This document shows positions 1-64,000 of a stretch of 64,000 bases of DNA, piece after piece. Made by a program: the position numbers and the translations under genes. Source of the DNA: Myxococcota bacterium (lineage in GTDB: Bacteria; Myxococcota_A; UBA9042; PHBI01; JAWLBL01); assembly GCA_041687695.1 (NCBI GenBank), contig JAWLBL010000007.1, positions 96,001-160,000 on the forward strand, given 5' to 3'. Below the pieces are notes generated by a model. The model did not search any database. It had not been told where the DNA came from and was given only the letters and a program-made list of their open reading frames with translations. The stretch's first letter is position 1; each line of letters starts with the position of its first letter.

Positions 1-390
1 GTCGCACACGTCCACCGTGCACGGATCCCCGTCGTCGCAGGTCGGTGTCGACGACAGGCAGCGGCGGTCGGCGCACACCGCGCCGGTCGTGCACGGGTCG
101 CCGTCGTCGCAGGCCAGGCCGTCGCGACCGCCTGCCGTCATCTCGCACACGCCCTCGGCCGTGCAGGTGGCGACGGTGCACTCGGGCGACAGCCCCTGGG
201 CCTCGACGGCCGGGGCGCAGTCGTCGTCCGTCACGCAGGCGGGGGGCTTGACCGGGACGTCCGGCAGGACCAGCGCATCGGGCGTGCCCTCGGAAGCGTC
301 GCAGCCGGCGGCCATCGCCGCGACGAGGCCCGCCGTCCAGAGCACCGCCCAGGGGGCGAGCGCGGCGCCGATCGGTTTCAGACCCCGCAT
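1..390 (-). CDS. Cys-rich lipoprotein with CDDGDPCT repeats (Dictyostelium-type Cys repeat), continues off the left edge
   Basis: Own translation of minus strand from ATG at 390: MRGLKPIGAALAPWAVLWTAGLVAAMAAG-C (lipobox) ... ACDDGDPCTTGAVC ... TCDDGDPCTVDVCD. AGGAGG RBS upstream. Not in the ORF track because the stop lies outside the window. Confidence 0.8.
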   Translation of the reverse strand, partial: MRGLKPIGAALAPWAVLWTAGLVAAMAAGCDASEGTPDALVLPDVPVKPPACVTDDDCAPAVEAQGLSPECTVATCTAEGVCEMTAGGRDGLACDDGDPCTTGAVCADRRCLSSTPTCDDGDPCTVDVCD

Positions 391-451
391 CGATGACCGA
401 CCTCCTCGGGCGCGAGGGCGACAAAGGTGCCCGTTGCTTGCCGCGCCAGCA

Positions 452-469
452 CGAATACACATGTATTCG
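452..469. promoter_or_regulatory. Palindromic putative operator CGAATACA-CA-TGTATTCG
   Basis: Perfect 8-bp inverted repeat, AT-rich, in the spacer between divergent genes. Confidence 0.5.
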
Positions 470-705
470 ATGTGGATACACGTCGACGCGACGCGAGTCA
501 AAGCGATGGGCCTCGGCCCGATCGCCCCGTGCCGCGCCCGTCGCGCGGCGGATAGGCCGGACCGCTTGGTGTGCCGCAGGGTTACAGGGCTCGGCCGCCG
601 CCCGCGATCCCGTCGGGCGTCCGTCGAATACGCCTCACCCGCTCCTTGCATCGACCGGCCGTGTCCTGCACGGTTCGGCCGTCTTCGTCCCTCGTGGAGG
701 ACCGC

Positions 706-1212
706 ATGCTCATGAGATCCTGCCGCACCGCGCTGATCGCCGTGTGCTTCGCGCTCACGGCCGCCGGCTGCGAGTCCGACGGCCACGAGGCCGGCCACGA
801 CCACGGCGCCGAGTCGGACGTCAAGGCCGACACGCACGTCGACGCCTGCGGGGGAGAGGACGTGGACACGTTCGACCCCTTGCCGTCGCGGTCGGGCGAC
901 CACTTCACGGTCACCCTCGTCAGCGCCACGCCGGCCATTCCCGACAAGGGCGACAACACCTGGGAGCTGGCGATCGAGCACGGCGGCGCGGCGCTCACCG
1001 GCGCGACCGTCACCGTCAAGCCCTGGATGCCCGCCCACGGCCACGGCACCAACCCCGAGACCTTCGCCGCGACGCCGGCCGCCCAGGACGGCCGCTACTC
1101 GGTCGGGCCCTTCAACCTGCTGATGCCCGGCTACTGGACGGTGACCGTCACCATCGACGATGGCCAGGGGACCAGCGAAGAGGTCGTCTTCGGTGTCTGC
1201 GTCGAGGGCTGA
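706..1212 (+). CDS. FixH/YtkA-like lipoprotein with His-rich N-terminus
   Basis: GGAGG RBS, lipobox LTAAG-C, HEAGHDHG segment, PWMPAHGHG and FNLLMPGYWTV motifs typical of YtkA/FixH-like Ig-fold proteins. Confidence 0.75.
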   Translation: MLMRSCRTALIAVCFALTAAGCESDGHEAGHDHGAESDVKADTHVDACGGEDVDTFDPLPSRSGDHFTVTLVSATPAIPDKGDNTWELAIEHGGAALTGATVTVKPWMPAHGHGTNPETFAATPAAQDGRYSVGPFNLLMPGYWTVTVTIDDGQGTSEEVVFGVCVEG

Positions 1213-2584
1213 GGCCGTCGCGCCTCGGCTCGTCCTGGCGGCGCTGGCGCTCGCGTCGGCCTCGGGAGCCTGCGCCGACGCACCCGCCGGCGCCCCGCCC
1301 GACGCGGTCGATCCGCAGCACCTCGCCCAGCTGATGGACCCGGCCACCTGCGCGCCCTGCCACGCCGAGCACTACCGCGAGTGGTCGGGCAGCATGCACG
1401 CCTACGCGGCCGACGATCCGGTCTTCCTCGCGATGAACGCGCGCGGCCAGCGCGAGACCGGGGGCGCCCTGGGGGACTTCTGCGTCTCGTGCCACGCGCC
1501 CATGGCCGTCCGCACCGGCGCGACCACCGACGGGACCAACCTCGACGAGGTCCCGCAGCACCTGAAGGGCGTCACCTGCTACTTCTGCCACTCGGTCGAG
1601 GCGGTCGAGGGCACCCACAACAACCCGCTGCGCCTGGCCACCGACGGCGTCATGCGCGGGGGGCTGCGCGAGCCGGTCGACAGCGGCTTCCACGCCTCGG
1701 CCTATTCGCCGCTGCACGACCGCAACCGCATGGAGTCCTCGGATCTGTGCGGCAGCTGCCACGACATCGTCGCGCCGCCCGGCGCCCACATCGAGCGCAC
1801 CTTCCACGAGTGGCGCGGCAGCGTCTTCGGGCGCGCCGGCAGCCCCAGCGCGCTGACCTGCGGCGGCTGCCACATGGACGGCCGCGACGCCGCGGTGGCG
1901 GCCGGCGCCGACATGCCCATCCGCCGCGCGCACAGCCACGCCATGCCGGGCGTCGACGTCGCGCTGACCGAGTGGCCCCAGCGCGACGAGCAGCGCGCCG
2001 CCATCCAGGCGCTGCTCGACACCACGGTGCGCGCCGAGCTGTGCGTGTGGCCGCACGCGGGGGGCGCCGACGTCCAGGTCCTGCTCGAGAACGTCGCCGC
2101 CGGCCACAGCTTCCCCAGCGGCGCCGCCCAGGACCGCCGGGCCTGGCTCGAGCTGGTCGCCGAGGCCGACGACGCCGTCCTGTTCGAGACCGGCCGCGCG
2201 GCCGAGGGGCAGCCCCTGGCGTCCCTCGACGACCCGCACCTGTGGGTGTTCGGCGACAAGATGCGCGACGCCGCGGGCCAGCCGACCCACGACTTCTGGG
2301 AGGCCGCCAGCTACGAGAGCGAGCTGCTGCCGGCCGCCACGGCCTTGTCGCCCCTGGACCCGGCGTGGATCGACACCCACGTCATCCGCACCTTCGGCGT
2401 CGTCGGCGCCCCCTCGCGTGTCGAGATGCGCCTCAAGCTGAGGCCCATCGCCCTGGACGTCATCGACGACCTCATCGCCAGCGGCGATCTCGACCCCAAG
2501 CACCGCGACGCGCTGCCCACCTTCACCTTGAAGGCCACCGAGCTGGTCTGGACGCCGGATCTCGACACGCCCTGCGTGCCCTGA
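1160..2584 (+). CDS. Multiheme c-type cytochrome (5 CxxCH), probable lipoprotein
   Basis: CAPCH, CVSCH, CYFCH, CGSCH, CGGCH; WSGSMHA motif; lipobox ASGA-C. True start may be GTG at 1193. Confidence 0.85.
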   Translation: MARGPAKRSSSVSASRAEAVAPRLVLAALALASASGACADAPAGAPPDAVDPQHLAQLMDPATCAPCHAEHYREWSGSMHAYAADDPVFLAMNARGQRETGGALGDFCVSCHAPMAVRTGATTDGTNLDEVPQHLKGVTCYFCHSVEAVEGTHNNPLRLATDGVMRGGLREPVDSGFHASAYSPLHDRNRMESSDLCGSCHDIVAPPGAHIERTFHEWRGSVFGRAGSPSALTCGGCHMDGRDAAVAAGADMPIRRAHSHAMPGVDVALTEWPQRDEQRAAIQALLDTTVRAELCVWPHAGGADVQVLLENVAAGHSFPSGAAQDRRAWLELVAEADDAVLFETGRAAEGQPLASLDDPHLWVFGDKMRDAAGQPTHDFWEAASYESELLPAATALSPLDPAWIDTHVIRTFGVVGAPSRVEMRLKLRPIALDVIDDLIASGDLDPKHRDALPTFTLKATELVWTPDLDTPCVP

Positions 2585-2599
2585 CCGCCGGGCGCCGCC

Positions 2600-3301
2600 T
2601 CAGGTCCAGACCTCCATCGACAACCCCCGCGCGTCCCTCGGCGGGTCTGCCGGCAGCCGCCGCCCCTGGCCGCGCGCGATGTGGGCGGCGGTGACCGTCA
2701 GCGCCACCGCGTCGACCAGGTCGTCCATCGCGACGCCCGCGCCCCGCAGCGGGCGCCGAAGCCCGCGCAGCGCGGCCTCGTCCAGCGGCGGCAGGCGCGG
2801 ATCCCGCGCGAGCGCGTCCAGACGCTCGGCGCGCCCCTCCGGCCGCTTCTTGTTGCCGCGCATGGGCGCCCCTGAAAGGCGCGCGAAGGCCAGCTCCGGG
2901 TGGGCCTCGACGATCCGCCGCTGCGCCTCGGCCGTCATCAGCGCGTCCACCTCGCGGATCCTGGGCAGCAGGTGGAAGCCCTGCAGCGTCATCCCACGGC
3001 CGCGGACGTCCTCCCACCGCGTGGCGTCCAGGACGACGCGGGCCGGCGGGCTGAAGACGCTGACGGCGCGGCGACCCAGCACCCGCCGCGCGGCCCGGTC
3101 GGCCTCGCGACCCCCGGGCGCCGGCACGTCGGGCAGGCCGATGGGCATGTCGACGGCCACCGCCAGCGCGTCGCGGGTGACCTCGAGCACGTCTTCGAAG
3201 CGAGGGCAGGCGACGGCCGAGAGGGGGTCCCGCGGCGCGTCCGGCCGCAGCTGGCGCAGCACGACGACCCAGGCCCCGCGCGCCGCGTCGACGCCCGCCA
3301 C
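2600..3301 (-). CDS. DUF429 family protein (predicted RNase H-fold nuclease)
   Basis: GVDAA..W, VDMPIGLP, R.AD..AR, EAHPELAF and DD..DA motifs. Confidence 0.8.
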   Translation of the reverse strand: MAGVDAARGAWVVVLRQLRPDAPRDPLSAVACPRFEDVLEVTRDALAVAVDMPIGLPDVPAPGGREADRAARRVLGRRAVSVFSPPARVVLDATRWEDVRGRGMTLQGFHLLPRIREVDALMTAEAQRRIVEAHPELAFARLSGAPMRGNKKRPEGRAERLDALARDPRLPPLDEAALRGLRRPLRGAGVAMDDLVDAVALTVTAAHIARGQGRRLPADPPRDARGLSMEVWT

Positions 3302-3327
3302 ATGGCCCCAGGGGCTGCTCGTCTCGC

Positions 3328-4272
3328 TCAGAAGCCGCCTCCGAACTGAACGCCCAGGTACCCCGGACCCGCCGACGGCATCACGCCCACGGTCGGTGAC
3401 ACGTCGGGCGGCACCTCTCCGTCGGCCAGGGGGGCGTACGGCTCGTCGTCATAGTCGTAGTGGAGCAGCGTCGGCAACACGTACCCGGAGGCGAGCCCCA
3501 CGGCCGCCCCGAGGAGCACGTCGGTCGTGTGGTGCTTGTCGGCGACGACCCGCAGGGCCGCGCTGGCGCCGGCCGCCGCCAGGGCCGCGCCGCACGCGAT
3601 GCGGTCGGCCGCGCCGCCGCCGTACAGGGGCAGCTTGCGGTGGTGGGCGCAGATGAGGCCGGCGCCGGTGAAGGCCACCGCGGCGTGGCCGCTGAAGAAG
3701 CTCTCGTTGGCGACGTTCTCGTTGCAGTCGGGCGAGCCCGGCTCCGCGCACTCCTGAGTGTAGGGGCGCGCGCGGCGGCCCAGGCGCTTGACGACCGTGG
3801 TGACCAGCCCGGTCAGCGCGTACGACTGCCCGTTGATGAGGCTCATCTGCAGCGCCACCTCGGGCGACCGGTGGTAGGCGCCGGCCACCAGCCCCGCGTC
3901 GACCAGGGTCGGGTAGGCGAGCAGGCCGTAGTTCAGGACGTCGCTGATGTCGTCGGCCGTGCGCCGCCCCTCGGGCGTGTCGGCGCGCAGCCGGTCACGC
4001 ACGGCGTCGTCGAACAGCACGCCGCCGGTCCACCGGAAGCCCTTCTTCTGCGGGACCAGGAGATCCTTGGCCAGCAGCCCGCCGACGAACAGGCCCGTGG
4101 CGGCGTACTCCGCGGCCCGGAACCTGGGCGCTCGAGTCGGCCACGACAGGCGAGGCTCCGTGCGCATGACGGACTCGACGGCCTGGGCGGGAGGCGCCGC
4201 GGAGGCGATCGTCGTCGCGGCGGCGCCGCAGAGCAGGAGGGCGACGGTCAGGGCCTGAGGGCGGACGGGCAT
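3328..4272 (-). CDS. PAP2-family phosphatase
   Basis: K....R.RP, SFFSGHA and RVVADKHHTTDV motifs; N-terminal signal peptide. Confidence 0.85.
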   Translation of the reverse strand: MPVRPQALTVALLLCGAAATTIASAAPPAQAVESVMRTEPRLSWPTRAPRFRAAEYAATGLFVGGLLAKDLLVPQKKGFRWTGGVLFDDAVRDRLRADTPEGRRTADDISDVLNYGLLAYPTLVDAGLVAGAYHRSPEVALQMSLINGQSYALTGLVTTVVKRLGRRARPYTQECAEPGSPDCNENVANESFFSGHAAVAFTGAGLICAHHRKLPLYGGGAADRIACGAALAAAGASAALRVVADKHHTTDVLLGAAVGLASGYVLPTLLHYDYDDEPYAPLADGEVPPDVSPTVGVMPSAGPGYLGVQFGGGF

Positions 4273-4394
4273 GCGGTTTTCAACTCCTGGCTCTCAAAGA
4301 GCTTTTGGTGCGTGTCGGCGCCCGGGCACGCTAGTGGCGCGTGGCGCGGTGGGGCAAGGTTCGGGAATACTTCCGCTTCGAGGCGGCCCCAGGC

Positions 4395-4419
4395 GGAACT
4401 TTCGCGGCGGCTGCGCGTC
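4395..4419 (+). promoter_or_regulatory. Putative ECF sigma factor promoter GGAAC-N16-CGTC
   Basis: GGAACT at 4395-4400 and CGTC at 4416-4419, about 65 bp upstream of the VIT-vWA start. Confidence 0.4.
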
Positions 4420-4482
4420 CATGCCTCAGCGTCGGCCGGTCCGGCCGCGCGCCTTCCCCTCCCATCCCCGCCGCAGGAGGCC

Positions 4483-6921
4483 ATGCCCATGTCCTTGCAC
4501 TCGTCCGCCCGCGCCGCCGCGCCTCGTCGCGAGCGGCCCTCGATGGCCTCGAGGGTCGCGCTGCTGATGGCCCTGGGCCTGGTCCTCGCCGCCACGCCCG
4601 CGCTCGCCTCGCGCGAAGCCTCGGGGCCCGACCGCTCGGGATCGCCGTACTTCGTGGTCAAGGGCGCCGCCGAGGGCGACACCGAGGCCCTGCCGCTCGA
4701 GTCGACCCGCGCCGACGTCCACGTCGCCGGCACCATCGCCCACGTCAAGGTGACGCAGGTCTACAAGAACGCCGGCAAGTCCCCCATCGAGGCCGTCTAC
4801 GTCTTCCCGGGCTCGACGCGCGCCGCCGTGTTCGGCATGCGCATGAAGGTCGGCGAGCGCACCGTCGTGGCCAAGATCCAAAAGCGCGAGGAGGCCCGCA
4901 AGACCTACGAGGACGCCAAGGCCCAGGGCAAGACGGCCAGCCTGCTCGAGCAGCAGCGCCCGAACGTCTTCCAGATGAACGTCGCGAACATCCTGCCGGG
5001 CGACCGGGTCGAGGTGCAGCTCGACTACACCGAGCTGCTCGTGCCCGACGAGGGGGTCTACGAGCTGGTGTACCCGGCGGTGGTGGGGCCCCGCTACGTC
5101 GGCGAGCGCACCGACGAGCAGGCCAAGCAGGACGGGTGGACGGCGACGCCGCACACGCGCAAGGGCGAGGCGCCGAGCTACGACTGGGACCTGAACGTGC
5201 GCCTCGCGGCCGGCGTGCCCATCCGGTCGGTCGTGTCGCCGTCGCACGCGCTGAAGGTCACGGGCCTGGGTCAGCCCGAGGCCACCGTCGCCCTGAACGA
5301 CCCGCGGCCCGGCGGCGACCGCGACTTCGTGCTGCAGTTCAAGCTGGCCGGCGAGGCCATCTCGTCGGGGCTGGTCCTGTACCCGGGCGAGGACGAGAGC
5401 TTCTTCCTGATGATGGTGCAGCCGCCGGCGCGCGTTGCACCCAAGGACCGCCCGCGGCGCGAGTACGTCTTCATCCTGGACGTGTCGGGGTCGATGCACG
5501 GCTTCCCGCTGGACACGGCCAAGGCGCTGATGCGGCGCCTCATCGCCGGGATGGACCGCGAGGACGCCTTCAACATCATGTTCTTCTCGGGCGGCGCCAA
5601 GGTGCTGGCCGAGCGCAGCCTGCCGGTCACCGACGCCAACCGGGACGCGGCCCTGGCCATGATGGAGTCGATGCGCGGCGGCGGCGGGACCGAGCTGGTG
5701 CCCGCGCTGCGCCGCGCGCTGGCCATGCCGGCCGACCCCGAGGTCTCGCGCACCTTCGTCGTCGTGACCGACGGCTACGTGTCGGTCGAGAACGACGCGT
5801 TCGAACTCGTCCGCGACAACCTGGGCAAGGCCAACCTGTTCGCCTTCGGCATCGGCTCGAGCGTCAACCGCCACCTCATCGAGGGGCTGGCGCGGGCGGG
5901 GCAGGGCGAGCCCTACGTCGTGCTGGGCGGCGACGACGCCCCCGTCGTGGCCGACAAGTTCCAGAAGGTCATCGAGTCGCCGGCCCTGACGCGCATCAAG
6001 GTGGCCTTCGAGGGCTTCGACGCCTACGACGTCGAGCCGGCGCAGGTGCCCGATCTGTTCGCGCAGCGGCCCGTGGTCGTCTTCGGCAAGTACCGCGGCC
6101 AGCCCAAGGGGCGCATCAGCGTGCGCGGCGTCACCGGCGCCGGCGGCTTCGGGACCTTCGTCGAGGTGGCCAAGACCGCGCCCAGCAAGGACAACTCGGC
6201 GCTGCGCTACCTGTGGGCCCGCCACCGCATCGCGGCGCTGTCGGACATGAACCGGCTCATCAAGAGCGACGAGCGCGTGCAGGCCGTCACGCAGCTGGGC
6301 CTCGCCTACAACCTGATGACCCAGTACACCAGCTTCGTCGCGGTCGACGAGCGGGTCCGCAACGACGGCGGGCAGCAGAAGACCGTCCAGCAGCCGCTGC
6401 CCCTGCCGGCCGGCGTCGAGGAGACCGCGGTCGGTGGCGGGCCGGGCGGCATCGGCTTCTCAGGCACCGGCATGGGCGGCGGAGGCGCGGGCATGGGCGG
6501 CCTGGGCGGGGGACCGCGGGTCCATGGACTCCGATCGGCGCCCAGTGGCCGGCCCTCAGCCAAGCCGGTCAAGGAGGCCGAGGCGCCCTCGAGCCAGGCG
6601 AAGCTGCAATCGATCGCGGTCAAGGGCGCGCTCGACCAGGAGGTCGTCAACCGCGTCCTGCGCACGCGCCTCAACGCGTTCCGGGCCTGCTACGAGCAGT
6701 CGGTGCTGCGAGGCGACCCCACGGCCCAGGGCAAGGTGACGGTGAAGCTGGTCATCGGCGCCGACGGCAAGGTCACCCAGGTCACGCTGCCCTCGATCGC
6801 CAAGGGGCTCGGGCCCATGAGCGATTGCCTGCAGCGGATGATGCGGCGCGTGGTCTTCCCGGCCCCCAAGGGCGGCGGCGTCGTGCTCGTGCAGTTCGAC
6901 CTCGTCCTCCAGACCCGCTGA
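4483..6921 (+). CDS. Secreted VIT + vWA domain protein with Gly-rich linker and C-terminal AgmX/PglI (TonB-C-like) domain
   Basis: AGGAGG RBS; signal peptide; VIT (VTQVYKN..PIEAVYVFP); MIDAS DVSGSM, GGGT, VTDG; GIGFSGTGMGGGG linker; FRACYE...GKVTVKLVIGADGKV...CL...VFPAPKGG. Confidence 0.85.
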   Translation: MPMSLHSSARAAAPRRERPSMASRVALLMALGLVLAATPALASREASGPDRSGSPYFVVKGAAEGDTEALPLESTRADVHVAGTIAHVKVTQVYKNAGKSPIEAVYVFPGSTRAAVFGMRMKVGERTVVAKIQKREEARKTYEDAKAQGKTASLLEQQRPNVFQMNVANILPGDRVEVQLDYTELLVPDEGVYELVYPAVVGPRYVGERTDEQAKQDGWTATPHTRKGEAPSYDWDLNVRLAAGVPIRSVVSPSHALKVTGLGQPEATVALNDPRPGGDRDFVLQFKLAGEAISSGLVLYPGEDESFFLMMVQPPARVAPKDRPRREYVFILDVSGSMHGFPLDTAKALMRRLIAGMDREDAFNIMFFSGGAKVLAERSLPVTDANRDAALAMMESMRGGGGTELVPALRRALAMPADPEVSRTFVVVTDGYVSVENDAFELVRDNLGKANLFAFGIGSSVNRHLIEGLARAGQGEPYVVLGGDDAPVVADKFQKVIESPALTRIKVAFEGFDAYDVEPAQVPDLFAQRPVVVFGKYRGQPKGRISVRGVTGAGGFGTFVEVAKTAPSKDNSALRYLWARHRIAALSDMNRLIKSDERVQAVTQLGLAYNLMTQYTSFVAVDERVRNDGGQQKTVQQPLPLPAGVEETAVGGGPGGIGFSGTGMGGGGAGMGGLGGGPRVHGLRSAPSGRPSAKPVKEAEAPSSQAKLQSIAVKGALDQEVVNRVLRTRLNAFRACYEQSVLRGDPTAQGKVTVKLVIGADGKVTQVTLPSIAKGLGPMSDCLQRMMRRVVFPAPKGGGVVLVQFDLVLQTR

Positions 6922-7079
6922 CCGGAGGCGACCGGCGCGGGGTGTCCTCGAGGCAGCGTCAAGGCTGCTCTCGGGACGCTCCGCGCCGCAGCCCGCGCAG
7001 GCGAGGCGGTCGACGACGCGATTGACCGCCTCCCGCCGCGGGCGCCATGCTGGCGGCCCCTGCGGCGAGTGGAGGCGGC

Positions 7080-7937
7080 ATGCGTGCGTCGATGCGGTGG
7101 ATGGTGCTGGTGGCCGGCCTGGCCCTGACGACCGCCTGCGGCGGCGGAGACGGAGGCAGCGCGGACGTGCCGCCCGCCGAGACCGTCGATGCACCGGAGG
7201 ACGTGCAGGGCGCGCCCCGGCTCTCGGTCAGCCCGACCTCCGTGGCGTTCAGCGCGGTCCAGCCGCGCACGACGGCCGAGCGGCTGGTCACGGTGGCCAA
7301 CACCGGCGCGGCGCCGCTCGAGCTGACCGGGTTCGTGCTGCAGGGCGACAAGTCGTTGGCGCTCCAGGCCGCCGGCCAGGTCTGGGACGCGACGGCCAAG
7401 GAGGTCGAGCAGGCCTTCGATCCCGTCATTGTCGTCCCGGTCGGCGGCAGCCTCGGCTTGACGGTGCGCTTCACGCCCATGGACGCTACGCCGGCCGCGG
7501 CGACGCTGACGCTGCGCTCGAACGACCCCGACGCTGGCGAGGCCGCGGTCGTCACGCTGGTCGGCAACCCGCCGGCGCCGTGCCTCGAGGTGACCCCCAA
7601 GCAGGTGAGCTTCGCCGCCGCGGCCGGCGCGGCCGAGCAGACCCTGACGCTGACGTCCTGCGGGCAGGAGCCGCTGACCCTCACCGGCCTGGCCCTGGAC
7701 GCCTCCAGCGCCGCGGTCTTCTCGCTGGATCTGGGCGGGCTGGGCGGCCTGCCGGCGGGGACGAGCGCCCTGACCGAGCAGGACGACCCGGTCGTGCTGG
7801 CCAGCGGCACCTCGGGGACCGTGGCCGTCCGCTTCGACCCCGACGCCGGCGGGGCGGCCGCGGCTCAGGGCCTGGTCCGGATCGCCTCGGACCACGCGAT
7901 CCCTCTGGTCATCGTCCAGGTCGCCGCTACGAACTGA
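7080..7937 (+). CDS. Lipoprotein with two Ig-like ASH/choice-of-anchor D-type domains
   Basis: GGAGG RBS; lipobox LTTA-C; repeated VSPTSVAF...VANTGAAPL...VRFTP...LRSNDP pattern. Confidence 0.7.
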   Translation: MRASMRWMVLVAGLALTTACGGGDGGSADVPPAETVDAPEDVQGAPRLSVSPTSVAFSAVQPRTTAERLVTVANTGAAPLELTGFVLQGDKSLALQAAGQVWDATAKEVEQAFDPVIVVPVGGSLGLTVRFTPMDATPAAATLTLRSNDPDAGEAAVVTLVGNPPAPCLEVTPKQVSFAAAAGAAEQTLTLTSCGQEPLTLTGLALDASSAAVFSLDLGGLGGLPAGTSALTEQDDPVVLASGTSGTVAVRFDPDAGGAAAAQGLVRIASDHAIPLVIVQVAATN

Positions 7938-9759
7938 CGCCCCGGGCGCGGCGGGTCGCCGCCCGCCCGATGAGCAGGCCCAGCGCCACGACTAGCAGCC
8001 ACTCGACCCCGCGCGGGTCGGCCGCGCAGCCGCCCAGGTTCGGCTTGGCGCTGTCGACCTTGGGCGGGGCCGCCGGGTCGCGCAGCTCGAGCTGCGCAGG
8101 CAGGCTGGGCGAGCCCGGCTGGGCGCCGTCGAGCAGGGCGTCGATCTCGGCCACCTGGTCCAGGTGAAAGCGCAGGGGCGCGCCCGTCTCGTCGAGCACC
8201 TCGGGGAACTCGAGCGCCGGCGCCCCCGGGACCGGCCCGACCGAGAAGGGGCAGCCGTCGTCGCCGCAGGCGACGGTGCGGGTCACGCCGTTGGGGTAGG
8301 TGCGCGTCTGGAACCGGTCGCAGCTCTCGTCCTGGAACTCGCGCAGCTGCAGCGCGTTGAGGCGCGGCACGTCCGGCAGCTGCGCGTTGAAGGCGAAGAG
8401 CGGGTCGCGGATCATCTCGTCCGGATCCAGCATCGTGAAGAAGCGGGTGACCGTGCGGTCCTTCATCAGCGGCACGATGTCACTGAGCGGTCCGACGACC
8501 GTGCGGTCCAGGCGCTGGCGCAAGGCCCCGAGGTCGACCGAGAGGGTGGCGTCGCCCTGACGGTCGGCCTGGTCGGCCGACCACAGCTGGCTGAGCCGGA
8601 CGGACGGCTCGGCGTCGGGGTCGGTCACCGGGACGCAGCCGTCGCCGCCCCCTGGGGCGTCGGCGGGGCGCCAGCACACGGCCTCTTCGATGACGTCGAT
8701 GACGAAGGGGACGTCCTCGGCGACGGTCCACAGCGCCTCGAGCACGGCCCGCAAGGAGTCGGCTGCCTGGAAGGCGGCAACGGCCTGGGGCGCGATGACC
8801 AGATCCGGCGCCAGCGCGACCGGTCCGGAGGACTCGGTGACCCAGGCGCGGCCGCTGGCGGTGTCGACGGCGTCTTTGACGACGTCGAAGTAGTTGGTGA
8901 CGTTGGGCCAGTCGAGCGCCATCGGGTTGACGACGGCGTGGATGAAGTTCTTGGGCACCGCGCGGCCCGGGCCGGCGACGAAGACCGTGATGGGCATGTC
9001 GGGGGTGGCGGCGATGCCCGTCAGGCGCAGCGGCACGCAGGGGGCCTGCTCGTTGAACGTCAGCGCGATGGGACGCAGGTCGCCGGTGTCCTTTCCGCTT
9101 TGCAGGCGGATGCCCAAAAAGACGTAGCCCAGCCCGAGGTAGTGCCCCAGCAGCTGCTTGGCCGCGGGGTCCTGGTAGTAGCCGTTGGCGTTGAGCCAGT
9201 CGTAAAGGGCCTGCGACGACTGCGCCTCGATGAGCTGCGCGTCGTAGGGGCCGACGCGGGCCGCGTCGACCACCTTGACGTCGGGGTCCGGGGACTCACC
9301 CCCGAGGTTGGGCGCGAAGCCGCCGCGGGCCGAGGCGGACACCTCTGATGCGCCACAGCTGAAGCCGTCACACTCGTCGTTGTCCTCGACGGAGCCGTTG
9401 ACCGTGAACTGCGGGACCGTCGCCGCGTCGAGCGCGTCGAACAGCCGCGGCGACGAGATGGTCACGGCCTCGTCGAGCGGCAGCGGCTGGCCGTCGGCGC
9501 CCTGCGGGTGCTCGGGCAGCGGCAGCAGCCAGGCGAACTCGGTCGGCTCGCCCTCGTAGCGGACCTCGATGTGCATCGTGACCCGCTGGCCGTGCTTGAC
9601 GAAGACGATGCGCTCGCCGGCCTGGTAGATGGGCGACTGGGTGGCGGCGCTGCAGAAGAAGCCGCCGCAGGCCCGCGCCGGGCTGGGCGCGAGGACCGAC
9701 ACGGACAAGACGGCCAGGGCCGCCGCGAGGGCGAACCGGAGGGCTCCGGGGCGGTTCAC
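7927..9759 (-). CDS. DUF2330 domain protein with MYXO-CTERM-like tail (paralog 2)
   Basis: GTG start overlapping the upstream TGA; signal peptide then ACGGFFC; QAGERIVF; FAWLLPLP; WLNANGY; PLRLT; C-terminal GGC, TM helix, Arg-rich end. Confidence 0.85.
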   Translation of the reverse strand: MNRPGALRFALAAALAVLSVSVLAPSPARACGGFFCSAATQSPIYQAGERIVFVKHGQRVTMHIEVRYEGEPTEFAWLLPLPEHPQGADGQPLPLDEAVTISSPRLFDALDAATVPQFTVNGSVEDNDECDGFSCGASEVSASARGGFAPNLGGESPDPDVKVVDAARVGPYDAQLIEAQSSQALYDWLNANGYYQDPAAKQLLGHYLGLGYVFLGIRLQSGKDTGDLRPIALTFNEQAPCVPLRLTGIAATPDMPITVFVAGPGRAVPKNFIHAVVNPMALDWPNVTNYFDVVKDAVDTASGRAWVTESSGPVALAPDLVIAPQAVAAFQAADSLRAVLEALWTVAEDVPFVIDVIEEAVCWRPADAPGGGDGCVPVTDPDAEPSVRLSQLWSADQADRQGDATLSVDLGALRQRLDRTVVGPLSDIVPLMKDRTVTRFFTMLDPDEMIRDPLFAFNAQLPDVPRLNALQLREFQDESCDRFQTRTYPNGVTRTVACGDDGCPFSVGPVPGAPALEFPEVLDETGAPLRFHLDQVAEIDALLDGAQPGSPSLPAQLELRDPAAPPKVDSAKPNLGGCAADPRGVEWLLVVALGLLIGRAATRRARGVSS

Positions 9760-11600
9760 GAGCGCCTCCGGCGGCCGACGGTCGCCGCGCGGCCGACCAG
9801 CAGGCCCAGCGACAGGACCAGCAGCCACTCGAGGGCGCGCGGGCTGGCGCCGCAGCCGCCGACCTCGGGGCGGGCGTTGTCGAGCGAAGGCGCGGCGCCG
9901 GGCGGACGGATCTCCAGCTGCGCCGGCAGGCTGGGCGCGCCGGGCTGCGCCTTGTCGAGCAGGGCGTCGATCTCGGCGACCTGCTCGAGGTGGAAGCGGA
10001 TGGGGGCCCCCGACTCGTCGAGCACCTCGGGGAACTCGAGCGCGGGCGCGCCGGGGACCGGCGGGATGTCGAAGAAGGTGCAGCCGCCGTCCGCGCACGC
10101 CACGGTCTGGCTGTGGCCGTTGGGGTAGGTGCGCGTGTGGAACTGGTTGCAGGCGTCGTCCTGGAACTCGCGCACCCGCAGGGTGTTGAGCCGCGGCACG
10201 TCGGGCAGCTCGGGGTTGAAGGCGAACAGCGGGTCGCGGACCATCTCGTCGGGGTCGAGCATGGTGAAGAAGCGGGTGACGGTCAGGCCGTCGAGCATCG
10301 GCACGATCGACCCGAGCGGGGTCAGCACGGTCGCCTCGAGCCGGGCGTGCACGGCCGCGAGGTCGACTTCGACGGCCCCGTCACCCGTCGCCGCGCTCTT
10401 GGCGACCGCGACGTACGACGCCAGCCGGTCCTTCGGCGCCTCGGACGGCGCGCCCACGGGCTCGCAGTCGCCCTCGGGGTGGTCGGCGGGGTGCCAGCAC
10501 ACGAGATCGTCGAGCACGTCGACCACCATGGGCGCCTCCTCGACCAGGCTCTGGAGCGCCGAGGCCAGGGTGTGGAGCGTTTCGGCCTGTCGAATGTCGA
10601 GGAGCACCGCCGGCGAGACGACGGTGCCCTGGTCGAGCGGGACCACGCCCGACGACTCGGTCACCCAGGCGCGGCCGCTGGCCGTGTCGACGGCGTCCTT
10701 GATGACGTCGAAGTAGTTGGCGACGTTGGGCCAGTCGAGCGCCATCGGGTTGACGACGGCGTGGATGAAGTTCTTGGGCACGGCGCGGCCGTCGCCGGCG
10801 ACGAACACGGTGATGGGCATGTCGGGGGTGGCCGCGATGCCGGTCAGGCGCAGCGGCACGCAGGGGGCCTGCTCGCCGAAGGTGAGGGCGATGGGGCGGA
10901 GATCGCCCGTGCTCTTACCGCTCTGCAGTCGGATGCCCAGGAAGACGTAGCCCAGCCCGATGTAGTGTCCTAGCAGCTGCTTGGACGCGGGGTCCTGGTA
11001 GTAGCCGTTGGCGTTGAGCCAGTCGAACAGGGCGTCCGAGGACTTGGCTTCGAGGAGCTGGGCGTCGTAGGGGCCGACCCGCGCCGCTTCGACGACGTCG
11101 ACGCCGGGACGAGGAGCCGCCTGGGGCGGCGCGCCGAAGTCGCCGCCTCGGACGGAGCCCGCCTGGTCGGCGCAGCCGCCGAACTGGAAGTCACTGCACT
11201 CGTCGTTGCTGTCGAACTGGCTGTTCAGGTTGAACTGGGGCCGCGTCGCGCTGTCGAGGGCGTCGAAGAGCTTGGTCGACGACACGGTGACCGCCCGCTC
11301 GAGCGGCAGCGGCTGGCCCTGGGCGTCCTGCGGCAGCTCGGGCAGCGGCAGCAGCCACGCGAACTCGGTGGGCTCGCCCTCGTAGCGCACCTCGATGTGC
11401 ATGGTGACCAGCTCGCCGTGCTTGATGAACACGATGCGCTCGCCGGCCTGATAGATGGGCGACTGGGTGGCGGCGTTGCAGAAGAAGCCGCCGCAGGCGA
11501 GGGCGGGCTGCGGCGCCAGGAGGGCGGCCGACCACGCGGCGACGAGGGCGGCGAAGACGGCGGGTCCGGGGGCGCGGCGCAGGCCTTGCGTTCGCATCAT
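9756..11600 (-). CDS. DUF2330 domain protein with MYXO-CTERM-like tail (paralog 1)
   Basis: Same motifs as the neighbouring gene; ends EVGGCGAS..LEWLLVLSLGLLVG...RRRRS. Confidence 0.85.
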   Translation of the reverse strand: MMRTQGLRRAPGPAVFAALVAAWSAALLAPQPALACGGFFCNAATQSPIYQAGERIVFIKHGELVTMHIEVRYEGEPTEFAWLLPLPELPQDAQGQPLPLERAVTVSSTKLFDALDSATRPQFNLNSQFDSNDECSDFQFGGCADQAGSVRGGDFGAPPQAAPRPGVDVVEAARVGPYDAQLLEAKSSDALFDWLNANGYYQDPASKQLLGHYIGLGYVFLGIRLQSGKSTGDLRPIALTFGEQAPCVPLRLTGIAATPDMPITVFVAGDGRAVPKNFIHAVVNPMALDWPNVANYFDVIKDAVDTASGRAWVTESSGVVPLDQGTVVSPAVLLDIRQAETLHTLASALQSLVEEAPMVVDVLDDLVCWHPADHPEGDCEPVGAPSEAPKDRLASYVAVAKSAATGDGAVEVDLAAVHARLEATVLTPLGSIVPMLDGLTVTRFFTMLDPDEMVRDPLFAFNPELPDVPRLNTLRVREFQDDACNQFHTRTYPNGHSQTVACADGGCTFFDIPPVPGAPALEFPEVLDESGAPIRFHLEQVAEIDALLDKAQPGAPSLPAQLEIRPPGAAPSLDNARPEVGGCGASPRALEWLLVLSLGLLVGRAATVGRRRRS

Positions 11601-11714
11601 TCGTGTCTCTCCCCGAGCGCGGGATGGAAAGGGCGATGGCGCAGGATAGCGGTCGCCCCGGCCGGGTTCAATCGCGCACGCGCGGCGACTTCGAGGACGG
11701 CCCCAGGAACGCGA

Positions 11715-11778
11715 AGGCCCCGCCTCCGAGCCCGCTTCGAGGGGGGAGCCCTCGAAGCGGCGCGCGGTGGCGGGGCCT
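11715..11778 (-). terminator. GC-rich stem-loop downstream of vWA gene
   Basis: Inner CCGCTTCGAGGG/CCCTCGAAGCGG (11732-11760) nested in outer AGGCCCCGCC/GGCGGGGCCT; no strong U-tract. Confidence 0.55.
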
Positions 11779-11808
11779 GTGGTGCGCTCGGTCAGCGCGG
11801 GCGGGCGC

Positions 11809-12969
11809 TCAGAAGGTGAAGGCCTTCTGCGAGGCCGCCTTGCGGACCGACTTCTTGATGGCCTCGTCCAGCGAGCCCTTGCCCGCGGTCGTCTGCTCGG
11901 CCCGCTTGGCGGCGACGTACTTGTCGCGCTCGGCGCTGAGCTTGCGGATCTTCTCCTGGATCGCCGCGCGCTGCTTCTCGAGCTTGGCGATGTGGGCCTC
12001 GCGCTCGGCCGGCGTCATCTTGCGCATCTCCTCGGGCAGCTCCTCGGGCTTCATGTCCTTGACGGCCACCTTGCCCTTCTTCTTGGCGTCGACGAGGTCC
12101 CACCGCGAGTTGTCGTAGTGGGCCGACGACTTGGCCTGGGCGCGCTGCGTGGCGCTGCCCATGCCGGCGCTCTCGGCGTTGGCGTCCTGCTTGGCCTGCC
12201 GCTCGGCGGCGACCCGCCCCTCGCGGCCGTAGGCGACGTAGGTCTTGTTCAGCTCGACGCCGAGGCGCGCGATCTCGGCGTCCTGGGGCGCGGGGATGTG
12301 CACGACCTTCTGGTTGTGGTCGATGTTGAGGAAGCTGCCGTCGGCCAGCACGGCGCCGTCCTTCCAGCCCGTCGCCACACCGGTCCGCTCGTCGCCGCAG
12401 TGGATGGTGTTGACGCTGATGCCCTTGGCGATGGCCTCCTTGACGGCCCCGCGGTAGTCGACCGGCCCCTGGCTGAAGGGCTCGTTGCCCGCGATGAAGA
12501 TGACCTTCAGGTCGCGGTTGTCGGCCGACCACTGCAGCTCGCGCGTCGCCTTCTGGATGCTCTGGCCGCAGTACTCGCTGCCGCCGTTGGTGCGCAGGGC
12601 GAACAGCTCCTCGGAGATCTTGTCGAGGTCGGTCGTGAGCGGGACGATCATGCGGATGTAGCCCTCGCTCGCGGGCAGGCCGTCGTTGCCGTACTCGTAC
12701 AGGGCGACCTGCAGCTCGGGGCGCACCCCACCGCGGCGCGCCGTCGCGAAGTCGTTGACGACGGACCACAGCTGCGAGCGCGCCTGGTCGATGAGGCCGT
12801 CCATGCTGCCCGACGTGTCGAGGAGGATCGCCATCTGGATGAGCGGCTTCTTGTCGGCCTTCGGCACCTCGGCGCCCGGCGGGTGCGCGTGGGCGGCGCT
12901 CGTCAGCAGCAGGGCGGCGAGGATGGCGATGATCGAGAAGGTGCGTGGGCTGGGGCGCGTCGGGTGCAT
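11809..12969 (-). CDS. Secreted vWA domain protein with charged helical C-terminus
   Basis: AGGAG RBS; signal peptide; MIDAS LDTSGSM; TNGGSEYCG; IFIAGNEPF; K/E-rich coiled-coil tail. Confidence 0.85.
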   Translation of the reverse strand: MHPTRPSPRTFSIIAILAALLLTSAAHAHPPGAEVPKADKKPLIQMAILLDTSGSMDGLIDQARSQLWSVVNDFATARRGGVRPELQVALYEYGNDGLPASEGYIRMIVPLTTDLDKISEELFALRTNGGSEYCGQSIQKATRELQWSADNRDLKVIFIAGNEPFSQGPVDYRGAVKEAIAKGISVNTIHCGDERTGVATGWKDGAVLADGSFLNIDHNQKVVHIPAPQDAEIARLGVELNKTYVAYGREGRVAAERQAKQDANAESAGMGSATQRAQAKSSAHYDNSRWDLVDAKKKGKVAVKDMKPEELPEEMRKMTPAEREAHIAKLEKQRAAIQEKIRKLSAERDKYVAAKRAEQTTAGKGSLDEAIKKSVRKAASQKAFTF

Positions 12970-13085
12970 GGTCCGTCTCCTGGGGTGGGTCACGGCGCCT
13001 TGTGACGCGCGCCCTCCAGCTTCGATCTGAGCGGGCGCGACTTTTTTTCGCGCCTATGGCCCCGAGAGCGATCGAACGGCGACGG

Positions 13086-14126
13086 TCAGCCCAGCTTGTA
13101 GTGGAACGGCACCTGCACGGCGCGGCGATCCCACTCGAGCTCGGACGGCGGCCGCGGAACGCGTGTCACGCGGCGGACGGCCTCGAGCGCGGCCTCGTCG
13201 AGCACCCCGTGGCCCGACGAGCGCGCTATGCGAGCCTCGCGGACGTGGCCGTCGCCGTCGATGACCAGCTCGAGCACCACCGTGCCCTGCAGCCCCTGGC
13301 GGACGGCGGCGCGCGGGTAGGAGAAGTCGCGCTTGAGGGCCTTTCCGACCTGGCGGATGTACTTGCGGAGCAGGGCCCGCGCGTCGACGGTCGGCTGCTC
13401 GCCCACGCCGTCGCCCGGCCCTTCGCCGGTGCCGGCGCCGTCGCCCACCTGGTCGCCGCTGGGGACGCCGGTCCCGTCGGGCGCCCCGTCGGGCGTGCCG
13501 CCGTTGCCCTCGGGGTCGGCGTCGGGCGCGGTCGCGGCGGCGGTCTGCTCGGGCGCGGGCGGTGCCTCGGGCGCGGCGGTGGACGCGACGTCGTCGGCCT
13601 TGGTCGGCGCCAGCGGGGCGGGCTGCTTCTTGGCCGCGCGCTTGGGCTTGCCGCGCTTGGGCGGCTTGGGCGCCTTGGGTGGGTCGACCTTGGCGACGGC
13701 CGGTGGCGGCGCGGACGCACGCTGCGGGGGCTTGGCCACCGCGACCGCCTTGGCGGGCGGCTCGGCCGGCTTGGGCGCCTCGGGGGGCGGGGCGGGGGGG
13801 CGCACCTCGGCGCGGGGCAGCTCCTTGGGCGCCGGCGCCGCGTGCTCGACGCGCAGCACCTCGAGCACGCGGCGGTGCGCCTGGCGTCGCAGCTGGGTGC
13901 GGTCCTCCTCGGGGGCGAGGGCGGCGGCGGTCAGAAAGCCGGCGTGGACCAGGAGGGCGACGACGAAGGCGACGAGGCTGGCGTAGGTGTCGCGCCGCTG
14001 GGCGACGCTGCGGGGGTGGTGCCGCAGCGCGGCGCGCAGAGCGCGGCGGTCGCCGGCGTCGGGCGCGAGGTCCGGTCGCTCGATCTGATCGCGCTGGGTC
14101 GCGGTTGGCTGCTCGAGTGGCTGCAT
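13086..14126 (-). CDS. tonB: TonB family energy transducer
   Basis: TM helix with LLVHAG, Pro/Lys/Ala-rich linker, YPRAAVRQGLQGTV...SSGHGVLDEAAL C-terminal domain. Confidence 0.9.
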   Translation of the reverse strand: MQPLEQPTATQRDQIERPDLAPDAGDRRALRAALRHHPRSVAQRRDTYASLVAFVVALLVHAGFLTAAALAPEEDRTQLRRQAHRRVLEVLRVEHAAPAPKELPRAEVRPPAPPPEAPKPAEPPAKAVAVAKPPQRASAPPPAVAKVDPPKAPKPPKRGKPKRAAKKQPAPLAPTKADDVASTAAPEAPPAPEQTAAATAPDADPEGNGGTPDGAPDGTGVPSGDQVGDGAGTGEGPGDGVGEQPTVDARALLRKYIRQVGKALKRDFSYPRAAVRQGLQGTVVLELVIDGDGHVREARIARSSGHGVLDEAALEAVRRVTRVPRPPSELEWDRRAVQVPFHYKLG

Positions 14127-14184
14127 TCACCCACCTGTCGGGTCACGGACACTAGGGGATCGGATGTGCGCGCGCAAGGCTCTT

Positions 14185-14203
14185 GAAAGTGAAAGTCAAT
14201 AAC
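14185..14203. promoter_or_regulatory. Putative Fur box 1 (GAAAGTGAAAGTCAATAAC)
   Basis: 13/19 match to GATAATGATAATCATTATC by manual count; AT-rich island upstream of tonB. Confidence 0.55.
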
Positions 14204-14247
14204 GGCAATCGACCGACCCGGTCGCCTTTCCGGTTGACCTGCTTATC

Positions 14248-14266
14248 GATTTCGATTCTCAATATC
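14248..14266. promoter_or_regulatory. Putative Fur box 2 (reverse complement GATATTGAGAATCGAAATC)
   Basis: 14/19 match to Fur consensus on the minus strand; lies just downstream of a TTGACC -35-like hexamer (14234-14239). Confidence 0.65.
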
Positions 14267-14365
14267 GCCGCAAGCGGGCCCGGACGGCGAACTCCGGGGC
14301 CCGAAAACCTACGGCGATGCGCCCGGAGAACGATCTTGCGAAGCTTTGGATCACCATGGGGAACG

Positions 14366-15937
14366 ATGGGGCTCAAGGGAGCCCGTGGGGTCGTGGCGGC
14401 CGCGCTGCTGTTGGGCACCCCGGCCTGCGACGACGACGGCGAGGTGACGCCGACGACCGACACGCAGGTCGACACGGGCGCGGACGTCGATCCGGGCGAC
14501 ACGATCGACGGTGACGTCGCGGACGACGTCGGGCCGGACACCAGCGAGGACGTCGTCGAGCAGCGCCCGACGACCTACACCTTCCCGAGCAAGCCCGTGT
14601 CGGGCGCCGACAGCGTCGACTACGACGGCCAGGTGCTGCGGCAGGTGCTGCTGCAGAACCTCACGTCCTACATCGGCGGGCTGACGGCGGCGATCGACGG
14701 CGCCACCTTCGCCCCGACCCAGGAGGGCGAGGTCGTCGCGGCCCTCGACTTCTACTTCCGCTTCGACGGCGACTCCTACGGCGACGAGCCGCACGGCGTC
14801 TCGACCACCCCCGCGCCGCTGCAGTCGACCTACGCCGACGTCTCGGCCGGCCGCGACATCGTGGGCAAGCTGGCGGGCAACGACGCCGCGACCGATCACA
14901 AGGACTGGTCGACCGAGTTCGTCGGTTGGTCCGACGCGTCCATCGCCGCCCACGGCGGCTCCATCACCTCGCCCGAGGGGCTCGTCGTCGCCTTCTTCGA
15001 GACCCTCGAGGCCCAGGCCCTCGCGCGCGTCGACGGCGACATCCCGACCGGCACCGACGGCGCGCACCTGCCGGTGTACGTGACCCCCACCGGCCTCGAT
15101 CTGCAGCAGCTCATCCAGAAGACGCTGCACGGCGCCCTGTCGTTCTCGCAGGCCGCCGACGACTACCTGGACAGCGAGCACCCCGGCAAGGGGATCCTGG
15201 CCTCCAACGTGGCCGCCGAGGGCGCGAAGTACACGCCGCTGGGCCACGGCTGGGACGAGGGCTTCGGCTACTGGGGCGCCGCCCGCGACTACGCCGCCTA
15301 CTCGGACGAGGAGCTCGCCGGCAAGGGCGGCGACGCCGCGCGCAAGCTGGGCTACTTCGACACCGACGGCGACGGCGCCGTCGACCTCACCCAGGAGTTC
15401 AACTGGGGCGTCTCCACCAACGCGGCCAAGCGCGACCTCGGCAGCCACGCCGACGCCAAGACCGACTTCACCGGCGACCTGTGGAACGCCTTCCTCGAGG
15501 GCCGCTGGATCATCCACCAGGCCGACGGCGAGCTGACCCCCGACGAGCTGGCCGCGCTCGAGGCGCAGCGCGACATCGCCGTGCTGACCTGGGAGAAGGT
15601 CATCGCCGCGACGGTCGTCCACTACATCAACGACACGCTGAAGGAGATGGCGAAGTTCGACACGGACGCCTACAGCTTCGCCAAGCACGCCAAGGGCTGG
15701 TCCGAGATGAAGGGCTTCGCGCTGGCCTTCCAGTTCAACCCGGCCTCGCCGCTGTCGGACGCCGACTTCGCCAAGTTCCACCAGCTGGTGGGCGACGCGC
15801 CGGTCCTCGAGACCGCCTCGGCGGACGACATCGCGGCGTATGAGGCGGACCTCCTCGAGGCGCGGGCGCTGCTCGGAGCGGCGTATGAGTTCGCCGCGGC
15901 CAACCTTGGGGATGACAACGGCGCCGGCGGCTGGTAG
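14366..15937 (+). CDS. DUF4856-like lipoprotein, probably iron-regulated
   Basis: Lipobox GTPA-C; Asp-rich linker; VDYDGQVLR, GLDLQQLIQKTLHGA, HGWDEGFGYWG and HAKGWSEMKGF motifs; position before imelysin. Confidence 0.75.
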   Translation: MGLKGARGVVAAALLLGTPACDDDGEVTPTTDTQVDTGADVDPGDTIDGDVADDVGPDTSEDVVEQRPTTYTFPSKPVSGADSVDYDGQVLRQVLLQNLTSYIGGLTAAIDGATFAPTQEGEVVAALDFYFRFDGDSYGDEPHGVSTTPAPLQSTYADVSAGRDIVGKLAGNDAATDHKDWSTEFVGWSDASIAAHGGSITSPEGLVVAFFETLEAQALARVDGDIPTGTDGAHLPVYVTPTGLDLQQLIQKTLHGALSFSQAADDYLDSEHPGKGILASNVAAEGAKYTPLGHGWDEGFGYWGAARDYAAYSDEELAGKGGDAARKLGYFDTDGDGAVDLTQEFNWGVSTNAAKRDLGSHADAKTDFTGDLWNAFLEGRWIIHQADGELTPDELAALEAQRDIAVLTWEKVIAATVVHYINDTLKEMAKFDTDAYSFAKHAKGWSEMKGFALAFQFNPASPLSDADFAKFHQLVGDAPVLETASADDIAAYEADLLEARALLGAAYEFAAANLGDDNGAGGW

Positions 15938-16044
15938 CTGGAGCGCGCAGATCCTCACGATCGCCGGCCGGGGTTCGCCCCGGCCGGGATCGCACGATGG
16001 AGCGAGGGGCGCCCGTCGGGGCGCCGCTCCTATTGGAGCGAGCC

Positions 16045-17265
16045 ATGATGACAGTACGTTCGGTCGTCCGCGGCGGCATCGCCCTGCTGGCACTCGCGGC
16101 CGTCGCCTGCGGCGAGGGCGCCGCGACGAGCACCGACGCCAGCGGCGACGCGGCGCCCGTGACCGGGGCCGCCGTCAAGCGTGCCGCCCTCGAGAGCTGG
16201 GTCGCCAACGTCATCCAGCCGACCTACACCGAGTTCCGCGCCGCCGCGGCCGCGCTCGAGGCGGCGGCGGCCGACCTCGCCGAGGATCCGACCGACGCCC
16301 GTCGCGAGGCCGCCCAGGACGCCTGGCGCGCGGCCATGGTCGTCTGGCAGCGCGCCGAGGTCTTCCAGTTCGGCCCGGCCGGCGTCATGGGCAAGGTGCA
16401 GGGCGGAGAGGATCTGCGCGACGCCATCTACTCGTGGCCGCTGGTCAACCGCTGCCGCGTCGACCAGGAGACCGCCGAGCAGAGCTACGTCGACGTCGCG
16501 GGCTTCGCCTCCGAGCCGGTCAACGTCCGCGGCCTCGACGCCCTCGAGTACCTCCTGTGGAACGAGGACGCCGGCAACGCCTGCGCCCCGAACAGCACGC
16601 TCAACACCTCGGGCGCCTGGGCGGCCCTGTCGGCGGCCGAGGTCACGGCGCGTCGGGCCGCCTACGCGCACACGCTGTCGCAGCTGCTCGTCGGACACGC
16701 CGACGCGCTCGTCGCCGCCTGGCAGGTCGCGCCGGGCACCTTCGGGACCGAGCTGGTCACGGCCGGGGAGGGCAGCGCCGCCTTCATGAACCTGCAGGAG
16801 GCGCTGAACGCGGTCTCCGACGCGCTGTTCTACGTGGACCAGCAGACCAAGGACGCCAAGCTGGCGCGTCCGGCCGGGCTGGCCAACTGCGCAGAGGCGA
16901 CCTGCCCCGACGCGGTCGAGTCTCCGTTCGCGCGCGCCTCCAAGGAGCAGATCCTTGCGAACCTGCGCGGGTTCCAGGCCTTCTACCTGGGCGCCCCGGC
17001 TGGCGAGGAGGGCACCGGGTTCGACGACATCCTGGTCGCCGTCGGCGCCGAGACCCTGGCCGCCGACATGGCCACGCGCATCGAAGACGCCATCACGGCC
17101 GTGGCGGCCATCCCGGGGACGCTGACCGAGGCGCTCGCGGCCGATCGCGACGCCGTGGTCGCGGCCCACGCGGCCGTCAAGGGCGTGACGGATCTCCTCA
17201 AGACCCAGTTCCTGAGCGTGCTCGACCTCGAGCCGCCGGCCTCGGCGGCCAGCGACAACGACTGA
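16045..17265 (+). CDS. Imelysin family (peptidase M75-like) lipoprotein
   Basis: Lipobox AVA-C; AQDAWR, FQFGP, RGLDALEYLL, KDAKLARPAG, VESPFA, C-terminal SDND. Confidence 0.85.
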   Translation: MMTVRSVVRGGIALLALAAVACGEGAATSTDASGDAAPVTGAAVKRAALESWVANVIQPTYTEFRAAAAALEAAAADLAEDPTDARREAAQDAWRAAMVVWQRAEVFQFGPAGVMGKVQGGEDLRDAIYSWPLVNRCRVDQETAEQSYVDVAGFASEPVNVRGLDALEYLLWNEDAGNACAPNSTLNTSGAWAALSAAEVTARRAAYAHTLSQLLVGHADALVAAWQVAPGTFGTELVTAGEGSAAFMNLQEALNAVSDALFYVDQQTKDAKLARPAGLANCAEATCPDAVESPFARASKEQILANLRGFQAFYLGAPAGEEGTGFDDILVAVGAETLAADMATRIEDAITAVAAIPGTLTEALAADRDAVVAAHAAVKGVTDLLKTQFLSVLDLEPPASAASDND

Positions 17266-17271
17266 GCGCGC

Positions 17272-18711
17272 ATGACCCGAGACGGAACTCGCCTCCAGCG
17301 TCTCCTAGCCCGCGCGGCCCACCCGGTCGACGCGGGTTCGCTCGTCGCCTTCCGGGTGGCCTTCGGGCTGCTCATGGCGGTCGCGGCGGCGCGCTTCGTC
17401 GCGAGCGGCTGGATCGAGGCCTTCTTCGTCGAGCCGCGCTTCTTCTTCAAGTTCTGGGGGGCCGGCTGGGCCGCGGTCCCGCCCGCCGAGGTCATCTACG
17501 CCATGTTCGGCGTCATGGCCCTGGCGGCGGTCGGCTTCGCCCTGGGCGTGTTCTACCGCGCCTGTCTGGCCGTCTTCCTGGTCCTGTTCACGGCCGTCGA
17601 GCTCTTCGACGTCACCAACTACCTCAACCACTACTACCTGGTGAGCCTGCTCGGGCTCATCCTGTTCGTCCTGCCGCTCGGCCGCGCCTGGTCCGTCGAC
17701 GCGTGGCGCCGCCCCGACCGCGCCATCACCCACGTCCCGGCCTGGATGGTGTGGCTCGTGCGCTTCCAGGTCGCCGTGGTCTACACCTACGCCGCCGTCG
17801 CCAAGATGAGCGAGGACTGGCTGGTGCACGCGCAGCCGCTGAACCTGTGGCTGCACGCCCGCAGCGACTTCCCGCTGCTGGGCCCGTGGTTCGAGCGCTG
17901 GGACGTTGCGCTGGCCATGAGCTGGGCCGGGTTCCTGCACGATCTTTTGGTCGCGCCGCTGCTGCTGTGGCGCCGCAGCCGGCCTTGGGCCTACGTGATG
18001 CTCCTCGGCTTCCACGGCCTCACGGGGGCGCTGTTCAACATCGGCCTTTTCCCCTTCATCATGACCCTCGCCGCGACCACCTACTTCGAGCCCGACTGGC
18101 CGCGGCGGGTGGCCGCCCGCCTGCGCCGGGTGCTCGGGCGTCCCGCGGCCGAGGCGCCCCCCGTCCGGCTGCCGCAGCTGCCGACGGGCTGGCGGCGCAC
18201 CCTGGGCGTGTCGACCCTGGCCGCGTACGCCGCGCTGCAGGTCCTGATGCCGCTGCGGTCGCTGGCCTACCCGGGCCCGGTCATCTGGCGCGAGGAGGGG
18301 ATGCGCTTTTCGTGGAAGGTGCTGGTCCGCGAAAAGAGCGGCAGCGTGACCTACCGCGTGCGCGAGCCGAGCGGCCGCGAGCACCTGGTGTCGCCCGCCC
18401 AGTACCTGACGCGCCGTCAGGAGCGCGAGATGTCCGGCCAGCCGGACCTCATCGTGCAGCTCGCCCACCACGTCGCGGCCGACTTCCGGGCGCGCGGCTT
18501 CGGCGAGGTCGAGGTCCGGGCCGAGGCCCTGGTGTCCATGAACGGCCGCGCGCCGTCCCCGCTCGTCGACCCCGAGGTCGACCTCGCCAGGGTCACGCCC
18601 GGCCTCGCCGTCGCCGACTGGATTCTGCCCGCCCCCACCACCGCGCCGCCCCGACTCGGCGCGCGCCCTTCCGCTCCACCGGGCCCCCCGCCCGACGAGG
18701 TCTCCCCATGA
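17272..18711 (+). CDS. HTTM domain protein, vitamin K-dependent gamma-carboxylase homolog
   Basis: [71 protein letters not shown]...LVDPEVDL. Confidence 0.88.
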
Positions 18712-21050
18712 TCAGGCGCTCGCGCCTCTCGGCCGTCCTGTCCGCCACCGCCCTCCTCGCCGCCGGCGCCCCGCTGGCGCACGCCGACGACCCGGCGCCT
18801 GCGCCCCCGGCCGCGCCGGCCGAGCCGGTCCAACCCGAGCCCGCGCCGGCCGACGCCGCCGAGGACGCCGACTTCGACGACGACGCCGACGCCGAGGTGG
18901 CGCCGCTCGACGACGAGCAGCCGGACGACTTCGAGGAGGTCCGCAAGGGCGCCTACCGGATGAAGGGCTTCGAGATCACCTACCGGCCCGAGGACGTCTT
19001 CAAGGAGGGCGGCTCGGTGCAGGTGCTCGACCCGGCGCTGCTCGGGCGGCTCGGCCACGACGACCCCAACCGGCCGCTGATGATGGTGCCGGGCGTGTAC
19101 ATCCGACAGGAGGACGGCTACGGGCTGCGGCCCAACATCGGCCTGCGCGGCGCCAGCAGCGAGCGCAGCAGCAAGGTCACCCTGATGGAGGACGGCATCC
19201 TCTTCGGGCCGGCCCCCTACTCGGCCCCGGCCGCCTACTACTTCCCGATGATGGCGCGCATCGATCAGGTCGAGGTGCTCAAGGGCCCGGCCGCCGTCCT
19301 GGCTGGCCCGCAGACCATCGGCGGCGCCATCAACCTGGTCACCCGCGACATCCCGCGCGAGCTGTCGGGCATGGCCAGCGTCGGCTACGGGATGTTCGAC
19401 ACCCTGCGCCTGCACGGCCACGCGGGTGGCAGCCTGCCCTGGGGCGGCCTGCTGGTCGAGGCGGTGCACCTGGGCACCGACGGCTTCAAGACCCTCGACG
19501 GCGGCGGCGACACCGGCTTCGACAAGACCGAGGCCATGCTCAAGGGGCGCCTCAACTCGGACCTCGCGGGCGACGTCTACCACCAGCTCGACCTCAAGCT
19601 CGTCTACTCGCGCGAGGTGTCGAACGAGACCTACCTGGGGCTCAGCGACGCCGACTTCCGCGCCGACCCCTACCGCCGCTACCGCTCCAGCGCCCTCGAC
19701 CGCATGGACCTCGAACGGCTGGGCGGGCAGCTCGCCTACTCGGTGGCGGTGGGCGACGACCTCGACCTGGGCCTCACCGTCTACCGCCACACCATGAGCC
19801 GCGCGTGGCGCAAGCTCAACCGCTTCCGCGGCGGCCCCGAGCTGCTCGAGATCCTGTCCGACCCGACGACGCCGCTCAACCGCGCCTACTACGACGTGCT
19901 GACCGGCGCCGAGGACTCGGCGAGCGACCCCGAGACGCTGCTGGTCGGCACCAACGCCCGCGAGTTCGTCGTCATGGGCGCCGACGCCAAGGCGCGCCTC
20001 GCCTTCGACACGGGCGCGGTCGGCCACGAGCTGCGCGCCGGCGTCCGCTACCACTGGGACAGCATCGAGCGGAACCACTACGAGGACCCCTACGCGATGA
20101 CCGCCGGCGACCTGACGGCGACCGGCGAGCCGCGCGTCACCAACACGCGCAACCGCGGCACTTCGGGGGCGCTGGCGGCCTTCGTCGCGCACGCCCTGGA
20201 CGTCGAGGGGCTGACCGTGCGCACCGGCGCGCGCGCCGAGGTCATCGACATGGCGCTCGAGAACCTCGACACGGGCGCCGTCGCCGACAGCGACCAGGCG
20301 GCGCTGCTGTTCGGCCTCGGCGCCCACTACGCGCTGACGCCGACCTTCGGCGTCCTGGCCGGCGTGCACCAGGGCTTCAGCCCCGTGGCCCCCGGCCAGG
20401 CCGCGGGCGTCGACCCCGAGCGCAGCGTCAACTACGAGCTGGGCGCGCGCTACCTGGACGCCGAGGCCGGCTCGACCGCCGAGGTCATCGGCTTCTACAA
20501 CGACTACTCGAACCTGGTGACGCAGTGCACGCTGTCGGCGGGGTGCCGGCCGACCGATCTCGACGCCCAGTTCAACGCCGGCGAGGTCGACGTGGTCGGC
20601 GTCGAGCTGCTCGCGGCCCACGCCTTCGACCTGGGCCCGGTGGCCCTGCGCCTGCGCGGCACCTACACCTTCACCCACGCCCGCTTCGGGACCTCGTTCA
20701 CCTCGGACAACCCCGTCTACGGGGTGGTCGAGGCGGGCGACCCCGTGCCCTACATCCCCGAGCACCAGGCCTCGGCCCTGGTCGGGGTCGAGGGCGAGGT
20801 CTGGGGCGTCGACGTCACGGCCACCGTGCTGGACTCGCTGCTCGAGGGCGCCGGCGCGCTGAACGGGCGCGAGAGCGACGCCGCCGTGCTGGTGGACGTG
20901 GCGGCGCGCTACCGCCCCATGGACTGGCTCGAGCTGTCGGTCCGCGGCGAGAACCTGACCGGCGCCGAGCCCGTCGTCTCGCGCCGGCCCTACGGCGCCC
21001 GCCCCGCCAAGCCGCTGCACGTCCACGGGGCCATGCGCGTCTTCTTCTGA
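18708..21050 (+). CDS. TonB-dependent receptor (FecA-like)
   Basis: ATGA overlap with HTTM gene; signal peptide; plug motifs [22 protein letters not shown] and [21 protein letters not shown]-terminal Phe. Confidence 0.92.
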
Positions 21051-21069
21051 GCCGCGCGCCCGGAGCGGG

Positions 21070-21648
21070 TCAGGCCGCGCGGCGCTCGGGCGTCGCGTCG
21101 GCCTGGGCCTTGCCGCCGGCGATGCGGCGGACGAGCAGGGCCAGCGTCACCAGCATCCCCAGGGCGTAGCCGCCGGTGGACGGCAGCGCGAGCCACTCCA
21201 GGGCCTCCTTGGCGGCCCCGGTGCCGCCCAGGCCCGGCGCCATCTGCCCGGCCAGCAGCCAGAACACCCCGTAGCCGAGGGCGCCGAAGCCCAATCCGAT
21301 GGCGGCCAGCTGGGCGAGGCGCCGCGGGCCGCCCACGAAGGCCAGCAGGAAGATGGAGGCCAGGGCGGCCGTGCTCATCGCGCCGGCGTGCAGGTGGGCC
21401 CGCTTGTAGTAGCTCCAGCTCTTGGCGGTCACGGCCTTCATCTTGGCCTCGTCGCCGCCGTAGACGTCGGCGAGGGCGGCCTGCCCGCTGGCCTCGAGGC
21501 CTTGCTTGAGGCTGTCCTCGGCCGCGCCGAAGGCGAGCCCGACGCCGACGCTGAACAGGGCGGCCAGCAGCGCCAGGACGAGCCCCGCCGCGAAGGGGCG
21601 GAGGTGGCGGTCGTACAGGTCGGCGGAGGCGGTCGTGGCAGCGGACAT
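21070..21648 (-). CDS. Hypothetical integral membrane protein (about 4 TM, RAHLHA motif)
   Basis: GGAG RBS; hydrophobic segments; [14 protein letters not shown]. Confidence 0.7.
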
Positions 21649-21831
21649 GGGGGCTCCTGGATGGGGGCGCGCCGGACCGCGCGCGTCGGGGGAGGGGGCC
21701 GTTCGGCCGAAGGAAGGCGAGTATACACGCGGCGTTGCGTCGCGCGAGCGCGGAGCGGAGGCGCAGCCGTCGGTTGAGCGCCCGCGACGCGGTGGGGTAG
21801 GGTGCGCCGGGCCGTGGACGCGAGCGGGGGG

Positions 21832-23811
21832 ATGATGGGCGAGGTGTTCGAGGGCGAGCGGGGCCGTTACGAGGTGCTCGGGGCGTTGGGCGAGGGCGGC
21901 ATGGGGGCCACCTTCGTCGTGCGCGCCGAGGCGACGGGCGAGCGGCTGGCCGCCAAGGTCCTGAGGATGGACCGGGTCGACGACTGGAAGGCCGTCGAGC
22001 TGTTCGAGCGCGAGGCCAAGGTCCTGGCCGGCCTGGATCACCCGCGGATCCCCAAGGTCGTCGACACCTTCCGGGCGGACGGCGGGACCCGCCTGGGGCT
22101 GGTGCAGACGCTGGTGAACGGCCGGACGCTGCAGTCCCACCTGGACGAGCACCGCAGCGTGTCGGCGGGCGAGCTGGTGGACTGGCTGCGGCAGGGGCTG
22201 GAGCTGCTGGCCTTCCTGCACGGCCGCGTGCCGCCCGTGGTGCACCGGGACGTGACGCCGCGCAACCTGTTGGTGGCCGACGGGCAGCTCTGGCTGGTGG
22301 ACTTCGGGGCGGTCAAGACCGCGCTCAGCGGCCAGGCGACCGTCCACACGGCGGTGGGCACCTTCGGGTACATGCCGCCCGAGCAGATCATGGGCCAGGC
22401 CGGCCCCGGCGCGGACATGTACGCCCTGGGCGTCACCTTCGTGGCCCTGGCGGCGGGGCTCGAGCCGGGGCGGCTGCCGCTGGACGGCGACTCGGGCCGC
22501 ATCGACGTGCGCCGGGCGGTCGGCGACGCGACCGGCCTGCCGGGCGCGGTGGTGGACGTGCTCGAGGCGATGACGCGGCCCGGGCTGGGGCAGCGCCTGG
22601 TCGACGCGCGCGAGGCGCTGGCGCGGCTGTCGCGCGAGCCCGAGGCCGCCTCACCGGCGCGGACGGGGAAGGCGCCGGCGCGTCGAGTGAAGGTGCGCCA
22701 CCTGCTGGGCGCGGCGCTGCTGTGCTGGGTGGTCGGGGCGTACGCAGCGCAGCGCTGGCCCGGCGAAGGCGAGGTGGGGGCGCTGGGCGGGTGGTTCAGC
22801 GGCCACCCGAGGCTGGTCAGCGCGGTGACGGGGGCCCTGTGGGGCGACTACGCGGCGACGCTGGGGCCCAACTACGTCCGAGCCGTGGCCTTCGGGCCGG
22901 ACGGGCGCACGCTGGTCTCGGCGGCCACGGACGACGTGCTGGCCTGGGACGTGGAGGGCGAGCGGGTCGACGCCGTGGTCGAGGCGTTCGAGGACCAGGG
23001 CGGGTGGGGCGTCCAGTGGCTGGGCTTCAGCGGGGACGGCCGCAGCGTGGTCGTCGCCACGGCGGAGGACGCGCGCGTCGTCGACGTTCAGGGGTGGACC
23101 GAGCGGGCGCGGGTGGCGGTGCGGGATCTGTCCGGCGACGTCCTGTCGTACGCCTGGCGGCCGACGTTCCTGGACGGCGTCGCGGCGGCCGACGGCGGCG
23201 CGCGGGTGGCCTGGGCGGTGGATGCGACCGTGCTGGTGGTGGACCCGCTGGCGGGGCGGGTCGTTCGCAAGGTGCCGACGGGTGGACAGGACGGCGCGGC
23301 GCTGGGCGCGCGAGGCGAGCGGCTGGTCGTCTGGCGTCACCGGGAATGGGCGACCTACGAAGCGGCGACCTCGACGGTGACCGTGTGGGACGTGGCGACC
23401 GGGCTCGAGGTCACGCGCTTCCTCGCGCCCAAGCGCGTGCAGTCCCTGGCGATGACCGACGACGGGGCGCGGCTGGTGGTGGTGGACTCGGCGGGGCTCG
23501 CCGTGTGGGACGCCCAGCAGGGGACCCCGCTGAGGGCCATCCCGACGACCCCGCCCGGCTACGACCAGGCGCGGGTGGCGCTGAGCCCCGACGGCCGGCT
23601 GGCGGCGACCCCGCGCGACGGCGGGGTGCGGGTCTTCGCGCTGGACTCGGGCGAGCAGGTCGCGGCGTTCGGGGTGCGCCCGCGCGGCTACTTCGTGTGG
23701 GACGTCGACGCGATGACCTTCGCGCCGGACGGCCGCACCCTGGCCACGGCGGCGACCGACCAGGTGGTGAGGCTGTGGCGCGTGCCGGAGGCGGGCGCGG
23801 TCAGTAGATGA
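21832..23811 (+). CDS. Ser/Thr protein kinase with TM helix and C-terminal WD40 repeats
   Basis: LGEGGMG, AAK, HRDVTPRN, DFG, GTFGYMPPEQ; then AFGPDGRTL/LSPDGR/FAPDGRTL...VRLW repeats. Confidence 0.9.
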   Translation: MMGEVFEGERGRYEVLGALGEGGMGATFVVRAEATGERLAAKVLRMDRVDDWKAVELFEREAKVLAGLDHPRIPKVVDTFRADGGTRLGLVQTLVNGRTLQSHLDEHRSVSAGELVDWLRQGLELLAFLHGRVPPVVHRDVTPRNLLVADGQLWLVDFGAVKTALSGQATVHTAVGTFGYMPPEQIMGQAGPGADMYALGVTFVALAAGLEPGRLPLDGDSGRIDVRRAVGDATGLPGAVVDVLEAMTRPGLGQRLVDAREALARLSREPEAASPARTGKAPARRVKVRHLLGAALLCWVVGAYAAQRWPGEGEVGALGGWFSGHPRLVSAVTGALWGDYAATLGPNYVRAVAFGPDGRTLVSAATDDVLAWDVEGERVDAVVEAFEDQGGWGVQWLGFSGDGRSVVVATAEDARVVDVQGWTERARVAVRDLSGDVLSYAWRPTFLDGVAAADGGARVAWAVDATVLVVDPLAGRVVRKVPTGGQDGAALGARGERLVVWRHREWATYEAATSTVTVWDVATGLEVTRFLAPKRVQSLAMTDDGARLVVVDSAGLAVWDAQQGTPLRAIPTTPPGYDQARVALSPDGRLAATPRDGGVRVFALDSGEQVAAFGVRPRGYFVWDVDAMTFAPDGRTLATAATDQVVRLWRVPEAGAVSR

Positions 23812-25717
23812 CGGGCAGGACGTCCGGGGTCACGATGGCCGCGTCGCGGATGATGACGAAGCCGTTGGTGGCCGGGACGCCGCCCAGGGTCATCATGGCG
23901 TAGTCGACGCGGACGCTGGCCGACGACGGGTAGACGTCGACGTTGGGCGTCACGGTCAGCCCGGGCGTGAAGGCGACGATGCGCGCCGAGGTGACCTCGC
24001 CCGTGACGAGGTTCTGCACGACGTCCTGCGAGAGGATGCGCGGGTTGCCCAGCAGCGCGGCGGTGGTTGCGGGCTCGATGAGCTCCGTCTGCGTCAGGAT
24101 GGGCGGGTAGCTCGACACGACGCCCACCGGCGGGTCGAAGGTCGACAGGAACCCCTGGTCGCGCAGGGCCGAGGTGAAGGTGGCCAGCTGGGGCTGCGAG
24201 GTGGGCACCGCCGCGAGCCGCCCCGGCGGGATGGTGACCATGTCGATGACGTGCGTCACGCCGCCGACGCCCTGCAGGTGGGTGACGCGGATGAGCATCT
24301 GGTTGAGGGCGACCACGTCCTCGCCGCGGTCGATGAGCAGGGGCACGCCGGGCTCGGTGGCGACCTCGGTCACCGTGGTGACGCCAGCGACCGGGGCGTC
24401 GACGCCGGTGGTCGCGACGACCAGCGCGTCGGTCAGCGCCTGGGTGTTGGCGACCAGCGGCTGGTAGGCGGCCGGCAGCTCCGCGAGGGGGCCGCCGCTC
24501 GGGGCCGTGACCGCCGCGGGGTCGACCTCGGCGGGGGCCAGGACCAGATCGGGGTCGGCGATGGCCTCGGCCAGGAGCTGCACGTCCTCGATGCCGAAGG
24601 CGTCGGTGATGAACGCCTCCTCGTCGGTGACCGGCGGCTGCAGGTAGACGCTGCCCAGGCCGTGGACTACGCCGTTGACGGCCACCGCGTCGAGGGACGT
24701 CACGGCGCCCTCGCCGACGAACAGCGCCTCGCCGTCGGCGGTGATCTCGAGCGTGTCGCCGCCGACGGTCGTCAGGCGGCCGGACGCCGCCAGCTCGTCG
24801 CCGAGGACGCGGCCCCGCACGATGAAGCCGCGCAGCAGCTGGGCCAGCGCGTCCGGGTCGGCCAGCAGGGCCTCGCGATCGGCGGCCGGCAGCGCGGCGA
24901 AGGCCTGGTCGGTGGGCGCGAGCACGGTGTAGGGCCCCTCGCCTTCGAGCAGCGGGACGAGGCCCGTCTGCTCCAGCGCGTCGAGCAGGACGGTGTAGGT
25001 GCCGGCTTCGGCGAGCGCCTCGAGCAGCGTCGGCTCGGGCGGCTCGGCGACCAGCACCCGGTCGGTCAGGTGCGCGAGGCCGTTGGTGGCCACCAGATCG
25101 GGCGTGACGACCTGCCCGTCGGCGACGACCAGCGCGGCGCCGTTGGCGGTGACCGGCAGCTCCTCGCCGGCCAGGGTCGTGACGGCGCGCTGGTTGGCGA
25201 CCGCGGTCGCAGCGAGCGCGCCGCCGGCGACGTGGCGGCGGACCAGCTGGGTCAGGGCCTCGCGGTCGGTGCGCAGGGTCTCCAGCGTCTCCTCGGGCAG
25301 GAGCTGGAAGGCGGCGTTGGTGGGGGCGAAGACGGTGTAGGGGCCGCCCGTGTCCAGGGCGTCGGCGAGCCCGACCGCCTGGACGGCCGAGACGAAGGTG
25401 CTGAGGTCGTCGCGCGAGGACAGGACGTCGAGCAGGCTGCCTGCGGTCGGGGCCGCGAGCTCGGCGGGCGCGAGGACCTGGTCGCCAGGAGCGCCGGCCT
25501 GCGCGACGGCGGGCGGCTGGGTCTCGAGGAAGGTCAGCGCGGGCACGGGCTGGTCGGGCACCTGCAGGATGACGAGATCCTGGGCGGGCGCGGCGCCGAA
25601 GTCGAAGGATACGTCGCCGTCCGCGCCGTCGCCCGAGCCGGGTAGCAGGGTGGAGGCCAGGGCCAGCGCCAGCGCGGCGCCGATTCGGCCTCTGCGGGTG
25701 CCGTGGGTGCGGGTCAT
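23801..25717 (-). CDS. Fasciclin (FAS1) domain protein
   Basis: GPYTVFAPTNAAF and GPYTVLAPTDQAF, ATNGLAHL and AVNGVVHG; signal peptide. Confidence 0.88.
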   Translation of the reverse strand: MTRTHGTRRGRIGAALALALASTLLPGSGDGADGDVSFDFGAAPAQDLVILQVPDQPVPALTFLETQPPAVAQAGAPGDQVLAPAELAAPTAGSLLDVLSSRDDLSTFVSAVQAVGLADALDTGGPYTVFAPTNAAFQLLPEETLETLRTDREALTQLVRRHVAGGALAATAVANQRAVTTLAGEELPVTANGAALVVADGQVVTPDLVATNGLAHLTDRVLVAEPPEPTLLEALAEAGTYTVLLDALEQTGLVPLLEGEGPYTVLAPTDQAFAALPAADREALLADPDALAQLLRGFIVRGRVLGDELAASGRLTTVGGDTLEITADGEALFVGEGAVTSLDAVAVNGVVHGLGSVYLQPPVTDEEAFITDAFGIEDVQLLAEAIADPDLVLAPAEVDPAAVTAPSGGPLAELPAAYQPLVANTQALTDALVVATTGVDAPVAGVTTVTEVATEPGVPLLIDRGEDVVALNQMLIRVTHLQGVGGVTHVIDMVTIPPGRLAAVPTSQPQLATFTSALRDQGFLSTFDPPVGVVSSYPPILTQTELIEPATTAALLGNPRILSQDVVQNLVTGEVTSARIVAFTPGLTVTPNVDVYPSSASVRVDYAMMTLGGVPATNGFVIIRDAAIVTPDVLPVIY

Positions 25718-25862
25718 GGCTGCTCCGTGCCGCGGTGGCTGCCGGTGGGGCGCAGGGACACGGTAGGCACGAGAAGTCGAGTCTCCGAGCGGGGTTGCGG
25801 TGGTCGGGCGGCGGGCTGGGCGTGCTTAGGGTCGGACCTGGACGAGGAGGCTGGAGGGGGGG

Positions 25863-27230
25863 ATGAGCTCACGTGGTCTGGAGCGGAGCCGGCAGCAGGC
25901 GGTCGACGGCTTCATGGAGCGTCTCGTCCGTAGGACGCCTCACGAGGAGATCTTCCACCAGGCCGTGCGTTCGGTGGTCGAGGACGTGATGCCCGTCGTG
26001 CTCGAGCGGCGGGAGCTGGCCGAGGCCGCGATCCTCGAGCGGCTCGTCGAGCCCGAGCGGATCCACGGCTTCCGCGTGGCCTGGCAGGACGACGCCGGGC
26101 GCGTGCAGGTCGACCGCGCGTGGCGGGTGCAGTGGAGCGGCGCGTTGGGGCCCTTCAAGGGCGGCCTGAGGTTCCACCCGTCGGTGGACCTGGCCGTGCT
26201 GAAGTTCCTGGGGTTCGAGCAGACGGTGAAGAACGCCCTGACGGGGCTGCCGCTCGGCGGCGCGAAGGGCGGGGCGGACTTCGACCCCAAGAGGCGGTCC
26301 GAGCGCGAGGTGATGCGGTTCTGTCAGGCGCTGATGACGCTGCTGCACCGCGTCATCGGCGTCGACGAGGACATCCCGGCCGGGGACATCGGCGTCGGCC
26401 AGCGCGAGATCGGCTGGCTGTTCGGGCAGTATCGGCGCCTGACGCATCGGTTCGCGGGCGTGGTGACCGGCAAGGGGCGCGAGATCGGCGGCAGCTGGAT
26501 GCGGGTCGAGGCGACCGGGTACGGGCTGGTGATGTTCGTCGAGCGGATGCTGGAGCGGCGTGGTGACGGGCTGCGCGGCAAGACGTGCGTCATCAGCGGC
26601 GCGGGCAACGTGGCGCTGCACGCGGCGGAGCGGGCGGTCGCGTGCGGCGCGCGGGTCGTGACCCTGTCGGACTCGGACGGGTTCGTCCACGACCCCGACG
26701 GGCTCGACGCGGACAAGATGGCGTGGGTGAAGGCGCTCAAGCTCGAGCGGCGGGGGCGCATCCGCGAGTACGCCGAGCGCTTCGACGTGCAGTACCGCGA
26801 GGGGCAGGCGCCCTGGGGCGTGCCCTGCGACGTGGCGCTGCCGTGCGCGACGCAGAACGAGCTGGACGGCGGCGCCGCGCGGAGGCTGGTCGACGGCGGC
26901 TGCGAGGTGGTCGCCGAGGGGGCCAACATGCCGTCGACCGCCGAGGCGGTGGCGGTCTTTCGCGCGGCCGGGCTGCTGTACGCGCCCGACAAGGCGGCCA
27001 ACGCGGGCGGCGTCGCCGTGTCGGCCCTGGAGATGGGGCAGAACGCGGTGGGCCTGCCGTGGTCGCGCGAGCGCGTGAACGGGACCTTGGCGACCCTGAT
27101 GGGCGACATCCACGCGCGCTGTGTCGAGCACGGCTGCGATCGCGGCGGCCACGTCGACTACGCGCGCGGCGCCAACGTGGCCGGGTTCCTGCGGGTCGCC
27201 GAGGCCATGCTGGCCCAGGGCGTCATGTGA
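25863..27230 (+). CDS. gdhA: NADP-specific glutamate dehydrogenase
   Basis: GPFKGGLRFHPSV, LPLGGAKGGADFDPK, DIPAGDIGVG, EATGYG, SGAGNVA, ALPCATQNE, KAANAGGV. Confidence 0.95.
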   Translation: MSSRGLERSRQQAVDGFMERLVRRTPHEEIFHQAVRSVVEDVMPVVLERRELAEAAILERLVEPERIHGFRVAWQDDAGRVQVDRAWRVQWSGALGPFKGGLRFHPSVDLAVLKFLGFEQTVKNALTGLPLGGAKGGADFDPKRRSEREVMRFCQALMTLLHRVIGVDEDIPAGDIGVGQREIGWLFGQYRRLTHRFAGVVTGKGREIGGSWMRVEATGYGLVMFVERMLERRGDGLRGKTCVISGAGNVALHAAERAVACGARVVTLSDSDGFVHDPDGLDADKMAWVKALKLERRGRIREYAERFDVQYREGQAPWGVPCDVALPCATQNELDGGAARRLVDGGCEVVAEGANMPSTAEAVAVFRAAGLLYAPDKAANAGGVAVSALEMGQNAVGLPWSRERVNGTLATLMGDIHARCVEHGCDRGGHVDYARGANVAGFLRVAEAMLAQGVM

Positions 27231-27245
27231 GCCGCCGGGCTGCGC

Positions 27246-29621
27246 TCAGCGACAGCCCTGGAAGCGGGACTCGGTCGGCGACTGGCAGAAGATGGGGTCC
27301 TCGAAGAAGTCGTAGTAGCACTTGGTCAGCCAGGTGCCGACCCCGCCGCAGTTGGGCACGGCGCCCATCCAGCCAAGGCTGCCCGAGCACAGGTTCGGGC
27401 AGTCGCCGACCGCGGTGTACTGCTTCTCGGGGGTCTTGTTGCAGTCGTAGTCGAAGCTGCCGTCGCCGCGGTGGGTCGTGAAGAAGGCCGTCTGGTTGGG
27501 ACGCGCGTTGGCGTTGGCGTCGTAGCAGTCGGTGTTGGTCGTCACGTTGTACTTGGTGGCGACGCTCGGCGCGCACAGGCACTGGCTCTTGTCGGGGTCG
27601 CCGAAGCCGTCGAGGTCGCCGTCGTAGTAGTAGGTCGTGCAGCCCGAGGCCCCCGGCTCGTCGATGGAGCCGTCGCAGTTGTCGTCCACGCCGTTGCAGG
27701 CCTCGAACTTGCCCGGGCTGACGGAGCCGTTGTTGTCGTTGCAGTCGCCGCCCTGCGAGGCGTTGTGCTTGCCGACCGGCGCGCACAGGCACTTCTTGTC
27801 GGCGGTGAGGCCGTAGCCGTCGCCGTCGCCGTCGTAGAAGTACATCTTGCAGCCGCCGGCGTTCTCCTCGTCGGTCTGGCCGTCGCAGTCGTCGTCCTTG
27901 CCGTTGCAGTCCTCGGCCGCGCCGGGGTAGGCCTTGGGGTCCATGGGCGCGCAGTCGCTGCCGTTGGGCGTCCCGTCGCCATCGATGTCCGGGTCGACGC
28001 AGTCGGCGACGCCGTCGCCGTCCACGTCTCCGTGGCCCTCGTCGGTCTGCCCGTCGCAGTCGTCGTCGACGCCGTTGCACAGCTCGAGCACGCCGGGGTT
28101 GATGAGCACGTTGCTGTCGTTGCAGTCGAACTGCGCGCCGGTCGCCGTGTACTTGCCGCTGGGCGCGCACAGGCACTTGAACAGCTCGGCGACGCCGTAG
28201 CCGTCGTTGTCGAAGTCGTAGTGCAGCTTGACGCACGCGTCCGAGGCCTCGGGGTCGGTCAGCCCGTCGCAGTCGTCGTCGAACCCGTTGCACGTCTCGA
28301 CGGCGTCGGGGTGGACCGCCGCGTTCTTGTCGTTGCAGTCGCCCTTCTTGGTCGCCGTGAACTTGGTCGCCTCGTCGGGGCCGCACAGGCACTTGGACTC
28401 TTCGGTGCCGAACCCGTCGCCGTCGCCGTCGTAGTAGAAGGTCGTGCACCCCTCGGCCGCCGCCTCGTCCGTCTTGCCGTCGCAGTCGTCGTCCTTGCCG
28501 TTGCAGACCTCGACCGCGTTCGGGTAGGCCAGCGGGTCGGCGTCGTCGCAGTCGCCCGACTTGGCGGCCGTGAAGCCGCCGCCGGGCAGCTTGATGCCCG
28601 GCCCGCACTGGCACTGCGACGCCGCCGCCCCGAAGTCGTCTCCGTCCGCGTCGAAGTACCAGGCGGTGCACCCGATGGCGTCCACCTCGTCGGTCTGCCC
28701 GTCGCAGTCGTCGTCGACGCCGTTGCACGTCTCGGCCGTCGCGGCCTTGCCGGTGCACACCATCTGGCCGCCCTCGCAAGTCTGCGTGCCCGGGCACGTC
28801 CCGTGCTCGCCCTCGATGGAGCACGGCGACCCGGTGACGCCCTCGTCGGTGACCCCGTTGCAGTTGTCGTCCTGTCCGTTGCACACCTCGGCGGCGGCCT
28901 CGGGGCCATCGCAGGCCGTCAGCCCGTCCGGGCCGCAGTGGCGCTGCCCGGCGCACGTCCCGTGCTCGTTGGCCACCGCGCAGCTGGTCGCCATGCCCAG
29001 CGCTCGCCCGGCGCCGTTGCACGCGCACTCGCCGTCATTGGGCACGCACTGCCGCGCCCCCGCCGTCGGGCCCTCGGTCAGCGTCTCGCACGCATAGCCG
29101 GTCGGGCACGGGCTGCCCGTCGCGTCCGAGCAGTCCATCCCGCAGAACGACCCCTGGTCGCCCAAACTCAGGCACAGGTCCTTGCCACCCGCCGTCGCGT
29201 TGCACTCGGCGCTGGTCGTGCACGGCTGGCACAGGTACACGGTCATCGGCACGCACAGGAAGACCACGTCGCCGCCGCCGCCCACGGGCTTGCAGGCGTA
29301 GCCCTCGGGGCACAGGCTCTCGCACAGCTTGGTGCACTGCATGCCCTCGGGCCCTGGGATGCAGTAGCCCGAGTCGCAGTCGTCGCCGGTCACGCAGGGC
29401 GGGAAGTCGGCCGGCGGCTCGCCCGCGTCCGTGTCGTCGCCCGCGCCCAGGTCCCCGGCGCCGTCGGGCGTCTTGGCGTCGACCGCATCGACGCTGGCGT
29501 CGATGGTCCCGAACGGCGTGTCGATGGCCGCGTCTTCGGGCGAGTCCACCCCGGACTCGGAGCAGGCCAGGAGCGACAGGGCGGCGAGCCCTGCGACGAC
29601 GGAGCGAGTGCGCGACATCAT
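27246..29621 (-). CDS. Large Cys/Asp-rich lipoprotein with 7 MopE-related putative metal-binding repeats
   Basis: Lipobox LLA-C; seven E-x-C-N-G-x-D-D-x-C-[DN]-G-x-x-D units; YxDxDGDG[FY]G motifs. Confidence 0.85.
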   Translation of the reverse strand: MMSRTRSVVAGLAALSLLACSESGVDSPEDAAIDTPFGTIDASVDAVDAKTPDGAGDLGAGDDTDAGEPPADFPPCVTGDDCDSGYCIPGPEGMQCTKLCESLCPEGYACKPVGGGGDVVFLCVPMTVYLCQPCTTSAECNATAGGKDLCLSLGDQGSFCGMDCSDATGSPCPTGYACETLTEGPTAGARQCVPNDGECACNGAGRALGMATSCAVANEHGTCAGQRHCGPDGLTACDGPEAAAEVCNGQDDNCNGVTDEGVTGSPCSIEGEHGTCPGTQTCEGGQMVCTGKAATAETCNGVDDDCDGQTDEVDAIGCTAWYFDADGDDFGAAASQCQCGPGIKLPGGGFTAAKSGDCDDADPLAYPNAVEVCNGKDDDCDGKTDEAAAEGCTTFYYDGDGDGFGTEESKCLCGPDEATKFTATKKGDCNDKNAAVHPDAVETCNGFDDDCDGLTDPEASDACVKLHYDFDNDGYGVAELFKCLCAPSGKYTATGAQFDCNDSNVLINPGVLELCNGVDDDCDGQTDEGHGDVDGDGVADCVDPDIDGDGTPNGSDCAPMDPKAYPGAAEDCNGKDDDCDGQTDEENAGGCKMYFYDGDGDGYGLTADKKCLCAPVGKHNASQGGDCNDNNGSVSPGKFEACNGVDDNCDGSIDEPGASGCTTYYYDGDLDGFGDPDKSQCLCAPSVATKYNVTTNTDCYDANANARPNQTAFFTTHRGDGSFDYDCNKTPEKQYTAVGDCPNLCSGSLGWMGAVPNCGGVGTWLTKCYYDFFEDPIFCQSPTESRFQGCR

Positions 29622-29753
29622 GCGTGTCCATCCCGTGCAGGCGTGCAGCGACCGGCGAGGGTCCCCATCCCGAGCGCCGATCAATCGGGCAGTCTAGTCA
29701 CACGCGTCGCGACGAATCCACTGCAATCGGACGTCTCGCGTCGCGCCGCGCGG

Positions 29754-30881
29754 TCAGCCGACCAGCCCGGCGAGCGCCAGCCGCAGCGCGTCCACGGCCG
29801 CGTCCATCGCCACTCCGACGCCCCGGGCCGGCCGCGCCGCCTGCACCCGTCGCAGCGCCGCCGCCAGCCCCGCCACGTCGCCCCGTTCGACCTCGGCGCC
29901 CGACCCCTCGAGCGGCGCGAACCCGGCGCCGCGCGTCGTCGCGACGACGGGCACCCCGATCGCCGCGGCCCGCGCCACCTCCGGCAGCCAGCTCTCGCAC
30001 CACGCCGGCGCGAGCACCGCCGTCACCCCGTCCAGCCCGGTCCGCTCGCGGTCGCTCGCCCGCCGCACCCTCGGACGCCGCAGCAGATCGGCCGGCTCGG
30101 CCCCCTCACCCGGCTGGACGAGCAGCTCCCCGCCCTCGCAGGCCTCGAGCGCCGCCAGCGCCTCGTGCACGCCGTGGCGCGCGGCCGCCGACCCGGCCAG
30201 GAGCCACCGCGGCCCGTCCTCGACGCCCGCCACCGGGGCCCCGGACACGGGCAGCGGCAGGGCCAGCGCCGACGCGCCCTCCGCCGCTCGCAGCGCCCGC
30301 GCCCAGGCGCCGCGCACGAGTACATGGTCGGCCAGCACGCGCTCGGCCTCCTGCTCGGCCACGGTCGCGGCCGCCGCCCGGTGACGCGTCAGGAAGGACG
30401 ACGTCGGATGCGCCCGCGCCGCCGCGTCGAGGTCGGCGTGCAGCTCGCGCATCGACGGCAGGTCCTCGACCAGCACCGCCCCGGCGCCCCGCGCCCGCGC
30501 GGCCGCGAACACCCGCCGCGCGCCGCAGGTGGGCGCGACGACGACCCGGGTCTGCGGCGCGCGCGCGAGCCACGCGTCCGCCAGGCGCCCGACCAGCGCC
30601 CGCGTCGCGAAGCGGCGCCACATGACGCGGTCCACGTCACCGGCCGCCCAATGGGTGACGGCCAGATCGGCCAGCCCCCACAGGGGCACTCGGACCAGCT
30701 CGCCGGGCGCCAGCCGCAGCCGCCGCCGGCGCGGCCCCAGCCCCCAGGGCAGCGCCCAGGGCGCCAGCACCCGCACCTCGCCCGCGCTCCGCGCCGCCTC
30801 GACGACCGGCGCCAGCCACGTCGCCGGCTCGGGGCAGACGACGGCGATCACGGCGCGACGACGGCGCGGCGCCCCGCTCAC
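29754..30881 (-). CDS. Divergent glycosyltransferase (GT-B/GT4-like)
   Basis: GTG start overlapping the VanW stop; EQEAERVLADHV and VLAPAWCESW...GVPVVAT resemble a GT4 C-terminal domain. Confidence 0.6.
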   Translation of the reverse strand: MSGAPRRRRAVIAVVCPEPATWLAPVVEAARSAGEVRVLAPWALPWGLGPRRRRLRLAPGELVRVPLWGLADLAVTHWAAGDVDRVMWRRFATRALVGRLADAWLARAPQTRVVVAPTCGARRVFAAARARGAGAVLVEDLPSMRELHADLDAAARAHPTSSFLTRHRAAAATVAEQEAERVLADHVLVRGAWARALRAAEGASALALPLPVSGAPVAGVEDGPRWLLAGSAAARHGVHEALAALEACEGGELLVQPGEGAEPADLLRRPRVRRASDRERTGLDGVTAVLAPAWCESWLPEVARAAAIGVPVVATTRGAGFAPLEGSGAEVERGDVAGLAAALRRVQAARPARGVGVAMDAAVDALRLALAGLVG

Positions 30882-31771
30882 GTCGCCTCCCGACCCAGCC
30901 GCTCGGGGGCGACGCGCGCGGCGCACGCCGTCTCGCCGCAGGTCAGGCACGTGCGCGCCCGCTCCGGTGGGCTCAGGACGCGCTTGCGGCTCTCGCCGAG
31001 CACCTCGGCCGCCACCAGGTGACCGCTGGCCGCCAACGTGCGTCGCACCAGACGACCCGAGCGCACCAGCCCATCGGACGTCTCCTCGTCGCGCACGGCC
31101 TCGGCGGCGACGACCACCCCTGCCGGCGCCGGCCGGTCCGCATTCACCGTCAACACCAGCGCGTCGCCTTCGATCCGGCAGCCCAACACCGCGTGGCCCT
31201 CGGCCGGCGCGACGCGCAGGTCGACGTGCGGCCAGGCGACCGTCGCGTCGAGCCCCCAGACCTCGCCCGGACCCGCGGGGATGGCCTCGAGCGTGTGCCC
31301 GTGGCGCTCGAGGACGCGCCAGCCGAGCCCGGCCGCCATGGCGAACAGGGCGTTGGAGAGCAGGCACACGCCGCCGCCCAGGGTGGGGACCAGGCAACCG
31401 CCGCGGAACGACAGCCCGTGGACGAAGCCCCGCGCGGCGGTCATGGGCCCCAGCGCGCGCCAGAAGGACAGGGGGCGCCCGGGCGAGGTCCACAGCCCGT
31501 CGAAGGCCGGCGCGGCCAGGGCCAGGTTCGTGCGCTTGCCGGTCTCGAGGCGCGGGTCGGCGTCCGGGTCCTCGCGCCCGATCGCGACGCGGGCGCTCCA
31601 GACCCGGTGGGGCAGGGCGGCGACCGGCGGGGCATGGCGCGGGGCCGGGTAGGCGGCCGGCCGGATCGCCCAGTCGACGAGCCGCCGCGCCTGACGCAGC
31701 GCGACGAGCGCGCGACGTCCTGCCTCGAGGGCGGGGCCGACCGAGCGGCTGGGGTCGTGACGGGGTGACAT
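30878..31771 (-). CDS. VanW family protein
   Basis: K..NL.LAA, SFWRALG, GGGVCLLSNALF, ERHGH, GLDATVAWPHVDLR; C-terminal CLTCGETAC. Confidence 0.85.
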   Translation of the reverse strand: MSPRHDPSRSVGPALEAGRRALVALRQARRLVDWAIRPAAYPAPRHAPPVAALPHRVWSARVAIGREDPDADPRLETGKRTNLALAAPAFDGLWTSPGRPLSFWRALGPMTAARGFVHGLSFRGGCLVPTLGGGVCLLSNALFAMAAGLGWRVLERHGHTLEAIPAGPGEVWGLDATVAWPHVDLRVAPAEGHAVLGCRIEGDALVLTVNADRPAPAGVVVAAEAVRDEETSDGLVRSGRLVRRTLAASGHLVAAEVLGESRKRVLSPPERARTCLTCGETACAARVAPERLGREAT

Positions 31772-31862
31772 GAGCGGGCCTCGCTCGGGGGGACGTCGGG
31801 CCAACGGGCGGGCGCTCGGGGCTGTTCCCCTCCCCGGCGGCGCCCGCTATCCTCCGCCCATC

Positions 31863-32900
31863 ATGGCGTCCCTCTCCACGACCGTCGAGCGCGGCGTCCT
31901 CGCCCTCCTCGCGCCGCTCGATCGGGTCCGCGGGCGCCTGCTGCGGGCGCTCGGCGGGCTCGTCCGGCCGCTCGTGACCGACCGCGCCCTGCGGGTCGCC
32001 GTGGCCGGCAGCGCGGCGGTGGCGGTCTCGTTGTCGCTCACGCTGGCGGCGCCGCTGTGGCTGCTCGCCCTCGGCCCGCTCGTGCTCGGCGTCCCGCACC
32101 TGCTCGCCGACGTGCGCTACCTGGTGGTCCGCCCCGGACATCATCGCCGACGCGCCCTGCGGTGGGCCGTGGGCCTGCCCCTGCTGGTCGCGGCCCTGGG
32201 CGGCGGCTTGCTCGCCGGGCTGACGGCCGCCGCCGGGGCGACCCTGGTCGCTGCCACGTCCACGCGCTGCCGCCTCCTCACCCTCGCGGGCGTCGCGGTC
32301 CTGTTCGTCCTGGCGCTGAGCCTGGGCCGCCAGGCCGACCTGGCCTTCGCGCACCTGCACAACGTCGTCGCCCTGGCGCTCTGGTGGCTCTGGCGCCCCC
32401 GGACCGGCTGGCTCGCCGCCGCGCCCGTGCTCCTGTTCGTGCTGGCCAGCGCCGCGCTCGCCCTCGGCCTCGGCCAGGACGCGCTGTTCGCCGGCGGCCC
32501 GGCCGGCCTCGGCGCCGAGCACCACCTCCTGTCGCTCGCGCCCGACGCCCCCCACCCCTGGGGGCTCCGGCTCGTCCTCCTCTTCGCCTTCGCCCAGTCC
32601 GTCCACTACGCCGTCTGGCTGCGGCTGGTCCCCGACGACGACCGCCCGCGCGCCACGCCCCGCACCTTCGCCGCCTCGTGGCGCGCCCTCGCCGGCGACT
32701 TCGGCCCCTGGCCCCTGGCGCTGACCGCCGCCCTGGCCATCGGCCTGGCCGTCTGGGCCACGCTCGATCTCGCGGCCGCCCGCGACGGCTACTTCCGCAT
32801 GGCCCTGTTCCACGGCCACCTCGAGCTGGCCGCTCTGGCCCTGGTCGTCACCGAGGGCCGCGCGGCCCTGGGCGGCGCCAGCGCGGCGAGGCCCGCTTGA
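31863..32900 (+). CDS. Hypothetical polytopic membrane protein with multiple His motifs
   Basis: LGVPHLLADVRYL, FAHLHN, QSVHY and FHGHLE among hydrophobic helices. Confidence 0.75.
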   Translation: MASLSTTVERGVLALLAPLDRVRGRLLRALGGLVRPLVTDRALRVAVAGSAAVAVSLSLTLAAPLWLLALGPLVLGVPHLLADVRYLVVRPGHHRRRALRWAVGLPLLVAALGGGLLAGLTAAAGATLVAATSTRCRLLTLAGVAVLFVLALSLGRQADLAFAHLHNVVALALWWLWRPRTGWLAAAPVLLFVLASAALALGLGQDALFAGGPAGLGAEHHLLSLAPDAPHPWGLRLVLLFAFAQSVHYAVWLRLVPDDDRPRATPRTFAASWRALAGDFGPWPLALTAALAIGLAVWATLDLAAARDGYFRMALFHGHLELAALALVVTEGRAALGGASAARPA

Positions 32901-33232
32901 GCGCCTGGCTGGCGGCCTTCGCCTTCACGCAGCTCGTCGAGACGCCGCTCTACGTCCTGTGGCCGCTGCGCGACCGTCCGCTCGCTCGGGCGCTGCCGCT
33001 GGCCTTCGCCGCCAGCGCGCTGACCCACCCCATCGTCTGGTTCGTGATGCCCCACCTGGTCCCGGGCGACTATTGGACGATGGTCGCGGTGGCCGAGGTC
33101 TTCGCCGTCACCGCCGAGGCGGGCTGGCTGCGCCTCGTCGGCGTGCGCCGCCCCTGGTTGCCCGCGCTGCTCGTCAACGCCGCCAGCCTGGGCCTGGGCC
33201 TCATGTCACGCTGGGCCTTTGGTTGGCCGTGA
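32897..33232 (+). CDS. Small hypothetical membrane protein (111 aa)
   Basis: TTG start overlapping the previous TGA; about 4 hydrophobic segments with TQLVETP, LTHP, AEVFAVTAE, NAAS. Confidence 0.75.
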   Translation: MSAWLAAFAFTQLVETPLYVLWPLRDRPLARALPLAFAASALTHPIVWFVMPHLVPGDYWTMVAVAEVFAVTAEAGWLRLVGVRRPWLPALLVNAASLGLGLMSRWAFGWP

Positions 33233-33285
33233 CGCCGCGAGCGCGCCCAGGCATGATGCCCCCGCACCACCTCGGAGCCCGCGCC

Positions 33286-33471
33286 ATGCGTCACCTCTTC
33301 GCCGCCCTCCTCACGACGACCCTGCTCCTGAGCGCGCCCCTCGCCCGCGCCGACGTCCCCCCCGAGCCCAAGGACGACGACGGCTGCCTCGGTGGCGGCG
33401 CCAGCGCCCTCCCGGCCGCCGCCGGCCTCGCCGCCCTCATCCTGGTCGTCCGCCGCCGCCGCGACGGCTGA
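33286..33471 (+). CDS. 61-aa secreted microprotein with MYXO-CTERM-like sorting tail
   Basis: GGAG RBS; MRHLFAALLTTTLLLSAPLARA|DVPPEPKDDDG-C-LGGGASA-LPAAAGLAALILVV-RRRRDG. Confidence 0.75.
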   Translation: MRHLFAALLTTTLLLSAPLARADVPPEPKDDDGCLGGGASALPAAAGLAALILVVRRRRDG

Positions 33472-33483
33472 CCCCAGGCGCGC

Positions 33484-34518
33484 TCACTCGGCGGCGGGCT
33501 GCTCCTCGGCCGGGGCGGCGAGGACCCGCGGCCCCGCGGCCGTGATCTCGAGGACGGCCGGGCGGCCGCCGTAGTGCCGCGCCATCCCGACGTCGATGCG
33601 CCAGACCCGCCCGTCGCAGCCCGAGGTGATGCCGTCCTTCTGGATGGTGTGGCCGACCACCAGGCGGCTCGCGCCCAGGGCGCCGAGGGCCTCGGCCAGC
33701 GTGTCGCAGGCGGCGTCGTCGGCGTACAGGCGCGTCCAGACCGGGCTCGAGGGCGTGGCGAGCACCTGCGGCATCGGGCCCTCGTGGCGCATCCAGGCGC
33801 GGGTCTCGGCGTTGAGGCGCCCGAGGCCGTAGGCGACGTGCTCGGGCAGGATCCCGCCGTGCACGAAGACGGTGTCGCCGACCTGCGCGACCACCGGGTG
33901 CTCGGCCAGCTGCACGGCCATCGAACCGCCGGGCAGCAGCGCCGCCATGCGCGCGTGGGCGTGGCGCGGGAAGCGGGCCAGGCGCGGGTCGTCGCCGGAC
34001 GGCGCCTCGTCCTGGTCGTGGAACGAGGTGAAGCCGGCGGGCGTGACGTAGCGCAGGTCGCCTTGCACGTTCATGATCTCGTGGTTGCCGCTCAGGACGA
34101 CGACCTCGCCTCCGGCGGCGCGCGCTTCGGCCCGCAGGCGCGTCAGCAGGGCCAGGATCGCCCGCTCGTCGTCGCCTCGGTCCAGCAGGTCCCCGGTCTG
34201 GACCACCACCAGGGGCCCGCCGATCCAGCGATCGCCTTCGTCGACCGCGCCGGCCAGGCGCAGCGCGCGTCGCAGCGCCTCGAGATCGCCGTGGACGTCG
34301 CCGATGGCGACCAGGCGGGCGGGCGCCGGGCGCGGCTCGAGGCGGGCTTCGGGCCGCTCGGCTCGGGCGGGCGTGGCCCCGGGAGGGGCGGTCTCGGAGG
34401 CGGAGGTCGAGGCCGGGGCCGGTGCAATCGCCGGCGGCGCGGCCGACGAAGGCGTGGCGTCGGTGCGGCAGCCCGCGGCGAGGGCGAGCAGGGCGAGCGC
34501 GGTCACGGTGGCACGCAT
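33484..34518 (-). CDS. Calcineurin-like metallophosphoesterase (Shewanella-like phosphatase type), lipoprotein
   Basis: Lipobox LAAG-C; GDVHGD, GDLLDRG, GNHE, HGG, GHT, IDVG. Confidence 0.88.
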   Translation of the reverse strand: MRATVTALALLALAAGCRTDATPSSAAPPAIAPAPASTSASETAPPGATPARAERPEARLEPRPAPARLVAIGDVHGDLEALRRALRLAGAVDEGDRWIGGPLVVVQTGDLLDRGDDERAILALLTRLRAEARAAGGEVVVLSGNHEIMNVQGDLRYVTPAGFTSFHDQDEAPSGDDPRLARFPRHAHARMAALLPGGSMAVQLAEHPVVAQVGDTVFVHGGILPEHVAYGLGRLNAETRAWMRHEGPMPQVLATPSSPVWTRLYADDAACDTLAEALGALGASRLVVGHTIQKDGITSGCDGRVWRIDVGMARHYGGRPAVLEITAAGPRVLAAPAEEQPAAE

Positions 34519-34647
34519 GGGGGCTCGGGGGCGACGCGCGGAGGACCATCCCTCCGACGCGGGCCAAGCTACGCCAAGCGAGCGGACGACGCGAACGTGG
34601 CGGAACGCCCGGCGCACCGATATCCTGCGCGCCCACCGGAGGACCCC

Positions 34648-35997
34648 ATGCGCAAGTACAGCATCGACACCATCCTGCGCGTGCGCCTCGCCCACCAGCC
34701 GGGGCGCCTCGCGCGCTTCGCCACGGTCGTCGCGCAGGAGGGCGGGCTGCTCGGCGAGATCACGACCGTCCACATCGGCGAGACCGACACCGTCCGCGAC
34801 ATCACCATCGAGACCGAGGACGAGGCCCACACCGAGCGGCTCCTCGACGCGGTGCGCGCCTTGGAGGGCGTCGAGCTGGTCCAGGTCACCGACCGCGTCT
34901 TCGAGCGCCACCGCGGCGGCAAGCTCCACTCGACCAGCAAGGTCGAGCTGCGGCAGATCGCCGACCTCCGCTACATCTACACGCCCGGCGTCGCCCGCGT
35001 CGCCCTGGCCATCGAGGCCGAGCCCGAGCGCGCCTGGGATCTCACCTCGCTCGGCAACTCCGTCGGCATCTTCACCAACGGCTCGCGCGTGCTGGGCCTG
35101 GGCAACATCGGCCCGCTGGCCAGCCTGCCGGTCATGGAGGGCAAGGCCGTCCTGTACGACAAGTTCGCCGGCCTCAGCGCGACGCCTATCCTCATCGACA
35201 CCCTGGACCCGGACGCCTTCATCGAGACGGTCGTGCGCCTCGCCCCGACCTTCGGCGGCATCCACCTCGAGGACATCCGCATCCCCGACTGCTTCCGCAT
35301 CGAGCGCGAGCTCGACGCGCGCCTCGCCAAGCCGGTCATGCACGACGACCAGCACGGGACCGCCACCGTCGCGCTGGCCGCCATCATCAACGCCTGCCGC
35401 CTGACCGGCGTCGACCTCCGCCGCGCCCGCCTGGGCCAGATCGGCCTGGGCGCCGCCGGCAGCGCCATCGCGCGCCTCGCCTCGGCCTACGGCGCGGGCG
35501 ACGTCCTGGTCACCGACCTCTCGGACGAGGCGATGCAGCAGGCCGCCACCTGGGGCGCCCGCCCCGTGCCCCTGCCGCAGCTCATGGCCGAGGCGGACAT
35601 CGTGGTCGCGACGACCGGCCGCCCCGGCCTCATCCGCCCCGAGATGGTGCGCAAGGGCCAGGTCATCTTCGCCCTGTCGAACCCCGAGCCCGAGATCCAC
35701 CCCAAGGAGGCCATGGCCGCCGGGGCCGCCTTCGCGGGCGACGGCCGCTCCATCAACAACGCCCTGGCCTTCCCGGGCATCTTCAAGGGCGCCCTCGAGG
35801 CCCGCAGCCGCTCCATCACCCCCGAGATGCTCATCGCGGCGGCCGAGGTCATCGCCGCCCACGCCGGCCCGGGCGACCTGGTCCCGAGCCCGCTCAACCC
35901 GCGCGTGCACGACGCGGTGCGCATGACCGTCTCGGCCAAGGCGCGCGCGCTGGGGCTGGTCAACACGGCGCGCGCCGCCGGCGGAGGTGCCCAGTGA
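34648..35997 (+). CDS. NAD(P)-dependent malic enzyme with N-terminal ACT domain
   Basis: GGAGG RBS; HQPGRLA ACT-like start; YTPGVA, LGLGNIGP, PVMEGKA, IHLEDI, HDDQHGTA, GLGAAG, FALSNP, NNALAFPGIF. Confidence 0.92.
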   Translation: MRKYSIDTILRVRLAHQPGRLARFATVVAQEGGLLGEITTVHIGETDTVRDITIETEDEAHTERLLDAVRALEGVELVQVTDRVFERHRGGKLHSTSKVELRQIADLRYIYTPGVARVALAIEAEPERAWDLTSLGNSVGIFTNGSRVLGLGNIGPLASLPVMEGKAVLYDKFAGLSATPILIDTLDPDAFIETVVRLAPTFGGIHLEDIRIPDCFRIERELDARLAKPVMHDDQHGTATVALAAIINACRLTGVDLRRARLGQIGLGAAGSAIARLASAYGAGDVLVTDLSDEAMQQAATWGARPVPLPQLMAEADIVVATTGRPGLIRPEMVRKGQVIFALSNPEPEIHPKEAMAAGAAFAGDGRSINNALAFPGIFKGALEARSRSITPEMLIAAAEVIAAHAGPGDLVPSPLNPRVHDAVRMTVSAKARALGLVNTARAAGGGAQ

Positions 35998-36467
35998 CCT
36001 GCTCACGGCGCCAGTTCCTGTCCCGCAGCGTCCTCGGCGCCGGGGTCCTCGCCTGCGGGGCGGGCCTCGTCGGGTGCGACACGCCAGCCTCCCCGCGTGG
36101 GCTCATCCCGGCGGGCCCCCTGGCCGAGCTGCCCGAGGGCACGCTGCGCCGCGTCCCGCCACAGGCGGTCGCCATCGGCCGCGACGCGGACGGCGTGTAC
36201 GCGATGACGCTCATCTGCACCCACGTCGGCTGCGACATGGGCGTCGACGGGTCGGTGTCCTTCGACGGCGTCGTCTGCGACTGCCACGGCAGCCGCTTCG
36301 ACGCCAACGGCGCCGTGACGCGCGGGCCTGCGAACGATCCGCTCGAGCACTTCGCCGTGCTCGTCGACGAGGCGGGCGAGCTGACCATCGACGCGGACGC
36401 GGTCGTTGCAGCCGCGACGAGGCTAGCCTGCATTTCTCACCAGATCCGTAGCGAGCCCGAGGGATAG
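35994..36467 (+). CDS. Rieske [2Fe-2S] protein with Tat (lipo)signal
   Basis: GTGA overlap; SRRQFL twin-arginine; LVG-C; CTHVGC and CDCHGSRFD boxes. Confidence 0.9.
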   Translation: MTCSRRQFLSRSVLGAGVLACGAGLVGCDTPASPRGLIPAGPLAELPEGTLRRVPPQAVAIGRDADGVYAMTLICTHVGCDMGVDGSVSFDGVVCDCHGSRFDANGAVTRGPANDPLEHFAVLVDEAGELTIDADAVVAAATRLACISHQIRSEPEG

Positions 36468-36603
36468 TGCCGCAGATCCGCGGTGCTCGGAGTGGAGGCC
36501 GGTGAAGGCGTACTTGACAGTACGTCGAGCCGGCCGGAGCGAGAACGCCGCGGAGGTGCGGTGCTAGCCCCGGGCGCAGTAGGAGCTGGTGAGAAATGCA
36601 GGC
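36426..36603. mobile_element. 178-bp MITE-like palindromic element with 18-bp perfect terminal inverted repeats and TA target duplication
   Basis: GCCTGCATTTCTCACCAG (36426-36443) and CTGGTGAGAAATGCAGGC (36586-36603); TA at 36424-25 and 36604-05; central GGCGTACT-TGAC-AGTACGTC hairpin. Confidence 0.85.
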
Positions 36604-36685
36604 TACAGGTCGATTGACCTCGCTCGAGCGCTGGAAGCGCGGCGGCCCGGGCTTACCCTCGGCCCATCACAGCCCGAGGCCCCCC

Positions 36686-37030
36686 ATGCGCTTGCGACCG
36701 CGCCTGCCGAGCCATCACGAGATCCGTCACCGCGTCCCGCGCTGGGCCCGCCTCCCGCTTGGGCTGGCCCTGATGACCGGGGGCGTCTTCGGTTTCCTGC
36801 CCATCCTGGGTTTCTGGATGCTGCCGCTGGGCATCGTCGTGCTGCTGGTCGACGTGCCCTGGGTGCAGCGGCGCTGGGAGCGGTTCCGAGCCTGGGTGCA
36901 CGGCAAGCTGCATCACGACGACGCGCGGACCGGCGCCGCCGCGTCGGCCCGCCCCGACGAGGTCCTCCACGACGCCGCGCCGCGAGAGGCCGCGGACGTC
37001 AAGGAGGCCGACGCTGCTCGACGGCACTGA
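36686..37030 (+). CDS. Small hypothetical membrane protein (PGPGW-like)
   Basis: GAGG RBS; RLPLGLALMTGGVFGFLPILGFWMLPLGIVVL hydrophobic hairpin. Confidence 0.7.
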   Translation: MRLRPRLPSHHEIRHRVPRWARLPLGLALMTGGVFGFLPILGFWMLPLGIVVLLVDVPWVQRRWERFRAWVHGKLHHDDARTGAAASARPDEVLHDAAPREAADVKEADAARRH

Positions 37031-37033
37031 GCG

Positions 37034-38080
37034 CTAGGAGGACCAGGCCCACGTGTTCAGGTGCGCCTCACCGCCCGCGCCCGAACGCGCGAGGCGGGCG
37101 ACGCCATAGGCCGCGGCGCCGAGGCCGGCGACCAGCAGGCTCGCCTTGATCGGGTGCAGGCGGGCCCAGGTGTAGGCGCTCCACTCCGAGGTGTGGGCGT
37201 GCAGCCCCGCGCGCTCGCGCCCGTCGGTGGCGGGTCGGTAGAGGTTGTCGGCGCGCGTGTTGGGGCGGTCCGACTCCTGGCCGGACAGCAGGGTGCGCGC
37301 CATCAGGCGGTCGCCCAGCCCGGGGGCGAGCTTGCCGATGAGCGAGAACCCGCGCGCGCCCGCGCCGGCGACCACGTCCCGCATGGGGTGCTGCGCGGCG
37401 CGCAGGACGGCGCGGGCGACCACCTCGGGCGCGTAGACGGGAGGCACGTTCCTGGGCGCGTGGTCGAGGTAGCTGCGCGCGTGCTCCTCGTACATGGTGT
37501 CGATGGCGGCCGGCTTGATGAGCGTGACGCTCACCGGGGCCCCCTCGGCCATCAGCTCCATCCGCAGCGCGTCGGTGAAGGCCTTCACCGCGTGCTTGGT
37601 GGCGCTGTAGGGCCCCTGCAGCGGGATGGCGCGGTCCGACAGCGTGCTGCCGATGTTGACGATGGTGCCGCCGCGGCGGCGCAGGTGGTCAATGGCCGCC
37701 AAGGATCCGTAGACCACGCCCCAGTAGTTGGTCTCGAACAGGCGCCGCTGATCCTCGACGGGCACGTCCTCGATGCGGCCGTAGATCGCGGCGCCGGCGT
37801 TGTTGACCCAGGTGTCGAAGCCGCCGAAGGCCCGGATGGCCGTCTCGGCGATCTCCTCGACCTCGTACTCGCGGCCCACGTCCGCCACGACGTGAACGGC
37901 CTCGCCGCCCTCGCTCCGGATCTGCTGGACCGCCTCGAGCAGGGCGGCCTCGTTGCGCGCGGCCATGACCACGCGGGCCCCCGCCGCCGCCGCCATGCGC
38001 GCCGTGCACAGCCCGATGCCGCTCGAGGCGCCGGTGATGACGATGACCTGCTCTCCGATGGGCTTGAGTCGCGTAGCCAT
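37034..38080 (-). CDS. SDR family oxidoreductase
   Basis: TGASSGIG, NNAG, YSATK. Confidence 0.92.
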   Translation of the reverse strand: MATRLKPIGEQVIVITGASSGIGLCTARMAAAAGARVVMAARNEAALLEAVQQIRSEGGEAVHVVADVGREYEVEEIAETAIRAFGGFDTWVNNAGAAIYGRIEDVPVEDQRRLFETNYWGVVYGSLAAIDHLRRRGGTIVNIGSTLSDRAIPLQGPYSATKHAVKAFTDALRMELMAEGAPVSVTLIKPAAIDTMYEEHARSYLDHAPRNVPPVYAPEVVARAVLRAAQHPMRDVVAGAGARGFSLIGKLAPGLGDRLMARTLLSGQESDRPNTRADNLYRPATDGRERAGLHAHTSEWSAYTWARLHPIKASLLVAGLGAAAYGVARLARSGAGGEAHLNTWAWSS

Positions 38081-38301
38081 GGGCCTCCCCTCGCGTGTCG
38101 TTGCCCTGGCTGTGGCCTTAGGCGCGTGCCTCCGCACGTCAAGCCGGCGCCCGCGCGCCCCGCGGCCCTCCGCGGCGCCCGGCCCTGGCCGCCGTCACCC
38201 GAGCGGCTGGTCTGCGGCGACGGCGCGCCTAACCCTTGAACCTGACGAGCGGCCCCTGCCCGGACGCGTTCGGGCGGGCGCCGCGGACCGAGGAGGCGGA
38301 G

Positions 38302-38589
38302 ATGCCAGCGACCTGGGACCGGCTGGACGAAGCGACGGAGACCGTGCGTGGGATGCTCGAGGAGCTGGGGCTCGACGCCTACCTCTTCGAGGTCCACGTG
38401 CGCGAGGGCCGCTGGGAGGTGCGCGTCGAGTGCGGCGCCCCGGACGGGCCCTGGCAGATGACGACGCTCGAGATCGACGGGGACGCCCTGACGCCGCCCG
38501 ACGCCCGCGGGCCCCGCGAGCGGGACCGCCTGCTGGACGAGTGGCGCGGCCGCCTGGACCTGTGCGCCGCCCCGCGCGGCGAGGCCTGA
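38302..38589 (+). CDS. Hypothetical protein
   Basis: AGGAGG RBS; natural composition (LEELGLDAYLFEV...WEVRVEC). Confidence 0.7.
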   Translation: MPATWDRLDEATETVRGMLEELGLDAYLFEVHVREGRWEVRVECGAPDGPWQMTTLEIDGDALTPPDARGPRERDRLLDEWRGRLDLCAAPRGEA

Positions 38590-38592
38590 GGC

Positions 38593-39543
38593 TCAGCGCG
38601 GCGGGGGCGAGGCCGGGGGAGGCGCCAGCGACGCTGGCTCGACGTGGCACAGCACGTCCGCGTCGGCCAGGGCGTCGACGATGGCCGCCTCGACGCGATC
38701 GGCCAGGGCGTGCGCCTGCCGGACGGGGGTGGCGTCGGGCACGAAGATGGTCAGGTCGACGTGGTGTTGCCAGCCCTGGTGCCGCGCTCGGACGCGCGCC
38801 CACCCGACCAGCAGCGGCTCGTCGAGGGCCTCGAGGGCCGCCCGGATGCGGCCGAGGTCGGCGACGTCGGCCTCGTCCATCAGGCCGCCGACCGACTCGC
38901 GGAGCAGGCGCACGGCCGTCAGGCCGATGTTGCCGGCGGCCACCAGGGCCAGCGCGGGGTCCCACCACGTCGCGCCGGTCACCAGCACCAGCCCCAGGGC
39001 GAGCAGCGACGCGACCGACGTGACGACGTCCGTCATCAGGTGCTTGCCGTCGGCGACCAGGGTGGCCGAGTCGTGGCGGCGTCCCGTGCGGATGAGCCAC
39101 AGCCCCAGCACCCCGTTGACCGTCGCGGCGGCCGCCACGAGGACCAGGCCGGCGCCCAGGCGCTGCAGCTCGGCGCCCCGGACGAGGCCCTCGACCGCCT
39201 CGACGACGATCCACAGGGCCGCGACCAGGATGAGGGCGCCCTCGAAGCCGGCGGCGATGAACTCGATCTTGCCGTGCCCGTAGGGGTGGCCGCGATCGGC
39301 GGGGCGGTGGGCCAGCCGCACGGCGAAGAGGCCGAAGCCGGCGGCGACGACGTTGACGATGGTCTCGAGCGCGTCGGAGAGCACGGCCGTCGACCCGGTC
39401 AGGCGCCAGGCGATGAGCTTGACGACGAGCAGCGTGACGCCGACCGCCAGCGAGAGGGTGGCGGCGCGGCGGGTGGCGCGGGCGCGTTCGGCGCGGCGGG
39501 CTTCGCGCGGGGCGGCCTCGCCTCGGGTGGGGTCGGTCGACAT
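38593..39543 (-). CDS. Cation diffusion facilitator family transporter
   Basis: GSTAVLSDALE, PADRGHPYGHGKIE, ADGKHLMTD, LMDE, HVEP. Confidence 0.92.
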   Translation of the reverse strand: MSTDPTRGEAAPREARRAERARATRRAATLSLAVGVTLLVVKLIAWRLTGSTAVLSDALETIVNVVAAGFGLFAVRLAHRPADRGHPYGHGKIEFIAAGFEGALILVAALWIVVEAVEGLVRGAELQRLGAGLVLVAAAATVNGVLGLWLIRTGRRHDSATLVADGKHLMTDVVTSVASLLALGLVLVTGATWWDPALALVAAGNIGLTAVRLLRESVGGLMDEADVADLGRIRAALEALDEPLLVGWARVRARHQGWQHHVDLTIFVPDATPVRQAHALADRVEAAIVDALADADVLCHVEPASLAPPPASPPPR

Positions 39544-39610
39544 CGGGGCCGATTGTGCGTGGCGCGCGGCGCGGCGCAACCAGGAAGCGGCGGGGGAGGG
39601 CAGGGGCGGC

Positions 39611-39741
39611 GGCCGAGGCCGTGACCGGAGCCGTGTCCGTGGCCGGGGCGGTGGCGGTGTCCGTGGCCGTGGCGGTGACGGTGGCCGTGGCGAGGCCGTG
39701 GCCGTGGCCGTGTCGGTGACGGTGGCGGTGGCGGTGGCGGT
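39611..39741. repeat. Degenerate hexamer tandem repeat (about 22 units, GGCCGT/GGCGGT/GACGGT/GTCCGT)
   Basis: Read directly: 13 hexamers, one 5-nt unit, then 8 hexamers; intergenic between divergent genes. Confidence 0.85.
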
Positions 39742-39799
39742 ACCCGGGGGGCGAGGCATTGGGTATGCTCGCGGCCGAACCGGACGGGGCAGGTGGGAC

Positions 39800-41830
39800 A
39801 TGCGCAAGGCCTTGGGGTGGGCGGTCGTCGTGTGGGGCATGGCCGCGTGCGGCGGCGACGGCGAGGTGGCGGCCGACGCGCTGGACGCCAGCGTCGAGAT
39901 CGCCGACGGCGACGAGGCCGACGGCGCCGCCGACGAGGACGTCGCGACCGACCCCGGCGATGGCCAGGGGGACGCTCCGGACGTCGCGGCGCCGACCTGT
40001 CCGCCCGCGGGCGCCCCGGCGCCGCGGCCCGAGCCCGATCCGAGCCGGTCGCGCTTCGCGATGAGCCTGTTCCACTACAACATCGAGTACGTCCCCGGCG
40101 GGCTCGAGGGCGTGGACGAGGCGGGCGAGCCCATCTACGTGGCCGACCTCGAGGCCGTCCACGGCTGGGACAACGACGCGGTCGAGGACTGGATCGTCCG
40201 CGAGACCCTGGAGCCCATCCTGGACATCTACCTGCGCCACCCGACCTGGGGCGTGAACCTGGAGATGCAGGGCTACATGGTCGAGGTGATGGCGGCGCGC
40301 CATCCGGACGTGCTGGACAAGCTGCGGGAGCTGGCGTGGGCGGGGCAGGCCGAGCTCATCAGCTTCCACTACGCGGCGCAGCTGTTCTTGGCCTACCCGG
40401 CCGAGGACCTCGCCCGGTCCATCGCCCGGACGCGCGAGGTCTTCGAGGAGCACTGCCTGCCGCTGTCCGACGTGGTCTTCAACCAGGAGGGGCAGGCCGG
40501 CGAGGGGCGCCAGCGCATGGCGGTCGAGCAGGGCTACGAGGTCGGCGTCTACCCGAAGAACCTGTTCCTGTATCAGTACCAGTCGGCGCAGTGGTGGCCC
40601 TGGTACGAGAGCGAGGGCGGGACGTTGATCGTCGGCCCGGGCGGCGTGGACCCCGCCAGCGGCGTCGAGGTCGCCTGGGACTTCTTCGACGACGGCGAGC
40701 TGCGGGCCGTGCTGGACGGGGTCAACCCCTACCTGGCCTTCCTGGGCGGCGCCGACGAGGCGCGCGTGGCCGAGTTCGAGGCCAAGCTGGCCGCGCGGGA
40801 GGCGGCCGGGTTCGCGATGGCGACCATCGGCGACTACGTGCGGCACCTCGAGGCCAAGGGCGTCGAGAAGAAGCCGGCGCCGCCGCTGCTGGACGGGACG
40901 TGGCAGGCCAAGAGCACCGACTCGATCCACCGCTGGTTGGGCGGGGCGAGCGACGTGTGGCACCCGGCCGAGGAGGACAACCGGGTGCGGACGGGCAACG
41001 CCGTCGCTCGGATGCACGTGGCGGCGACCCAGGTGCTGGTCGAGCACGCGGCCGCCGAGGGCGTGGACGTCACCGCGGCCGAGGCCGAGCTGGCGGCGCT
41101 GTGGAAGGACGTCTTCCACGCCGAGGTCAGCGACGCGAGCGGCGTCAACCCGTGGCGCGGCGAGGTCCTGTGGAGCCTGCGCCTCAACGATTCGCTGATG
41201 GAGCGCTCTGCGGCGCTGCGGGCGACGCTGCTCTCGGCGCTGGGCACGCCGCACGCCCTGGTCGACCTCGCGGCGCGCGCCGTGACCCCGCTCGAGGATC
41301 TGCCGATGCCCGAGCCGCTCGAGGAGACGACGGCGCCGCTGGAGGTGGCCGTGACGGCGCCCGGCCGTAGCCTCGACATGACCTGGCTGGGGGTCGGCGA
41401 GGGGCGCCATCGCCTGCAGATCGCCATCGGCGCCGCCGGCTCGGGCGAACCCTGCGAGGGCTGCGATCCGCGCCTTCTGCGCGTCGACTTCCCGCGGACC
41501 GAGGACGTCATCGCCTACAGCCCCGGCCTCATCGAGGACGAGGTCCGCTCCTACGACCTGGGCGCCTTCGATCTGCAGCGGGGCGAGGTCTACCTGCCGC
41601 TCGCCAACGGCCTCATCGGCCTGGGTGACGGCTGGTGGGCCATCAAGCACGTCCGGCACGTGCACGTCGCCGCCCGGGTCGCGCCGGCCGACGCGACCAT
41701 CGGCTTCATCGACGAGACCCAGGCCCTGGGGGACGGCGCCTTCTGGGTGTTCGAGGTGGTCCAGGGCGACGCCGCCGAGGCGCTGGCCATCGCGAACCGC
41801 CTGAACCTGACGCCGGTGGTCACCTACTGA
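39800..41830 (+). CDS. Lipoprotein with glycoside hydrolase family 57-like domain
   Basis: Lipobox MAA-C; FHYN, LEPILDIYLRHP, HPDVLDKLRELAWAGQAEL, FNQE, GTW and AEVSD resemble GH57 conserved regions. Confidence 0.6.
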   Translation: MRKALGWAVVVWGMAACGGDGEVAADALDASVEIADGDEADGAADEDVATDPGDGQGDAPDVAAPTCPPAGAPAPRPEPDPSRSRFAMSLFHYNIEYVPGGLEGVDEAGEPIYVADLEAVHGWDNDAVEDWIVRETLEPILDIYLRHPTWGVNLEMQGYMVEVMAARHPDVLDKLRELAWAGQAELISFHYAAQLFLAYPAEDLARSIARTREVFEEHCLPLSDVVFNQEGQAGEGRQRMAVEQGYEVGVYPKNLFLYQYQSAQWWPWYESEGGTLIVGPGGVDPASGVEVAWDFFDDGELRAVLDGVNPYLAFLGGADEARVAEFEAKLAAREAAGFAMATIGDYVRHLEAKGVEKKPAPPLLDGTWQAKSTDSIHRWLGGASDVWHPAEEDNRVRTGNAVARMHVAATQVLVEHAAAEGVDVTAAEAELAALWKDVFHAEVSDASGVNPWRGEVLWSLRLNDSLMERSAALRATLLSALGTPHALVDLAARAVTPLEDLPMPEPLEETTAPLEVAVTAPGRSLDMTWLGVGEGRHRLQIAIGAAGSGEPCEGCDPRLLRVDFPRTEDVIAYSPGLIEDEVRSYDLGAFDLQRGEVYLPLANGLIGLGDGWWAIKHVRHVHVAARVAPADATIGFIDETQALGDGAFWVFEVVQGDAAEALAIANRLNLTPVVTY

Positions 41831-42153
41831 GCGTCGCCCTCGGTGGTCGCGGGCGGGCAGGGGCCGGCGTCGCCGCCGTCGTCGCAGCCCTCGACGTCGG
41901 GGCCGACGTCGGCCTCTCCACCGTCGCCCCCGTCGTCGCCCGCGAGCCCGTCTCCCGGGACCGCGGCGTCGCCCAGGGTGACGGCGTCGTCGTCCTCGGT
42001 GATCTCGGTGCCGGCGATGGTCCACTCGTCGCCCTGGTGCGCGTCGACGATGTCGACGTATTCGCCCGGATGCGGCGTGGGGTTGGCCGTGCCGCACGCC
42101 GCGCCGAGGGCGAGCGCCAGGGCCGTCAGCAACATTCGGCGCGCGATGACCAT
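41824..42153 (-). CDS. Small acidic lipoprotein
   Basis: GAGG RBS; lipobox LGAA-C; D/E/G-rich body. Confidence 0.6.
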   Translation of the reverse strand: MVIARRMLLTALALALGAACGTANPTPHPGEYVDIVDAHQGDEWTIAGTEITEDDDAVTLGDAAVPGDGLAGDDGGDGGEADVGPDVEGCDDGGDAGPCPPATTEGDAQ

Positions 42154-42294
42154 CGATGCCTCCCCGCCCCACCTCGGGGCCGGCGCGGGAGCATAGCCGC
42201 CGCGCCGGCGCGATCCAATGGCCATCGCGGCGACGGTTGCGACCTGGAGCGAGGCTTGGCATCTTCGACGCCGAACCGACCGTGGAGGCCGAAG

Positions 42295-42864
42295 ATGCCG
42301 AAGACCCCGCGAGAGATGCACGAGGCCGTCATCGCCAACCTGGAGCCCAAGACCGGGCGGGACCTGGCCGGCTGGCTGGCGCTGCTGCGGGAGCAGGGGC
42401 CCACCGGGAAGGCGCGCGTCGCCTGGCTGAAGGCCGAGCACGGGCTGGGCCACGGGCAGGCGACCACCATCGTGCGCGAGGCCGACGGCGGGCCCGACTT
42501 CATGAAGGGCCCCGACGCGCTGCTGGCGGCCCAGTACGCGGACGACAAGGCCGCGCTGCGCCCCATCTACGAGGCCGTCGTGGCGGCCGCGACGGGCTTC
42601 GGCGACGACGTGCGGGTCGAGCCGTGCTCGGGCTACGTGTCGCTCTTGCGCAAGCGCCAGTTCGCGATGATCAAGGCGTCGACCAACAGCCGCGTGGACG
42701 TGGGCCTGGCGCTCTCGGACGCCCCGCTCCAGGGCCGCCTCGCCCCGGCGAAGTCCCTGGGCGGTTCGGACCGGATCACGCACCGCCTGCCGCTGGCCGG
42801 GATCGACGAGGTCGACGCCGAGGCCGTCGCCGCCCTGCGCGCCGCCTACGATCGGGACGTCTGA
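42295..42864 (+). CDS. DUF4287/DUF5655 domain protein
   Basis: NLEPKTGR...WLKAEHGLGHGQA; YVSLLRKRQFA; ITHR; LRAAY. Confidence 0.8.
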   Translation: MPKTPREMHEAVIANLEPKTGRDLAGWLALLREQGPTGKARVAWLKAEHGLGHGQATTIVREADGGPDFMKGPDALLAAQYADDKAALRPIYEAVVAAATGFGDDVRVEPCSGYVSLLRKRQFAMIKASTNSRVDVGLALSDAPLQGRLAPAKSLGGSDRITHRLPLAGIDEVDAEAVAALRAAYDRDV

Positions 42865-42950
42865 CCGCGAGACGACGAACGCCGGCCGCCCCGGCCCGGT
42901 GAGGGCGGCGCGCCGGCGTCCGAGGAGCGTGGACCCGCGGGCCTGGGGGC

Positions 42951-43415
42951 CTACTGCTTGTCGGCCTCGTAGGGGAACCAGATGTTGCGGAACCCGATGT
43001 CCTGCATCAGGGCGACCACGTCGATCATCGACTGGTAGCTGGTCTCCTGCTCGCCGCGGATCGAGATCGAGGCGTCGGGGCGCGTCTTGAAGAGCTCGCG
43101 CAGGCGCTTGTCGAGCTCCTCGGTGCTCACCTTCTCGGCGGCGACCTGGGCGGCCGCCTCGGGCGCCGCGTCCGCGGGCACGACGAGCAGGTGGAGCGAG
43201 CCGTCCTTGGTGATGAAGACGGTGGTCTTGTCGGTCGTGACCTCGACGTGCTGGGTGCTCGAGGTCGGCAGATCGATGCGGAACGCGTACTCGTCCTTCC
43301 GGAAGGTCGTCGTGACCAGCAGGAAGATGAGCAGCAGGAACACGACGTCGATGAGCGCCGTGATGTCGATCGCCGCGGCCGCGCGGCCGCGACCGCCGCG
43401 TGCGCCGAAGTTCAT
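42951..43415 (-). CDS. exbD: Biopolymer transporter ExbD/TolR
   Basis: ATGA overlap; IDITALIDVVFLLLIF with the conserved Asp; IDLP. Confidence 0.9.
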   Translation of the reverse strand: MNFGARGGRGRAAAAIDITALIDVVFLLLIFLLVTTTFRKDEYAFRIDLPTSSTQHVEVTTDKTTVFITKDGSLHLLVVPADAAPEAAAQVAAEKVSTEELDKRLRELFKTRPDASISIRGEQETSYQSMIDVVALMQDIGFRNIWFPYEADKQ

Positions 43416-44116
43416 GCCGGCTCCTCGATGCCCGCGGCCTTCTGGGCCACGTCCGCCGACGCCTTGGCGACCGCGTCGGCGCCCGGGACAGCCTGCAGGC
43501 GCGCCATCTCGGGGCTGACCATGTGATCGAGCAGCTCGAGGCTGGCGTCCTCGAGCTCGCGCCGGTAGCGGTCGATGCGGCCCTCGAGGTAGCGGTAGGC
43601 CACGAACAGCGGGATGGCGATGGTCAGGCCGGCGCCGGTGGTGATGAGGGCCTGCCAGATGCCGCCGGCGAGGACCGCGATGTCCGGGTTCTCGGTGCCG
43701 GCGACGTCCCGGAAGACCTGGATCATGCCGGTGACCGTGCCGAGCAGGCCCAGCAGCGGCGAGATGGCGGCCACCGTCGAGACGGCGCCGACGCCGGACT
43801 CGAGCGTGCCGACCTCGACCTGGCCGGTCTCCTCCATCGCCTCCTTGATGAGCGCGCGGCCGCCGGCGCGGTGCCGCAGGCCCGACTCGGCGATGCGGGC
43901 GATCATCGAGTTGCTCTCGCGGCAGACCTGCTCGGCGCGGGTGGGGTCGTGCGCGTCGAGGTGCCGCAGGAGGGTGGCGTAGGTGGTCTGGGGCAGGATG
44001 CGGCTGCGGCGCAGGGCCAGCAGGCGCTCGACGAAGACGGCCGCGCCCACCAGGGACCCGGCCAGGATGGCCCACATGAGCGGGCCGCCGCGCTCGAACA
44101 GTTCGATGAGGTCCAT
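43412..44116 (-). CDS. exbB: MotA/TolQ/ExbB proton channel protein
   Basis: GGPLMW, SPLLGLLGTVTGMI, GIWQALITTGAGL. Confidence 0.92.
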   Translation of the reverse strand: MDLIELFERGGPLMWAILAGSLVGAAVFVERLLALRRSRILPQTTYATLLRHLDAHDPTRAEQVCRESNSMIARIAESGLRHRAGGRALIKEAMEETGQVEVGTLESGVGAVSTVAAISPLLGLLGTVTGMIQVFRDVAGTENPDIAVLAGGIWQALITTGAGLTIAIPLFVAYRYLEGRIDRYRRELEDASLELLDHMVSPEMARLQAVPGADAVAKASADVAQKAAGIEEPA

Positions 44117-44134
44117 AGCTCTCGCTTGTTATGG

Positions 44135-45985
44135 CTACGCCAGGGGCAGCGCGATCTGAAAGGTCGTGCCGCGTCCGGGCTCCGAGTGCACCGCGAGCTC
44201 GCCACCGTGCTCGTCGACGATCTTCTTGACGATGGCGAGACCCAGGCCTGTTCCGTGCTTCTTTCCGAAGGTCGCGAAGGGGTCGAACAGCCGCCCCGCC
44301 AGCTGCGGCGGGAGGCCCGGACCGTCGTCCGCGAACGTGAACAGTACCCTGTCAGCGTTTTGTTCCACTCGGATGTGGAATCTCCCACCCTGAGGCATCG
44401 CCTCGCGGGCGTTGCGGGCCAGGTTGAAGACGACCCGCTTCATCTTGCTCTCGTCCATGCGGACCCCCCCACGGTAGGGGGTCTCGACGACGAGGTCCAC
44501 GCCCGAGCCCGAAAACTCCTCGCGCAGCAGCTCGGAGATCTCCGCCATGAAAGCGGAAATCGACACCTTGCGCAGCAGCACCCGGCTGTCGCCGCGGGCG
44601 AAGGCGAGCAGCTCGCGCGTCATGTCCTCGAGCTGGCCTATCTGCTTGCGGATGGCGTCGCCGTGGACGTCGCGCCGCTCGCGGTCGGCCTCGCGCGCCA
44701 TCAAGGCCGCGTAGCCGCCGATGATCGTCAGCGGCGTCTTCATGTCGTGCACGACGCCCGACAGCATCTGCCCGATGGCGGCGAGGCGCTCGGCCTTCTG
44801 CTCCTCTTCCTGAGCGCGCGCGAGCACGACCGACAGGGCGAGGCGCCCGGCGATGAGCGAGAGCAGGCGCACCTCGCGGGTGTCGAAGCCGCTCGAGAAG
44901 TCCTGCCGGTTGACCAGCATCAGGCAGCCGACGCGCGTGTCCTGGTGGATCATCGGCACGCACACCAGCGTCTCGATGGGCCACGCGTCGGGGCCGGCGC
45001 CCGCCAGGTCGGCCAGCAGCTCGGGATCCTCGCCCGGGCCGCTCACGACCACCGGCTGGCCGCTCGCGAACACCCGCGCGAGCAGCGTCGTGGGGCGCTC
45101 CGGGTCGAGGCGGTGCGCCTCGGGGCCCGCGACGGCGGCGATCCGGAAGCGCTCGCTGCGCCCGTCGAGCACCGCGACCGCCCCCAGCGCGCTGGGGAAC
45201 TCCTGCATCGTCACGTCGAGCACGCCACGCGCCGCCTGGTCCAGGCTGGCGGCCGTCGCTGCGCACCGCTCGATGCCAAAGAGCAGCTCGAGCTCGGCCG
45301 TCCGCTCCTCGAGGCGCATCTGCGTCTCTTGGAGGTCGATGTTCTTTCCGATGAGGTCCAGGTACAGCTTGGAGTTCTGCAGCGCGATGGCCGACTGCGA
45401 GGCGATGGCGGCCAGCAGGTCCTCGTCGGCCGTCGTGAAGTAGCCGCTGCGCTTGTTGAGGACCTGGATGACGCCGATGATCTGCTGGCGCGTGTTGCGC
45501 AGCGGCTGGCACAGGACGCTGCGCGTGCGGAAGCTGCTCTCGCGGTCGGTCGAGACGTCGAAGCGCGGGTCCTTGTAGGCGTCCTTGACGTTGACCTGGC
45601 GGCCGTGGCGCGCGACCCAGCCGGCCAGCCCCTGGCCGACCGGCAGCTCGATGGTGCGCGGGGTCTCGCCGCGCATGACCTTGGACCACAGGCGCTCGCC
45701 GGACTCGTCGAGCAGGAACAGGGTCGCCCGCTCGGCGTCCATCAGGGTCGTCGTCCGCTCCATGACCGCCGTCAGGATGCGGTCGAGGTTGTGCTCGCTG
45801 GCGAGCAGGCGGCTGATGGCCTCGATGCCCCGGAGCTTGAGCTTGGCCAGGCGCAGCTCGTCCTCGAGCTCGTGGACGTGCGCCTCGAGCGTCTCGACGT
45901 GCTCGGCGGCCTCGGCCTCGAGCGACGCCGAGGCCCCCCCGGCGAGGGGGTCCCCGTGCTCGTGACCGGGGCCGGCGGGCTTCAT
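44135..45985 (-). CDS. Cytoplasmic sensor histidine kinase with two GAF domains
   Basis: GAF motifs ([25 protein letters not shown]); HDMKTPL; NLARNA; DDGPG; GTGLGL. Confidence 0.92.
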
Positions 45986-45986
45986 C

Positions 45987-48695
45987 TCAGTGGGCCTCGA
46001 GCCACGTGCGGCCGTCCGCCGCGTTGACGTCGAGCGGCACGTCGAGCTGCACGACGCGCTCCATCTCGCGCTTGGCCAGGGCCTTGGCGTCGTCGACCAG
46101 GGCCTCGGGCGCCTCGAAGACCAGCTCGTCGTGCACCTGCAGCAGCATCCGCACCTGGGGCAGCTCGTCCTTCAGCTTGCCCTGGATGGCGATCATCGCC
46201 CGCTTGATGATGTCGGCGGCGCTGCCCTGGATGGGCGTGTTGATGGCGATGCGCTCGGCGGCCTGGCGCGCCATCGCGTTCTTCGAGTGGATGTCGGCGA
46301 CGCGCCGGATGCGCCCCATCATCGTCGAGACCTGCCCGGTCTTGCGCGCGGACTCGAGGGTCTCCTCCTTCCACTCGCGGATGCGCGGGTAGCGGCCGTA
46401 GTAGCGCTCGATGACGTCCTTGGCCTCCTGCCGGCTCAGGTTCTGCTCGCGCGCGAGGCGAAAGGCGCTCATCCCGTAGAGGATGCCGAAGTTGATGGTC
46501 TTGGCCATGTCGCGCTGGCCGCGCGTGACCTCGCCCTCGGCGACGCCGAACAGCTCGCTCGCGGTGCGGCGGTGGATGTCGGCGCCCTCGCGGAAGGCCT
46601 GCTGCATGCGCGGGTCGCCGCACAGGTGCGCCATCAGGCGCAGCTCGATCTGCGAGTAGTCGGCCGAGACGAGGCGGCAGCCCTCGGCCGCGATGAAGCA
46701 CTCGCGGATGCGCCGGCCCTCCTCGGTGCGGATGGGGATGTTCTGCAGGTTCGGGTCGGTCGAGCTGAGGCGCCCGGTCGCCGCGACGGCCTGGTTGTAG
46801 CTGGTGTGGATGCGCCCGGTCTCGGGGTGGACCAGCGTCGGCAGCACGTCGGCGTAGGTCGACTTGAGCTTGGTCAGCTGCCGCCACTGCACGATGAGCG
46901 CGGGCAGCTCGTGCTCGTCGGCCAGCTCCTCGAGCACCTGCTGGTTGGTCGACCAGCCGGTCTTGGTGCGCTTGGTCGCCGGCAGGCCCAGCTTGCCGAA
47001 GAGGATCTCGCCCAGCTGCTTGGGCGAGCCCAGCGAGAACGGCTCGCCGGCCAGCGCGTGGCAGCGCGCCTCGAGCGCGTCGGCGCGGCCGCCCAGCTCC
47101 TTGGACAGCGCGCGCAGGCGCTCCTCGTCGACCCGGACGCCGGCCCGCTCCATCTCGGCCAGGACGTAGGCGAGCGGCAGCTCGAGATCGGCCAGCAGCC
47201 CGTCGACGTTGGCCTCGGCCAGGCGCGGCGTCAGGCACGCGTCGAGCGCCATCGTGACCTGGGCGTCCTCGCACGAGTAGTCGCGCGCGACCTCGAGCAC
47301 GACCTGATCGAAGCGGATCTGGTCGCGCCCGGTGCCCGTCACGTCCGCGAGGCGGGTCGTCTTGTGGTTGAGGTGGTCGAGCGCAATGTTGTCCAGGGTG
47401 TGCTGGTACTTGTCGGCGTCGAGCAGGTAGCTGGCCAGGCACGGGTCGAAGCGCACGCCGCGCAGGGCCACGCCGTGGCGGGCCAGGATCTGCACGGCGG
47501 CCTTGAGATCGGCGGCCAGCTTGGGCTTGCCGGCGTCCTCGAGCAGCGGGCGCAGCGCCGCCAGCACCCGCGACATGGCCAGCTGCCCCAACGACTGGTG
47601 GCCGACCGGGACGTACCAGGCGCGCCGGGTGTCCACCGCGAAGGCGATGCCGCACAGGCAGGCCGAGACGGGGTGGGTGCTGGTGACCTGGGTGGCGAGC
47701 GCGAACTGGTCGGCCTCGGTCAGCGTCTGGACCAGGGCGTCCAGGGCCGCGTCGTCGGTGACCAGCGCGAAGCCGTCCTTGCCCAGGGCGACCGTTTGCG
47801 GCAGGCCGGCCTCGGCGTCGTGGAACTCGCGGTGCCAGGTCTTGAACTCGAGGCGCGCGAACAGCTCGGTCAGCGCGGCGCGGTCGGGCTCGCAGCACGT
47901 GAGGTCGTCCAGGGTGACGTCCAGCGGCACCTCGGTGGCCACGGTGGCCAGCTTCTGCGACAGGAAGGCCGCCTCGCGGTTGTTCTCGAGGGTCTCCTTG
48001 CGCTTGCCCTTGAGCTTGTCGAGGTTGGCGTAGATGCCCTCGAGGGTGCCGTAGTCGGCCAGCAGGCTGGCGGCGGTCTTGGCGCCGATGCCGGGCACGC
48101 CCGGGATGTTGTCGACGCTGTCGCCCATCAGCGCCAGCAGGTCGACGATCTGCTCGGGCCGCACGCCCATCTTCTCGAAGACCTCGGCCGGGCCGTAGCG
48201 CTTGTCCTTCATCGTGTCGAGCATCTCGACCTCGCCCGAGACGAGCTGCATCAGGTCCTTGTCGCTCGAGACGATGGTCGTGTGGATGCCGGCCTGCCGC
48301 GCCTGCGTGGCCAGGGTCGCCAGGATGTCGTCGGCCTCCCAGCCCTCCAGCTCGATGGCCGGGATGCGGAAGGCGCGCGTCACCTCGCGGACCAGGCCGA
48401 ACTGGGGCACCAGATCGGGCGGCGCCTCGGGGCGGTGCGCCTTGTACTCGGCGTACATGTCGTTGCGGAAGCTGTACGCGGACTTGTCGAACACGACCGC
48501 CAGCATGTCCGGCCTGGCCTCGCGGACCAGCTTGAGCAGCATCGCCGTGAAGCCGTAGACGGCGTTCGTCGGCAGCCCCTGGCTGTTGGACAGCGAGCGG
48601 ATGGCGAAGAAGGCGCGGAAGATGTAGGTGCTCCCGTCGACGAGGTAGAGCGTCTTCGGGGCGGCGGCGGGCGCGGTGGCGTCGGTCATCGGCAT
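45987..48695 (-). CDS. polA: DNA polymerase I
   Basis: 5'-3' exonuclease (LVDGS, EADD, DKD, GDSVDNIPGVPGIG); polymerase motifs TGRLSS, DYSQIELR, AKTINFG, QVHDEL. Confidence 0.98.
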   Translation of the reverse strand: MPMTDATAPAAAPKTLYLVDGSTYIFRAFFAIRSLSNSQGLPTNAVYGFTAMLLKLVREARPDMLAVVFDKSAYSFRNDMYAEYKAHRPEAPPDLVPQFGLVREVTRAFRIPAIELEGWEADDILATLATQARQAGIHTTIVSSDKDLMQLVSGEVEMLDTMKDKRYGPAEVFEKMGVRPEQIVDLLALMGDSVDNIPGVPGIGAKTAASLLADYGTLEGIYANLDKLKGKRKETLENNREAAFLSQKLATVATEVPLDVTLDDLTCCEPDRAALTELFARLEFKTWHREFHDAEAGLPQTVALGKDGFALVTDDAALDALVQTLTEADQFALATQVTSTHPVSACLCGIAFAVDTRRAWYVPVGHQSLGQLAMSRVLAALRPLLEDAGKPKLAADLKAAVQILARHGVALRGVRFDPCLASYLLDADKYQHTLDNIALDHLNHKTTRLADVTGTGRDQIRFDQVVLEVARDYSCEDAQVTMALDACLTPRLAEANVDGLLADLELPLAYVLAEMERAGVRVDEERLRALSKELGGRADALEARCHALAGEPFSLGSPKQLGEILFGKLGLPATKRTKTGWSTNQQVLEELADEHELPALIVQWRQLTKLKSTYADVLPTLVHPETGRIHTSYNQAVAATGRLSSTDPNLQNIPIRTEEGRRIRECFIAAEGCRLVSADYSQIELRLMAHLCGDPRMQQAFREGADIHRRTASELFGVAEGEVTRGQRDMAKTINFGILYGMSAFRLAREQNLSRQEAKDVIERYYGRYPRIREWKEETLESARKTGQVSTMMGRIRRVADIHSKNAMARQAAERIAINTPIQGSAADIIKRAMIAIQGKLKDELPQVRMLLQVHDELVFEAPEALVDDAKALAKREMERVVQLDVPLDVNAADGRTWLEAH

Positions 48696-48777
48696 GTCCG
48701 GTCAACACGGTGGGCGGGGCAATCATCCCACCTCGAACCGGGCCTTGTCGACCGCGACGAGCCGGGGATCGGGGCCG

Positions 48778-49038
48778 TCAGCCGGGCCGGATCTTCTTGG
48801 GCTTGCAGGCCAGCGCGTCCTCGGGGGTCGCCGCATCGGCCAGGCACTGCACGCGGGCCTCGTCCCAGGCGGTGACGCAGGCCGAGACGAAGCGGTCGTG
48901 CTCGGCGGCGGTCGGCGTGCGCTGGGCCAGCTCGAGCAGGTGCTCGTAGGCTTCGGCGCATCGGAGCGGGCGCTGGTTGCACGCCCCGAAGGCCAGCGTC
49001 GCGAGCAGCCCCGCGAGGATTACCGGTTGACGGCGCAT
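48778..49038 (-). CDS. Small Cys-containing lipoprotein
   Basis: Lipobox AFGA-C; CAEAYEH...ACV...QCL...AC. Confidence 0.7.
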   Translation of the reverse strand: MRRQPVILAGLLATLAFGACNQRPLRCAEAYEHLLELAQRTPTAAEHDRFVSACVTAWDEARVQCLADAATPEDALACKPKKIRPG

Positions 49039-49094
49039 CGGGGGGTTCGTAATGCGCGGGGGCCGCGCGGTCAAGCGCGGGCGGAGTGTCCGGG

Positions 49095-50126
49095 ATGGAG
49101 CAGCGGGGGCCGCAGGGCGAGGCAGCGGGGCAGGGGGCCGACGGTCCGGCGGCGCGGTCCGAGCGCGTCAAGGCGCACGCGCGCCGGCTCGGCTTCGACC
49201 TCGTCGGCATCGCGCCGACCGAGGTGCCCGAGGCCTTCGGCCGCTTCGAGGCCGCCATGGACGCCGGCTACGGGGCCGACATGCGCTGGCTGACCGACGC
49301 CCGGCAGGCCCGCCGCAGCGCCACCGAGGTGCAGCCCGACGCGCGCTCCGTCGTGGTCGTCGGCGTCAGCTACGCCTCGGACACGCCCGGCTACCTGGCG
49401 GCGCCGCCCGGCCCCGACGAGGGCTGGATCTCGCGCTACGCCCAGGGCAAGGACTACCACGCCCACGTCCGCAAGATGCTGGTGAACCTGGTCCGCGCCT
49501 TCCAGGACGATCCCAAGCTGGGCTTGCCCAGCCACCGCCATCGCGTCTTCACCGACACCGGGCCGGTGCTCGAGAAGGCCTTCGCCCAGCGCGCCGGCCT
49601 CGGCTGGATCGGCAAGAACGCGCTCCTGGTCAGCCGCTCCCACGGCTCGTGGGTGTTCCTGGGGGTCGTCCTCACCCCGCTCGACCTCGCCCCCGACGCG
49701 CCCGGCGTCGACCACTGCGGCAGCTGCCGCCGCTGCCTCGACGTGTGCCCGACCGACGCCTTCCCGCGGCCCTACGTGCTGGACGCGCGCCGCTGCATCT
49801 CGGCCTGGACCATCGAGTCCGACGAGCCGCAGGCCGTCATCGATCCGAGCGCCCTGGGTCAGCACGTCTTCGGCTGCGACCTGTGCCAGGAGGTCTGCCC
49901 CTGGAACCGCAAAGCGCCGCCCACGCGCCACGCTCCGCTCGCTCCGCGGCCCGAGAACGTGCGGCCTCGGCTGGACGCCCTGCTGGCTCTGGACGAGGAT
50001 GCCTTCAAGGCGCGCTTCCCCAAGTCGGCGGTCCGCCGGGTCGACGCCCACCGCATGGGCAGCGTCATCCGCGTCATCCAGGCCCGCGACGCCGCGGCGC
50101 CCCCCTCCGACTCCCTCGAGGAATAG
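49095..50126 (+). CDS. queG: Epoxyqueuosine reductase
   Basis: GFDLVGIA, ISRYAQGKDYH, DTGPVLEK, GLGWIGKN, CGSCRRCLDVCPT, GCDLCQEVCPWN. Confidence 0.95.
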   Translation: MEQRGPQGEAAGQGADGPAARSERVKAHARRLGFDLVGIAPTEVPEAFGRFEAAMDAGYGADMRWLTDARQARRSATEVQPDARSVVVVGVSYASDTPGYLAAPPGPDEGWISRYAQGKDYHAHVRKMLVNLVRAFQDDPKLGLPSHRHRVFTDTGPVLEKAFAQRAGLGWIGKNALLVSRSHGSWVFLGVVLTPLDLAPDAPGVDHCGSCRRCLDVCPTDAFPRPYVLDARRCISAWTIESDEPQAVIDPSALGQHVFGCDLCQEVCPWNRKAPPTRHAPLAPRPENVRPRLDALLALDEDAFKARFPKSAVRRVDAHRMGSVIRVIQARDAAAPPSDSLEE

Positions 50127-50127
50127 G

Positions 50128-52527
50128 ATGGCCGAACCCGAAGCCTCCTCGGCCGCCCCCGCGCGGCGTGGCCCCCTGCAGCTCGAGCTCCTCGAACCCG
50201 AGCGCCCCGAGGCGCGCACCGTCGAGGAGCTGCCGGACGTGATGGAGGTGCTCAACGCGCCCGCCCGCCGGCCGCCGCACCTCGACCGCGTCCTCTTTCG
50301 CCTCCACGGCCTGCTCGAGCCCAGCCAGGCGCGCCGCATCGAGCGCCGCCTGCTCGCGCTCTCCGGCGTCGTCGAGGCCCGCGTCAACGATCGCCTCGAC
50401 CGCCTCCACGTCAGCCTGATCGGCCGCAAGCACGAGCAGGGCTTCCTGGTCTCGCTCCTCGAAGGCTACGGCGTCATCGCCACGGTCCCTGGCGAGGAGC
50501 AGCGCCGCCTCGCCCTCGAGCGCGCCACCGAGCGCCGCGTCCTCGAGATCACCGCCCGGCGCACCCTGTGGCTGGCCCTGCCGGCGTTGGCGATGGGCCT
50601 GGTGCACGACTACGCGCTGGGTCTGAACCTGCAGCTGCGGGCCATCGCCCTGGACATCCAGGCCGTGCTGACGGTCGGCCTCGTCATGTGGGCCGCCTTG
50701 CCGTCCATCGGCCGCGCCATCCGCCGCGCGCTCGCGGGCCGCCCGACGGCCGATCTCCTGCCCATGGTCACCGGCCTGGGCCTGTTCGCCGCAAGCATCG
50801 TCATCTTCTTCACCGGCGGCCGCCCCCAGTTCAACGCCATCGTCCTGGCCATCGGCGGCGCCGTCTGGCTCGAGGCCATGGGCAGCCGCCTGCGCGACGC
50901 CGCCCGGACCCCGCTGCGCGCCCTGCGCGCCCGGCTGCCCGAAGAGGCGCAGGTCCTGCAGCCGGGCGGCCCGGCGACGGTCCTGGCCGACGACGTCACC
51001 GTGGGCGACGTGGTCATCGTGCGCGAGTCGATGATCGTGCCGGCCGACGGCGTGGCGCTGGCCGGCGAGGCGGTCCTCGACGGCGGGCGCGCCTTCGGGA
51101 CGGCCTCGCGCCTGCAGTGCATCGCGGGCGACAAGGTCTGGGCCGGCATGCGGGTCGAGAGCGGGGCGCTGGCCGTCCGCACCTCGCGCGAGGCGCGGGC
51201 CTCGTCGGTCGCCCGCATCTCGCAGCTGCTCGAAGAGGTCGGCCAGTCGCAGGCCTGGCTGGGCAGCCGCACGCGCCGCTTCGTCCGGGGCGTGTCGGTC
51301 CTGGCGATCATGGTGGCGGTCGCCATCCTGGTCGGCCGCTACATCGTCGACGGCACGATGGGCACCCTCACCCACGGCGCCATCCACGCGGCGCTCACGG
51401 CGCTGCTCGCGGCGGCCCCGCTGGCGGCGGCGCGTCTGTACGACCCGACGCTGCTGGCGACCATCGGCGTCGGGGTGGACCGCGGCATCCTGTTCCGCGA
51501 CACGCGCGCGGCCGAAGCGCTGGCCGAGGTGCGCGCCATGGTCTTCGACAAGACCGGCACGCTGACGGTCGGGCGGCCCGAGGTCGAGGGCTGGGTGCTC
51601 GCCGAGGACGCCGACCGGGCGCAGGTGCTGGGCCTGGTCCTGAGCCTCGAGGGCGAGGACGATCACCCGGTGGCGCGGGCCCTGGCCAGCTTCGCCAAGG
51701 TGGGGCTCGAGGACGTGAACCTGGCGCCCGAGCTGGGCAGCCGCGAGGCCCAGCCGGGGCGCGGCATCCTGGCCTACACGGCCGACGGCAACGAGGTGCG
51801 CCTGGGCAACCGTGAGCTGATGCTCGAGGCCGGCATCGCGCTCGAGGACGGCCCCTCGACCGTCACCGGCGACGCCGTGCGCGGCAACCCGGCCGTGGAC
51901 TCCGAGGACAGCACCCACACGGTGGTCTACCTGTCGGTCAACCGGCAGGTCCTGGCGCGCTTCCACCTGTACGACCCCGTGCGGTCGGGGGTGCGCAAGG
52001 ATCTCGAGCGCCTCGTCAAGATGGGCATCCGCCTGTCCGTCGTGACCGGCGACTCCGAGCGCTCGGCGCGCGCCGTGGCCGAGGTGGCGGGCATCGGCCA
52101 GGTGACGGGCGGGCTCAGCGGCGAGGAGATGCAGGGCTGGCTGCGCGCGCAGCGGCAGCGGGCGTCAGGGCGGGTGGCCCTGGTGGCCGACGGCTGGCAG
52201 GACGCCGAGTCGCGCAAGGCCGCGGACGTCAGCGTCTTGTTCGGCACCGGCATGGCGGTCGGCGCCCTGGAGGACGACGTCACCATCCTGCGCGCCGAGC
52301 TGACCAGCCTGGTCGAGGCCGTGCGCCTCGCCCGCCGCGCGCGCACGACGGCGCGGCGCGCGGGGCTGCTGCTGGGCCTGTACTCGGCCATCGTCTGGGC
52401 GGTGGCGAGCATGGATCTCTTCGAGATGGCCCTGGCGCCCTTCGCGGCCCTGTTGTTCTCGGCCATCGTGGGCCTGTACGGCCTCGACGAGGTCTACCGG
52501 CACGGGCGCGAGCCGGGAGGCGGCTGA
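50128..52527 (+). CDS. Degenerate P1B-type (heavy-metal) P-type ATPase
   Basis: FDKTGTLT, HP, PGRGI, VTGD and PADG retained; several other key motifs altered (see findings). Confidence 0.85.
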   Translation: MAEPEASSAAPARRGPLQLELLEPERPEARTVEELPDVMEVLNAPARRPPHLDRVLFRLHGLLEPSQARRIERRLLALSGVVEARVNDRLDRLHVSLIGRKHEQGFLVSLLEGYGVIATVPGEEQRRLALERATERRVLEITARRTLWLALPALAMGLVHDYALGLNLQLRAIALDIQAVLTVGLVMWAALPSIGRAIRRALAGRPTADLLPMVTGLGLFAASIVIFFTGGRPQFNAIVLAIGGAVWLEAMGSRLRDAARTPLRALRARLPEEAQVLQPGGPATVLADDVTVGDVVIVRESMIVPADGVALAGEAVLDGGRAFGTASRLQCIAGDKVWAGMRVESGALAVRTSREARASSVARISQLLEEVGQSQAWLGSRTRRFVRGVSVLAIMVAVAILVGRYIVDGTMGTLTHGAIHAALTALLAAAPLAAARLYDPTLLATIGVGVDRGILFRDTRAAEALAEVRAMVFDKTGTLTVGRPEVEGWVLAEDADRAQVLGLVLSLEGEDDHPVARALASFAKVGLEDVNLAPELGSREAQPGRGILAYTADGNEVRLGNRELMLEAGIALEDGPSTVTGDAVRGNPAVDSEDSTHTVVYLSVNRQVLARFHLYDPVRSGVRKDLERLVKMGIRLSVVTGDSERSARAVAEVAGIGQVTGGLSGEEMQGWLRAQRQRASGRVALVADGWQDAESRKAADVSVLFGTGMAVGALEDDVTILRAELTSLVEAVRLARRARTTARRAGLLLGLYSAIVWAVASMDLFEMALAPFAALLFSAIVGLYGLDEVYRHGREPGGG

Positions 52528-52595
52528 GGCCGCCGGGAGGCGCCTCGCCGCGGGCGCCCAGGGCTGCTCGCGGCGCCTTGGGCTGCTCGCAGCGC

Positions 52596-52832
52596 CTAGG
52601 GCTGCTCGCAGCGGTTGTCGCTGCACACCTGACCGCTCTCGCAGTCGGCGTCCTCCTTGCACGACAGCGCCTCGCACTGGCCGGTCGTCACACGGCAGAC
52701 CTGGGCGGCCGGGCAGTCGAAGTCGTTCGCGCAGCCGGACTCGGAGTCGCAGCCGACGCCGAGGAGGGAGGCGAGCACGAGGGCGAAGGCGGCCAGACCG
52801 ACGGCCCGGTGGGAGACGAGCGGGAGGCGCAT
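52596..52832 (-). CDS. Small Cys-rich lipoprotein (two C-x4-C-x5-C repeats)
   Basis: Lipobox LGVG-C; CANDFDCPAAQVC and CKEDADCESGQVC. Confidence 0.75.
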   Translation of the reverse strand: MRLPLVSHRAVGLAAFALVLASLLGVGCDSESGCANDFDCPAAQVCRVTTGQCEALSCKEDADCESGQVCSDNRCEQP

Positions 52833-52876
52833 GGCAGGTCCGTGTTCCGTGCTGGGTGCGATTCGGGCTTCGAAAC

Positions 52877-52909
52877 GACGAAGCCACAGGCAGGGCCTGT
52901 GGCTTCGTC
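52877..52909 (-). terminator. Probable intrinsic terminator of the tRNA gene
   Basis: Perfect 15-bp stem GACGAAGCCACAGGC/GCCTGTGGCTTCGTC, followed by GTTT on the minus strand. Confidence 0.75.
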
Positions 52910-52921
52910 CTCAACTGCGGG

Positions 52922-52997
52922 TGGTGGAGCCGATCGGGGTCGAACCGACGACCTCATGAATGCCATTCATGCGCTCTACCAACTGAGCTACGGCCCC
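52922..52997 (-). tRNA. tRNA-Ala (GGC)
   Basis: GGGGCCGTAGCTCAGTTGGTAGAGCG-CATGA-ATGGCAT-TCATG-AGGTCGTCGGTTCGACCCCGATCGGCTCCACCA; 76 nt, G3:U70, encoded CCA. Confidence 0.97.
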
Positions 52998-53074
52998 TCA
53001 GCGAGGTGGGCGCTAGGTAACACCGGCTTCGGCGACAGGCAAGAGGTTTTGTCGTCAAAAAGTGCAGGGCCGGG

Positions 53075-55132
53075 TCAGGGGGCGCCGCCGGCGAGGGCGG
53101 CGGCGCAGTCGCCCTGCACACCCGCGCGCGCGATGCGGCACAGCTGGTCGTCGACCGACGGGCCGTAGCAGGTCCGCGCGGCGAGGTCGTCGCAGGGGTC
53201 GTAGGCAGGCACCGCCTCGACCGCGCCCTGGTCCCAGTCGGCCCGGCCCAGCATCGTCCAGAAGCTGAGGCTGGGCAGGATGAACAGCAGGTTCGAGCCG
53301 CCGTCCCCCGCGAGGGCGTACGCGCGCGCCTTGCGCGCCCAGGGGGTGCCCGGGAAGCGCTCGGAGACGTCGAGCAGGCGCTCGTTCGAGGTCCGGACCA
53401 GGCCCTGGTAGCGGGCCCGCAGCCCCTCGGTGAAGGCCTGGTCGGCGGCGGCGTTCCAGCCCGGCGCGTCCGCGGTCGGCAGGGCCCGCACCTGGCTGCG
53501 CAGGCGGACGATCCGGCCCTCGATCTCGACGAGGGACTGGGCGTCGACCGAGCGGTCGTACAGGGCCTGGAAGGCCTCGATGGAGCGCACCACGCGCCCC
53601 GTCGGGTTCGCCTGCTCGGCGGGCATCAGGTAGCGGACGATGGGCAGGATCTGGCGCGCCAGGTTGAGCGGCTCGCGGTAGACCTGGTGCGTCGCCAGCG
53701 GGACCCCGTCGGCGAACGCCTTGTCCGCCAGGACCCCCTCGCCGGCCCAGGCGGCGCCGGGCCGCTTGGCGATGGTCGCCTCGATGGCCTGCGGCGTCAG
53801 CCCGAAGACGAGGCCCCCCTCGCGGGTGCCCCACCAGAAGACGAACTCGTCGCGGACGTTCTGGCGCTTGGGGTCTCCGTCCCAGACCCGCGTGCGGTAC
53901 AGCCGCTGGTCGCCGCTCTGGCTCCACTCGGTCTTCAGGTTGCCGCGGGATCCCAGGTTCTTGCCGGCCAGATCCAGCAGCTTGGTCACGGTCGTCGCCG
54001 CACGCGCCGAGTCGACGACGCCCAGCACCGCGACGAAGTCGGCCAGCCCCTCCTGCGCGGCGAAGAGCACGTCGCCCGTGAGCTGGTCCACCAGGTCGGC
54101 GCGCAGCGCGACGCCGGTCTCCTTCTTGAAGTTGGCCTCGATCTCGCCCAGCCCGCCGCCCAGGAAGCCCTCGGCCAGCGCCCAGATCGCCTGCACGTCC
54201 AGGCCGTAGCGCAGCCACCCGCTGGTCTGCGCGTCCACCAGGCCGGCCATGGCCGCCCGCGCCTTGGCGCCCGCCGGGCCCGGCCGCGCGACGCCCAGGA
54301 ACTCGGCCACGTCGGCCGCCACCTCGGCCTCGCCCCACACGTCCAGCCCCTCGGGGCCCCAGTGCCCGGTGAAGGCCAGCCGGTCGACCGACGCGAACCA
54401 CGGCTCCGGCCGCCGCACCATGCGCGCCGTCCGCGACGGCTCCATCGCGAAGAGGAAGCCGACCTGATTGGCCGTCGTGCGCAGCCGCTCGGTCACCTGG
54501 AACTCACGCCCGCCGTCGAGGCGCATCGCGGCGAGCGCCTCGGGCCGATCGGCCAGCACCGCGACGCCGCCCTTGTGGCGCAGCTCGATGCGGCTCCACT
54601 CGTCGAGCGCGATGGAGATCTGCTGGGCGCCGTCGGCCCCCTTCGACCGGTTGACCTTGGCCTTCTTCGGCTTTTCACCGGGTTCGACCCACTGGTCCTT
54701 CTCGAGCAGGTGCGTCAGGACCTTCACGAAGGTGTCGAGGTCGGCCACGTCGACGGCCATGACCTCGCGCTCTCGCTCGCCCGCCGGCACCACGTAGAAG
54801 GCGAAGGCGCCCTCGGGGTTGAGGCCCATCGCCCGGATGACGCTGGCGGGGGCGGGCCCGCGGCGCCGGCCCGGCGTGACCGCGTCCAGGACGAAGGCGC
54901 GCAGCTCGCCCAGGCCGGGGTCCTCGAGGCCCACCGACTTCAGGTAGGCCTGCAGCCGCGTCGCCTGCTGCTCGAGGCCTCCCAGCGGCCGCATGGCCAT
55001 CAGGAGGTGCGTCTCGTCGGGGCCGACGGTCAGGGCCGTCGGGGCGGCGGCCGCCGGGACGACGAGGGCCGCGCACAGGGCCAGCCCGGCCGCGGCGCGC
55101 AGGGTCGAGGTCATCAGGCGTGCGAGCGTCAT
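53075..55132 (-). CDS. Secreted hypothetical protein (possibly DUF3352-like)
   Basis: ATGA overlap with cupin gene; signal peptide; alternating alpha/beta pattern; small Cys-rich C-terminus. Confidence 0.7.
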   Translation of the reverse strand: MTLARLMTSTLRAAAGLALCAALVVPAAAAPTALTVGPDETHLLMAMRPLGGLEQQATRLQAYLKSVGLEDPGLGELRAFVLDAVTPGRRRGPAPASVIRAMGLNPEGAFAFYVVPAGEREREVMAVDVADLDTFVKVLTHLLEKDQWVEPGEKPKKAKVNRSKGADGAQQISIALDEWSRIELRHKGGVAVLADRPEALAAMRLDGGREFQVTERLRTTANQVGFLFAMEPSRTARMVRRPEPWFASVDRLAFTGHWGPEGLDVWGEAEVAADVAEFLGVARPGPAGAKARAAMAGLVDAQTSGWLRYGLDVQAIWALAEGFLGGGLGEIEANFKKETGVALRADLVDQLTGDVLFAAQEGLADFVAVLGVVDSARAATTVTKLLDLAGKNLGSRGNLKTEWSQSGDQRLYRTRVWDGDPKRQNVRDEFVFWWGTREGGLVFGLTPQAIEATIAKRPGAAWAGEGVLADKAFADGVPLATHQVYREPLNLARQILPIVRYLMPAEQANPTGRVVRSIEAFQALYDRSVDAQSLVEIEGRIVRLRSQVRALPTADAPGWNAAADQAFTEGLRARYQGLVRTSNERLLDVSERFPGTPWARKARAYALAGDGGSNLLFILPSLSFWTMLGRADWDQGAVEAVPAYDPCDDLAARTCYGPSVDDQLCRIARAGVQGDCAAALAGGAP

Positions 55133-55503
55133 GGGGTCTCCAGCTCGGTCGAGGGCCGCGCGCCCGACGGCGGCGGCGACCAGGTCAGCAGCGCCACGAG
55201 CGGCGCCGCCCCCTCGTTGTGGACCTCGAGGGCGGCGCCGGGCTCGACGACCAGCAGGTGGCCGGAGCCGAGGGACTGGCGCCAGCCGTCGACCAGGAAG
55301 GTCGCCATCCCGTCGAGCACGAGGACGCTGCGCTCCTCGCGGTCGGCTTCGGGCGCCGTCCAGCGCTGCAGCGGCGCGACGCGCAGGAGGGACCACGCCG
55401 AGTGGGCGGTCCGTTCGACGGGGGTGAGGCCCGTGGCGGGGGACTCGTCGCCGGGGTGGTCGGCGAGGTGACCCACGTCGACGACGGTCATCGGCTTGGG
55501 CAT
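55129..55503 (-). CDS. Cupin domain protein
   Basis: EERSVLVLDG.ATFLVDG...LGSGHLLVVEPG..LEVHNEG. Confidence 0.75.
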   Translation of the reverse strand: MPKPMTVVDVGHLADHPGDESPATGLTPVERTAHSAWSLLRVAPLQRWTAPEADREERSVLVLDGMATFLVDGWRQSLGSGHLLVVEPGAALEVHNEGAAPLVALLTWSPPPSGARPSTELETP

Positions 55504-55597
55504 GCGGGGCTCCGATGTCAGGGGCGCGGGCATGGTGTGTCGCCGGGGCCGGGGCGTCAAGCGCTTCGCCAGGCGCGCCGCGGCCTCCCGCGATCGG

Positions 55598-56671
55598 TCA
55601 CTCGGGCCCGGCGTCCAGCGGACCGCAGGCCAGGGCCAGCAGGACCGTCGCGTAGCTGCCGGGCGGCAGCGTGAACCGGACGACGACCCCCTCGTCGTCG
55701 CGCGCCCAGGTCAGCTCGCCGGGCCAGACCACCGCCGGGCGCCGCGTGCCCTCGGCCACCTTCTTGACCGGCTCGAAGCTGGCCGTCGTCAGGCCCGCCT
55801 CGTCCAGGACGGCCGCCTCGCGCGTGCCCGCCTCGTCCTCGGCTCGCCGCATCTTCGTCCCGAACACCGGGCCCGTGACGACCAGCTCGCCCTGGGCGAG
55901 GCGCTCGCCGTCCACCGCGGCCTCGCGGCTGACGAAGACGCCGCCCAGCCGCCCGTCGGGGCTGCGCTTTTGCAGGACGTCACCGGCCAGCACGCGGTCG
56001 AGCAGCCCGTCGGCGACGCGCCGCGACAGCCAGTGGTTGAAGAGCGCGGCCTGGACGGCCGAGACGCCCAGGCGCAGCAGGCGCCGATCGTGGATGCGGC
56101 GGCCGGCCATCGCGTCGAGGCCCGCGGCGACCGTCTGGCCATCCGAGAAGCGCTGGGGCCCGAAGGTGTTGGCGAAGCCGCGCGCCGCCAGATCCTCCAG
56201 CGCCAGGCCGAGGGCCGCGTCGTCCGCCGGGTCGCGGCCGCGCAGGCGCACGGCGAAGCGGTTGCCGGCGAGGTGGCCGGTCCGCAGCTTGTTGTTGTGG
56301 CGCTCGACCGCCAGCAGGCGGATGCGGCCGGTCGCGCCGACGGGGCCCTCGACGGCCTCGGGGGTGACGCCGCGGGCCGGCACGCTGAGGCGCTGGCGCG
56401 TGATGGCGCGGCGGTCCTTCATGCCGGCCATCCCGACGTCGCCCGGGCCGACGCGCAGGCGGCGGGCCACCTCGCGGGCCAGCATCGGGCCGGAGACGTC
56501 CTCGCACTCGACCGTCAGGTAGAAGAAGTCGCCCTCGCCGGACGCGGGGTAGGCGGGCAGCTCCTCGACGACGAAGTCGGCGGGGACGTGCTTGAGCCGG
56601 CCGCCGCCCAGGCCGGGCGGGGCGTCGGAGCGGGGGACGACGAGGGGCGGCAGGGCGGTGAGGTCGATCAT
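55598..56671 (-). CDS. truD: tRNA pseudouridine(13) synthase TruD
   Basis: DFVVEE, AGMKDRRAITRQ, GHLAGNRF, NTFGPQRF, FTLPPGSYAT. Confidence 0.95.
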   Translation of the reverse strand: MIDLTALPPLVVPRSDAPPGLGGGRLKHVPADFVVEELPAYPASGEGDFFYLTVECEDVSGPMLAREVARRLRVGPGDVGMAGMKDRRAITRQRLSVPARGVTPEAVEGPVGATGRIRLLAVERHNNKLRTGHLAGNRFAVRLRGRDPADDAALGLALEDLAARGFANTFGPQRFSDGQTVAAGLDAMAGRRIHDRRLLRLGVSAVQAALFNHWLSRRVADGLLDRVLAGDVLQKRSPDGRLGGVFVSREAAVDGERLAQGELVVTGPVFGTKMRRAEDEAGTREAAVLDEAGLTTASFEPVKKVAEGTRRPAVVWPGELTWARDDEGVVVRFTLPPGSYATVLLALACGPLDAGPE

Positions 56672-56720
56672 GGCGCGGGACCCTACGCCAGGCGGGGGGC
56701 TTGTGCTACGGTCCCGCGTC

Positions 56721-57101
56721 GTGAGCCGCCGAATCGTCACCCTGGCCCTGCTCCTGGTGGGGGTCGCCGCCTGCGCGGGCGTCCTGCGGACCGCCGCCGA
56801 CGAGCCCACGGGCGAGCCCCCGCCGCGCACGCCGCGCCGCAGCCCGCCGGCGGTCACGCCGCCGCCCGAGGCGCCCGAGCCCGGCCCGGCCGACGCGCTG
56901 GCCGAGCGCTGCGGCCAGACCTGCCGCCACATCCTGTCCGTCACGGCCGGCGAGGTGGGCACCGAGGCCGCGGCCTTGGGCGACGAGCCGTGGCTCGAGA
57001 CCTGCGTCGAGCAATGCGCGCGCCACGCCTCGCTCGGCCAGGTCGAGTGCTACGAGCGCGTCACCCGGCCCGAGGAGCTCGAGGCCTGCACGGTGCGCTG
57101 A
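56721..57101 (+). CDS. Small membrane-anchored or secreted Cys-rich protein
   Basis: N-terminal hydrophobic helix, Pro-rich linker, CGQTCRH...CVEQC...EC...EAC. Confidence 0.65.
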   Translation: MSRRIVTLALLLVGVAACAGVLRTAADEPTGEPPPRTPRRSPPAVTPPPEAPEPGPADALAERCGQTCRHILSVTAGEVGTEAAALGDEPWLETCVEQCARHASLGQVECYERVTRPEELEACTVR

Positions 57102-57108
57102 CGATCGG

Positions 57109-58011
57109 TCAGCCGCGCACGCGCAGCTCGTCCCACAGCGCCTGGCCGTCCCAGCTCGACAGCTGGCGGCGCGAGCGGACGCGGGGCGAGCCGTCCGCCT
57201 CGAAGTCGATGACCTCGAGCGTCCAGTCCGCGTCGGTGTCCGGGTCGTGGATGATGGCCAGCGCGTGGCGGTCCTCGGCGCTGGGGTTGCGCAGGACGCG
57301 GCCGGCGGCCTCGAAGTCGCCGCGCTCCATGGACTGCAGCGCGGCCAGCAGCGTGTCCGTGTCGGTGCGGGCGATGACCTCACGGACCTGGCGGCCGGGG
57401 CGGGCCGGCGGCGGCTCGGGCGGCAGATCCAGCGGCCGGCTGCGCAGCAGGGTGAAGAAGACGGTGGCCCCGGCGGCGGCCACGGCGTCGACGGCCAGCA
57501 GGGCAAGGGTGACGCCGAGGCCCGGCTCCTGCCGGCCGACGAAGCCCAGCGGCGACAGCTCAGCGCCCATCCCCTCGGAGACGAAGGCGAAGTAGGCGAG
57601 GAGCCCCTGGTGCCCGGTCTGGCCCTCGAGGAACGCCTGCAGCTCGCGATCGGGGCGGGCGACGGCGCGCTCGAGCAGGCCCGGCAGGTTGTCGGCCAAA
57701 AAGCCCGTGATCTGCACGTACACGAGCAGCTGGTACATCCCGAAGGCGAGCAGCCCGCCGAAGGCCGCCGCGCAGATGGCCGGCAGGCGCGGGCGCACGT
57801 CGAAGTGCATGCGGACGCCGGCGATGGGCAGGCCGACCGCGAAGCCGATGACGAAGGGGGTCACGAGCGGGACGTAGATCGCCTGCAGGCGGGTGAAGGC
57901 CAGGCCCATCAGGGCGCCGAGCAGCAGCGCCACCAGCAGCATGACCGCCGCGCCGCGCGCGAAGCGCACCAGCTCGGGCCCGTCCTCGTGGGCGGCTACC
58001 GGGGCGCCCAC
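57109..58011 (-). CDS. Hypothetical membrane protein
   Basis: About 4 TM segments then a soluble C-terminal domain; overlaps the end of the upstream gene. Confidence 0.7.
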   Translation of the reverse strand: MGAPVAAHEDGPELVRFARGAAVMLLVALLLGALMGLAFTRLQAIYVPLVTPFVIGFAVGLPIAGVRMHFDVRPRLPAICAAAFGGLLAFGMYQLLVYVQITGFLADNLPGLLERAVARPDRELQAFLEGQTGHQGLLAYFAFVSEGMGAELSPLGFVGRQEPGLGVTLALLAVDAVAAAGATVFFTLLRSRPLDLPPEPPPARPGRQVREVIARTDTDTLLAALQSMERGDFEAAGRVLRNPSAEDRHALAIIHDPDTDADWTLEVIDFEADGSPRVRSRRQLSSWDGQALWDELRVRG

Positions 58012-58577
58012 AGGATCTCCGACTCGCCGGCCTTGAGGCCGACCCAGCGCGACAGGACGAAGAAGGCGTCCGAGAGCCGGTTCAGGTAGGGGATGACCTG
58101 GTCGCCGATGGGCTCCTCGGCCGCGAGCGACAGGGTGCGGCGCTCGGCGCGGCGGCAGACGGTGCGCGCGTGGTGCAAGAGCGCGCTGACCGGGCCGCCG
58201 CCGGGAAGGACGAAGCTCTTGAGGGGCTCGAGCTCTTCGTTCATCTCGTCCATCAGCCGCTCGAGCGCGGTGACGTCCTCGGCCGACACGAGCGGCATGC
58301 CCTCCCAGCGGTCCTCGGCGCGGGTGGCGAGATCGCTGCCGAGGTCGAATAGGTTCTGCTGCGTGTCGTGGAGCCAGCGCTCGAGCCGCTCGCGTTCGCC
58401 CGTCAGGGAGGGGGCCTCGCGCACGGCCACCCGGACCAGGCCGACGATGGCGTTGAGCTCGTCGACGGTGCCGTAGGCCTCGATGCGGGCGCTGTCCTTG
58501 GCGACCTGCTGGCCGCCCACGAGGCGGGTCTGGCCGGCGTCGCCGGTGCGCGTGTAGATCTTGGTGAGTCGGACCAC
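57996..58577 (-). CDS. ATP:cob(I)alamin adenosyltransferase (PduO type)
   Basis: AGGAGG RBS; KIYTRTGD.G.T, RIEAYGTVDELN, FVLPGG, ARTVCRRAER, YLNRLSD. Confidence 0.93.
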   Translation of the reverse strand: MVRLTKIYTRTGDAGQTRLVGGQQVAKDSARIEAYGTVDELNAIVGLVRVAVREAPSLTGERERLERWLHDTQQNLFDLGSDLATRAEDRWEGMPLVSAEDVTALERLMDEMNEELEPLKSFVLPGGGPVSALLHHARTVCRRAERRTLSLAAEEPIGDQVIPYLNRLSDAFFVLSRWVGLKAGESEILWAPR

Positions 58578-58750
58578 GGAGCCTCCTGACCGGGCGGATC
58601 TAACCCAGGCGCCCGCGCCTGTCAGCCTCGGGCCATGCTTCGCGAGGCGGCCTGGGGTCGAAGTGAGCGCTCGAGATCGGTTCGGCTGGCGCGTCGCTTG
58701 TTGCGACCGGGCCCATCGATCAGAATGCGCGCCGGCCGAAGGAGGCAAAG

Positions 58751-60790
58751 GTGATGCGCGCTGGGTGGGTGCTTGCGTTCGGGACGATGCTGCTCGTGGG
58801 GTGCGACGACGCCGGAGGCGCCGATCCCGGCGCGGACGCCGACGCCAGCGGGCTGGAGCTGCCGCCCGGCCTCGACGCCGCCGACGAGACGGACGAAGGC
58901 GGCGGGCCCGGGGATCCTCCCGGCCTGGGCATCGACTATGCGGCGCTGCCGGCCGGTGACGCCCCGCGCTTCGAGCCCGGCGGCGAGGGCTGGACGGCGG
59001 TCCCCTGGCCCAACGACCGCCACCGAGGCGCCGACGGCTCGGTCGACCTGACCGTCTTCCCCAACCCCGAGGCGCTCGATCTGCTCGACCAGTACATCGC
59101 CTACGGCCTCGAGGTGATGCGCGGCTACGGGCTCAACGGCTCGGTGTACTTCGAGCTGGGCGGCCCCGTCGACCCCGAGACGCTGCCCGCGCCCCAGGTC
59201 ACCCTGCAGGATCCCAAGGCGCCCGTGCAGCTGGTCAACGTCACGCCGGGCCACCCGCGCCGCGGCGAGCGCATGCCCCTGCTGTTCCGCTTCCACGCGG
59301 GCGACGCGGACCCCTACTACCGCCCCAACACCCTGGCGATGCGCCCCGTCTTCGGCTTCCCGCTGGCCGAGGGCGCGACCTACTGCGCCATCGTCACCCG
59401 CGGCGTCAAGGACGCGCAGGGCCGCCACCTCTCGCCGGCCGCCGGCTTCCCCGCCGCCATCGACACCGAGGCCGCGCTGGCGCCCCTCGCCGACTGGCTG
59501 GCGGACGGCAGCCGGCTCACGGCCGAGGACGTCGCCGTCGCGACCTGCTTCACGACCGACCGGCCGACCGACGAGCTGCGCCGCGTCCGCGCCTTCCTCG
59601 ACACCCAGCCGCTGCCCCACGTCACCGACGTCGTCTACAAGGGCAAGGCCAACACCTTCCACGAGTTCCACGGCCACTACGTCGCGCCCAACTTCCAGTT
59701 CGGGGTCAAGCCCTACGCCGAGCAGGGCGGGGATCTGCGCTTCGACGCCGCGGGCGACCCCATCGTCGCCGAGCAGGAGCCCATCCGCTTCCTGCTGATG
59801 ATCCCCAGCGCCTACAAGATGCCCGAGACCGGCTGGCCGACCCTGCTGTACGCCCACGGCACCGGCGGGGACTTCGAGAGCTGCCGCGGCGACGTGGACT
59901 CGCTGACGGTCGAAGCCTTCGCGGTCATCTGCATCGACCAGCCGCTGCACGGCGAGCGCTTCTGGAAGGACGGCCTGCCCACGGCCGCCGACGAGAACGA
60001 GATCGTCCTTTACAGCTTCAACTTCCTCAACCCGCGCTCGGGCCGCACCGGGTTCCGCCAGGCCGCCATCGACACCATGAGCCTGTCGCGCATGATCGCC
60101 GGCGGCGCGCTCGATCTGGCGGCCGCCGAGACCGGCAAGTACGCCAAGGACGTCGTCTTCGATGCCGACAACGTCCACTTCTTCGGCCACTCGCACGGCG
60201 GCCTGAGCGGCGCCATCGCCCTCGGCGTCGAGCCGCGCCTGCGCTCCGCCGTGCTCTCGGGCGCCGCCGGCGTCCTCATCGAGACCATCCTGCGCCGCAA
60301 GGACCCGGTCGACATCGCCGTCCTCGCGCAAGCCCTGCTCGCGGTGCCCGAAGAGAGCTTCGACAGCTTCCACCCGGTCCTGACCCTCATCCAGACGCTG
60401 GTGGACGCCACCGATCCCATCAACTACGCGCCCTATTGGCTCGATCCGGCCACCGGCGGCACCCCCAAGCACGTCTTCGTCACCGAAGGCACCGAGGACC
60501 ACGCCAGCCCGGCCGTCGGCACCGAGGCCATGGCCGCCGCGGCCCGCATCCCGCTGGTCGAGCCCGTCGCGAGCCCGAGCATCGCCCACCTGTTGCGTGG
60601 CCTGGCCGAGTACGACCTCCCGGTCAGCCTGAACGCGACCAACGGGACCGGCGCCCGGCTCACGGCGGGCCTGAGGCAGTTCCCGGGCGGCGACCACTGG
60701 ATCGGTCTGACCGACCCCACGGCGCGCAAGCTGTGGACCAGCTTCTTCCGCGCCATCCGGATGGGGCAGGCGCCCGTCATCGGAGAGTAG
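58751..60790 (+). CDS. Lipoprotein alpha/beta hydrolase (lipase/esterase-like) with N-terminal Ig-like region
   Basis: Lipobox LLVG-C; YAHGTGG; nucleophile elbow GHSHGG; candidate Asp (GTED) and His (GGDH). Confidence 0.8.
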   Translation: MMRAGWVLAFGTMLLVGCDDAGGADPGADADASGLELPPGLDAADETDEGGGPGDPPGLGIDYAALPAGDAPRFEPGGEGWTAVPWPNDRHRGADGSVDLTVFPNPEALDLLDQYIAYGLEVMRGYGLNGSVYFELGGPVDPETLPAPQVTLQDPKAPVQLVNVTPGHPRRGERMPLLFRFHAGDADPYYRPNTLAMRPVFGFPLAEGATYCAIVTRGVKDAQGRHLSPAAGFPAAIDTEAALAPLADWLADGSRLTAEDVAVATCFTTDRPTDELRRVRAFLDTQPLPHVTDVVYKGKANTFHEFHGHYVAPNFQFGVKPYAEQGGDLRFDAAGDPIVAEQEPIRFLLMIPSAYKMPETGWPTLLYAHGTGGDFESCRGDVDSLTVEAFAVICIDQPLHGERFWKDGLPTAADENEIVLYSFNFLNPRSGRTGFRQAAIDTMSLSRMIAGGALDLAAAETGKYAKDVVFDADNVHFFGHSHGGLSGAIALGVEPRLRSAVLSGAAGVLIETILRRKDPVDIAVLAQALLAVPEESFDSFHPVLTLIQTLVDATDPINYAPYWLDPATGGTPKHVFVTEGTEDHASPAVGTEAMAAAARIPLVEPVASPSIAHLLRGLAEYDLPVSLNATNGTGARLTAGLRQFPGGDHWIGLTDPTARKLWTSFFRAIRMGQAPVIGE

Positions 60791-60833
60791 GCGCCGCCAC
60801 GGCGCGGGGGCGAGTCGCCGGCCGGAGCCGGCG

Positions 60834-63152
60834 TCAGGCGGCCGGCTCGGAGCCCAGTCGGACGGAGGCGCCGCGACCGACGCGCGGCAAGCGCACCGTG
60901 AAGGTCGCGCCCTGGCCCGGCTCGCTCTGCACCGAGATGTCGCCGCCCATGGCCTGGACGAGCCGGTGGGTGATCCACAGCCCGAGCCCGAGGCCGGCCG
61001 CGGTGTGCGAGGGGCCGACGCGCTCGAAGCGGCCGAAGATGCGCGCCTGGTCGTCGGGGGCGATGCCGACGCCGCGGTCCTGCACGCGGATGACGGCCAG
61101 CCCGGGCTCGGCCTCGCCGCCCACGGCGATGGTGATCGGCGTGCCGCCGCCGTACTTGAAGGCGTTCGAGACCAGGTTGGCCAGGACCTGCTCGAGCCGC
61201 GCCCGATCCCACACCCCCTCGACCGGCTCTGGCGCCTCGAGGGTCACGGTCGAGCCCGTGCGTTCGGCCTCGCCCTGGAAGTCGGCGACGATCTGCTGGA
61301 CGAACGCGACCAGCTCGACCGGCTCGGCCCGCAGCTCTAGCCGATCGGCGGCGATGCGCGAGGCGTCGAGCAGATCTTCGGTCAGGCGACCCAGGCGGTG
61401 GACCTGCCGCGCCATCCGGTCGAGGGCGGCCGCGAGCGCCTCGGGGCCCAGGGGCGGCGCGCCGCGGGCGATGTTGCGCTGCAGCGATTGGACCTGGAGC
61501 TGCAAGGGCACCAGCGGCGTTCTGAGCTCGTGCGACGCGACGGACACGAAGTTGTCGCGCAAGGCGATCGCCTGCTGGGCCTCCTCGTACAGGCGCGCGT
61601 TGTCCAGCGCGACCGCCGCGGTGGCGGCCACCGAGGCGACGAGGCGCTCGTGGCGGGACGTCAGGCCGTTCGGGTCCGGGTGCAGGAAGACCAGCGCGCC
61701 CAGCGGGGCGCCAGCGCGGCCGCGCACCGGGACGGCCAGGCCGCTGCCGGCGGGGACGGCGGCGGGCTCGTGGCGGCCGGGCTCGGCGACCTCCGGCGTC
61801 GCGGACGCGGCCAGGACGGGGCGCTCGCCGATGAGCGCGGGCGCGAGGACCCGCGCCCAGGCGGTCAGCGCGGCGGGGCCATCGGGGAGGTCGCCCGAGC
61901 CGACGCGGACCGCGAGGCCCTGCTCGCCCGAAAGCGGCGCCGGCTCGACGAAGGCGCCGTAGTGGGCGCCGGTCAGGTGGGTGGCCTCCTCGGTGAGGCG
62001 TTCGAGCAGGCGGGGCAGCTCGAGCTCGGCGGTGAGCGCCATCGCGATCTGGTGCAGGCGTGAGACGACCGCCCGCTCCTCCGCGAGGTGGCGGTTGACC
62101 TCGTTCAGGGCGCGCTCGCGGCGGTCGCGCTCGGCGGCCGCGCCCTCGAGGGCCTCGGCCACGCCGGCCACCTCGGCGACCGCGCGTGAGACCGGGGGGA
62201 TCGGCTGCCGGCGGCCGAGCGCGGTGGCCGCGCCCGAGAGCGCGCCGATGGGCCCCGCGATGCGTCGGGCCAGCACCAGCGCGAGGCCGAGCCCGAGCGC
62301 GAGCAGGCCCAGGCCGCCGAGCAGCGCGAGCCCGAGCGTGCCGCGGATCGGCTTGGCCAGCGCATCCATCGGCAGGCCGACGACCACCGTCCACGAGGCG
62401 TTACGCGTCCGCGCGAAGGCACCGAACGCGGGCTCGCCCTCCTGGGTGACGTCCTCGAACACGTCCTCCGTCGCGCGCTGCGTCCGCGCGAGCAGCCGTG
62501 GCGTTGCCTTGCGGCCGACGTACAGGTCGGGGCTGCGCGAGCGGGCGATGATGGTGCCGTCGGCGTCGAGGACGGCGGCGGTCCAGCGGGCGGGGAGCGC
62601 ATGGTCGTGCAGGACGCGGCTGAGCTCATCGAGATCGAGTGAGGCCGTGAGCACGAGCTGGACCGCGCCGCCGCGCACGACGGGCACCCCCACCGAGACC
62701 ACGTTCAGGCCCGAGCCGAGCGCTCGACGGTAGCTGGACAGGGCGGGGCGCTTGGTCTCGACGACCTGCCGGAAGTAGGGCTCGTCGGCGAGCGAGTAGG
62801 ACGGGCTCCCCGGCGGCGTCAGGGTGTTGACCATCACCTGGCCGTCGGCGCGGGCGACCGTGATGGCGGCCCAGGCGGGCTGCGACCGGATGATCCGTGT
62901 CGCGCGCTCGTGCAGCTCCTCGGGCGTGTAACTGGCGAAGTTGCCCGTGACGGCGATGACCTCGAGCCCGCTGACGACCGAGGCGACCTGGGTGCCCACG
63001 GCCGCGGCCAGGGCGCGCGAGGCCTCGCGGATGGCGGCGTCGATGTCCTGGCGCATCTCGAGGGACAGGAGCCGGACGACGACGCCCGAGTACACGATGA
63101 GCGGCACCATGGCGACGAGCACCAGCAGCGCGAGGTGCGTGCGGAGCCTCAT
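60834..63152 (-). CDS. Membrane sensor histidine kinase (dCache-HAMP-GAF-HisKA-HATPase)
   Basis: Two TM helices flanking a Cache-like region; ASHELRTPL; NLVSNAFKY; DRGVGI; GLGLGL. Confidence 0.92.
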   Translation of the reverse strand: MRLRTHLALLVLVAMVPLIVYSGVVVRLLSLEMRQDIDAAIREASRALAAAVGTQVASVVSGLEVIAVTGNFASYTPEELHERATRIIRSQPAWAAITVARADGQVMVNTLTPPGSPSYSLADEPYFRQVVETKRPALSSYRRALGSGLNVVSVGVPVVRGGAVQLVLTASLDLDELSRVLHDHALPARWTAAVLDADGTIIARSRSPDLYVGRKATPRLLARTQRATEDVFEDVTQEGEPAFGAFARTRNASWTVVVGLPMDALAKPIRGTLGLALLGGLGLLALGLGLALVLARRIAGPIGALSGAATALGRRQPIPPVSRAVAEVAGVAEALEGAAAERDRRERALNEVNRHLAEERAVVSRLHQIAMALTAELELPRLLERLTEEATHLTGAHYGAFVEPAPLSGEQGLAVRVGSGDLPDGPAALTAWARVLAPALIGERPVLAASATPEVAEPGRHEPAAVPAGSGLAVPVRGRAGAPLGALVFLHPDPNGLTSRHERLVASVAATAAVALDNARLYEEAQQAIALRDNFVSVASHELRTPLVPLQLQVQSLQRNIARGAPPLGPEALAAALDRMARQVHRLGRLTEDLLDASRIAADRLELRAEPVELVAFVQQIVADFQGEAERTGSTVTLEAPEPVEGVWDRARLEQVLANLVSNAFKYGGGTPITIAVGGEAEPGLAVIRVQDRGVGIAPDDQARIFGRFERVGPSHTAAGLGLGLWITHRLVQAMGGDISVQSEPGQGATFTVRLPRVGRGASVRLGSEPAA

Positions 63153-63430
63153 ACGCGGCGTCGTCGCCCGGTCGGGGCGCCGCGCGGGCCGCGGCCGAGG
63201 CGCACGTGGGCCTGGCCGGTCCCGGGGAGGGGCGAGTCTGCGCGGGGGCGCCCCCCACGACGCCGCGTTGGATGCATGGCGGGAGGATAGGGAAGCCGGA
63301 GGTCCTTGTCATCGGTTCGACCCTGGTGGCCATGACCCCCTCCGGAGACAGGCCTCGAGCAGGCCCTCGGCCCTGGCCGAAGCCCAGGCCACCGCCGTCG
63401 TCTCGGTTCCGGCCCTGGCCTCGGACGGGT

Positions 63431-64000
63431 TCACCGCGGCGGCGGCCCAGGCGTTCGGAGCGGCGGGGCTCTACGCACCATGACGCGCCAGGCGGGCGGC
63501 GGCGGCGGCGGCGCGAGCAGGACCGGCACCGGGGCCGGGGCGGCCGGACACAGGGCGAGGGCCTCGGACCGCTGCCGCGCCGTGGCCCACCGACAGCGCT
63601 GCTCGGGGGTCGCCTCGACCCGCGCCGTGCTCTCGTCCCCGTAGGCCAGGTCCACCGGGCCGGCCCAGGTCACCAGCGAGCCTATGAGCCACTCGGCGTC
63701 CTCGGGCGCGAGGCGACCGTCCGGCCCGACCGGCAGGCGCCGGCCGCGGTGCACCATCGCGACCTCGGCCGGGCACTGCCCGGAGCGTTCGACCCAGGCG
63801 TCGCGCTCGAGCTCGCGGACGTGGTGGTAGTCGTCCAGCAGGAAGGCGAGGGCGACGGTGGCGACGCCGTCGGCGAGCGCGAAGGCGCCGAGGGCCCACA
63901 GCGCCCCGGCGTCCACCTCGGCCTCACTGGCGCCCAGCGCCATGGCCCCGCCGAGCGCCAGCTCGCCGAAGCCGATGAAGCCGATGGCCAGGCGCCCGCC
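63431..64000 (-). CDS. Hypothetical membrane protein, N-terminus outside the window
   Basis: Reading frame open from the window edge; two hydrophobic segments; Pro-rich tail. Confidence 0.6.
   Translation of the reverse strand, partial: GGRLAIGFIGFGELALGGAMALGASEAEVDAGALWALGAFALADGVATVALAFLLDDYHHVRELERDAWVERSGQCPAEVAMVHRGRRLPVGPDGRLAPEDAEWLIGSLVTWAGPVDLAYGDESTARVEATPEQRCRWATARQRSEALALCPAAPAPVPVLLAPPPPPPAWRVMVRRAPPLRTPGPPPR

Follow-up and report, generated by a model that had tools for sequence, protein, structure and literature searches.

In the MbnH/MbnP copper uptake system, an enzyme adjacent to a TonB receptor alters a partner protein so that a metal site is formed; the reaction is a di-heme oxidation of Trp for copper, and the folds are unrelated to those of the HTTM protein and the imelysin considered here. 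Escherichia coli EfeUOB includes EfeO, which has the imelysin fold in common with the imelysin of this study. Operons of the Pseudomonas PA4370-PA4373 type encode an imelysin, a DUF1111/DHOR protein, an IPPA-type imelysin and a DUF1513 protein and are Fur regulated (PMC3143127; bioRxiv 10.1101/072470), with DUF1513 showing cofitness with the rest of the operon (bioRxiv 10.1101/072470). The Riemerella anatipestifer genes RAYM_09779-09794 encode a receptor, a "vitamin K-dependent gamma-carboxylase", an imelysin and a hypothetical protein; they are induced under iron restriction and listed as Fur regulated (PMC5609570, Table 4), their iron response persists in a fur mutant, and the table entry carries no proposed function. 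The working residues of the carboxylase GGCX are N159, H160, W223, F299, Y395 and K218 (PMC12647623). Its bacterial homologue MloH, from malonomycin biosynthesis, is reported to carboxylate an aspartyl residue (Law et al. 2018). Our literature searches, in which coverage of subscription journals was limited, found no mechanism for a carboxylase-imelysin set and, with those journals poorly covered, nothing linking HTTM to imelysin, sterol desaturase to imelysin or DUF4856 to iron; for a vitamin K-dependent carboxylase with TonB and imelysin or iron, they returned the Riemerella paper only (PMC5609570). The HTTM domain together with TonB and iron led to a single preprint, which concerns a different HTTM group.

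The window, the whole 64,000-nucleotide stretch of DNA that was analysed, comes from a Myxococcota genome of 7.97 Mb that is 99% complete. Like the Pseudomonas operon, it encodes an IPPA-type imelysin with an identical type of tail; in contrast to that operon, it has DUF4856 in place of imelysin-1 and DHOR, a carboxylase homologue in place of DUF1513, and an additional TonB receptor, so that imelysin-1, DHOR and DUF1513, the other components of the PA4370-PA4373 type, are missing from the window. Receptor, carboxylase and imelysin occur as in the Riemerella set, the fourth gene of which, RAYM_09794, is listed as hypothetical. The HTTM protein shares the fold of GGCX (TM up to 0.86) and keeps K218, D263, W223, N159, H160 and F299; GGCX, however, uses a propeptide with a Glu-rich domain, whereas the predicted partner here is a folded lipoprotein with a C-terminal Asp-x-Asp. 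MloH, which we liken to the HTTM protein by description only, is reported to act on a polyketide-peptide intermediate in a biosynthetic cluster, with neither an iron-uptake setting nor a substrate that is a protein. No FecIR/FecBCDE or EfeU/EfeB turned up among the neighbouring genes scanned.

The locus and its predicted iron control

The features of the locus are as follows.

13086-14126, minus strand: tonB (PF03544, E = 3.5e-20; TIGR01352), divergent from the other four genes
14185-14203, no strand assigned: Fur-like box 1 (13/19)
14248-14266, no strand assigned: Fur-like box 2 (14/19)
14366-15937, plus strand: DUF4856 lipoprotein (PF16148, E = 8e-14)
16045-17265, plus strand: imelysin lipoprotein, assigned to the IPPA/PA4372 type (PF09375, E = 2e-40)
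17242-17265, plus strand: imelysin C-terminal tail S-A-A-S-D-N-D plus stop, with the Asp-x-Asp end
17272-18711, plus strand: vitamin K-dependent carboxylase homologue (HTTM; PF05090, E = 1e-75, 254.7 bits; PF22777 carboxylase lumenal domain, E = 4e-41, 141.1 bits)
18708-21050, plus strand: TonB-dependent receptor, FecA-like (PF07715 and PF00593)

All five families named in the earlier note were found by Pfam profiles, and the 6-bp gap between the imelysin and HTTM genes and the ATGA overlap between the HTTM and receptor genes are both exact. The description of four tightly linked genes holds for imelysin, HTTM and receptor but not for DUF4856 and imelysin, which are 107 bp apart. Lipobox-like cysteines, read by eye, are present in both lipoproteins (TPAC in DUF4856, AVAC in the imelysin). 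The four flanking genes scanned encode a VWA protein, a DUF2330 protein, a 191-amino-acid product without a family and a kinase-WD40 protein; none is a permease, as had been stated for the locus, but FeoB is encoded elsewhere in the genome. No sigma-70-like promoter or informative terminator was found at the locus, and at most related loci no tonB gene adjoins the cassette.

Two Fur-box-like sites had been noted in the spacer shared by tonB and DUF4856, and both were recovered, at 14185 and 14248, by a script that scored 19 positions against an E. coli consensus; a Fur consensus search allowing up to 3 mismatches gave no match. Sites scoring at least 13/19 number 31 in the genome, and those scoring at least 14/19 number 3, including box 2; one of the other two lies approximately 330 bp upstream of bacterioferritin. 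Similar boxes precede 39 of 47 related operons, compared with 0 of 47 in-gene controls. Based on these conserved boxes and the presence of a Fur gene (PF01475), the cassette is predicted to belong to the Fur regulon. The boxes, the induction in Riemerella and the neighbourhood counts given below bear out the proposal that the HTTM gene belongs, as a conserved component, to an uptake cassette that responds to iron.

The carboxylase homologue and its predicted imelysin partner

The HTTM protein aligns to GGCX residues 49-504 only (E = 1e-37) and is composed of HTTM and lumenal clamp A; GGCX clamp B and the C-terminal domain are absent. Its model (pLDDT 96.6) matches 16 GGCX chains with TM values of 0.70 to 0.86, and at E values of 0.001 or less, all 16 of its 16 fold matches are GGCX, with no other protein. 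A role as a permease or transporter, and with it the suggestion that the protein supplies a missing inner-membrane step, is unlikely because the model matches GGCX only, no transporter being among the significant fold matches. Residues K178, N119/H120, W183, D224 and F260 of the window protein correspond to GGCX K218, N159/H160, W223, D263 and F299, and all 118 of the 118 homologues aligned retain the equivalents of N159, H160, K218, W223, D263, H287 and F299. The domains, the fold, the K218/D263/W223 base and the F299/H160/N159 site place the protein in the GGCX-like structural family, and the gene, judged from its sequence, encodes a catalytically intact carboxylase homologue.

The protein lacks three features of animal gamma-glutamyl carboxylase: K217 (Ala), Y395 (Met) and clamp B (the alignment stops at 504). 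The K217 position is Ala in 113 of 118 homologues and Lys in none (0/118), as well as Ala in the window; human GGCX K217A retains catalysis, and in Leptospira homologues without this Lys, epoxidation is reported to proceed with no activation of the substrate (bioRxiv 2025.02.09.637231). Tyr occupies the Y395 position in 52/118 homologues, and the N290 position is Thr in the window protein. At the G396 position, an Arg has been gained in 116 of 118 homologues, and the R406 position is basic in all 118, features that would suit an acidic tail. Two further HTTM genes in the genome have neither a lumenal domain nor imelysin neighbours.

The imelysin is the only PF09375 match in the genome. Its motif is GLDALE, a GxxxxE that lacks the His of GxHxxE, and the imelysin profile reaches 3pf0 through to its C-terminus, which together assign it to the IPPA/PA4372 family. 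The IPPA-type family was defined previously, with an IPPA tail that was disordered in the crystal; IPPA does not bind zinc (PMC3143127).

The complex of imelysin and HTTM protein was predicted with an ipSAE of 0.87, against 0.00 for the best of 3 controls; the mark set for this score was reached by 116 of 157 solved pairs and by 2 of 215 mismatched pairs. Agreement between runs covered at least 94% of the contacts, and the partner pLDDT was at least 91. On the HTTM side, the predicted interface comprises the equivalents of W157-H160, F294-F299, Y395, D400-M402 and R406, and the imelysin side includes tail residues 361-367; no tail-to-catalytic-residue pair is named among the best contacts. It is highly probable that the imelysin binds the HTTM protein. 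Peptide-bound GGCX structures may bias the pose of the complex. Pairwise identities of imelysin and HTTM are correlated across 118 gene pairs (r = 0.83), a value confounded by kinship.

The earlier expectation that the neighbourhood recurs in other bacteria was borne out by profile searches and neighbourhood analysis: an IPPA-type imelysin with an Asp-x-Asp end is present at 122 of the 140 loci that were retrieved by means of the carboxylase homologue alone (46/60 own-phylum loci and 76/80 genome_contigs loci, the two sets having one locus in common). GGCX homologues occur in 49 of 201 sampled genomes of this phylum, and an estimated ~6700 stretches in the genome collection match them. Chloroflexota also carry the carboxylase with an Asp-x-Asp imelysin, and the link between the two survives receptor loss, since 0 of 4 carriers have PF00593 over the cut-off. 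The fixed partner of the carboxylase homologue is the imelysin, not the receptor; one locus (L129) has DUF4856 and HTTM without imelysin.

Elsewhere, with the tail kept, the carboxylase slot is held by a di-iron fatty-acid-hydroxylase domain (31 loci) or by DUF1513 (35 loci). The Asp-x-Asp end is equally conserved at these loci, so that tail conservation does not itself indicate carboxylation, and neither replacement can make the same product as the carboxylase. In this phylum, the replacement seen most often is a His-box domain of the di-iron hydroxylase family, its boxes intact; no solved relative of this subfamily was found. DUF1513 is a Tat-type beta-propeller without known chemistry, for which Atlas returned beta-propeller look-alikes only. 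The slot occupant changed 10 times on the imelysin tree, with at least 6 changes forced by starred branches. Upstream, DUF4856 alternates with imelysin-1 plus di-heme DHOR, and DHOR and DUF4856 occur together in 0 of 220 loci. Profiles for eight families found no biosynthetic or export genes travelling with the cassette. The idea of a system built around the carboxylase and TonB does not fit this pattern, in which two unrelated proteins can take over the slot and the pair is also found in the absence of TonB receptors.

Possible functions of the pair

We tentatively favour, as likely enough to lead the alternatives, a quinol-, O2- and CO2-driven carboxylation of a tail aspartate by the HTTM protein to give a protein-bound iron ligand. 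It can be envisioned that iron shortage would lead Fur to derepress the cassette and that the imelysin would dock on clamp A in the periplasm. K178 would activate quinol, and the resulting base would deprotonate the carbon adjoining an Asp carboxylate, either C-beta or the C-alpha of the terminal residue, which would take up CO2 to form a malonate-type chelator. The matured tail could be supplied with Fe(III) by either the receptor or DUF4856 and pass the iron on, with FeoB or another carrier performing the inner-membrane step. In a wider and somewhat more doubtful form of this reading, the homologue would represent bacterial vitamin K-type protein carboxylation that makes the tail Asp a malonate-type "protein-tethered siderophore", the di-iron hydroxylase and DUF1513 would mature the same tail otherwise, and what the pair does may be close to the original role of the blood-clotting carboxylase.

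In favour of tail carboxylation stand the linkage of the two genes, the retained catalytic residues, the GGCX fold, the induction in Riemerella, the disorder of the IPPA tail together with the lack of zinc binding, the reported Asp carboxylation by MloH and the complex, which is predicted, as is the placement of the tail in the catalytic cleft. Several observations count against tail carboxylation: the equal conservation of Asp-x-Asp where the hydroxylase domain or DUF1513 replaces the carboxylase; a tail with Asp, not Glu; the loss of K217, Met for Y395 in the window and the absence of clamp B and the C-terminal domain; best contacts that name no tail-to-catalytic-residue pair, in a possibly biased pose; the L129 locus, with DUF4856 and HTTM but no imelysin; and the iron response that persists in the Riemerella fur mutant (PMC5609570). 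In addition, no menaquinone ring pathway was found: MenB, MenD, MqnA/D and MqnC gave nothing over cut-off in this 99%-complete genome, nor in three gammaproteobacterial cassette carriers, and the earlier supposition that the organism makes menaquinone is therefore not supported. The genome does encode a MenA-like protein under the cut-off (88 vs 102 bits) and a VKOR-DsbA fusion.

The main rival to carboxylation is quinol-driven iron unloading, which is possible, if on balance unlikely. With no covalent change, the Asp-x-Asp tail would bring Fe(III) into the cleft and the HTTM quinol site would serve to reduce that iron or to unload it for FeoB, with the di-iron domain and DUF1513 as alternative unloading partners. 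This is the simplest account of one tail with three unrelated proteins; FeoB is present in the genome, the 1:1 pairing in the operon is what a working partner would show, and in Leptospira homologues the loss of K217 goes with quinol oxidation that is uncoupled (bioRxiv 2025.02.09.637231). The predicted complex fits unloading equally well. However, the residues of the CO2 pocket and carboxylate site, F299, H160 and N159, are invariant, and a plain reductase need not keep them; a metal-ligand set is not evident in the cleft, and we know of no ferric reductase activity for the GGCX fold. Hydroxy-aspartate is a known siderophore ligand, and all slot occupants might instead converge on it by oxygenating the tail, HTTM using quinol and O2 without CO2 fixation. 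It would be parsimonious for both enzymes to yield a single product, and the commonest replacement in the phylum is the hydroxylase-family domain, exchanged repeatedly within those 10 changes. We nevertheless regard oxygenation as improbable: no hydroxylase of the GGCX family is known to us, fatty-acid-hydroxylase sites face the cytoplasm whereas the HTTM site would be periplasmic by homology, and the DUF1513 propeller has no known chemistry.

A small-molecule or lipid carboxylate as the substrate is rather improbable; it would become a malonate- or citrate-like chelator imported by the FecA-like receptor, with the tail activating or gating the enzyme like a propeptide. Fatty-acid-hydroxylase enzymes usually act on lipids, MloH is reported to act on a small-molecule intermediate, and FecA, which takes up ferric citrate, is the closest receptor of solved structure; on the other side, the eight families screened yielded no biosynthetic or export gene with the cassette, the tail is predicted in the substrate site itself, and the imelysin-carboxylase pair persists without the receptor. 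We give very little credence to the version in the earlier note, in which Glu on a partner protein, here taken as the receptor, DUF4856 or the imelysin body, becomes Gla and forms a metal-binding surface. The direct analogy to GGCX and the acidic N-terminal stretch of the receptor argue for it, but the conserved tail acids are Asp, and a Gla surface is unlikely because Glu occurs among the last six residues in only 24 of 121 HTTM-linked imelysin tails and is absent from that of the window. Moreover, the imelysin persists where the receptor and DUF4856 are exchanged or missing, and the propeptide clamp B is missing.

The only substrate that we found cited for the common bacterial GGCX homologues is a natural-product intermediate; this locus points to a partner that is a protein, a site of seven residues and an expected change in mass. 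If carboxylation is true, it would constitute protein modification of the vitamin K type in a bacterium and would allow imelysins to hold iron; if it is false, a binding partner would still be assigned, pointing to quinol-driven iron release. The three-way slot exchange provides DUF1513 and the orphan di-iron hydroxylase subfamily with a shared target. Imelysins as purified bind metals poorly.

Accessory proteins of the cassette

The DUF4856 model is all-helical (pLDDT 97.7), and no sequence or fold match to it was found in the PDB. Relationship to imelysins was considered and rejected (hhalign probability 0.2, and neither sequence nor fold matched anything in the PDB); a connection with algal Fea1 (Atlas 0.84; 1 of 94 members at an E value of 0.002) is only a lead. 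The receptor scored 109 bits against NF041676 (FecA), for which the cut-off is 1100, and is not a FecA member; the earlier designation as FecA-like stands insofar as FecA is its nearest solved structure, in the plug region only. The N-terminus of the receptor carries an acidic stretch.

Layout and iron regulation of the cassette

The cassette comprises five genes:
13086-14126, minus strand, tonB
14366-15937, plus strand, DUF4856 protein
16045-17265, plus strand, imelysin
17272-18711, plus strand, HTTM protein, a homologue of the human carboxylase GGCX
18708-21050, plus strand, FecA-like receptor

Sequence and profile matches in the window bore out this arrangement as the earlier note described it, including the 6-bp imelysin-HTTM gap and the ATGA overlap of HTTM with the receptor gene; translated from the starts at 14366 (DUF4856) and 16045 (imelysin), both proteins begin with a signal peptide that has a lipobox-like Cys at its end. 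An imelysin operon of the PA4370-PA4373 type is already known, and the cassette is a variant of it; a literature search found no mechanism described for the cassette.

The two Fur-like sites that the earlier note placed in the shared tonB/DUF4856 spacer are indeed there, scoring 13/19 and 14/19 against the Escherichia coli consensus. Across the 7.97-Mb genome, which holds a fur gene and feoB, 31 such sites score at least 13/19 and 3 at least 14/19; a bacterioferritin gene lies downstream of one of the other two top-scoring sites. Upstream of related DUF4856 genes, a site of at least 13/19 was found in 39/47 regions versus 0/47 in-gene controls (shuffle means, 9 to 12), a contrast that is overstated because the coding controls are GC-richer. 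In Riemerella anatipestifer, RAYM_09779-09794, which encode the receptor, a "vitamin K-dependent gamma-carboxylase," the imelysin, and one hypothetical product, are all reported to be induced by iron restriction and are tabulated as Fur regulated, yet the iron response persists in a fur mutant (PMC5609570).

At 15/19, the genome's top-scoring Fur-like site (L247:6815-6833, G000:C2:260814) separates a Uma2 gene from a 154-amino-acid open reading frame (ORF) that matches no Pfam or NCBIfam family, a candidate unknown iron-regulated gene. By eye, the 107-bp DUF4856-imelysin gap (15938-16044) contains GC-rich inverted repeats, which could set intraoperon mRNA levels. Elsewhere in the window, a tandem DUF2330 pair (7927-11600) with similar C-terminal anchor-like tails follows a VWA-domain gene, and a small membrane-protein ORF without a Pfam or NCBIfam match lies convergently downstream of the receptor (21070-21645).

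The DUF4856 protein was modelled with confidence as all-helical (pLDDT 97.7), and nothing in the PDB matched it; there is a weak lead to the algal low-iron protein Fea1, and the window-type subgroup has a conserved Trp at its C-terminal end. Elsewhere, imelysin-1 and the di-heme protein DHOR take its upstream slot: among 220 loci, DUF4856 never occurred alongside this pair, and never with DHOR at one locus.

A fixed imelysin partner and an exchangeable slot

The imelysin belongs to the IPPA/PA4372 type described in PMC3143127, where the IPPA tail, here an Asp-x-Asp (DxD) C terminus, is reported as disordered in the crystal. The HTTM-imelysin neighbourhood, which the earlier note thought might recur, is kept elsewhere: a DxD-tailed imelysin was present at 46/60 own-phylum loci (60 of 63 nonself PF22777 matches, 201 genomes) and at 76/80 loci from the best 80 of 599 relatives in the genome collection, with one place in both sets (L020 and L078). 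Of the 18 loci without one, 5 end less than 600 bp upstream, 2 are gene fragments, and 9 are lower-scoring paralogues (<400 bits), leaving L122 and L129 as true exceptions. Carriers of the pair include Myxococcota, Bacteroidota, Rhodothermaceae, Gammaproteobacteria, Longimicrobiales, and Dehalococcoidia, as well as two of five plasmid matches; no TonB receptor exceeded the cutoff in the four Chloroflexota carriers examined. In Bacteroidota, HTTM was present at 20/20 loci reached via imelysin, a biased figure, since these were 20 of 22 new tail-matching hits to a profile built from HTTM-linked genes. Among 263 imelysins longer than 300 amino acids, 40 of them selected for a tail match, 193 had the tail without GxHxxE, 66 had GxHxxE without the tail, 1 had both, and 3 had neither.

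Five Chloroflexota loci, mostly from Dehalococcoidia MAGs (L090, L094, L095, L097, and L106), carry imelysin-DHOR-imelysin plus HTTM, sometimes convergently, with tails running 1 to 3 residues beyond DGD.

The position held by HTTM is exchangeable. Of 40 further imelysin loci from the same phylum, none of them in the first set, 34 had a DxD imelysin, and the slot in these held a PF04116 fatty acid hydroxylase domain (27), a truncated HTTM (2), or neither (5, of which 3 at contig ends). The hydroxylase His boxes are intact, and the domain is standalone or in frame with the receptor or imelysin, before an apparent internal signal peptide. At 40 Pseudomonadota loci, picked for reaching the tail from matches in 56/251 genomes, the partner was DUF1513 (35), fatty acid hydroxylase (4), or unassigned (1); mutant screens report DUF1513 as cofit with its own operon (bioRxiv 10.1101/072470). 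HTTM and the hydroxylase shared none of the 220 loci. The hydroxylase label requires 10 changes on a FastTree phylogeny of 194 imelysins (at least 6 changes forced by starred branches), a tree that omits L001, L078, and L073, labels L212 as DUF1513 by assumption, and carries long-branch warnings.

In-frame fusions join this di-iron domain to a TonB-dependent receptor at 19 loci and to an imelysin at 2 loci, namely, L149:7411-9588, L150:1625-3919, L156:2847-6017, and 18 more of L154-L179. One gene there appears to encode both an enzyme of the inner membrane and a protein for export.

The HTTM protein and its proposed action on the tail

The HTTM protein is a member of the GGCX structural family: GGCX residues 49 to 504 align with it (E 1e-37), and its model (pLDDT 96.6) matched GGCX chains only. 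Judged by K217, Y395, and clamp B, none of which it has, it does not qualify as an animal-type gamma-glutamyl carboxylase in function. In an alignment of the window protein with 117 homologues picked by score (>380) and a tail-bearing neighbour (L073, from genome G458, is one row both here and among the 80 loci), with GGCX numbering transferred by hand, N159, H160, K218, W223, D263, H287, and F299 are invariant (118/118). K217 is replaced by Ala (113/118), N290 by Thr (107/118), and G396 by Arg (116/118); the Y395 position holds Tyr (52), Met (44), or Phe (16). In GGCX, K218, W223, and D263 are reported to activate the quinol, and N159, H160, Y395, and F299 to serve substrate and CO2 (PMC12647623); K217A reportedly retains catalysis, and Leptospira homologues without K217 show no substrate activation of epoxidation (bioRxiv 2025.02.09.637231). 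From these kept residues and published roles, the HTTM protein is therefore likely an active quinol/O2 enzyme, one that may or may not fix CO2.

Tail type tracks the enzyme (alignments A2/A3): DND goes with Met/Arg at the Y395/H404 positions (40 cases) and DGD with aromatic/aliphatic residues, a match confounded by phylum. Lower-scoring full-length homologues with no imelysin neighbour (L048, L049, L056, L060-L062, L064, L067, L068, and L006-L008) form a second set, which suggests other functions.

The predicted HTTM-imelysin complex scored an ipSAE of 0.87, whereas none of three controls exceeded 0.00; 116/157 solved and 2/215 mismatched pairs reach the mark, a rough guide here, as our own alignments were used. 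At least 94% of contacts agree between runs (partner pLDDT of at least 91), and the top contacts join clamp A with the final imelysin helix. The interface includes the equivalents of W157-H160, F294-F299, Y395, D400-M402, and R406 and, on the imelysin side, the last seven residues; from these two separate lists we infer that the tail itself would touch catalytic residues. No solved HTTM-imelysin complex was found, and existing peptide-bound GGCX structures could bias the pose.

The best reading, a tentative one, is that the HTTM protein would carboxylate an Asp of the tail and so make an iron ligand of the malonate type, because the CO2/carboxylate sites are invariant, the predicted pose fits, and MloH is reported to carboxylate Asp. 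That either of two unrelated proteins can take the slot argues in two directions: it suggests a shared task at the tail without a shared chemistry, and it favours the less probable account in which the tail only carries iron to an unloading partner. That the enzyme makes a small-molecule product seems unlikely, oxygenation of the tail about equally so, and Gla formation on other partners, as the earlier note entertained, is very improbable.

As to the cofactor, no MenB, MenD, MqnA/D, or MqnC exceeded the cutoff in the window's genome (99% complete) or in any of three carriers from the Gammaproteobacteria, and MenD was found in a control Kordia genome (G458 is among these five genomes, but none of the conclusions rests on it). 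None of five UbiA-family proteins scanned in the window's genome exceeded the UbiA cutoff. The enzyme would need a salvaged naphthoquinone head or another quinol. In the same genome, L245:1480-2877 and L247:835-2034 cover a MenA-like protein under the cutoff and a VKOR-DsbA fusion, which, alongside the missing ring-pathway matches, points to possible quinone salvage.

Follow-up and report, generated by a model that had tools for sequence, protein, structure and literature searches.

A bacterial GGCX-family protein is predicted to receive the conserved Asp-x-Asp tail of an imelysin-like lipoprotein encoded beside it

INTRODUCTION

Bacterial homologs of the human carboxylase GGCX include MloH of malonomycin biosynthesis, reportedly studied by Law et al. 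in 2018, and a Leptospira protein for which Rishavy et al. are said to have found no carboxylation, a result that may reflect tests on animal substrates. MloH, from Streptomyces, is described as carboxylating an aspartyl residue (PMC12647623; bioRxiv 10.64898/2026.08.19.745780; PMC12186529). In the accessible parts of this literature, the small-molecule intermediate used by MloH is the only substrate given for a bacterial GGCX homolog, and we found no bacterial protein target for the family. Leptospira homologs are reported to keep K218 and to lack K217 and substrate activation, with epoxidation uncoupled from the substrate (PMC4555120; bioRxiv 2025.02.09.637231). Two further systems are built around the HTTM domain. 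The giant-virus epoxidase (VKE) lacks GGCX residues 374 to 418 and pairs HTTM with a desaturase-family enzyme (PMC13486548), and in a split complex of DUF5819 with HTTM-DCC1 the HTTM core carries the catalytic lysine (bioRxiv 10.64898/2026.08.19.745780).

A second set of described systems concerns iron. In Riemerella anatipestifer, the consecutive tags RAYM_09779 to RAYM_09794 cover a receptor, a protein listed as "vitamin K-dependent gamma-carboxylase," an imelysin, and a hypothetical protein (PMC5609570, Table 4). These four genes were up 2.1- to 3.1-fold without iron, and the rise was also seen in a fur mutant; the accessible text of that report names the genes without suggesting what they do or act on (PMC5609570). 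Operons with the order IcmP/IrpA, diheme DUF1111 protein, PA4372-type imelysin, and DUF1513 protein are described in an iron uptake context (PMC3143127; bioRxiv 072470). Beyond the Riemerella table, we found no open-access literature linking HTTM to imelysin, although supplements to the DUF-complex preprint may list such operon pairs, and none on DUF4856 or on an HTTM domain with a TonB-dependent receptor and iron. Here, we describe a myxococcotal locus in which a GGCX-family gene directly follows an imelysin gene, and we name a candidate protein substrate and site.

RESULTS

Domain composition and fold

The window is a 64,000-nucleotide stretch of Myxococcota assembly GCA_041687695.1 (contig JAWLBL010000007.1, positions 96,001 to 160,000), and all coordinates below are counted within it. 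An open reading frame on the + strand (17272 to 18711; ATG at 17272, TGA ending at 18711) encodes a protein of 479 amino acids. Pfam placed an HTTM domain (PF05090; E = 1e-75; 254.7 bits against a cutoff of 27.7) at residues 17 to 276 and a VKGC lumenal domain (PF22777; E = 4e-41; 141.1 bits against a cutoff of 27.7) at residues 310 to 455, and a search of NCBIfam assigned no family. The sole phmmer matches in the PDB were human GGCX constructs (eight distinct sequences, E of about 1e-37), with residues 9 to 453 pairing with GGCX residues 49 to 504. Superposed on human GGCX with Foldseek, as the first-pass annotation had suggested, the AlphaFold2 model (pLDDT of 95, 118-row alignment) gave a TM score of 0.79, a Z score of 33.3, and an rmsd of 3.6 Å over 453 residues (3 to 471). 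Among the 500 fold matches listed, 16 passed an E value of 0.001, all of them GGCX, and the next fold had a Z score of 7.0.

The structural match stops at GGCX residue 527 of 758. The protein ends near that residue, which accounts for the shorter length already remarked in the first-pass annotation and for the absence of both clamp B and the C-terminal domain. Of the bipartite propeptide clamp described for GGCX, which consists of clamp A and a jelly-roll clamp B (PMC12647623), only clamp A is present. Because hydropathy and charge counts fit the GGCX topology only roughly, a periplasmic orientation of the active site rests on homology. Relatives are plentiful in bacteria (1,566 clusters at 50% identity with E ≤ 1e-30), and none was found in the viral contigs queried with the HTTM protein. 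The protein belongs to the GGCX structural family; we class it as a variant, one that likely works like GGCX, because the features of the Glu/propeptide enzyme represented by Y395, K217, and clamp B are not kept.

Active-site residues

All five carboxylase-type motifs that the first-pass annotation had picked out across the membrane and soluble domains are present (residues 117 to 123, 173 to 183, 247 to 260, 343 to 351, and 421 to 426/431 to 438) and align with the GGCX segments named at the time. The proposed equivalence of lysine and histidine residues was likewise borne out by the phmmer alignment (K178, N119/H120, and H248). GGCX numbers were counted along that alignment, with an offset of 31 between its two chain numberings, and conservation was counted in 117 of 119 close matches and in 149 of 150 cluster representatives (33 to 55% identity). 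K178 (codon 17803 to 17805, + strand), equivalent to the catalytic base K218, is invariant in 117/117 close homologs and 149/149 representatives, which upholds the claim of a retained lysine base. N119 and H120 (codons 17626 to 17631, + strand), equivalent to the substrate-carboxylate ligands N159 and H160, occur in 117/117 close homologs and in 147/149 representatives, with gaps in the other 2. The CO2-pocket residue F260 (GGCX F299) is kept in all sequences, including 149/149 representatives, as is W183 (W223; 117/117 and 149/149). F247 and H248 (F286 and H287) are found in 149/149 and 148/149 representatives, and D224 (D263) is Asp in 107 and Glu in 10 of the close homologs and is kept in 141/149 representatives.

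In addition, W348, R353, and K355 are invariant among close homologs, K355 (R406) being present in 117/117 of these and in 141/149 representatives. GGCX W399, R406 (as Lys), and W501 also have equivalents, R436 maps uncertainly to E386 across an alignment gap, and the counterpart of GGCX residues 374 to 418 is present and conserved (residues ∼323 to 365). Residue equivalence, predicted fold, and strict conservation together fit an active quinol- and O2-using enzyme. The roles of the catalytic residues are known from GGCX (PMC12647623, PMC13187478), and the motif observation by itself is not new because conservation of the key residues in bacterial orthologs, myxobacterial ones included, was published before (PMC12647623, Discussion and Fig. 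6b legend).

Several positions differ from GGCX. Ala177 stands in place of K217, the first of the paired GGCX lysines. The Glu-anchoring Y395 is Met344 (Met in 113/117 close homologs; Phe, Met, His, or Tyr among representatives, with Tyr in 25/149), and G396 is Arg345. N290, S300, and E82 are changed to T251, P261, and F42, and basic residues are gained at R41 (117/117 and 131/149) and R345 (117/117 and 124/149). Loss of Y395, N290, S300, or E82 is reported to impair GGCX function (PMC12647623, PMC13187478). Their replacement, together with the absence of K217 as in the Leptospira homologs, would argue at the sequence level against carboxylation. The loss of K217 itself is compatible with catalysis because the K217A substitution is reported to leave GGCX activity intact (bioRxiv 2025.02.09.637231).

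Operon context

The HTTM gene is the third in the order DUF4856, imelysin, HTTM, and TonB-dependent receptor, with tonB transcribed divergently (13086 to 14126, − strand; assigned by homology). The DUF4856 gene (14366 to 15937, + strand, start codon inferred) encodes a 523-amino-acid lipoprotein with lipobox Cys21, which matched no PDB sequence. The HTTM start codon lies 7 bases past the imelysin stop, and its stop overlaps by 4 bases the start of the receptor gene (18708 to 21050, + strand; 780 amino acids), whose best NCBIfam match was FecA, far under the cutoff of that family. No inner membrane iron transporter or reductase was recognizable among the operon genes scanned, and a scan of 11 proteins encoded between 9.8 and 29.7 kb turned up no polyketide synthase (PKS) or nonribosomal peptide synthetase (NRPS).

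We surveyed the best 80 of 498 confirmed loci, seeking neighbors by tblastn. By these counts, which include kin and hence are not independent, an imelysin accompanied the HTTM gene in 77/80 loci, a close homolog of the receptor in 55/80, and DUF4856 in 46/80. A complete upstream imelysin frame was present in 76 loci and ended within 300 bases of the HTTM start in 74 of them. Of the four loci with no such frame, three break off within 260 bases of that start, and the fourth (L028) has tonB upstream. An even sample of the phylum (151 genomes, again including kin) held 37 HTTM places at E ≤ 1.8e-70, with imelysin alongside in 35; one of the remaining two stands at a contig start, and the other has no imelysin. 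Judging by record titles, the pairing occurs in Myxococcota, Bacteroidota, SAR324, and Planctomycetota, and it persists when DUF5122 replaces DUF4856 or when an IrpA-type imelysin and a diheme oxidoreductase precede the pair. DUF4856 and the receptor also carry acidic N-terminal linkers. We ranked these below the imelysin tail as candidate substrates because their genes are less constant companions (46/80 and 55/80) and because the DUF4856 linker showed no conserved column, although they may still act as substrates.

Other features of the surveyed loci and of the window were recorded as well. A DUF5122 β-propeller protein occupies the DUF4856 position in six loci. Full-length homologs that have no imelysin neighbor occur on contig G081:C87 (L140) and on a Paracoccus albus plasmid (L143), with a DEAD-box helicase or a DUF393 gene nearby. 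Within the window, two similar tandem frames with overlapping stop and start (7927 to 11600, − strand) have C-terminal ends that are alike and resemble membrane anchors, the copy at 9756 to 11600 being DUF2330. The distal part of a frame convergent on the receptor gene (21070 to 22347, − strand) resembles a small hydrophobic membrane protein, and the region after the operon (21802 to 29684) encodes a Ser/Thr kinase with a WD40 propeller, a fasciclin-repeat protein, a glutamate dehydrogenase, and a PF11617 repeat lipoprotein rich in Cys and Asp.

A motif resembling a Fur box upstream of the operon

De novo motif discovery upstream of 30 other loci yielded a 19-base AT-rich near-palindrome. Its two best sites in the 64-kb window, with scores of 26.7 and 18.9 bits in a GC-rich genome where AT-rich sites stand out easily, both fall between tonB and DUF4856 (14183 to 14201 and 14244 to 14262). 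We take this motif to resemble a Fur box. The next-best place outside the operon promoter region was at 44547 to 44565 on the − strand (12.2 bits).

The imelysin tail and the predicted complex

The imelysin-like lipoprotein (16048 to 17265, + strand, start codon inferred; PF09375) has 405 amino acids and lipobox Cys21. It is of the PA4372/IPPA type that lacks the conserved His (a family described in PMC3143127), with Foldseek matches to 4ecg, 7xrx, and 3pf0; of its Gly-x4-Glu motif, G162 is kept in 55/55 and E167 in 46/55 aligned neighboring imelysins, and there is no conserved His. Its C-terminal tail (residues 399 to 405; 17242 to 17262, + strand) ends in Asp403-x-Asp405, and both aspartates are invariant in 55/55 aligned neighboring imelysins. 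An Asp-x-Asp end was present in 75 of the 76 complete upstream imelysins, the exception (L027) looking frameshifted. With imelysin modeled alone, the pLDDT of the tail falls to 63; the last six residues are reported as disordered in the IPPA crystal (PMC3143127).

We modeled HTTM residues 1 to 462 with imelysin residues 38 to 405, using for each a 56-row alignment from the same loci (55/80 loci passed the coverage filter). The complex reached an ipSAE of 0.87, against 0.00 for the best of three controls, which did not include DUF4856 or the receptor; the score may draw on likeness to solved GGCX-substrate complexes. Of 157 solved complexes, 116 attain this ipSAE mark, as do 2 of 215 mismatched pairs, a calibration that is roughly applicable to alignments such as those used here. 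The runs shared 90% or more of their contacts, and the partner had a pLDDT of at least 91.

The interface comprises HTTM residues 117 to 120, 255 to 260, 344, 349 to 358, 371 to 377, and 420 to 428 and imelysin residues 378 to 393 and 399 to 405. In the predicted complex, the last imelysin helix (378 to 393) rests on HTTM 354 to 358 and 420 to 428, and imelysin 278 to 280 contacts the HTTM strand 371 to 374 (GGCX Y425/L426). HTTM 371 to 377 maps to GGCX Y425 to V430, residues reported to touch the propeptide (PMC12647623). The tail and the equivalents of the Glu/CO2 pocket (HTTM 117 to 120, 255 to 260, 344, and 349 to 352) all lie in the interface, which is defined here as residue lists rather than as pairs of tail and pocket residues or an atom-level pose. 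The model supports binding of imelysin to the HTTM protein with the acidic tail reaching the active site. The first-pass annotation had called the natural substrate unknown and had overlooked a strong candidate encoded 7 bases upstream; imelysin, with its acidic tail, is a candidate partner and likely substrate of the HTTM protein.

Other proteins in the same position

A reciprocal survey in the phylum sample found 38 strong imelysin places (E ≤ 4.3e-38). HTTM stood alongside 18 of these and a PF04116 diiron enzyme of the fatty acid hydroxylase family alongside 17, one had neither, and two lay at a contig end; both enzymes together were found at none of the 38. The His motifs were intact in the four PF04116 proteins translated. 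The Asp-x-Asp end was kept in 12/12 hydroxylase loci inspected and at the locus with neither enzyme. It was also kept in 4/4 proteobacterial imelysins followed by DUF1513, a predicted β-propeller with no meaningful PDB match, and in one more with no DUF1513 annotated next, in an inspection of 6 of 21 plasmid matches. The possibility that tail conservation is specific to HTTM was thereby ruled out. The Asp-x-Asp tail marks one imelysin type, which is then followed by one of three unrelated proteins.

In a tree of 28 imelysins (two sequences, L095 and L109, are not in it), the HTTM/hydroxylase label requires at least three changes, possibly one gain and two losses, which are forced by well-supported branches. 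Because the swap needs at least three changes and the tail is independent of HTTM, the job of this slot is apparently possible without carboxylase chemistry. Either the three slot proteins have separate ways of arming or using the tail, or the job of the slot is something other than carboxylation.

Further observations concern the hydroxylase and the weaker imelysins. The hydroxylase is fused in frame to the receptor in seven loci and to imelysin in two, and 11 of 19 PF04116 matches lie within open frames of more than 1,000 amino acids. The fusions run through signal-like or lipobox segments, a sequence feature that suggests polyproteins cut by signal peptidases. At 16 loci with weak imelysin matches and no HTTM nearby, the imelysins are tailless, and in 10 they are followed by a diheme protein; 1 of the 16 holds a second imelysin cut by the contig end within an Asp-x-Asp-type tail. 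Eleven loci (L124 to L133 and L139) share an operon of an unannotated gene for 420 to 535 amino acids and a tailless imelysin, with a diheme oxidoreductase in 10/11; the copies of the first gene that were scanned had no Pfam match at an E value of 1e-8. HTTM coexists with a diheme oxidoreductase in eight loci.

Quinone supply

The first-pass annotation had named menaquinol as the quinol. This does not carry over readily to the present genome (99.3% complete, 63 contigs), in which MenB, MenD, MqnA/D, MqnC, MenG, and UbiG gave no match over cutoff. A MenA-like gene (L123:1483-3075) scored 89.6 bits, under the cutoff of 102, with no men genes among its scanned neighbors, and four VKOR genes were over cutoff. 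MenB or MqnA/D was present in 15/18 genomes with HTTM in the slot and in 16/17 with the hydroxylase, which rules out that the enzyme swap tracks menaquinone availability; two other HTTM genomes of the 18 had no MenB or MqnA/D match. Menaquinol is a plausible cofactor for the family; for this genome it is unproven because no men or mqn marker was over cutoff, and salvage or another quinone would be needed. The four VKORs could recycle quinone. With an isolated MenA-like gene, four VKORs, and no menaquinone or ubiquinone marker, quinone salvage is possible. Two genomes of one family (G041 and G065, f30; 2.7 to 2.9 Mb) each carry two imelysin-linked HTTM genes and gave no MenB or MqnA/D match.

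DISCUSSION

We propose that the HTTM protein drives carboxylation of an aspartate in the imelysin Asp-x-Asp tail with quinol, O2, and CO2, turning the tail into a tethered iron chelator. The proposal is tentative, and we give it somewhat less than an even chance. By comparison with GGCX, the HTTM protein would sit in the inner membrane with its active site facing the periplasm, K178 would deprotonate the quinol, addition of O2 would generate a strong base, N119/H120 would hold the substrate carboxylate, and F260 would line the CO2 pocket. The last imelysin helix is predicted to dock on the soluble domain, and the tail to reach HTTM 117 to 120, 255 to 260, and 344. With Y395 and E82 lost and R41 and R345 gained, the pocket may have been retuned away from Glu and toward an Asp tail that is short and polyanionic, and the imelysin body may do the work of the propeptide and of clamp B, which is missing here. 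The lipoprotein would be modified during its stay at the inner membrane, and the product, a malonate-type residue, would bind Fe(III) and serve the TonB uptake system encoded alongside.

We favor carboxylation of the tail because there is no variation in the base, the carboxylate ligands, or the residue of the CO2 pocket and the tail is predicted to reach them, and because basic residues have been gained in the pocket and MloH offers a second-hand precedent for aspartate. A link to iron comes from the Riemerella genes, which rise when iron is withheld, and from the Fur-like sites at this locus, although the Riemerella rise also takes place in the fur mutant. Weighing against tail carboxylation are the presence of the tail beside other slot proteins, the changed GGCX residues, and the menaquinone markers looked for and not found over cutoff in this genome. 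Covalent arming of the tail, counting carboxylation and hydroxylation together, we hold to be somewhat more probable than its absence. A wider reading, in which bacteria arm a lipoprotein Asp-x-Asp posttranslationally as a ribosomal tethered siderophore, using the carboxylase (on Asp) in some lineages and repeatedly swapping in unrelated proteins, namely the diiron hydroxylase and perhaps DUF1513, that act on that tail through different chemistry, is conceivable and on balance unlikely.

The same docking could serve with no covalent change if the tail brings Fe(III) beside the quinol at a quinol-driven ferric reductase or iron-release site. The predicted docking fits this equally well. The quinone of GGCX lies ∼5 to 6 Å from the substrate (PMC12647623, PMC13187478). 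The operon genes scanned include no recognizable inner membrane transporter or reductase for iron, and a different metal/redox membrane protein can take over the slot, the tail being kept whatever the partner. Nevertheless, we consider a reductase or release site clearly unlikely: in eight HTTM loci a diheme oxidoreductase means that a redox partner is already there, the base and the carboxylate-binding residues are invariant, and the basic R41, R345, and K355 would go better with a metal-free polyanion than with one that carries a metal.

Next in likelihood, and improbable in our judgment, is an extension of the first-pass reading: an uncoupled quinol epoxidase or oxidase, or an MloH-like carboxylase of small molecules or lipids, with imelysin as a structural subunit or merely coregulated. 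K217 is absent, as in the Leptospira homologs described as lacking substrate activation, giant-virus homologs are proposed to be epoxidases coupled to desaturases (PMC13486548), solitary homologs such as L140 and L143 exist, and the genome has four VKORs. However, the region equivalent to GGCX 374 to 418, missing in the viral enzymes, is kept here with W348, R353, and K355 invariant among close homologs, the predicted complex puts the tail into the substrate pocket, and the 11 proteins scanned around the locus include no NRPS or PKS.

Less likely again, and doubtful, is oxygenation of the tail to β-hydroxyaspartate (+16 Da), convergent with the diiron hydroxylase, each yielding a siderophore-like group. 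β-Hydroxyaspartate is an Fe(III) ligand. Two O2-activating membrane families occupy one slot exclusively (18 versus 17 of 38), the hydroxylase is in frame with imelysin in two loci, and other residues stand at the positions of Y395, N290, and S300 of the GGCX pocket. On the other hand, the literature yielded no hydroxylation by a GGCX-family member, and the CO2-pocket residue F260 is invariant. Active sites of related desaturases are reported to face the cytoplasm (PMC13486548), which would place the PF04116 site there, whereas the HTTM site is expected in the periplasm. Moreover, the hydroxylase is fused more often to the receptor (seven loci) than to imelysin (two), and because receptor fusions outnumber imelysin fusions, fusion reflects gene order. 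Finally, a catalytically dead membrane anchor that holds imelysin, which the several changed GGCX activity residues and the lack of a menaquinone pathway found in this genome might suggest, is very improbable given that K178, W183, F247, and F260 are invariant in 149/149 representatives at 33 to 55% identity and that 15/18 HTTM-slot genomes have MenB or MqnA/D.

What is new here is a named candidate protein substrate with a named site, which makes the question directly testable. If tail carboxylation is correct, vitamin K-type protein carboxylation would serve bacterial iron capture, in parallel with metal binding by Gla; it would hint at an ancestral role of GGCX and explain the conserved imelysin tail. 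An unmodified tail would instead indicate a quinol-driven iron-release step.

Compared with human GGCX, the HTTM protein has the same predicted fold and equivalents of K218, N159, H160, W223, D263, F286, H287, F299, W399, R406, and W501. GGCX differs in having clamp B and the C-terminal domain, as well as K217, Y395, G396, N290, S300, and E82, and in using propeptide-type substrates, of which none was seen here; the candidate here is a folded lipoprotein with a C-terminal Asp-x-Asp. As described, MloH acts on a PKS-NRPS intermediate, whereas no PKS-NRPS genes were found among the 11 proteins scanned at this locus. The Leptospira homolog, again going by descriptions, resembles the HTTM protein in keeping K218 and lacking K217. 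In the DUF5819 and HTTM-DCC1 complex, the lumenal part is encoded by a separate gene and DCC1 is fused, while here a single chain holds PF05090 and PF22777 only. A desaturase-family enzyme accompanies HTTM in the giant-virus VKE system; in the loci surveyed here a hydroxylase replaces HTTM.

Riemerella anatipestifer RAYM_09779 to RAYM_09794 form the same receptor, carboxylase, and imelysin set, and the fourth gene there is known as hypothetical. The IcmP/IrpA-DUF1111-imelysin-DUF1513 operons share the His-less imelysin and the Asp-x-Asp end, and DUF1513, a predicted β-propeller, stands where this locus has a membrane enzyme. The two arrangements meet in hybrid loci, in which HTTM occupies the DUF1513 position of IrpA/diheme-type operons.
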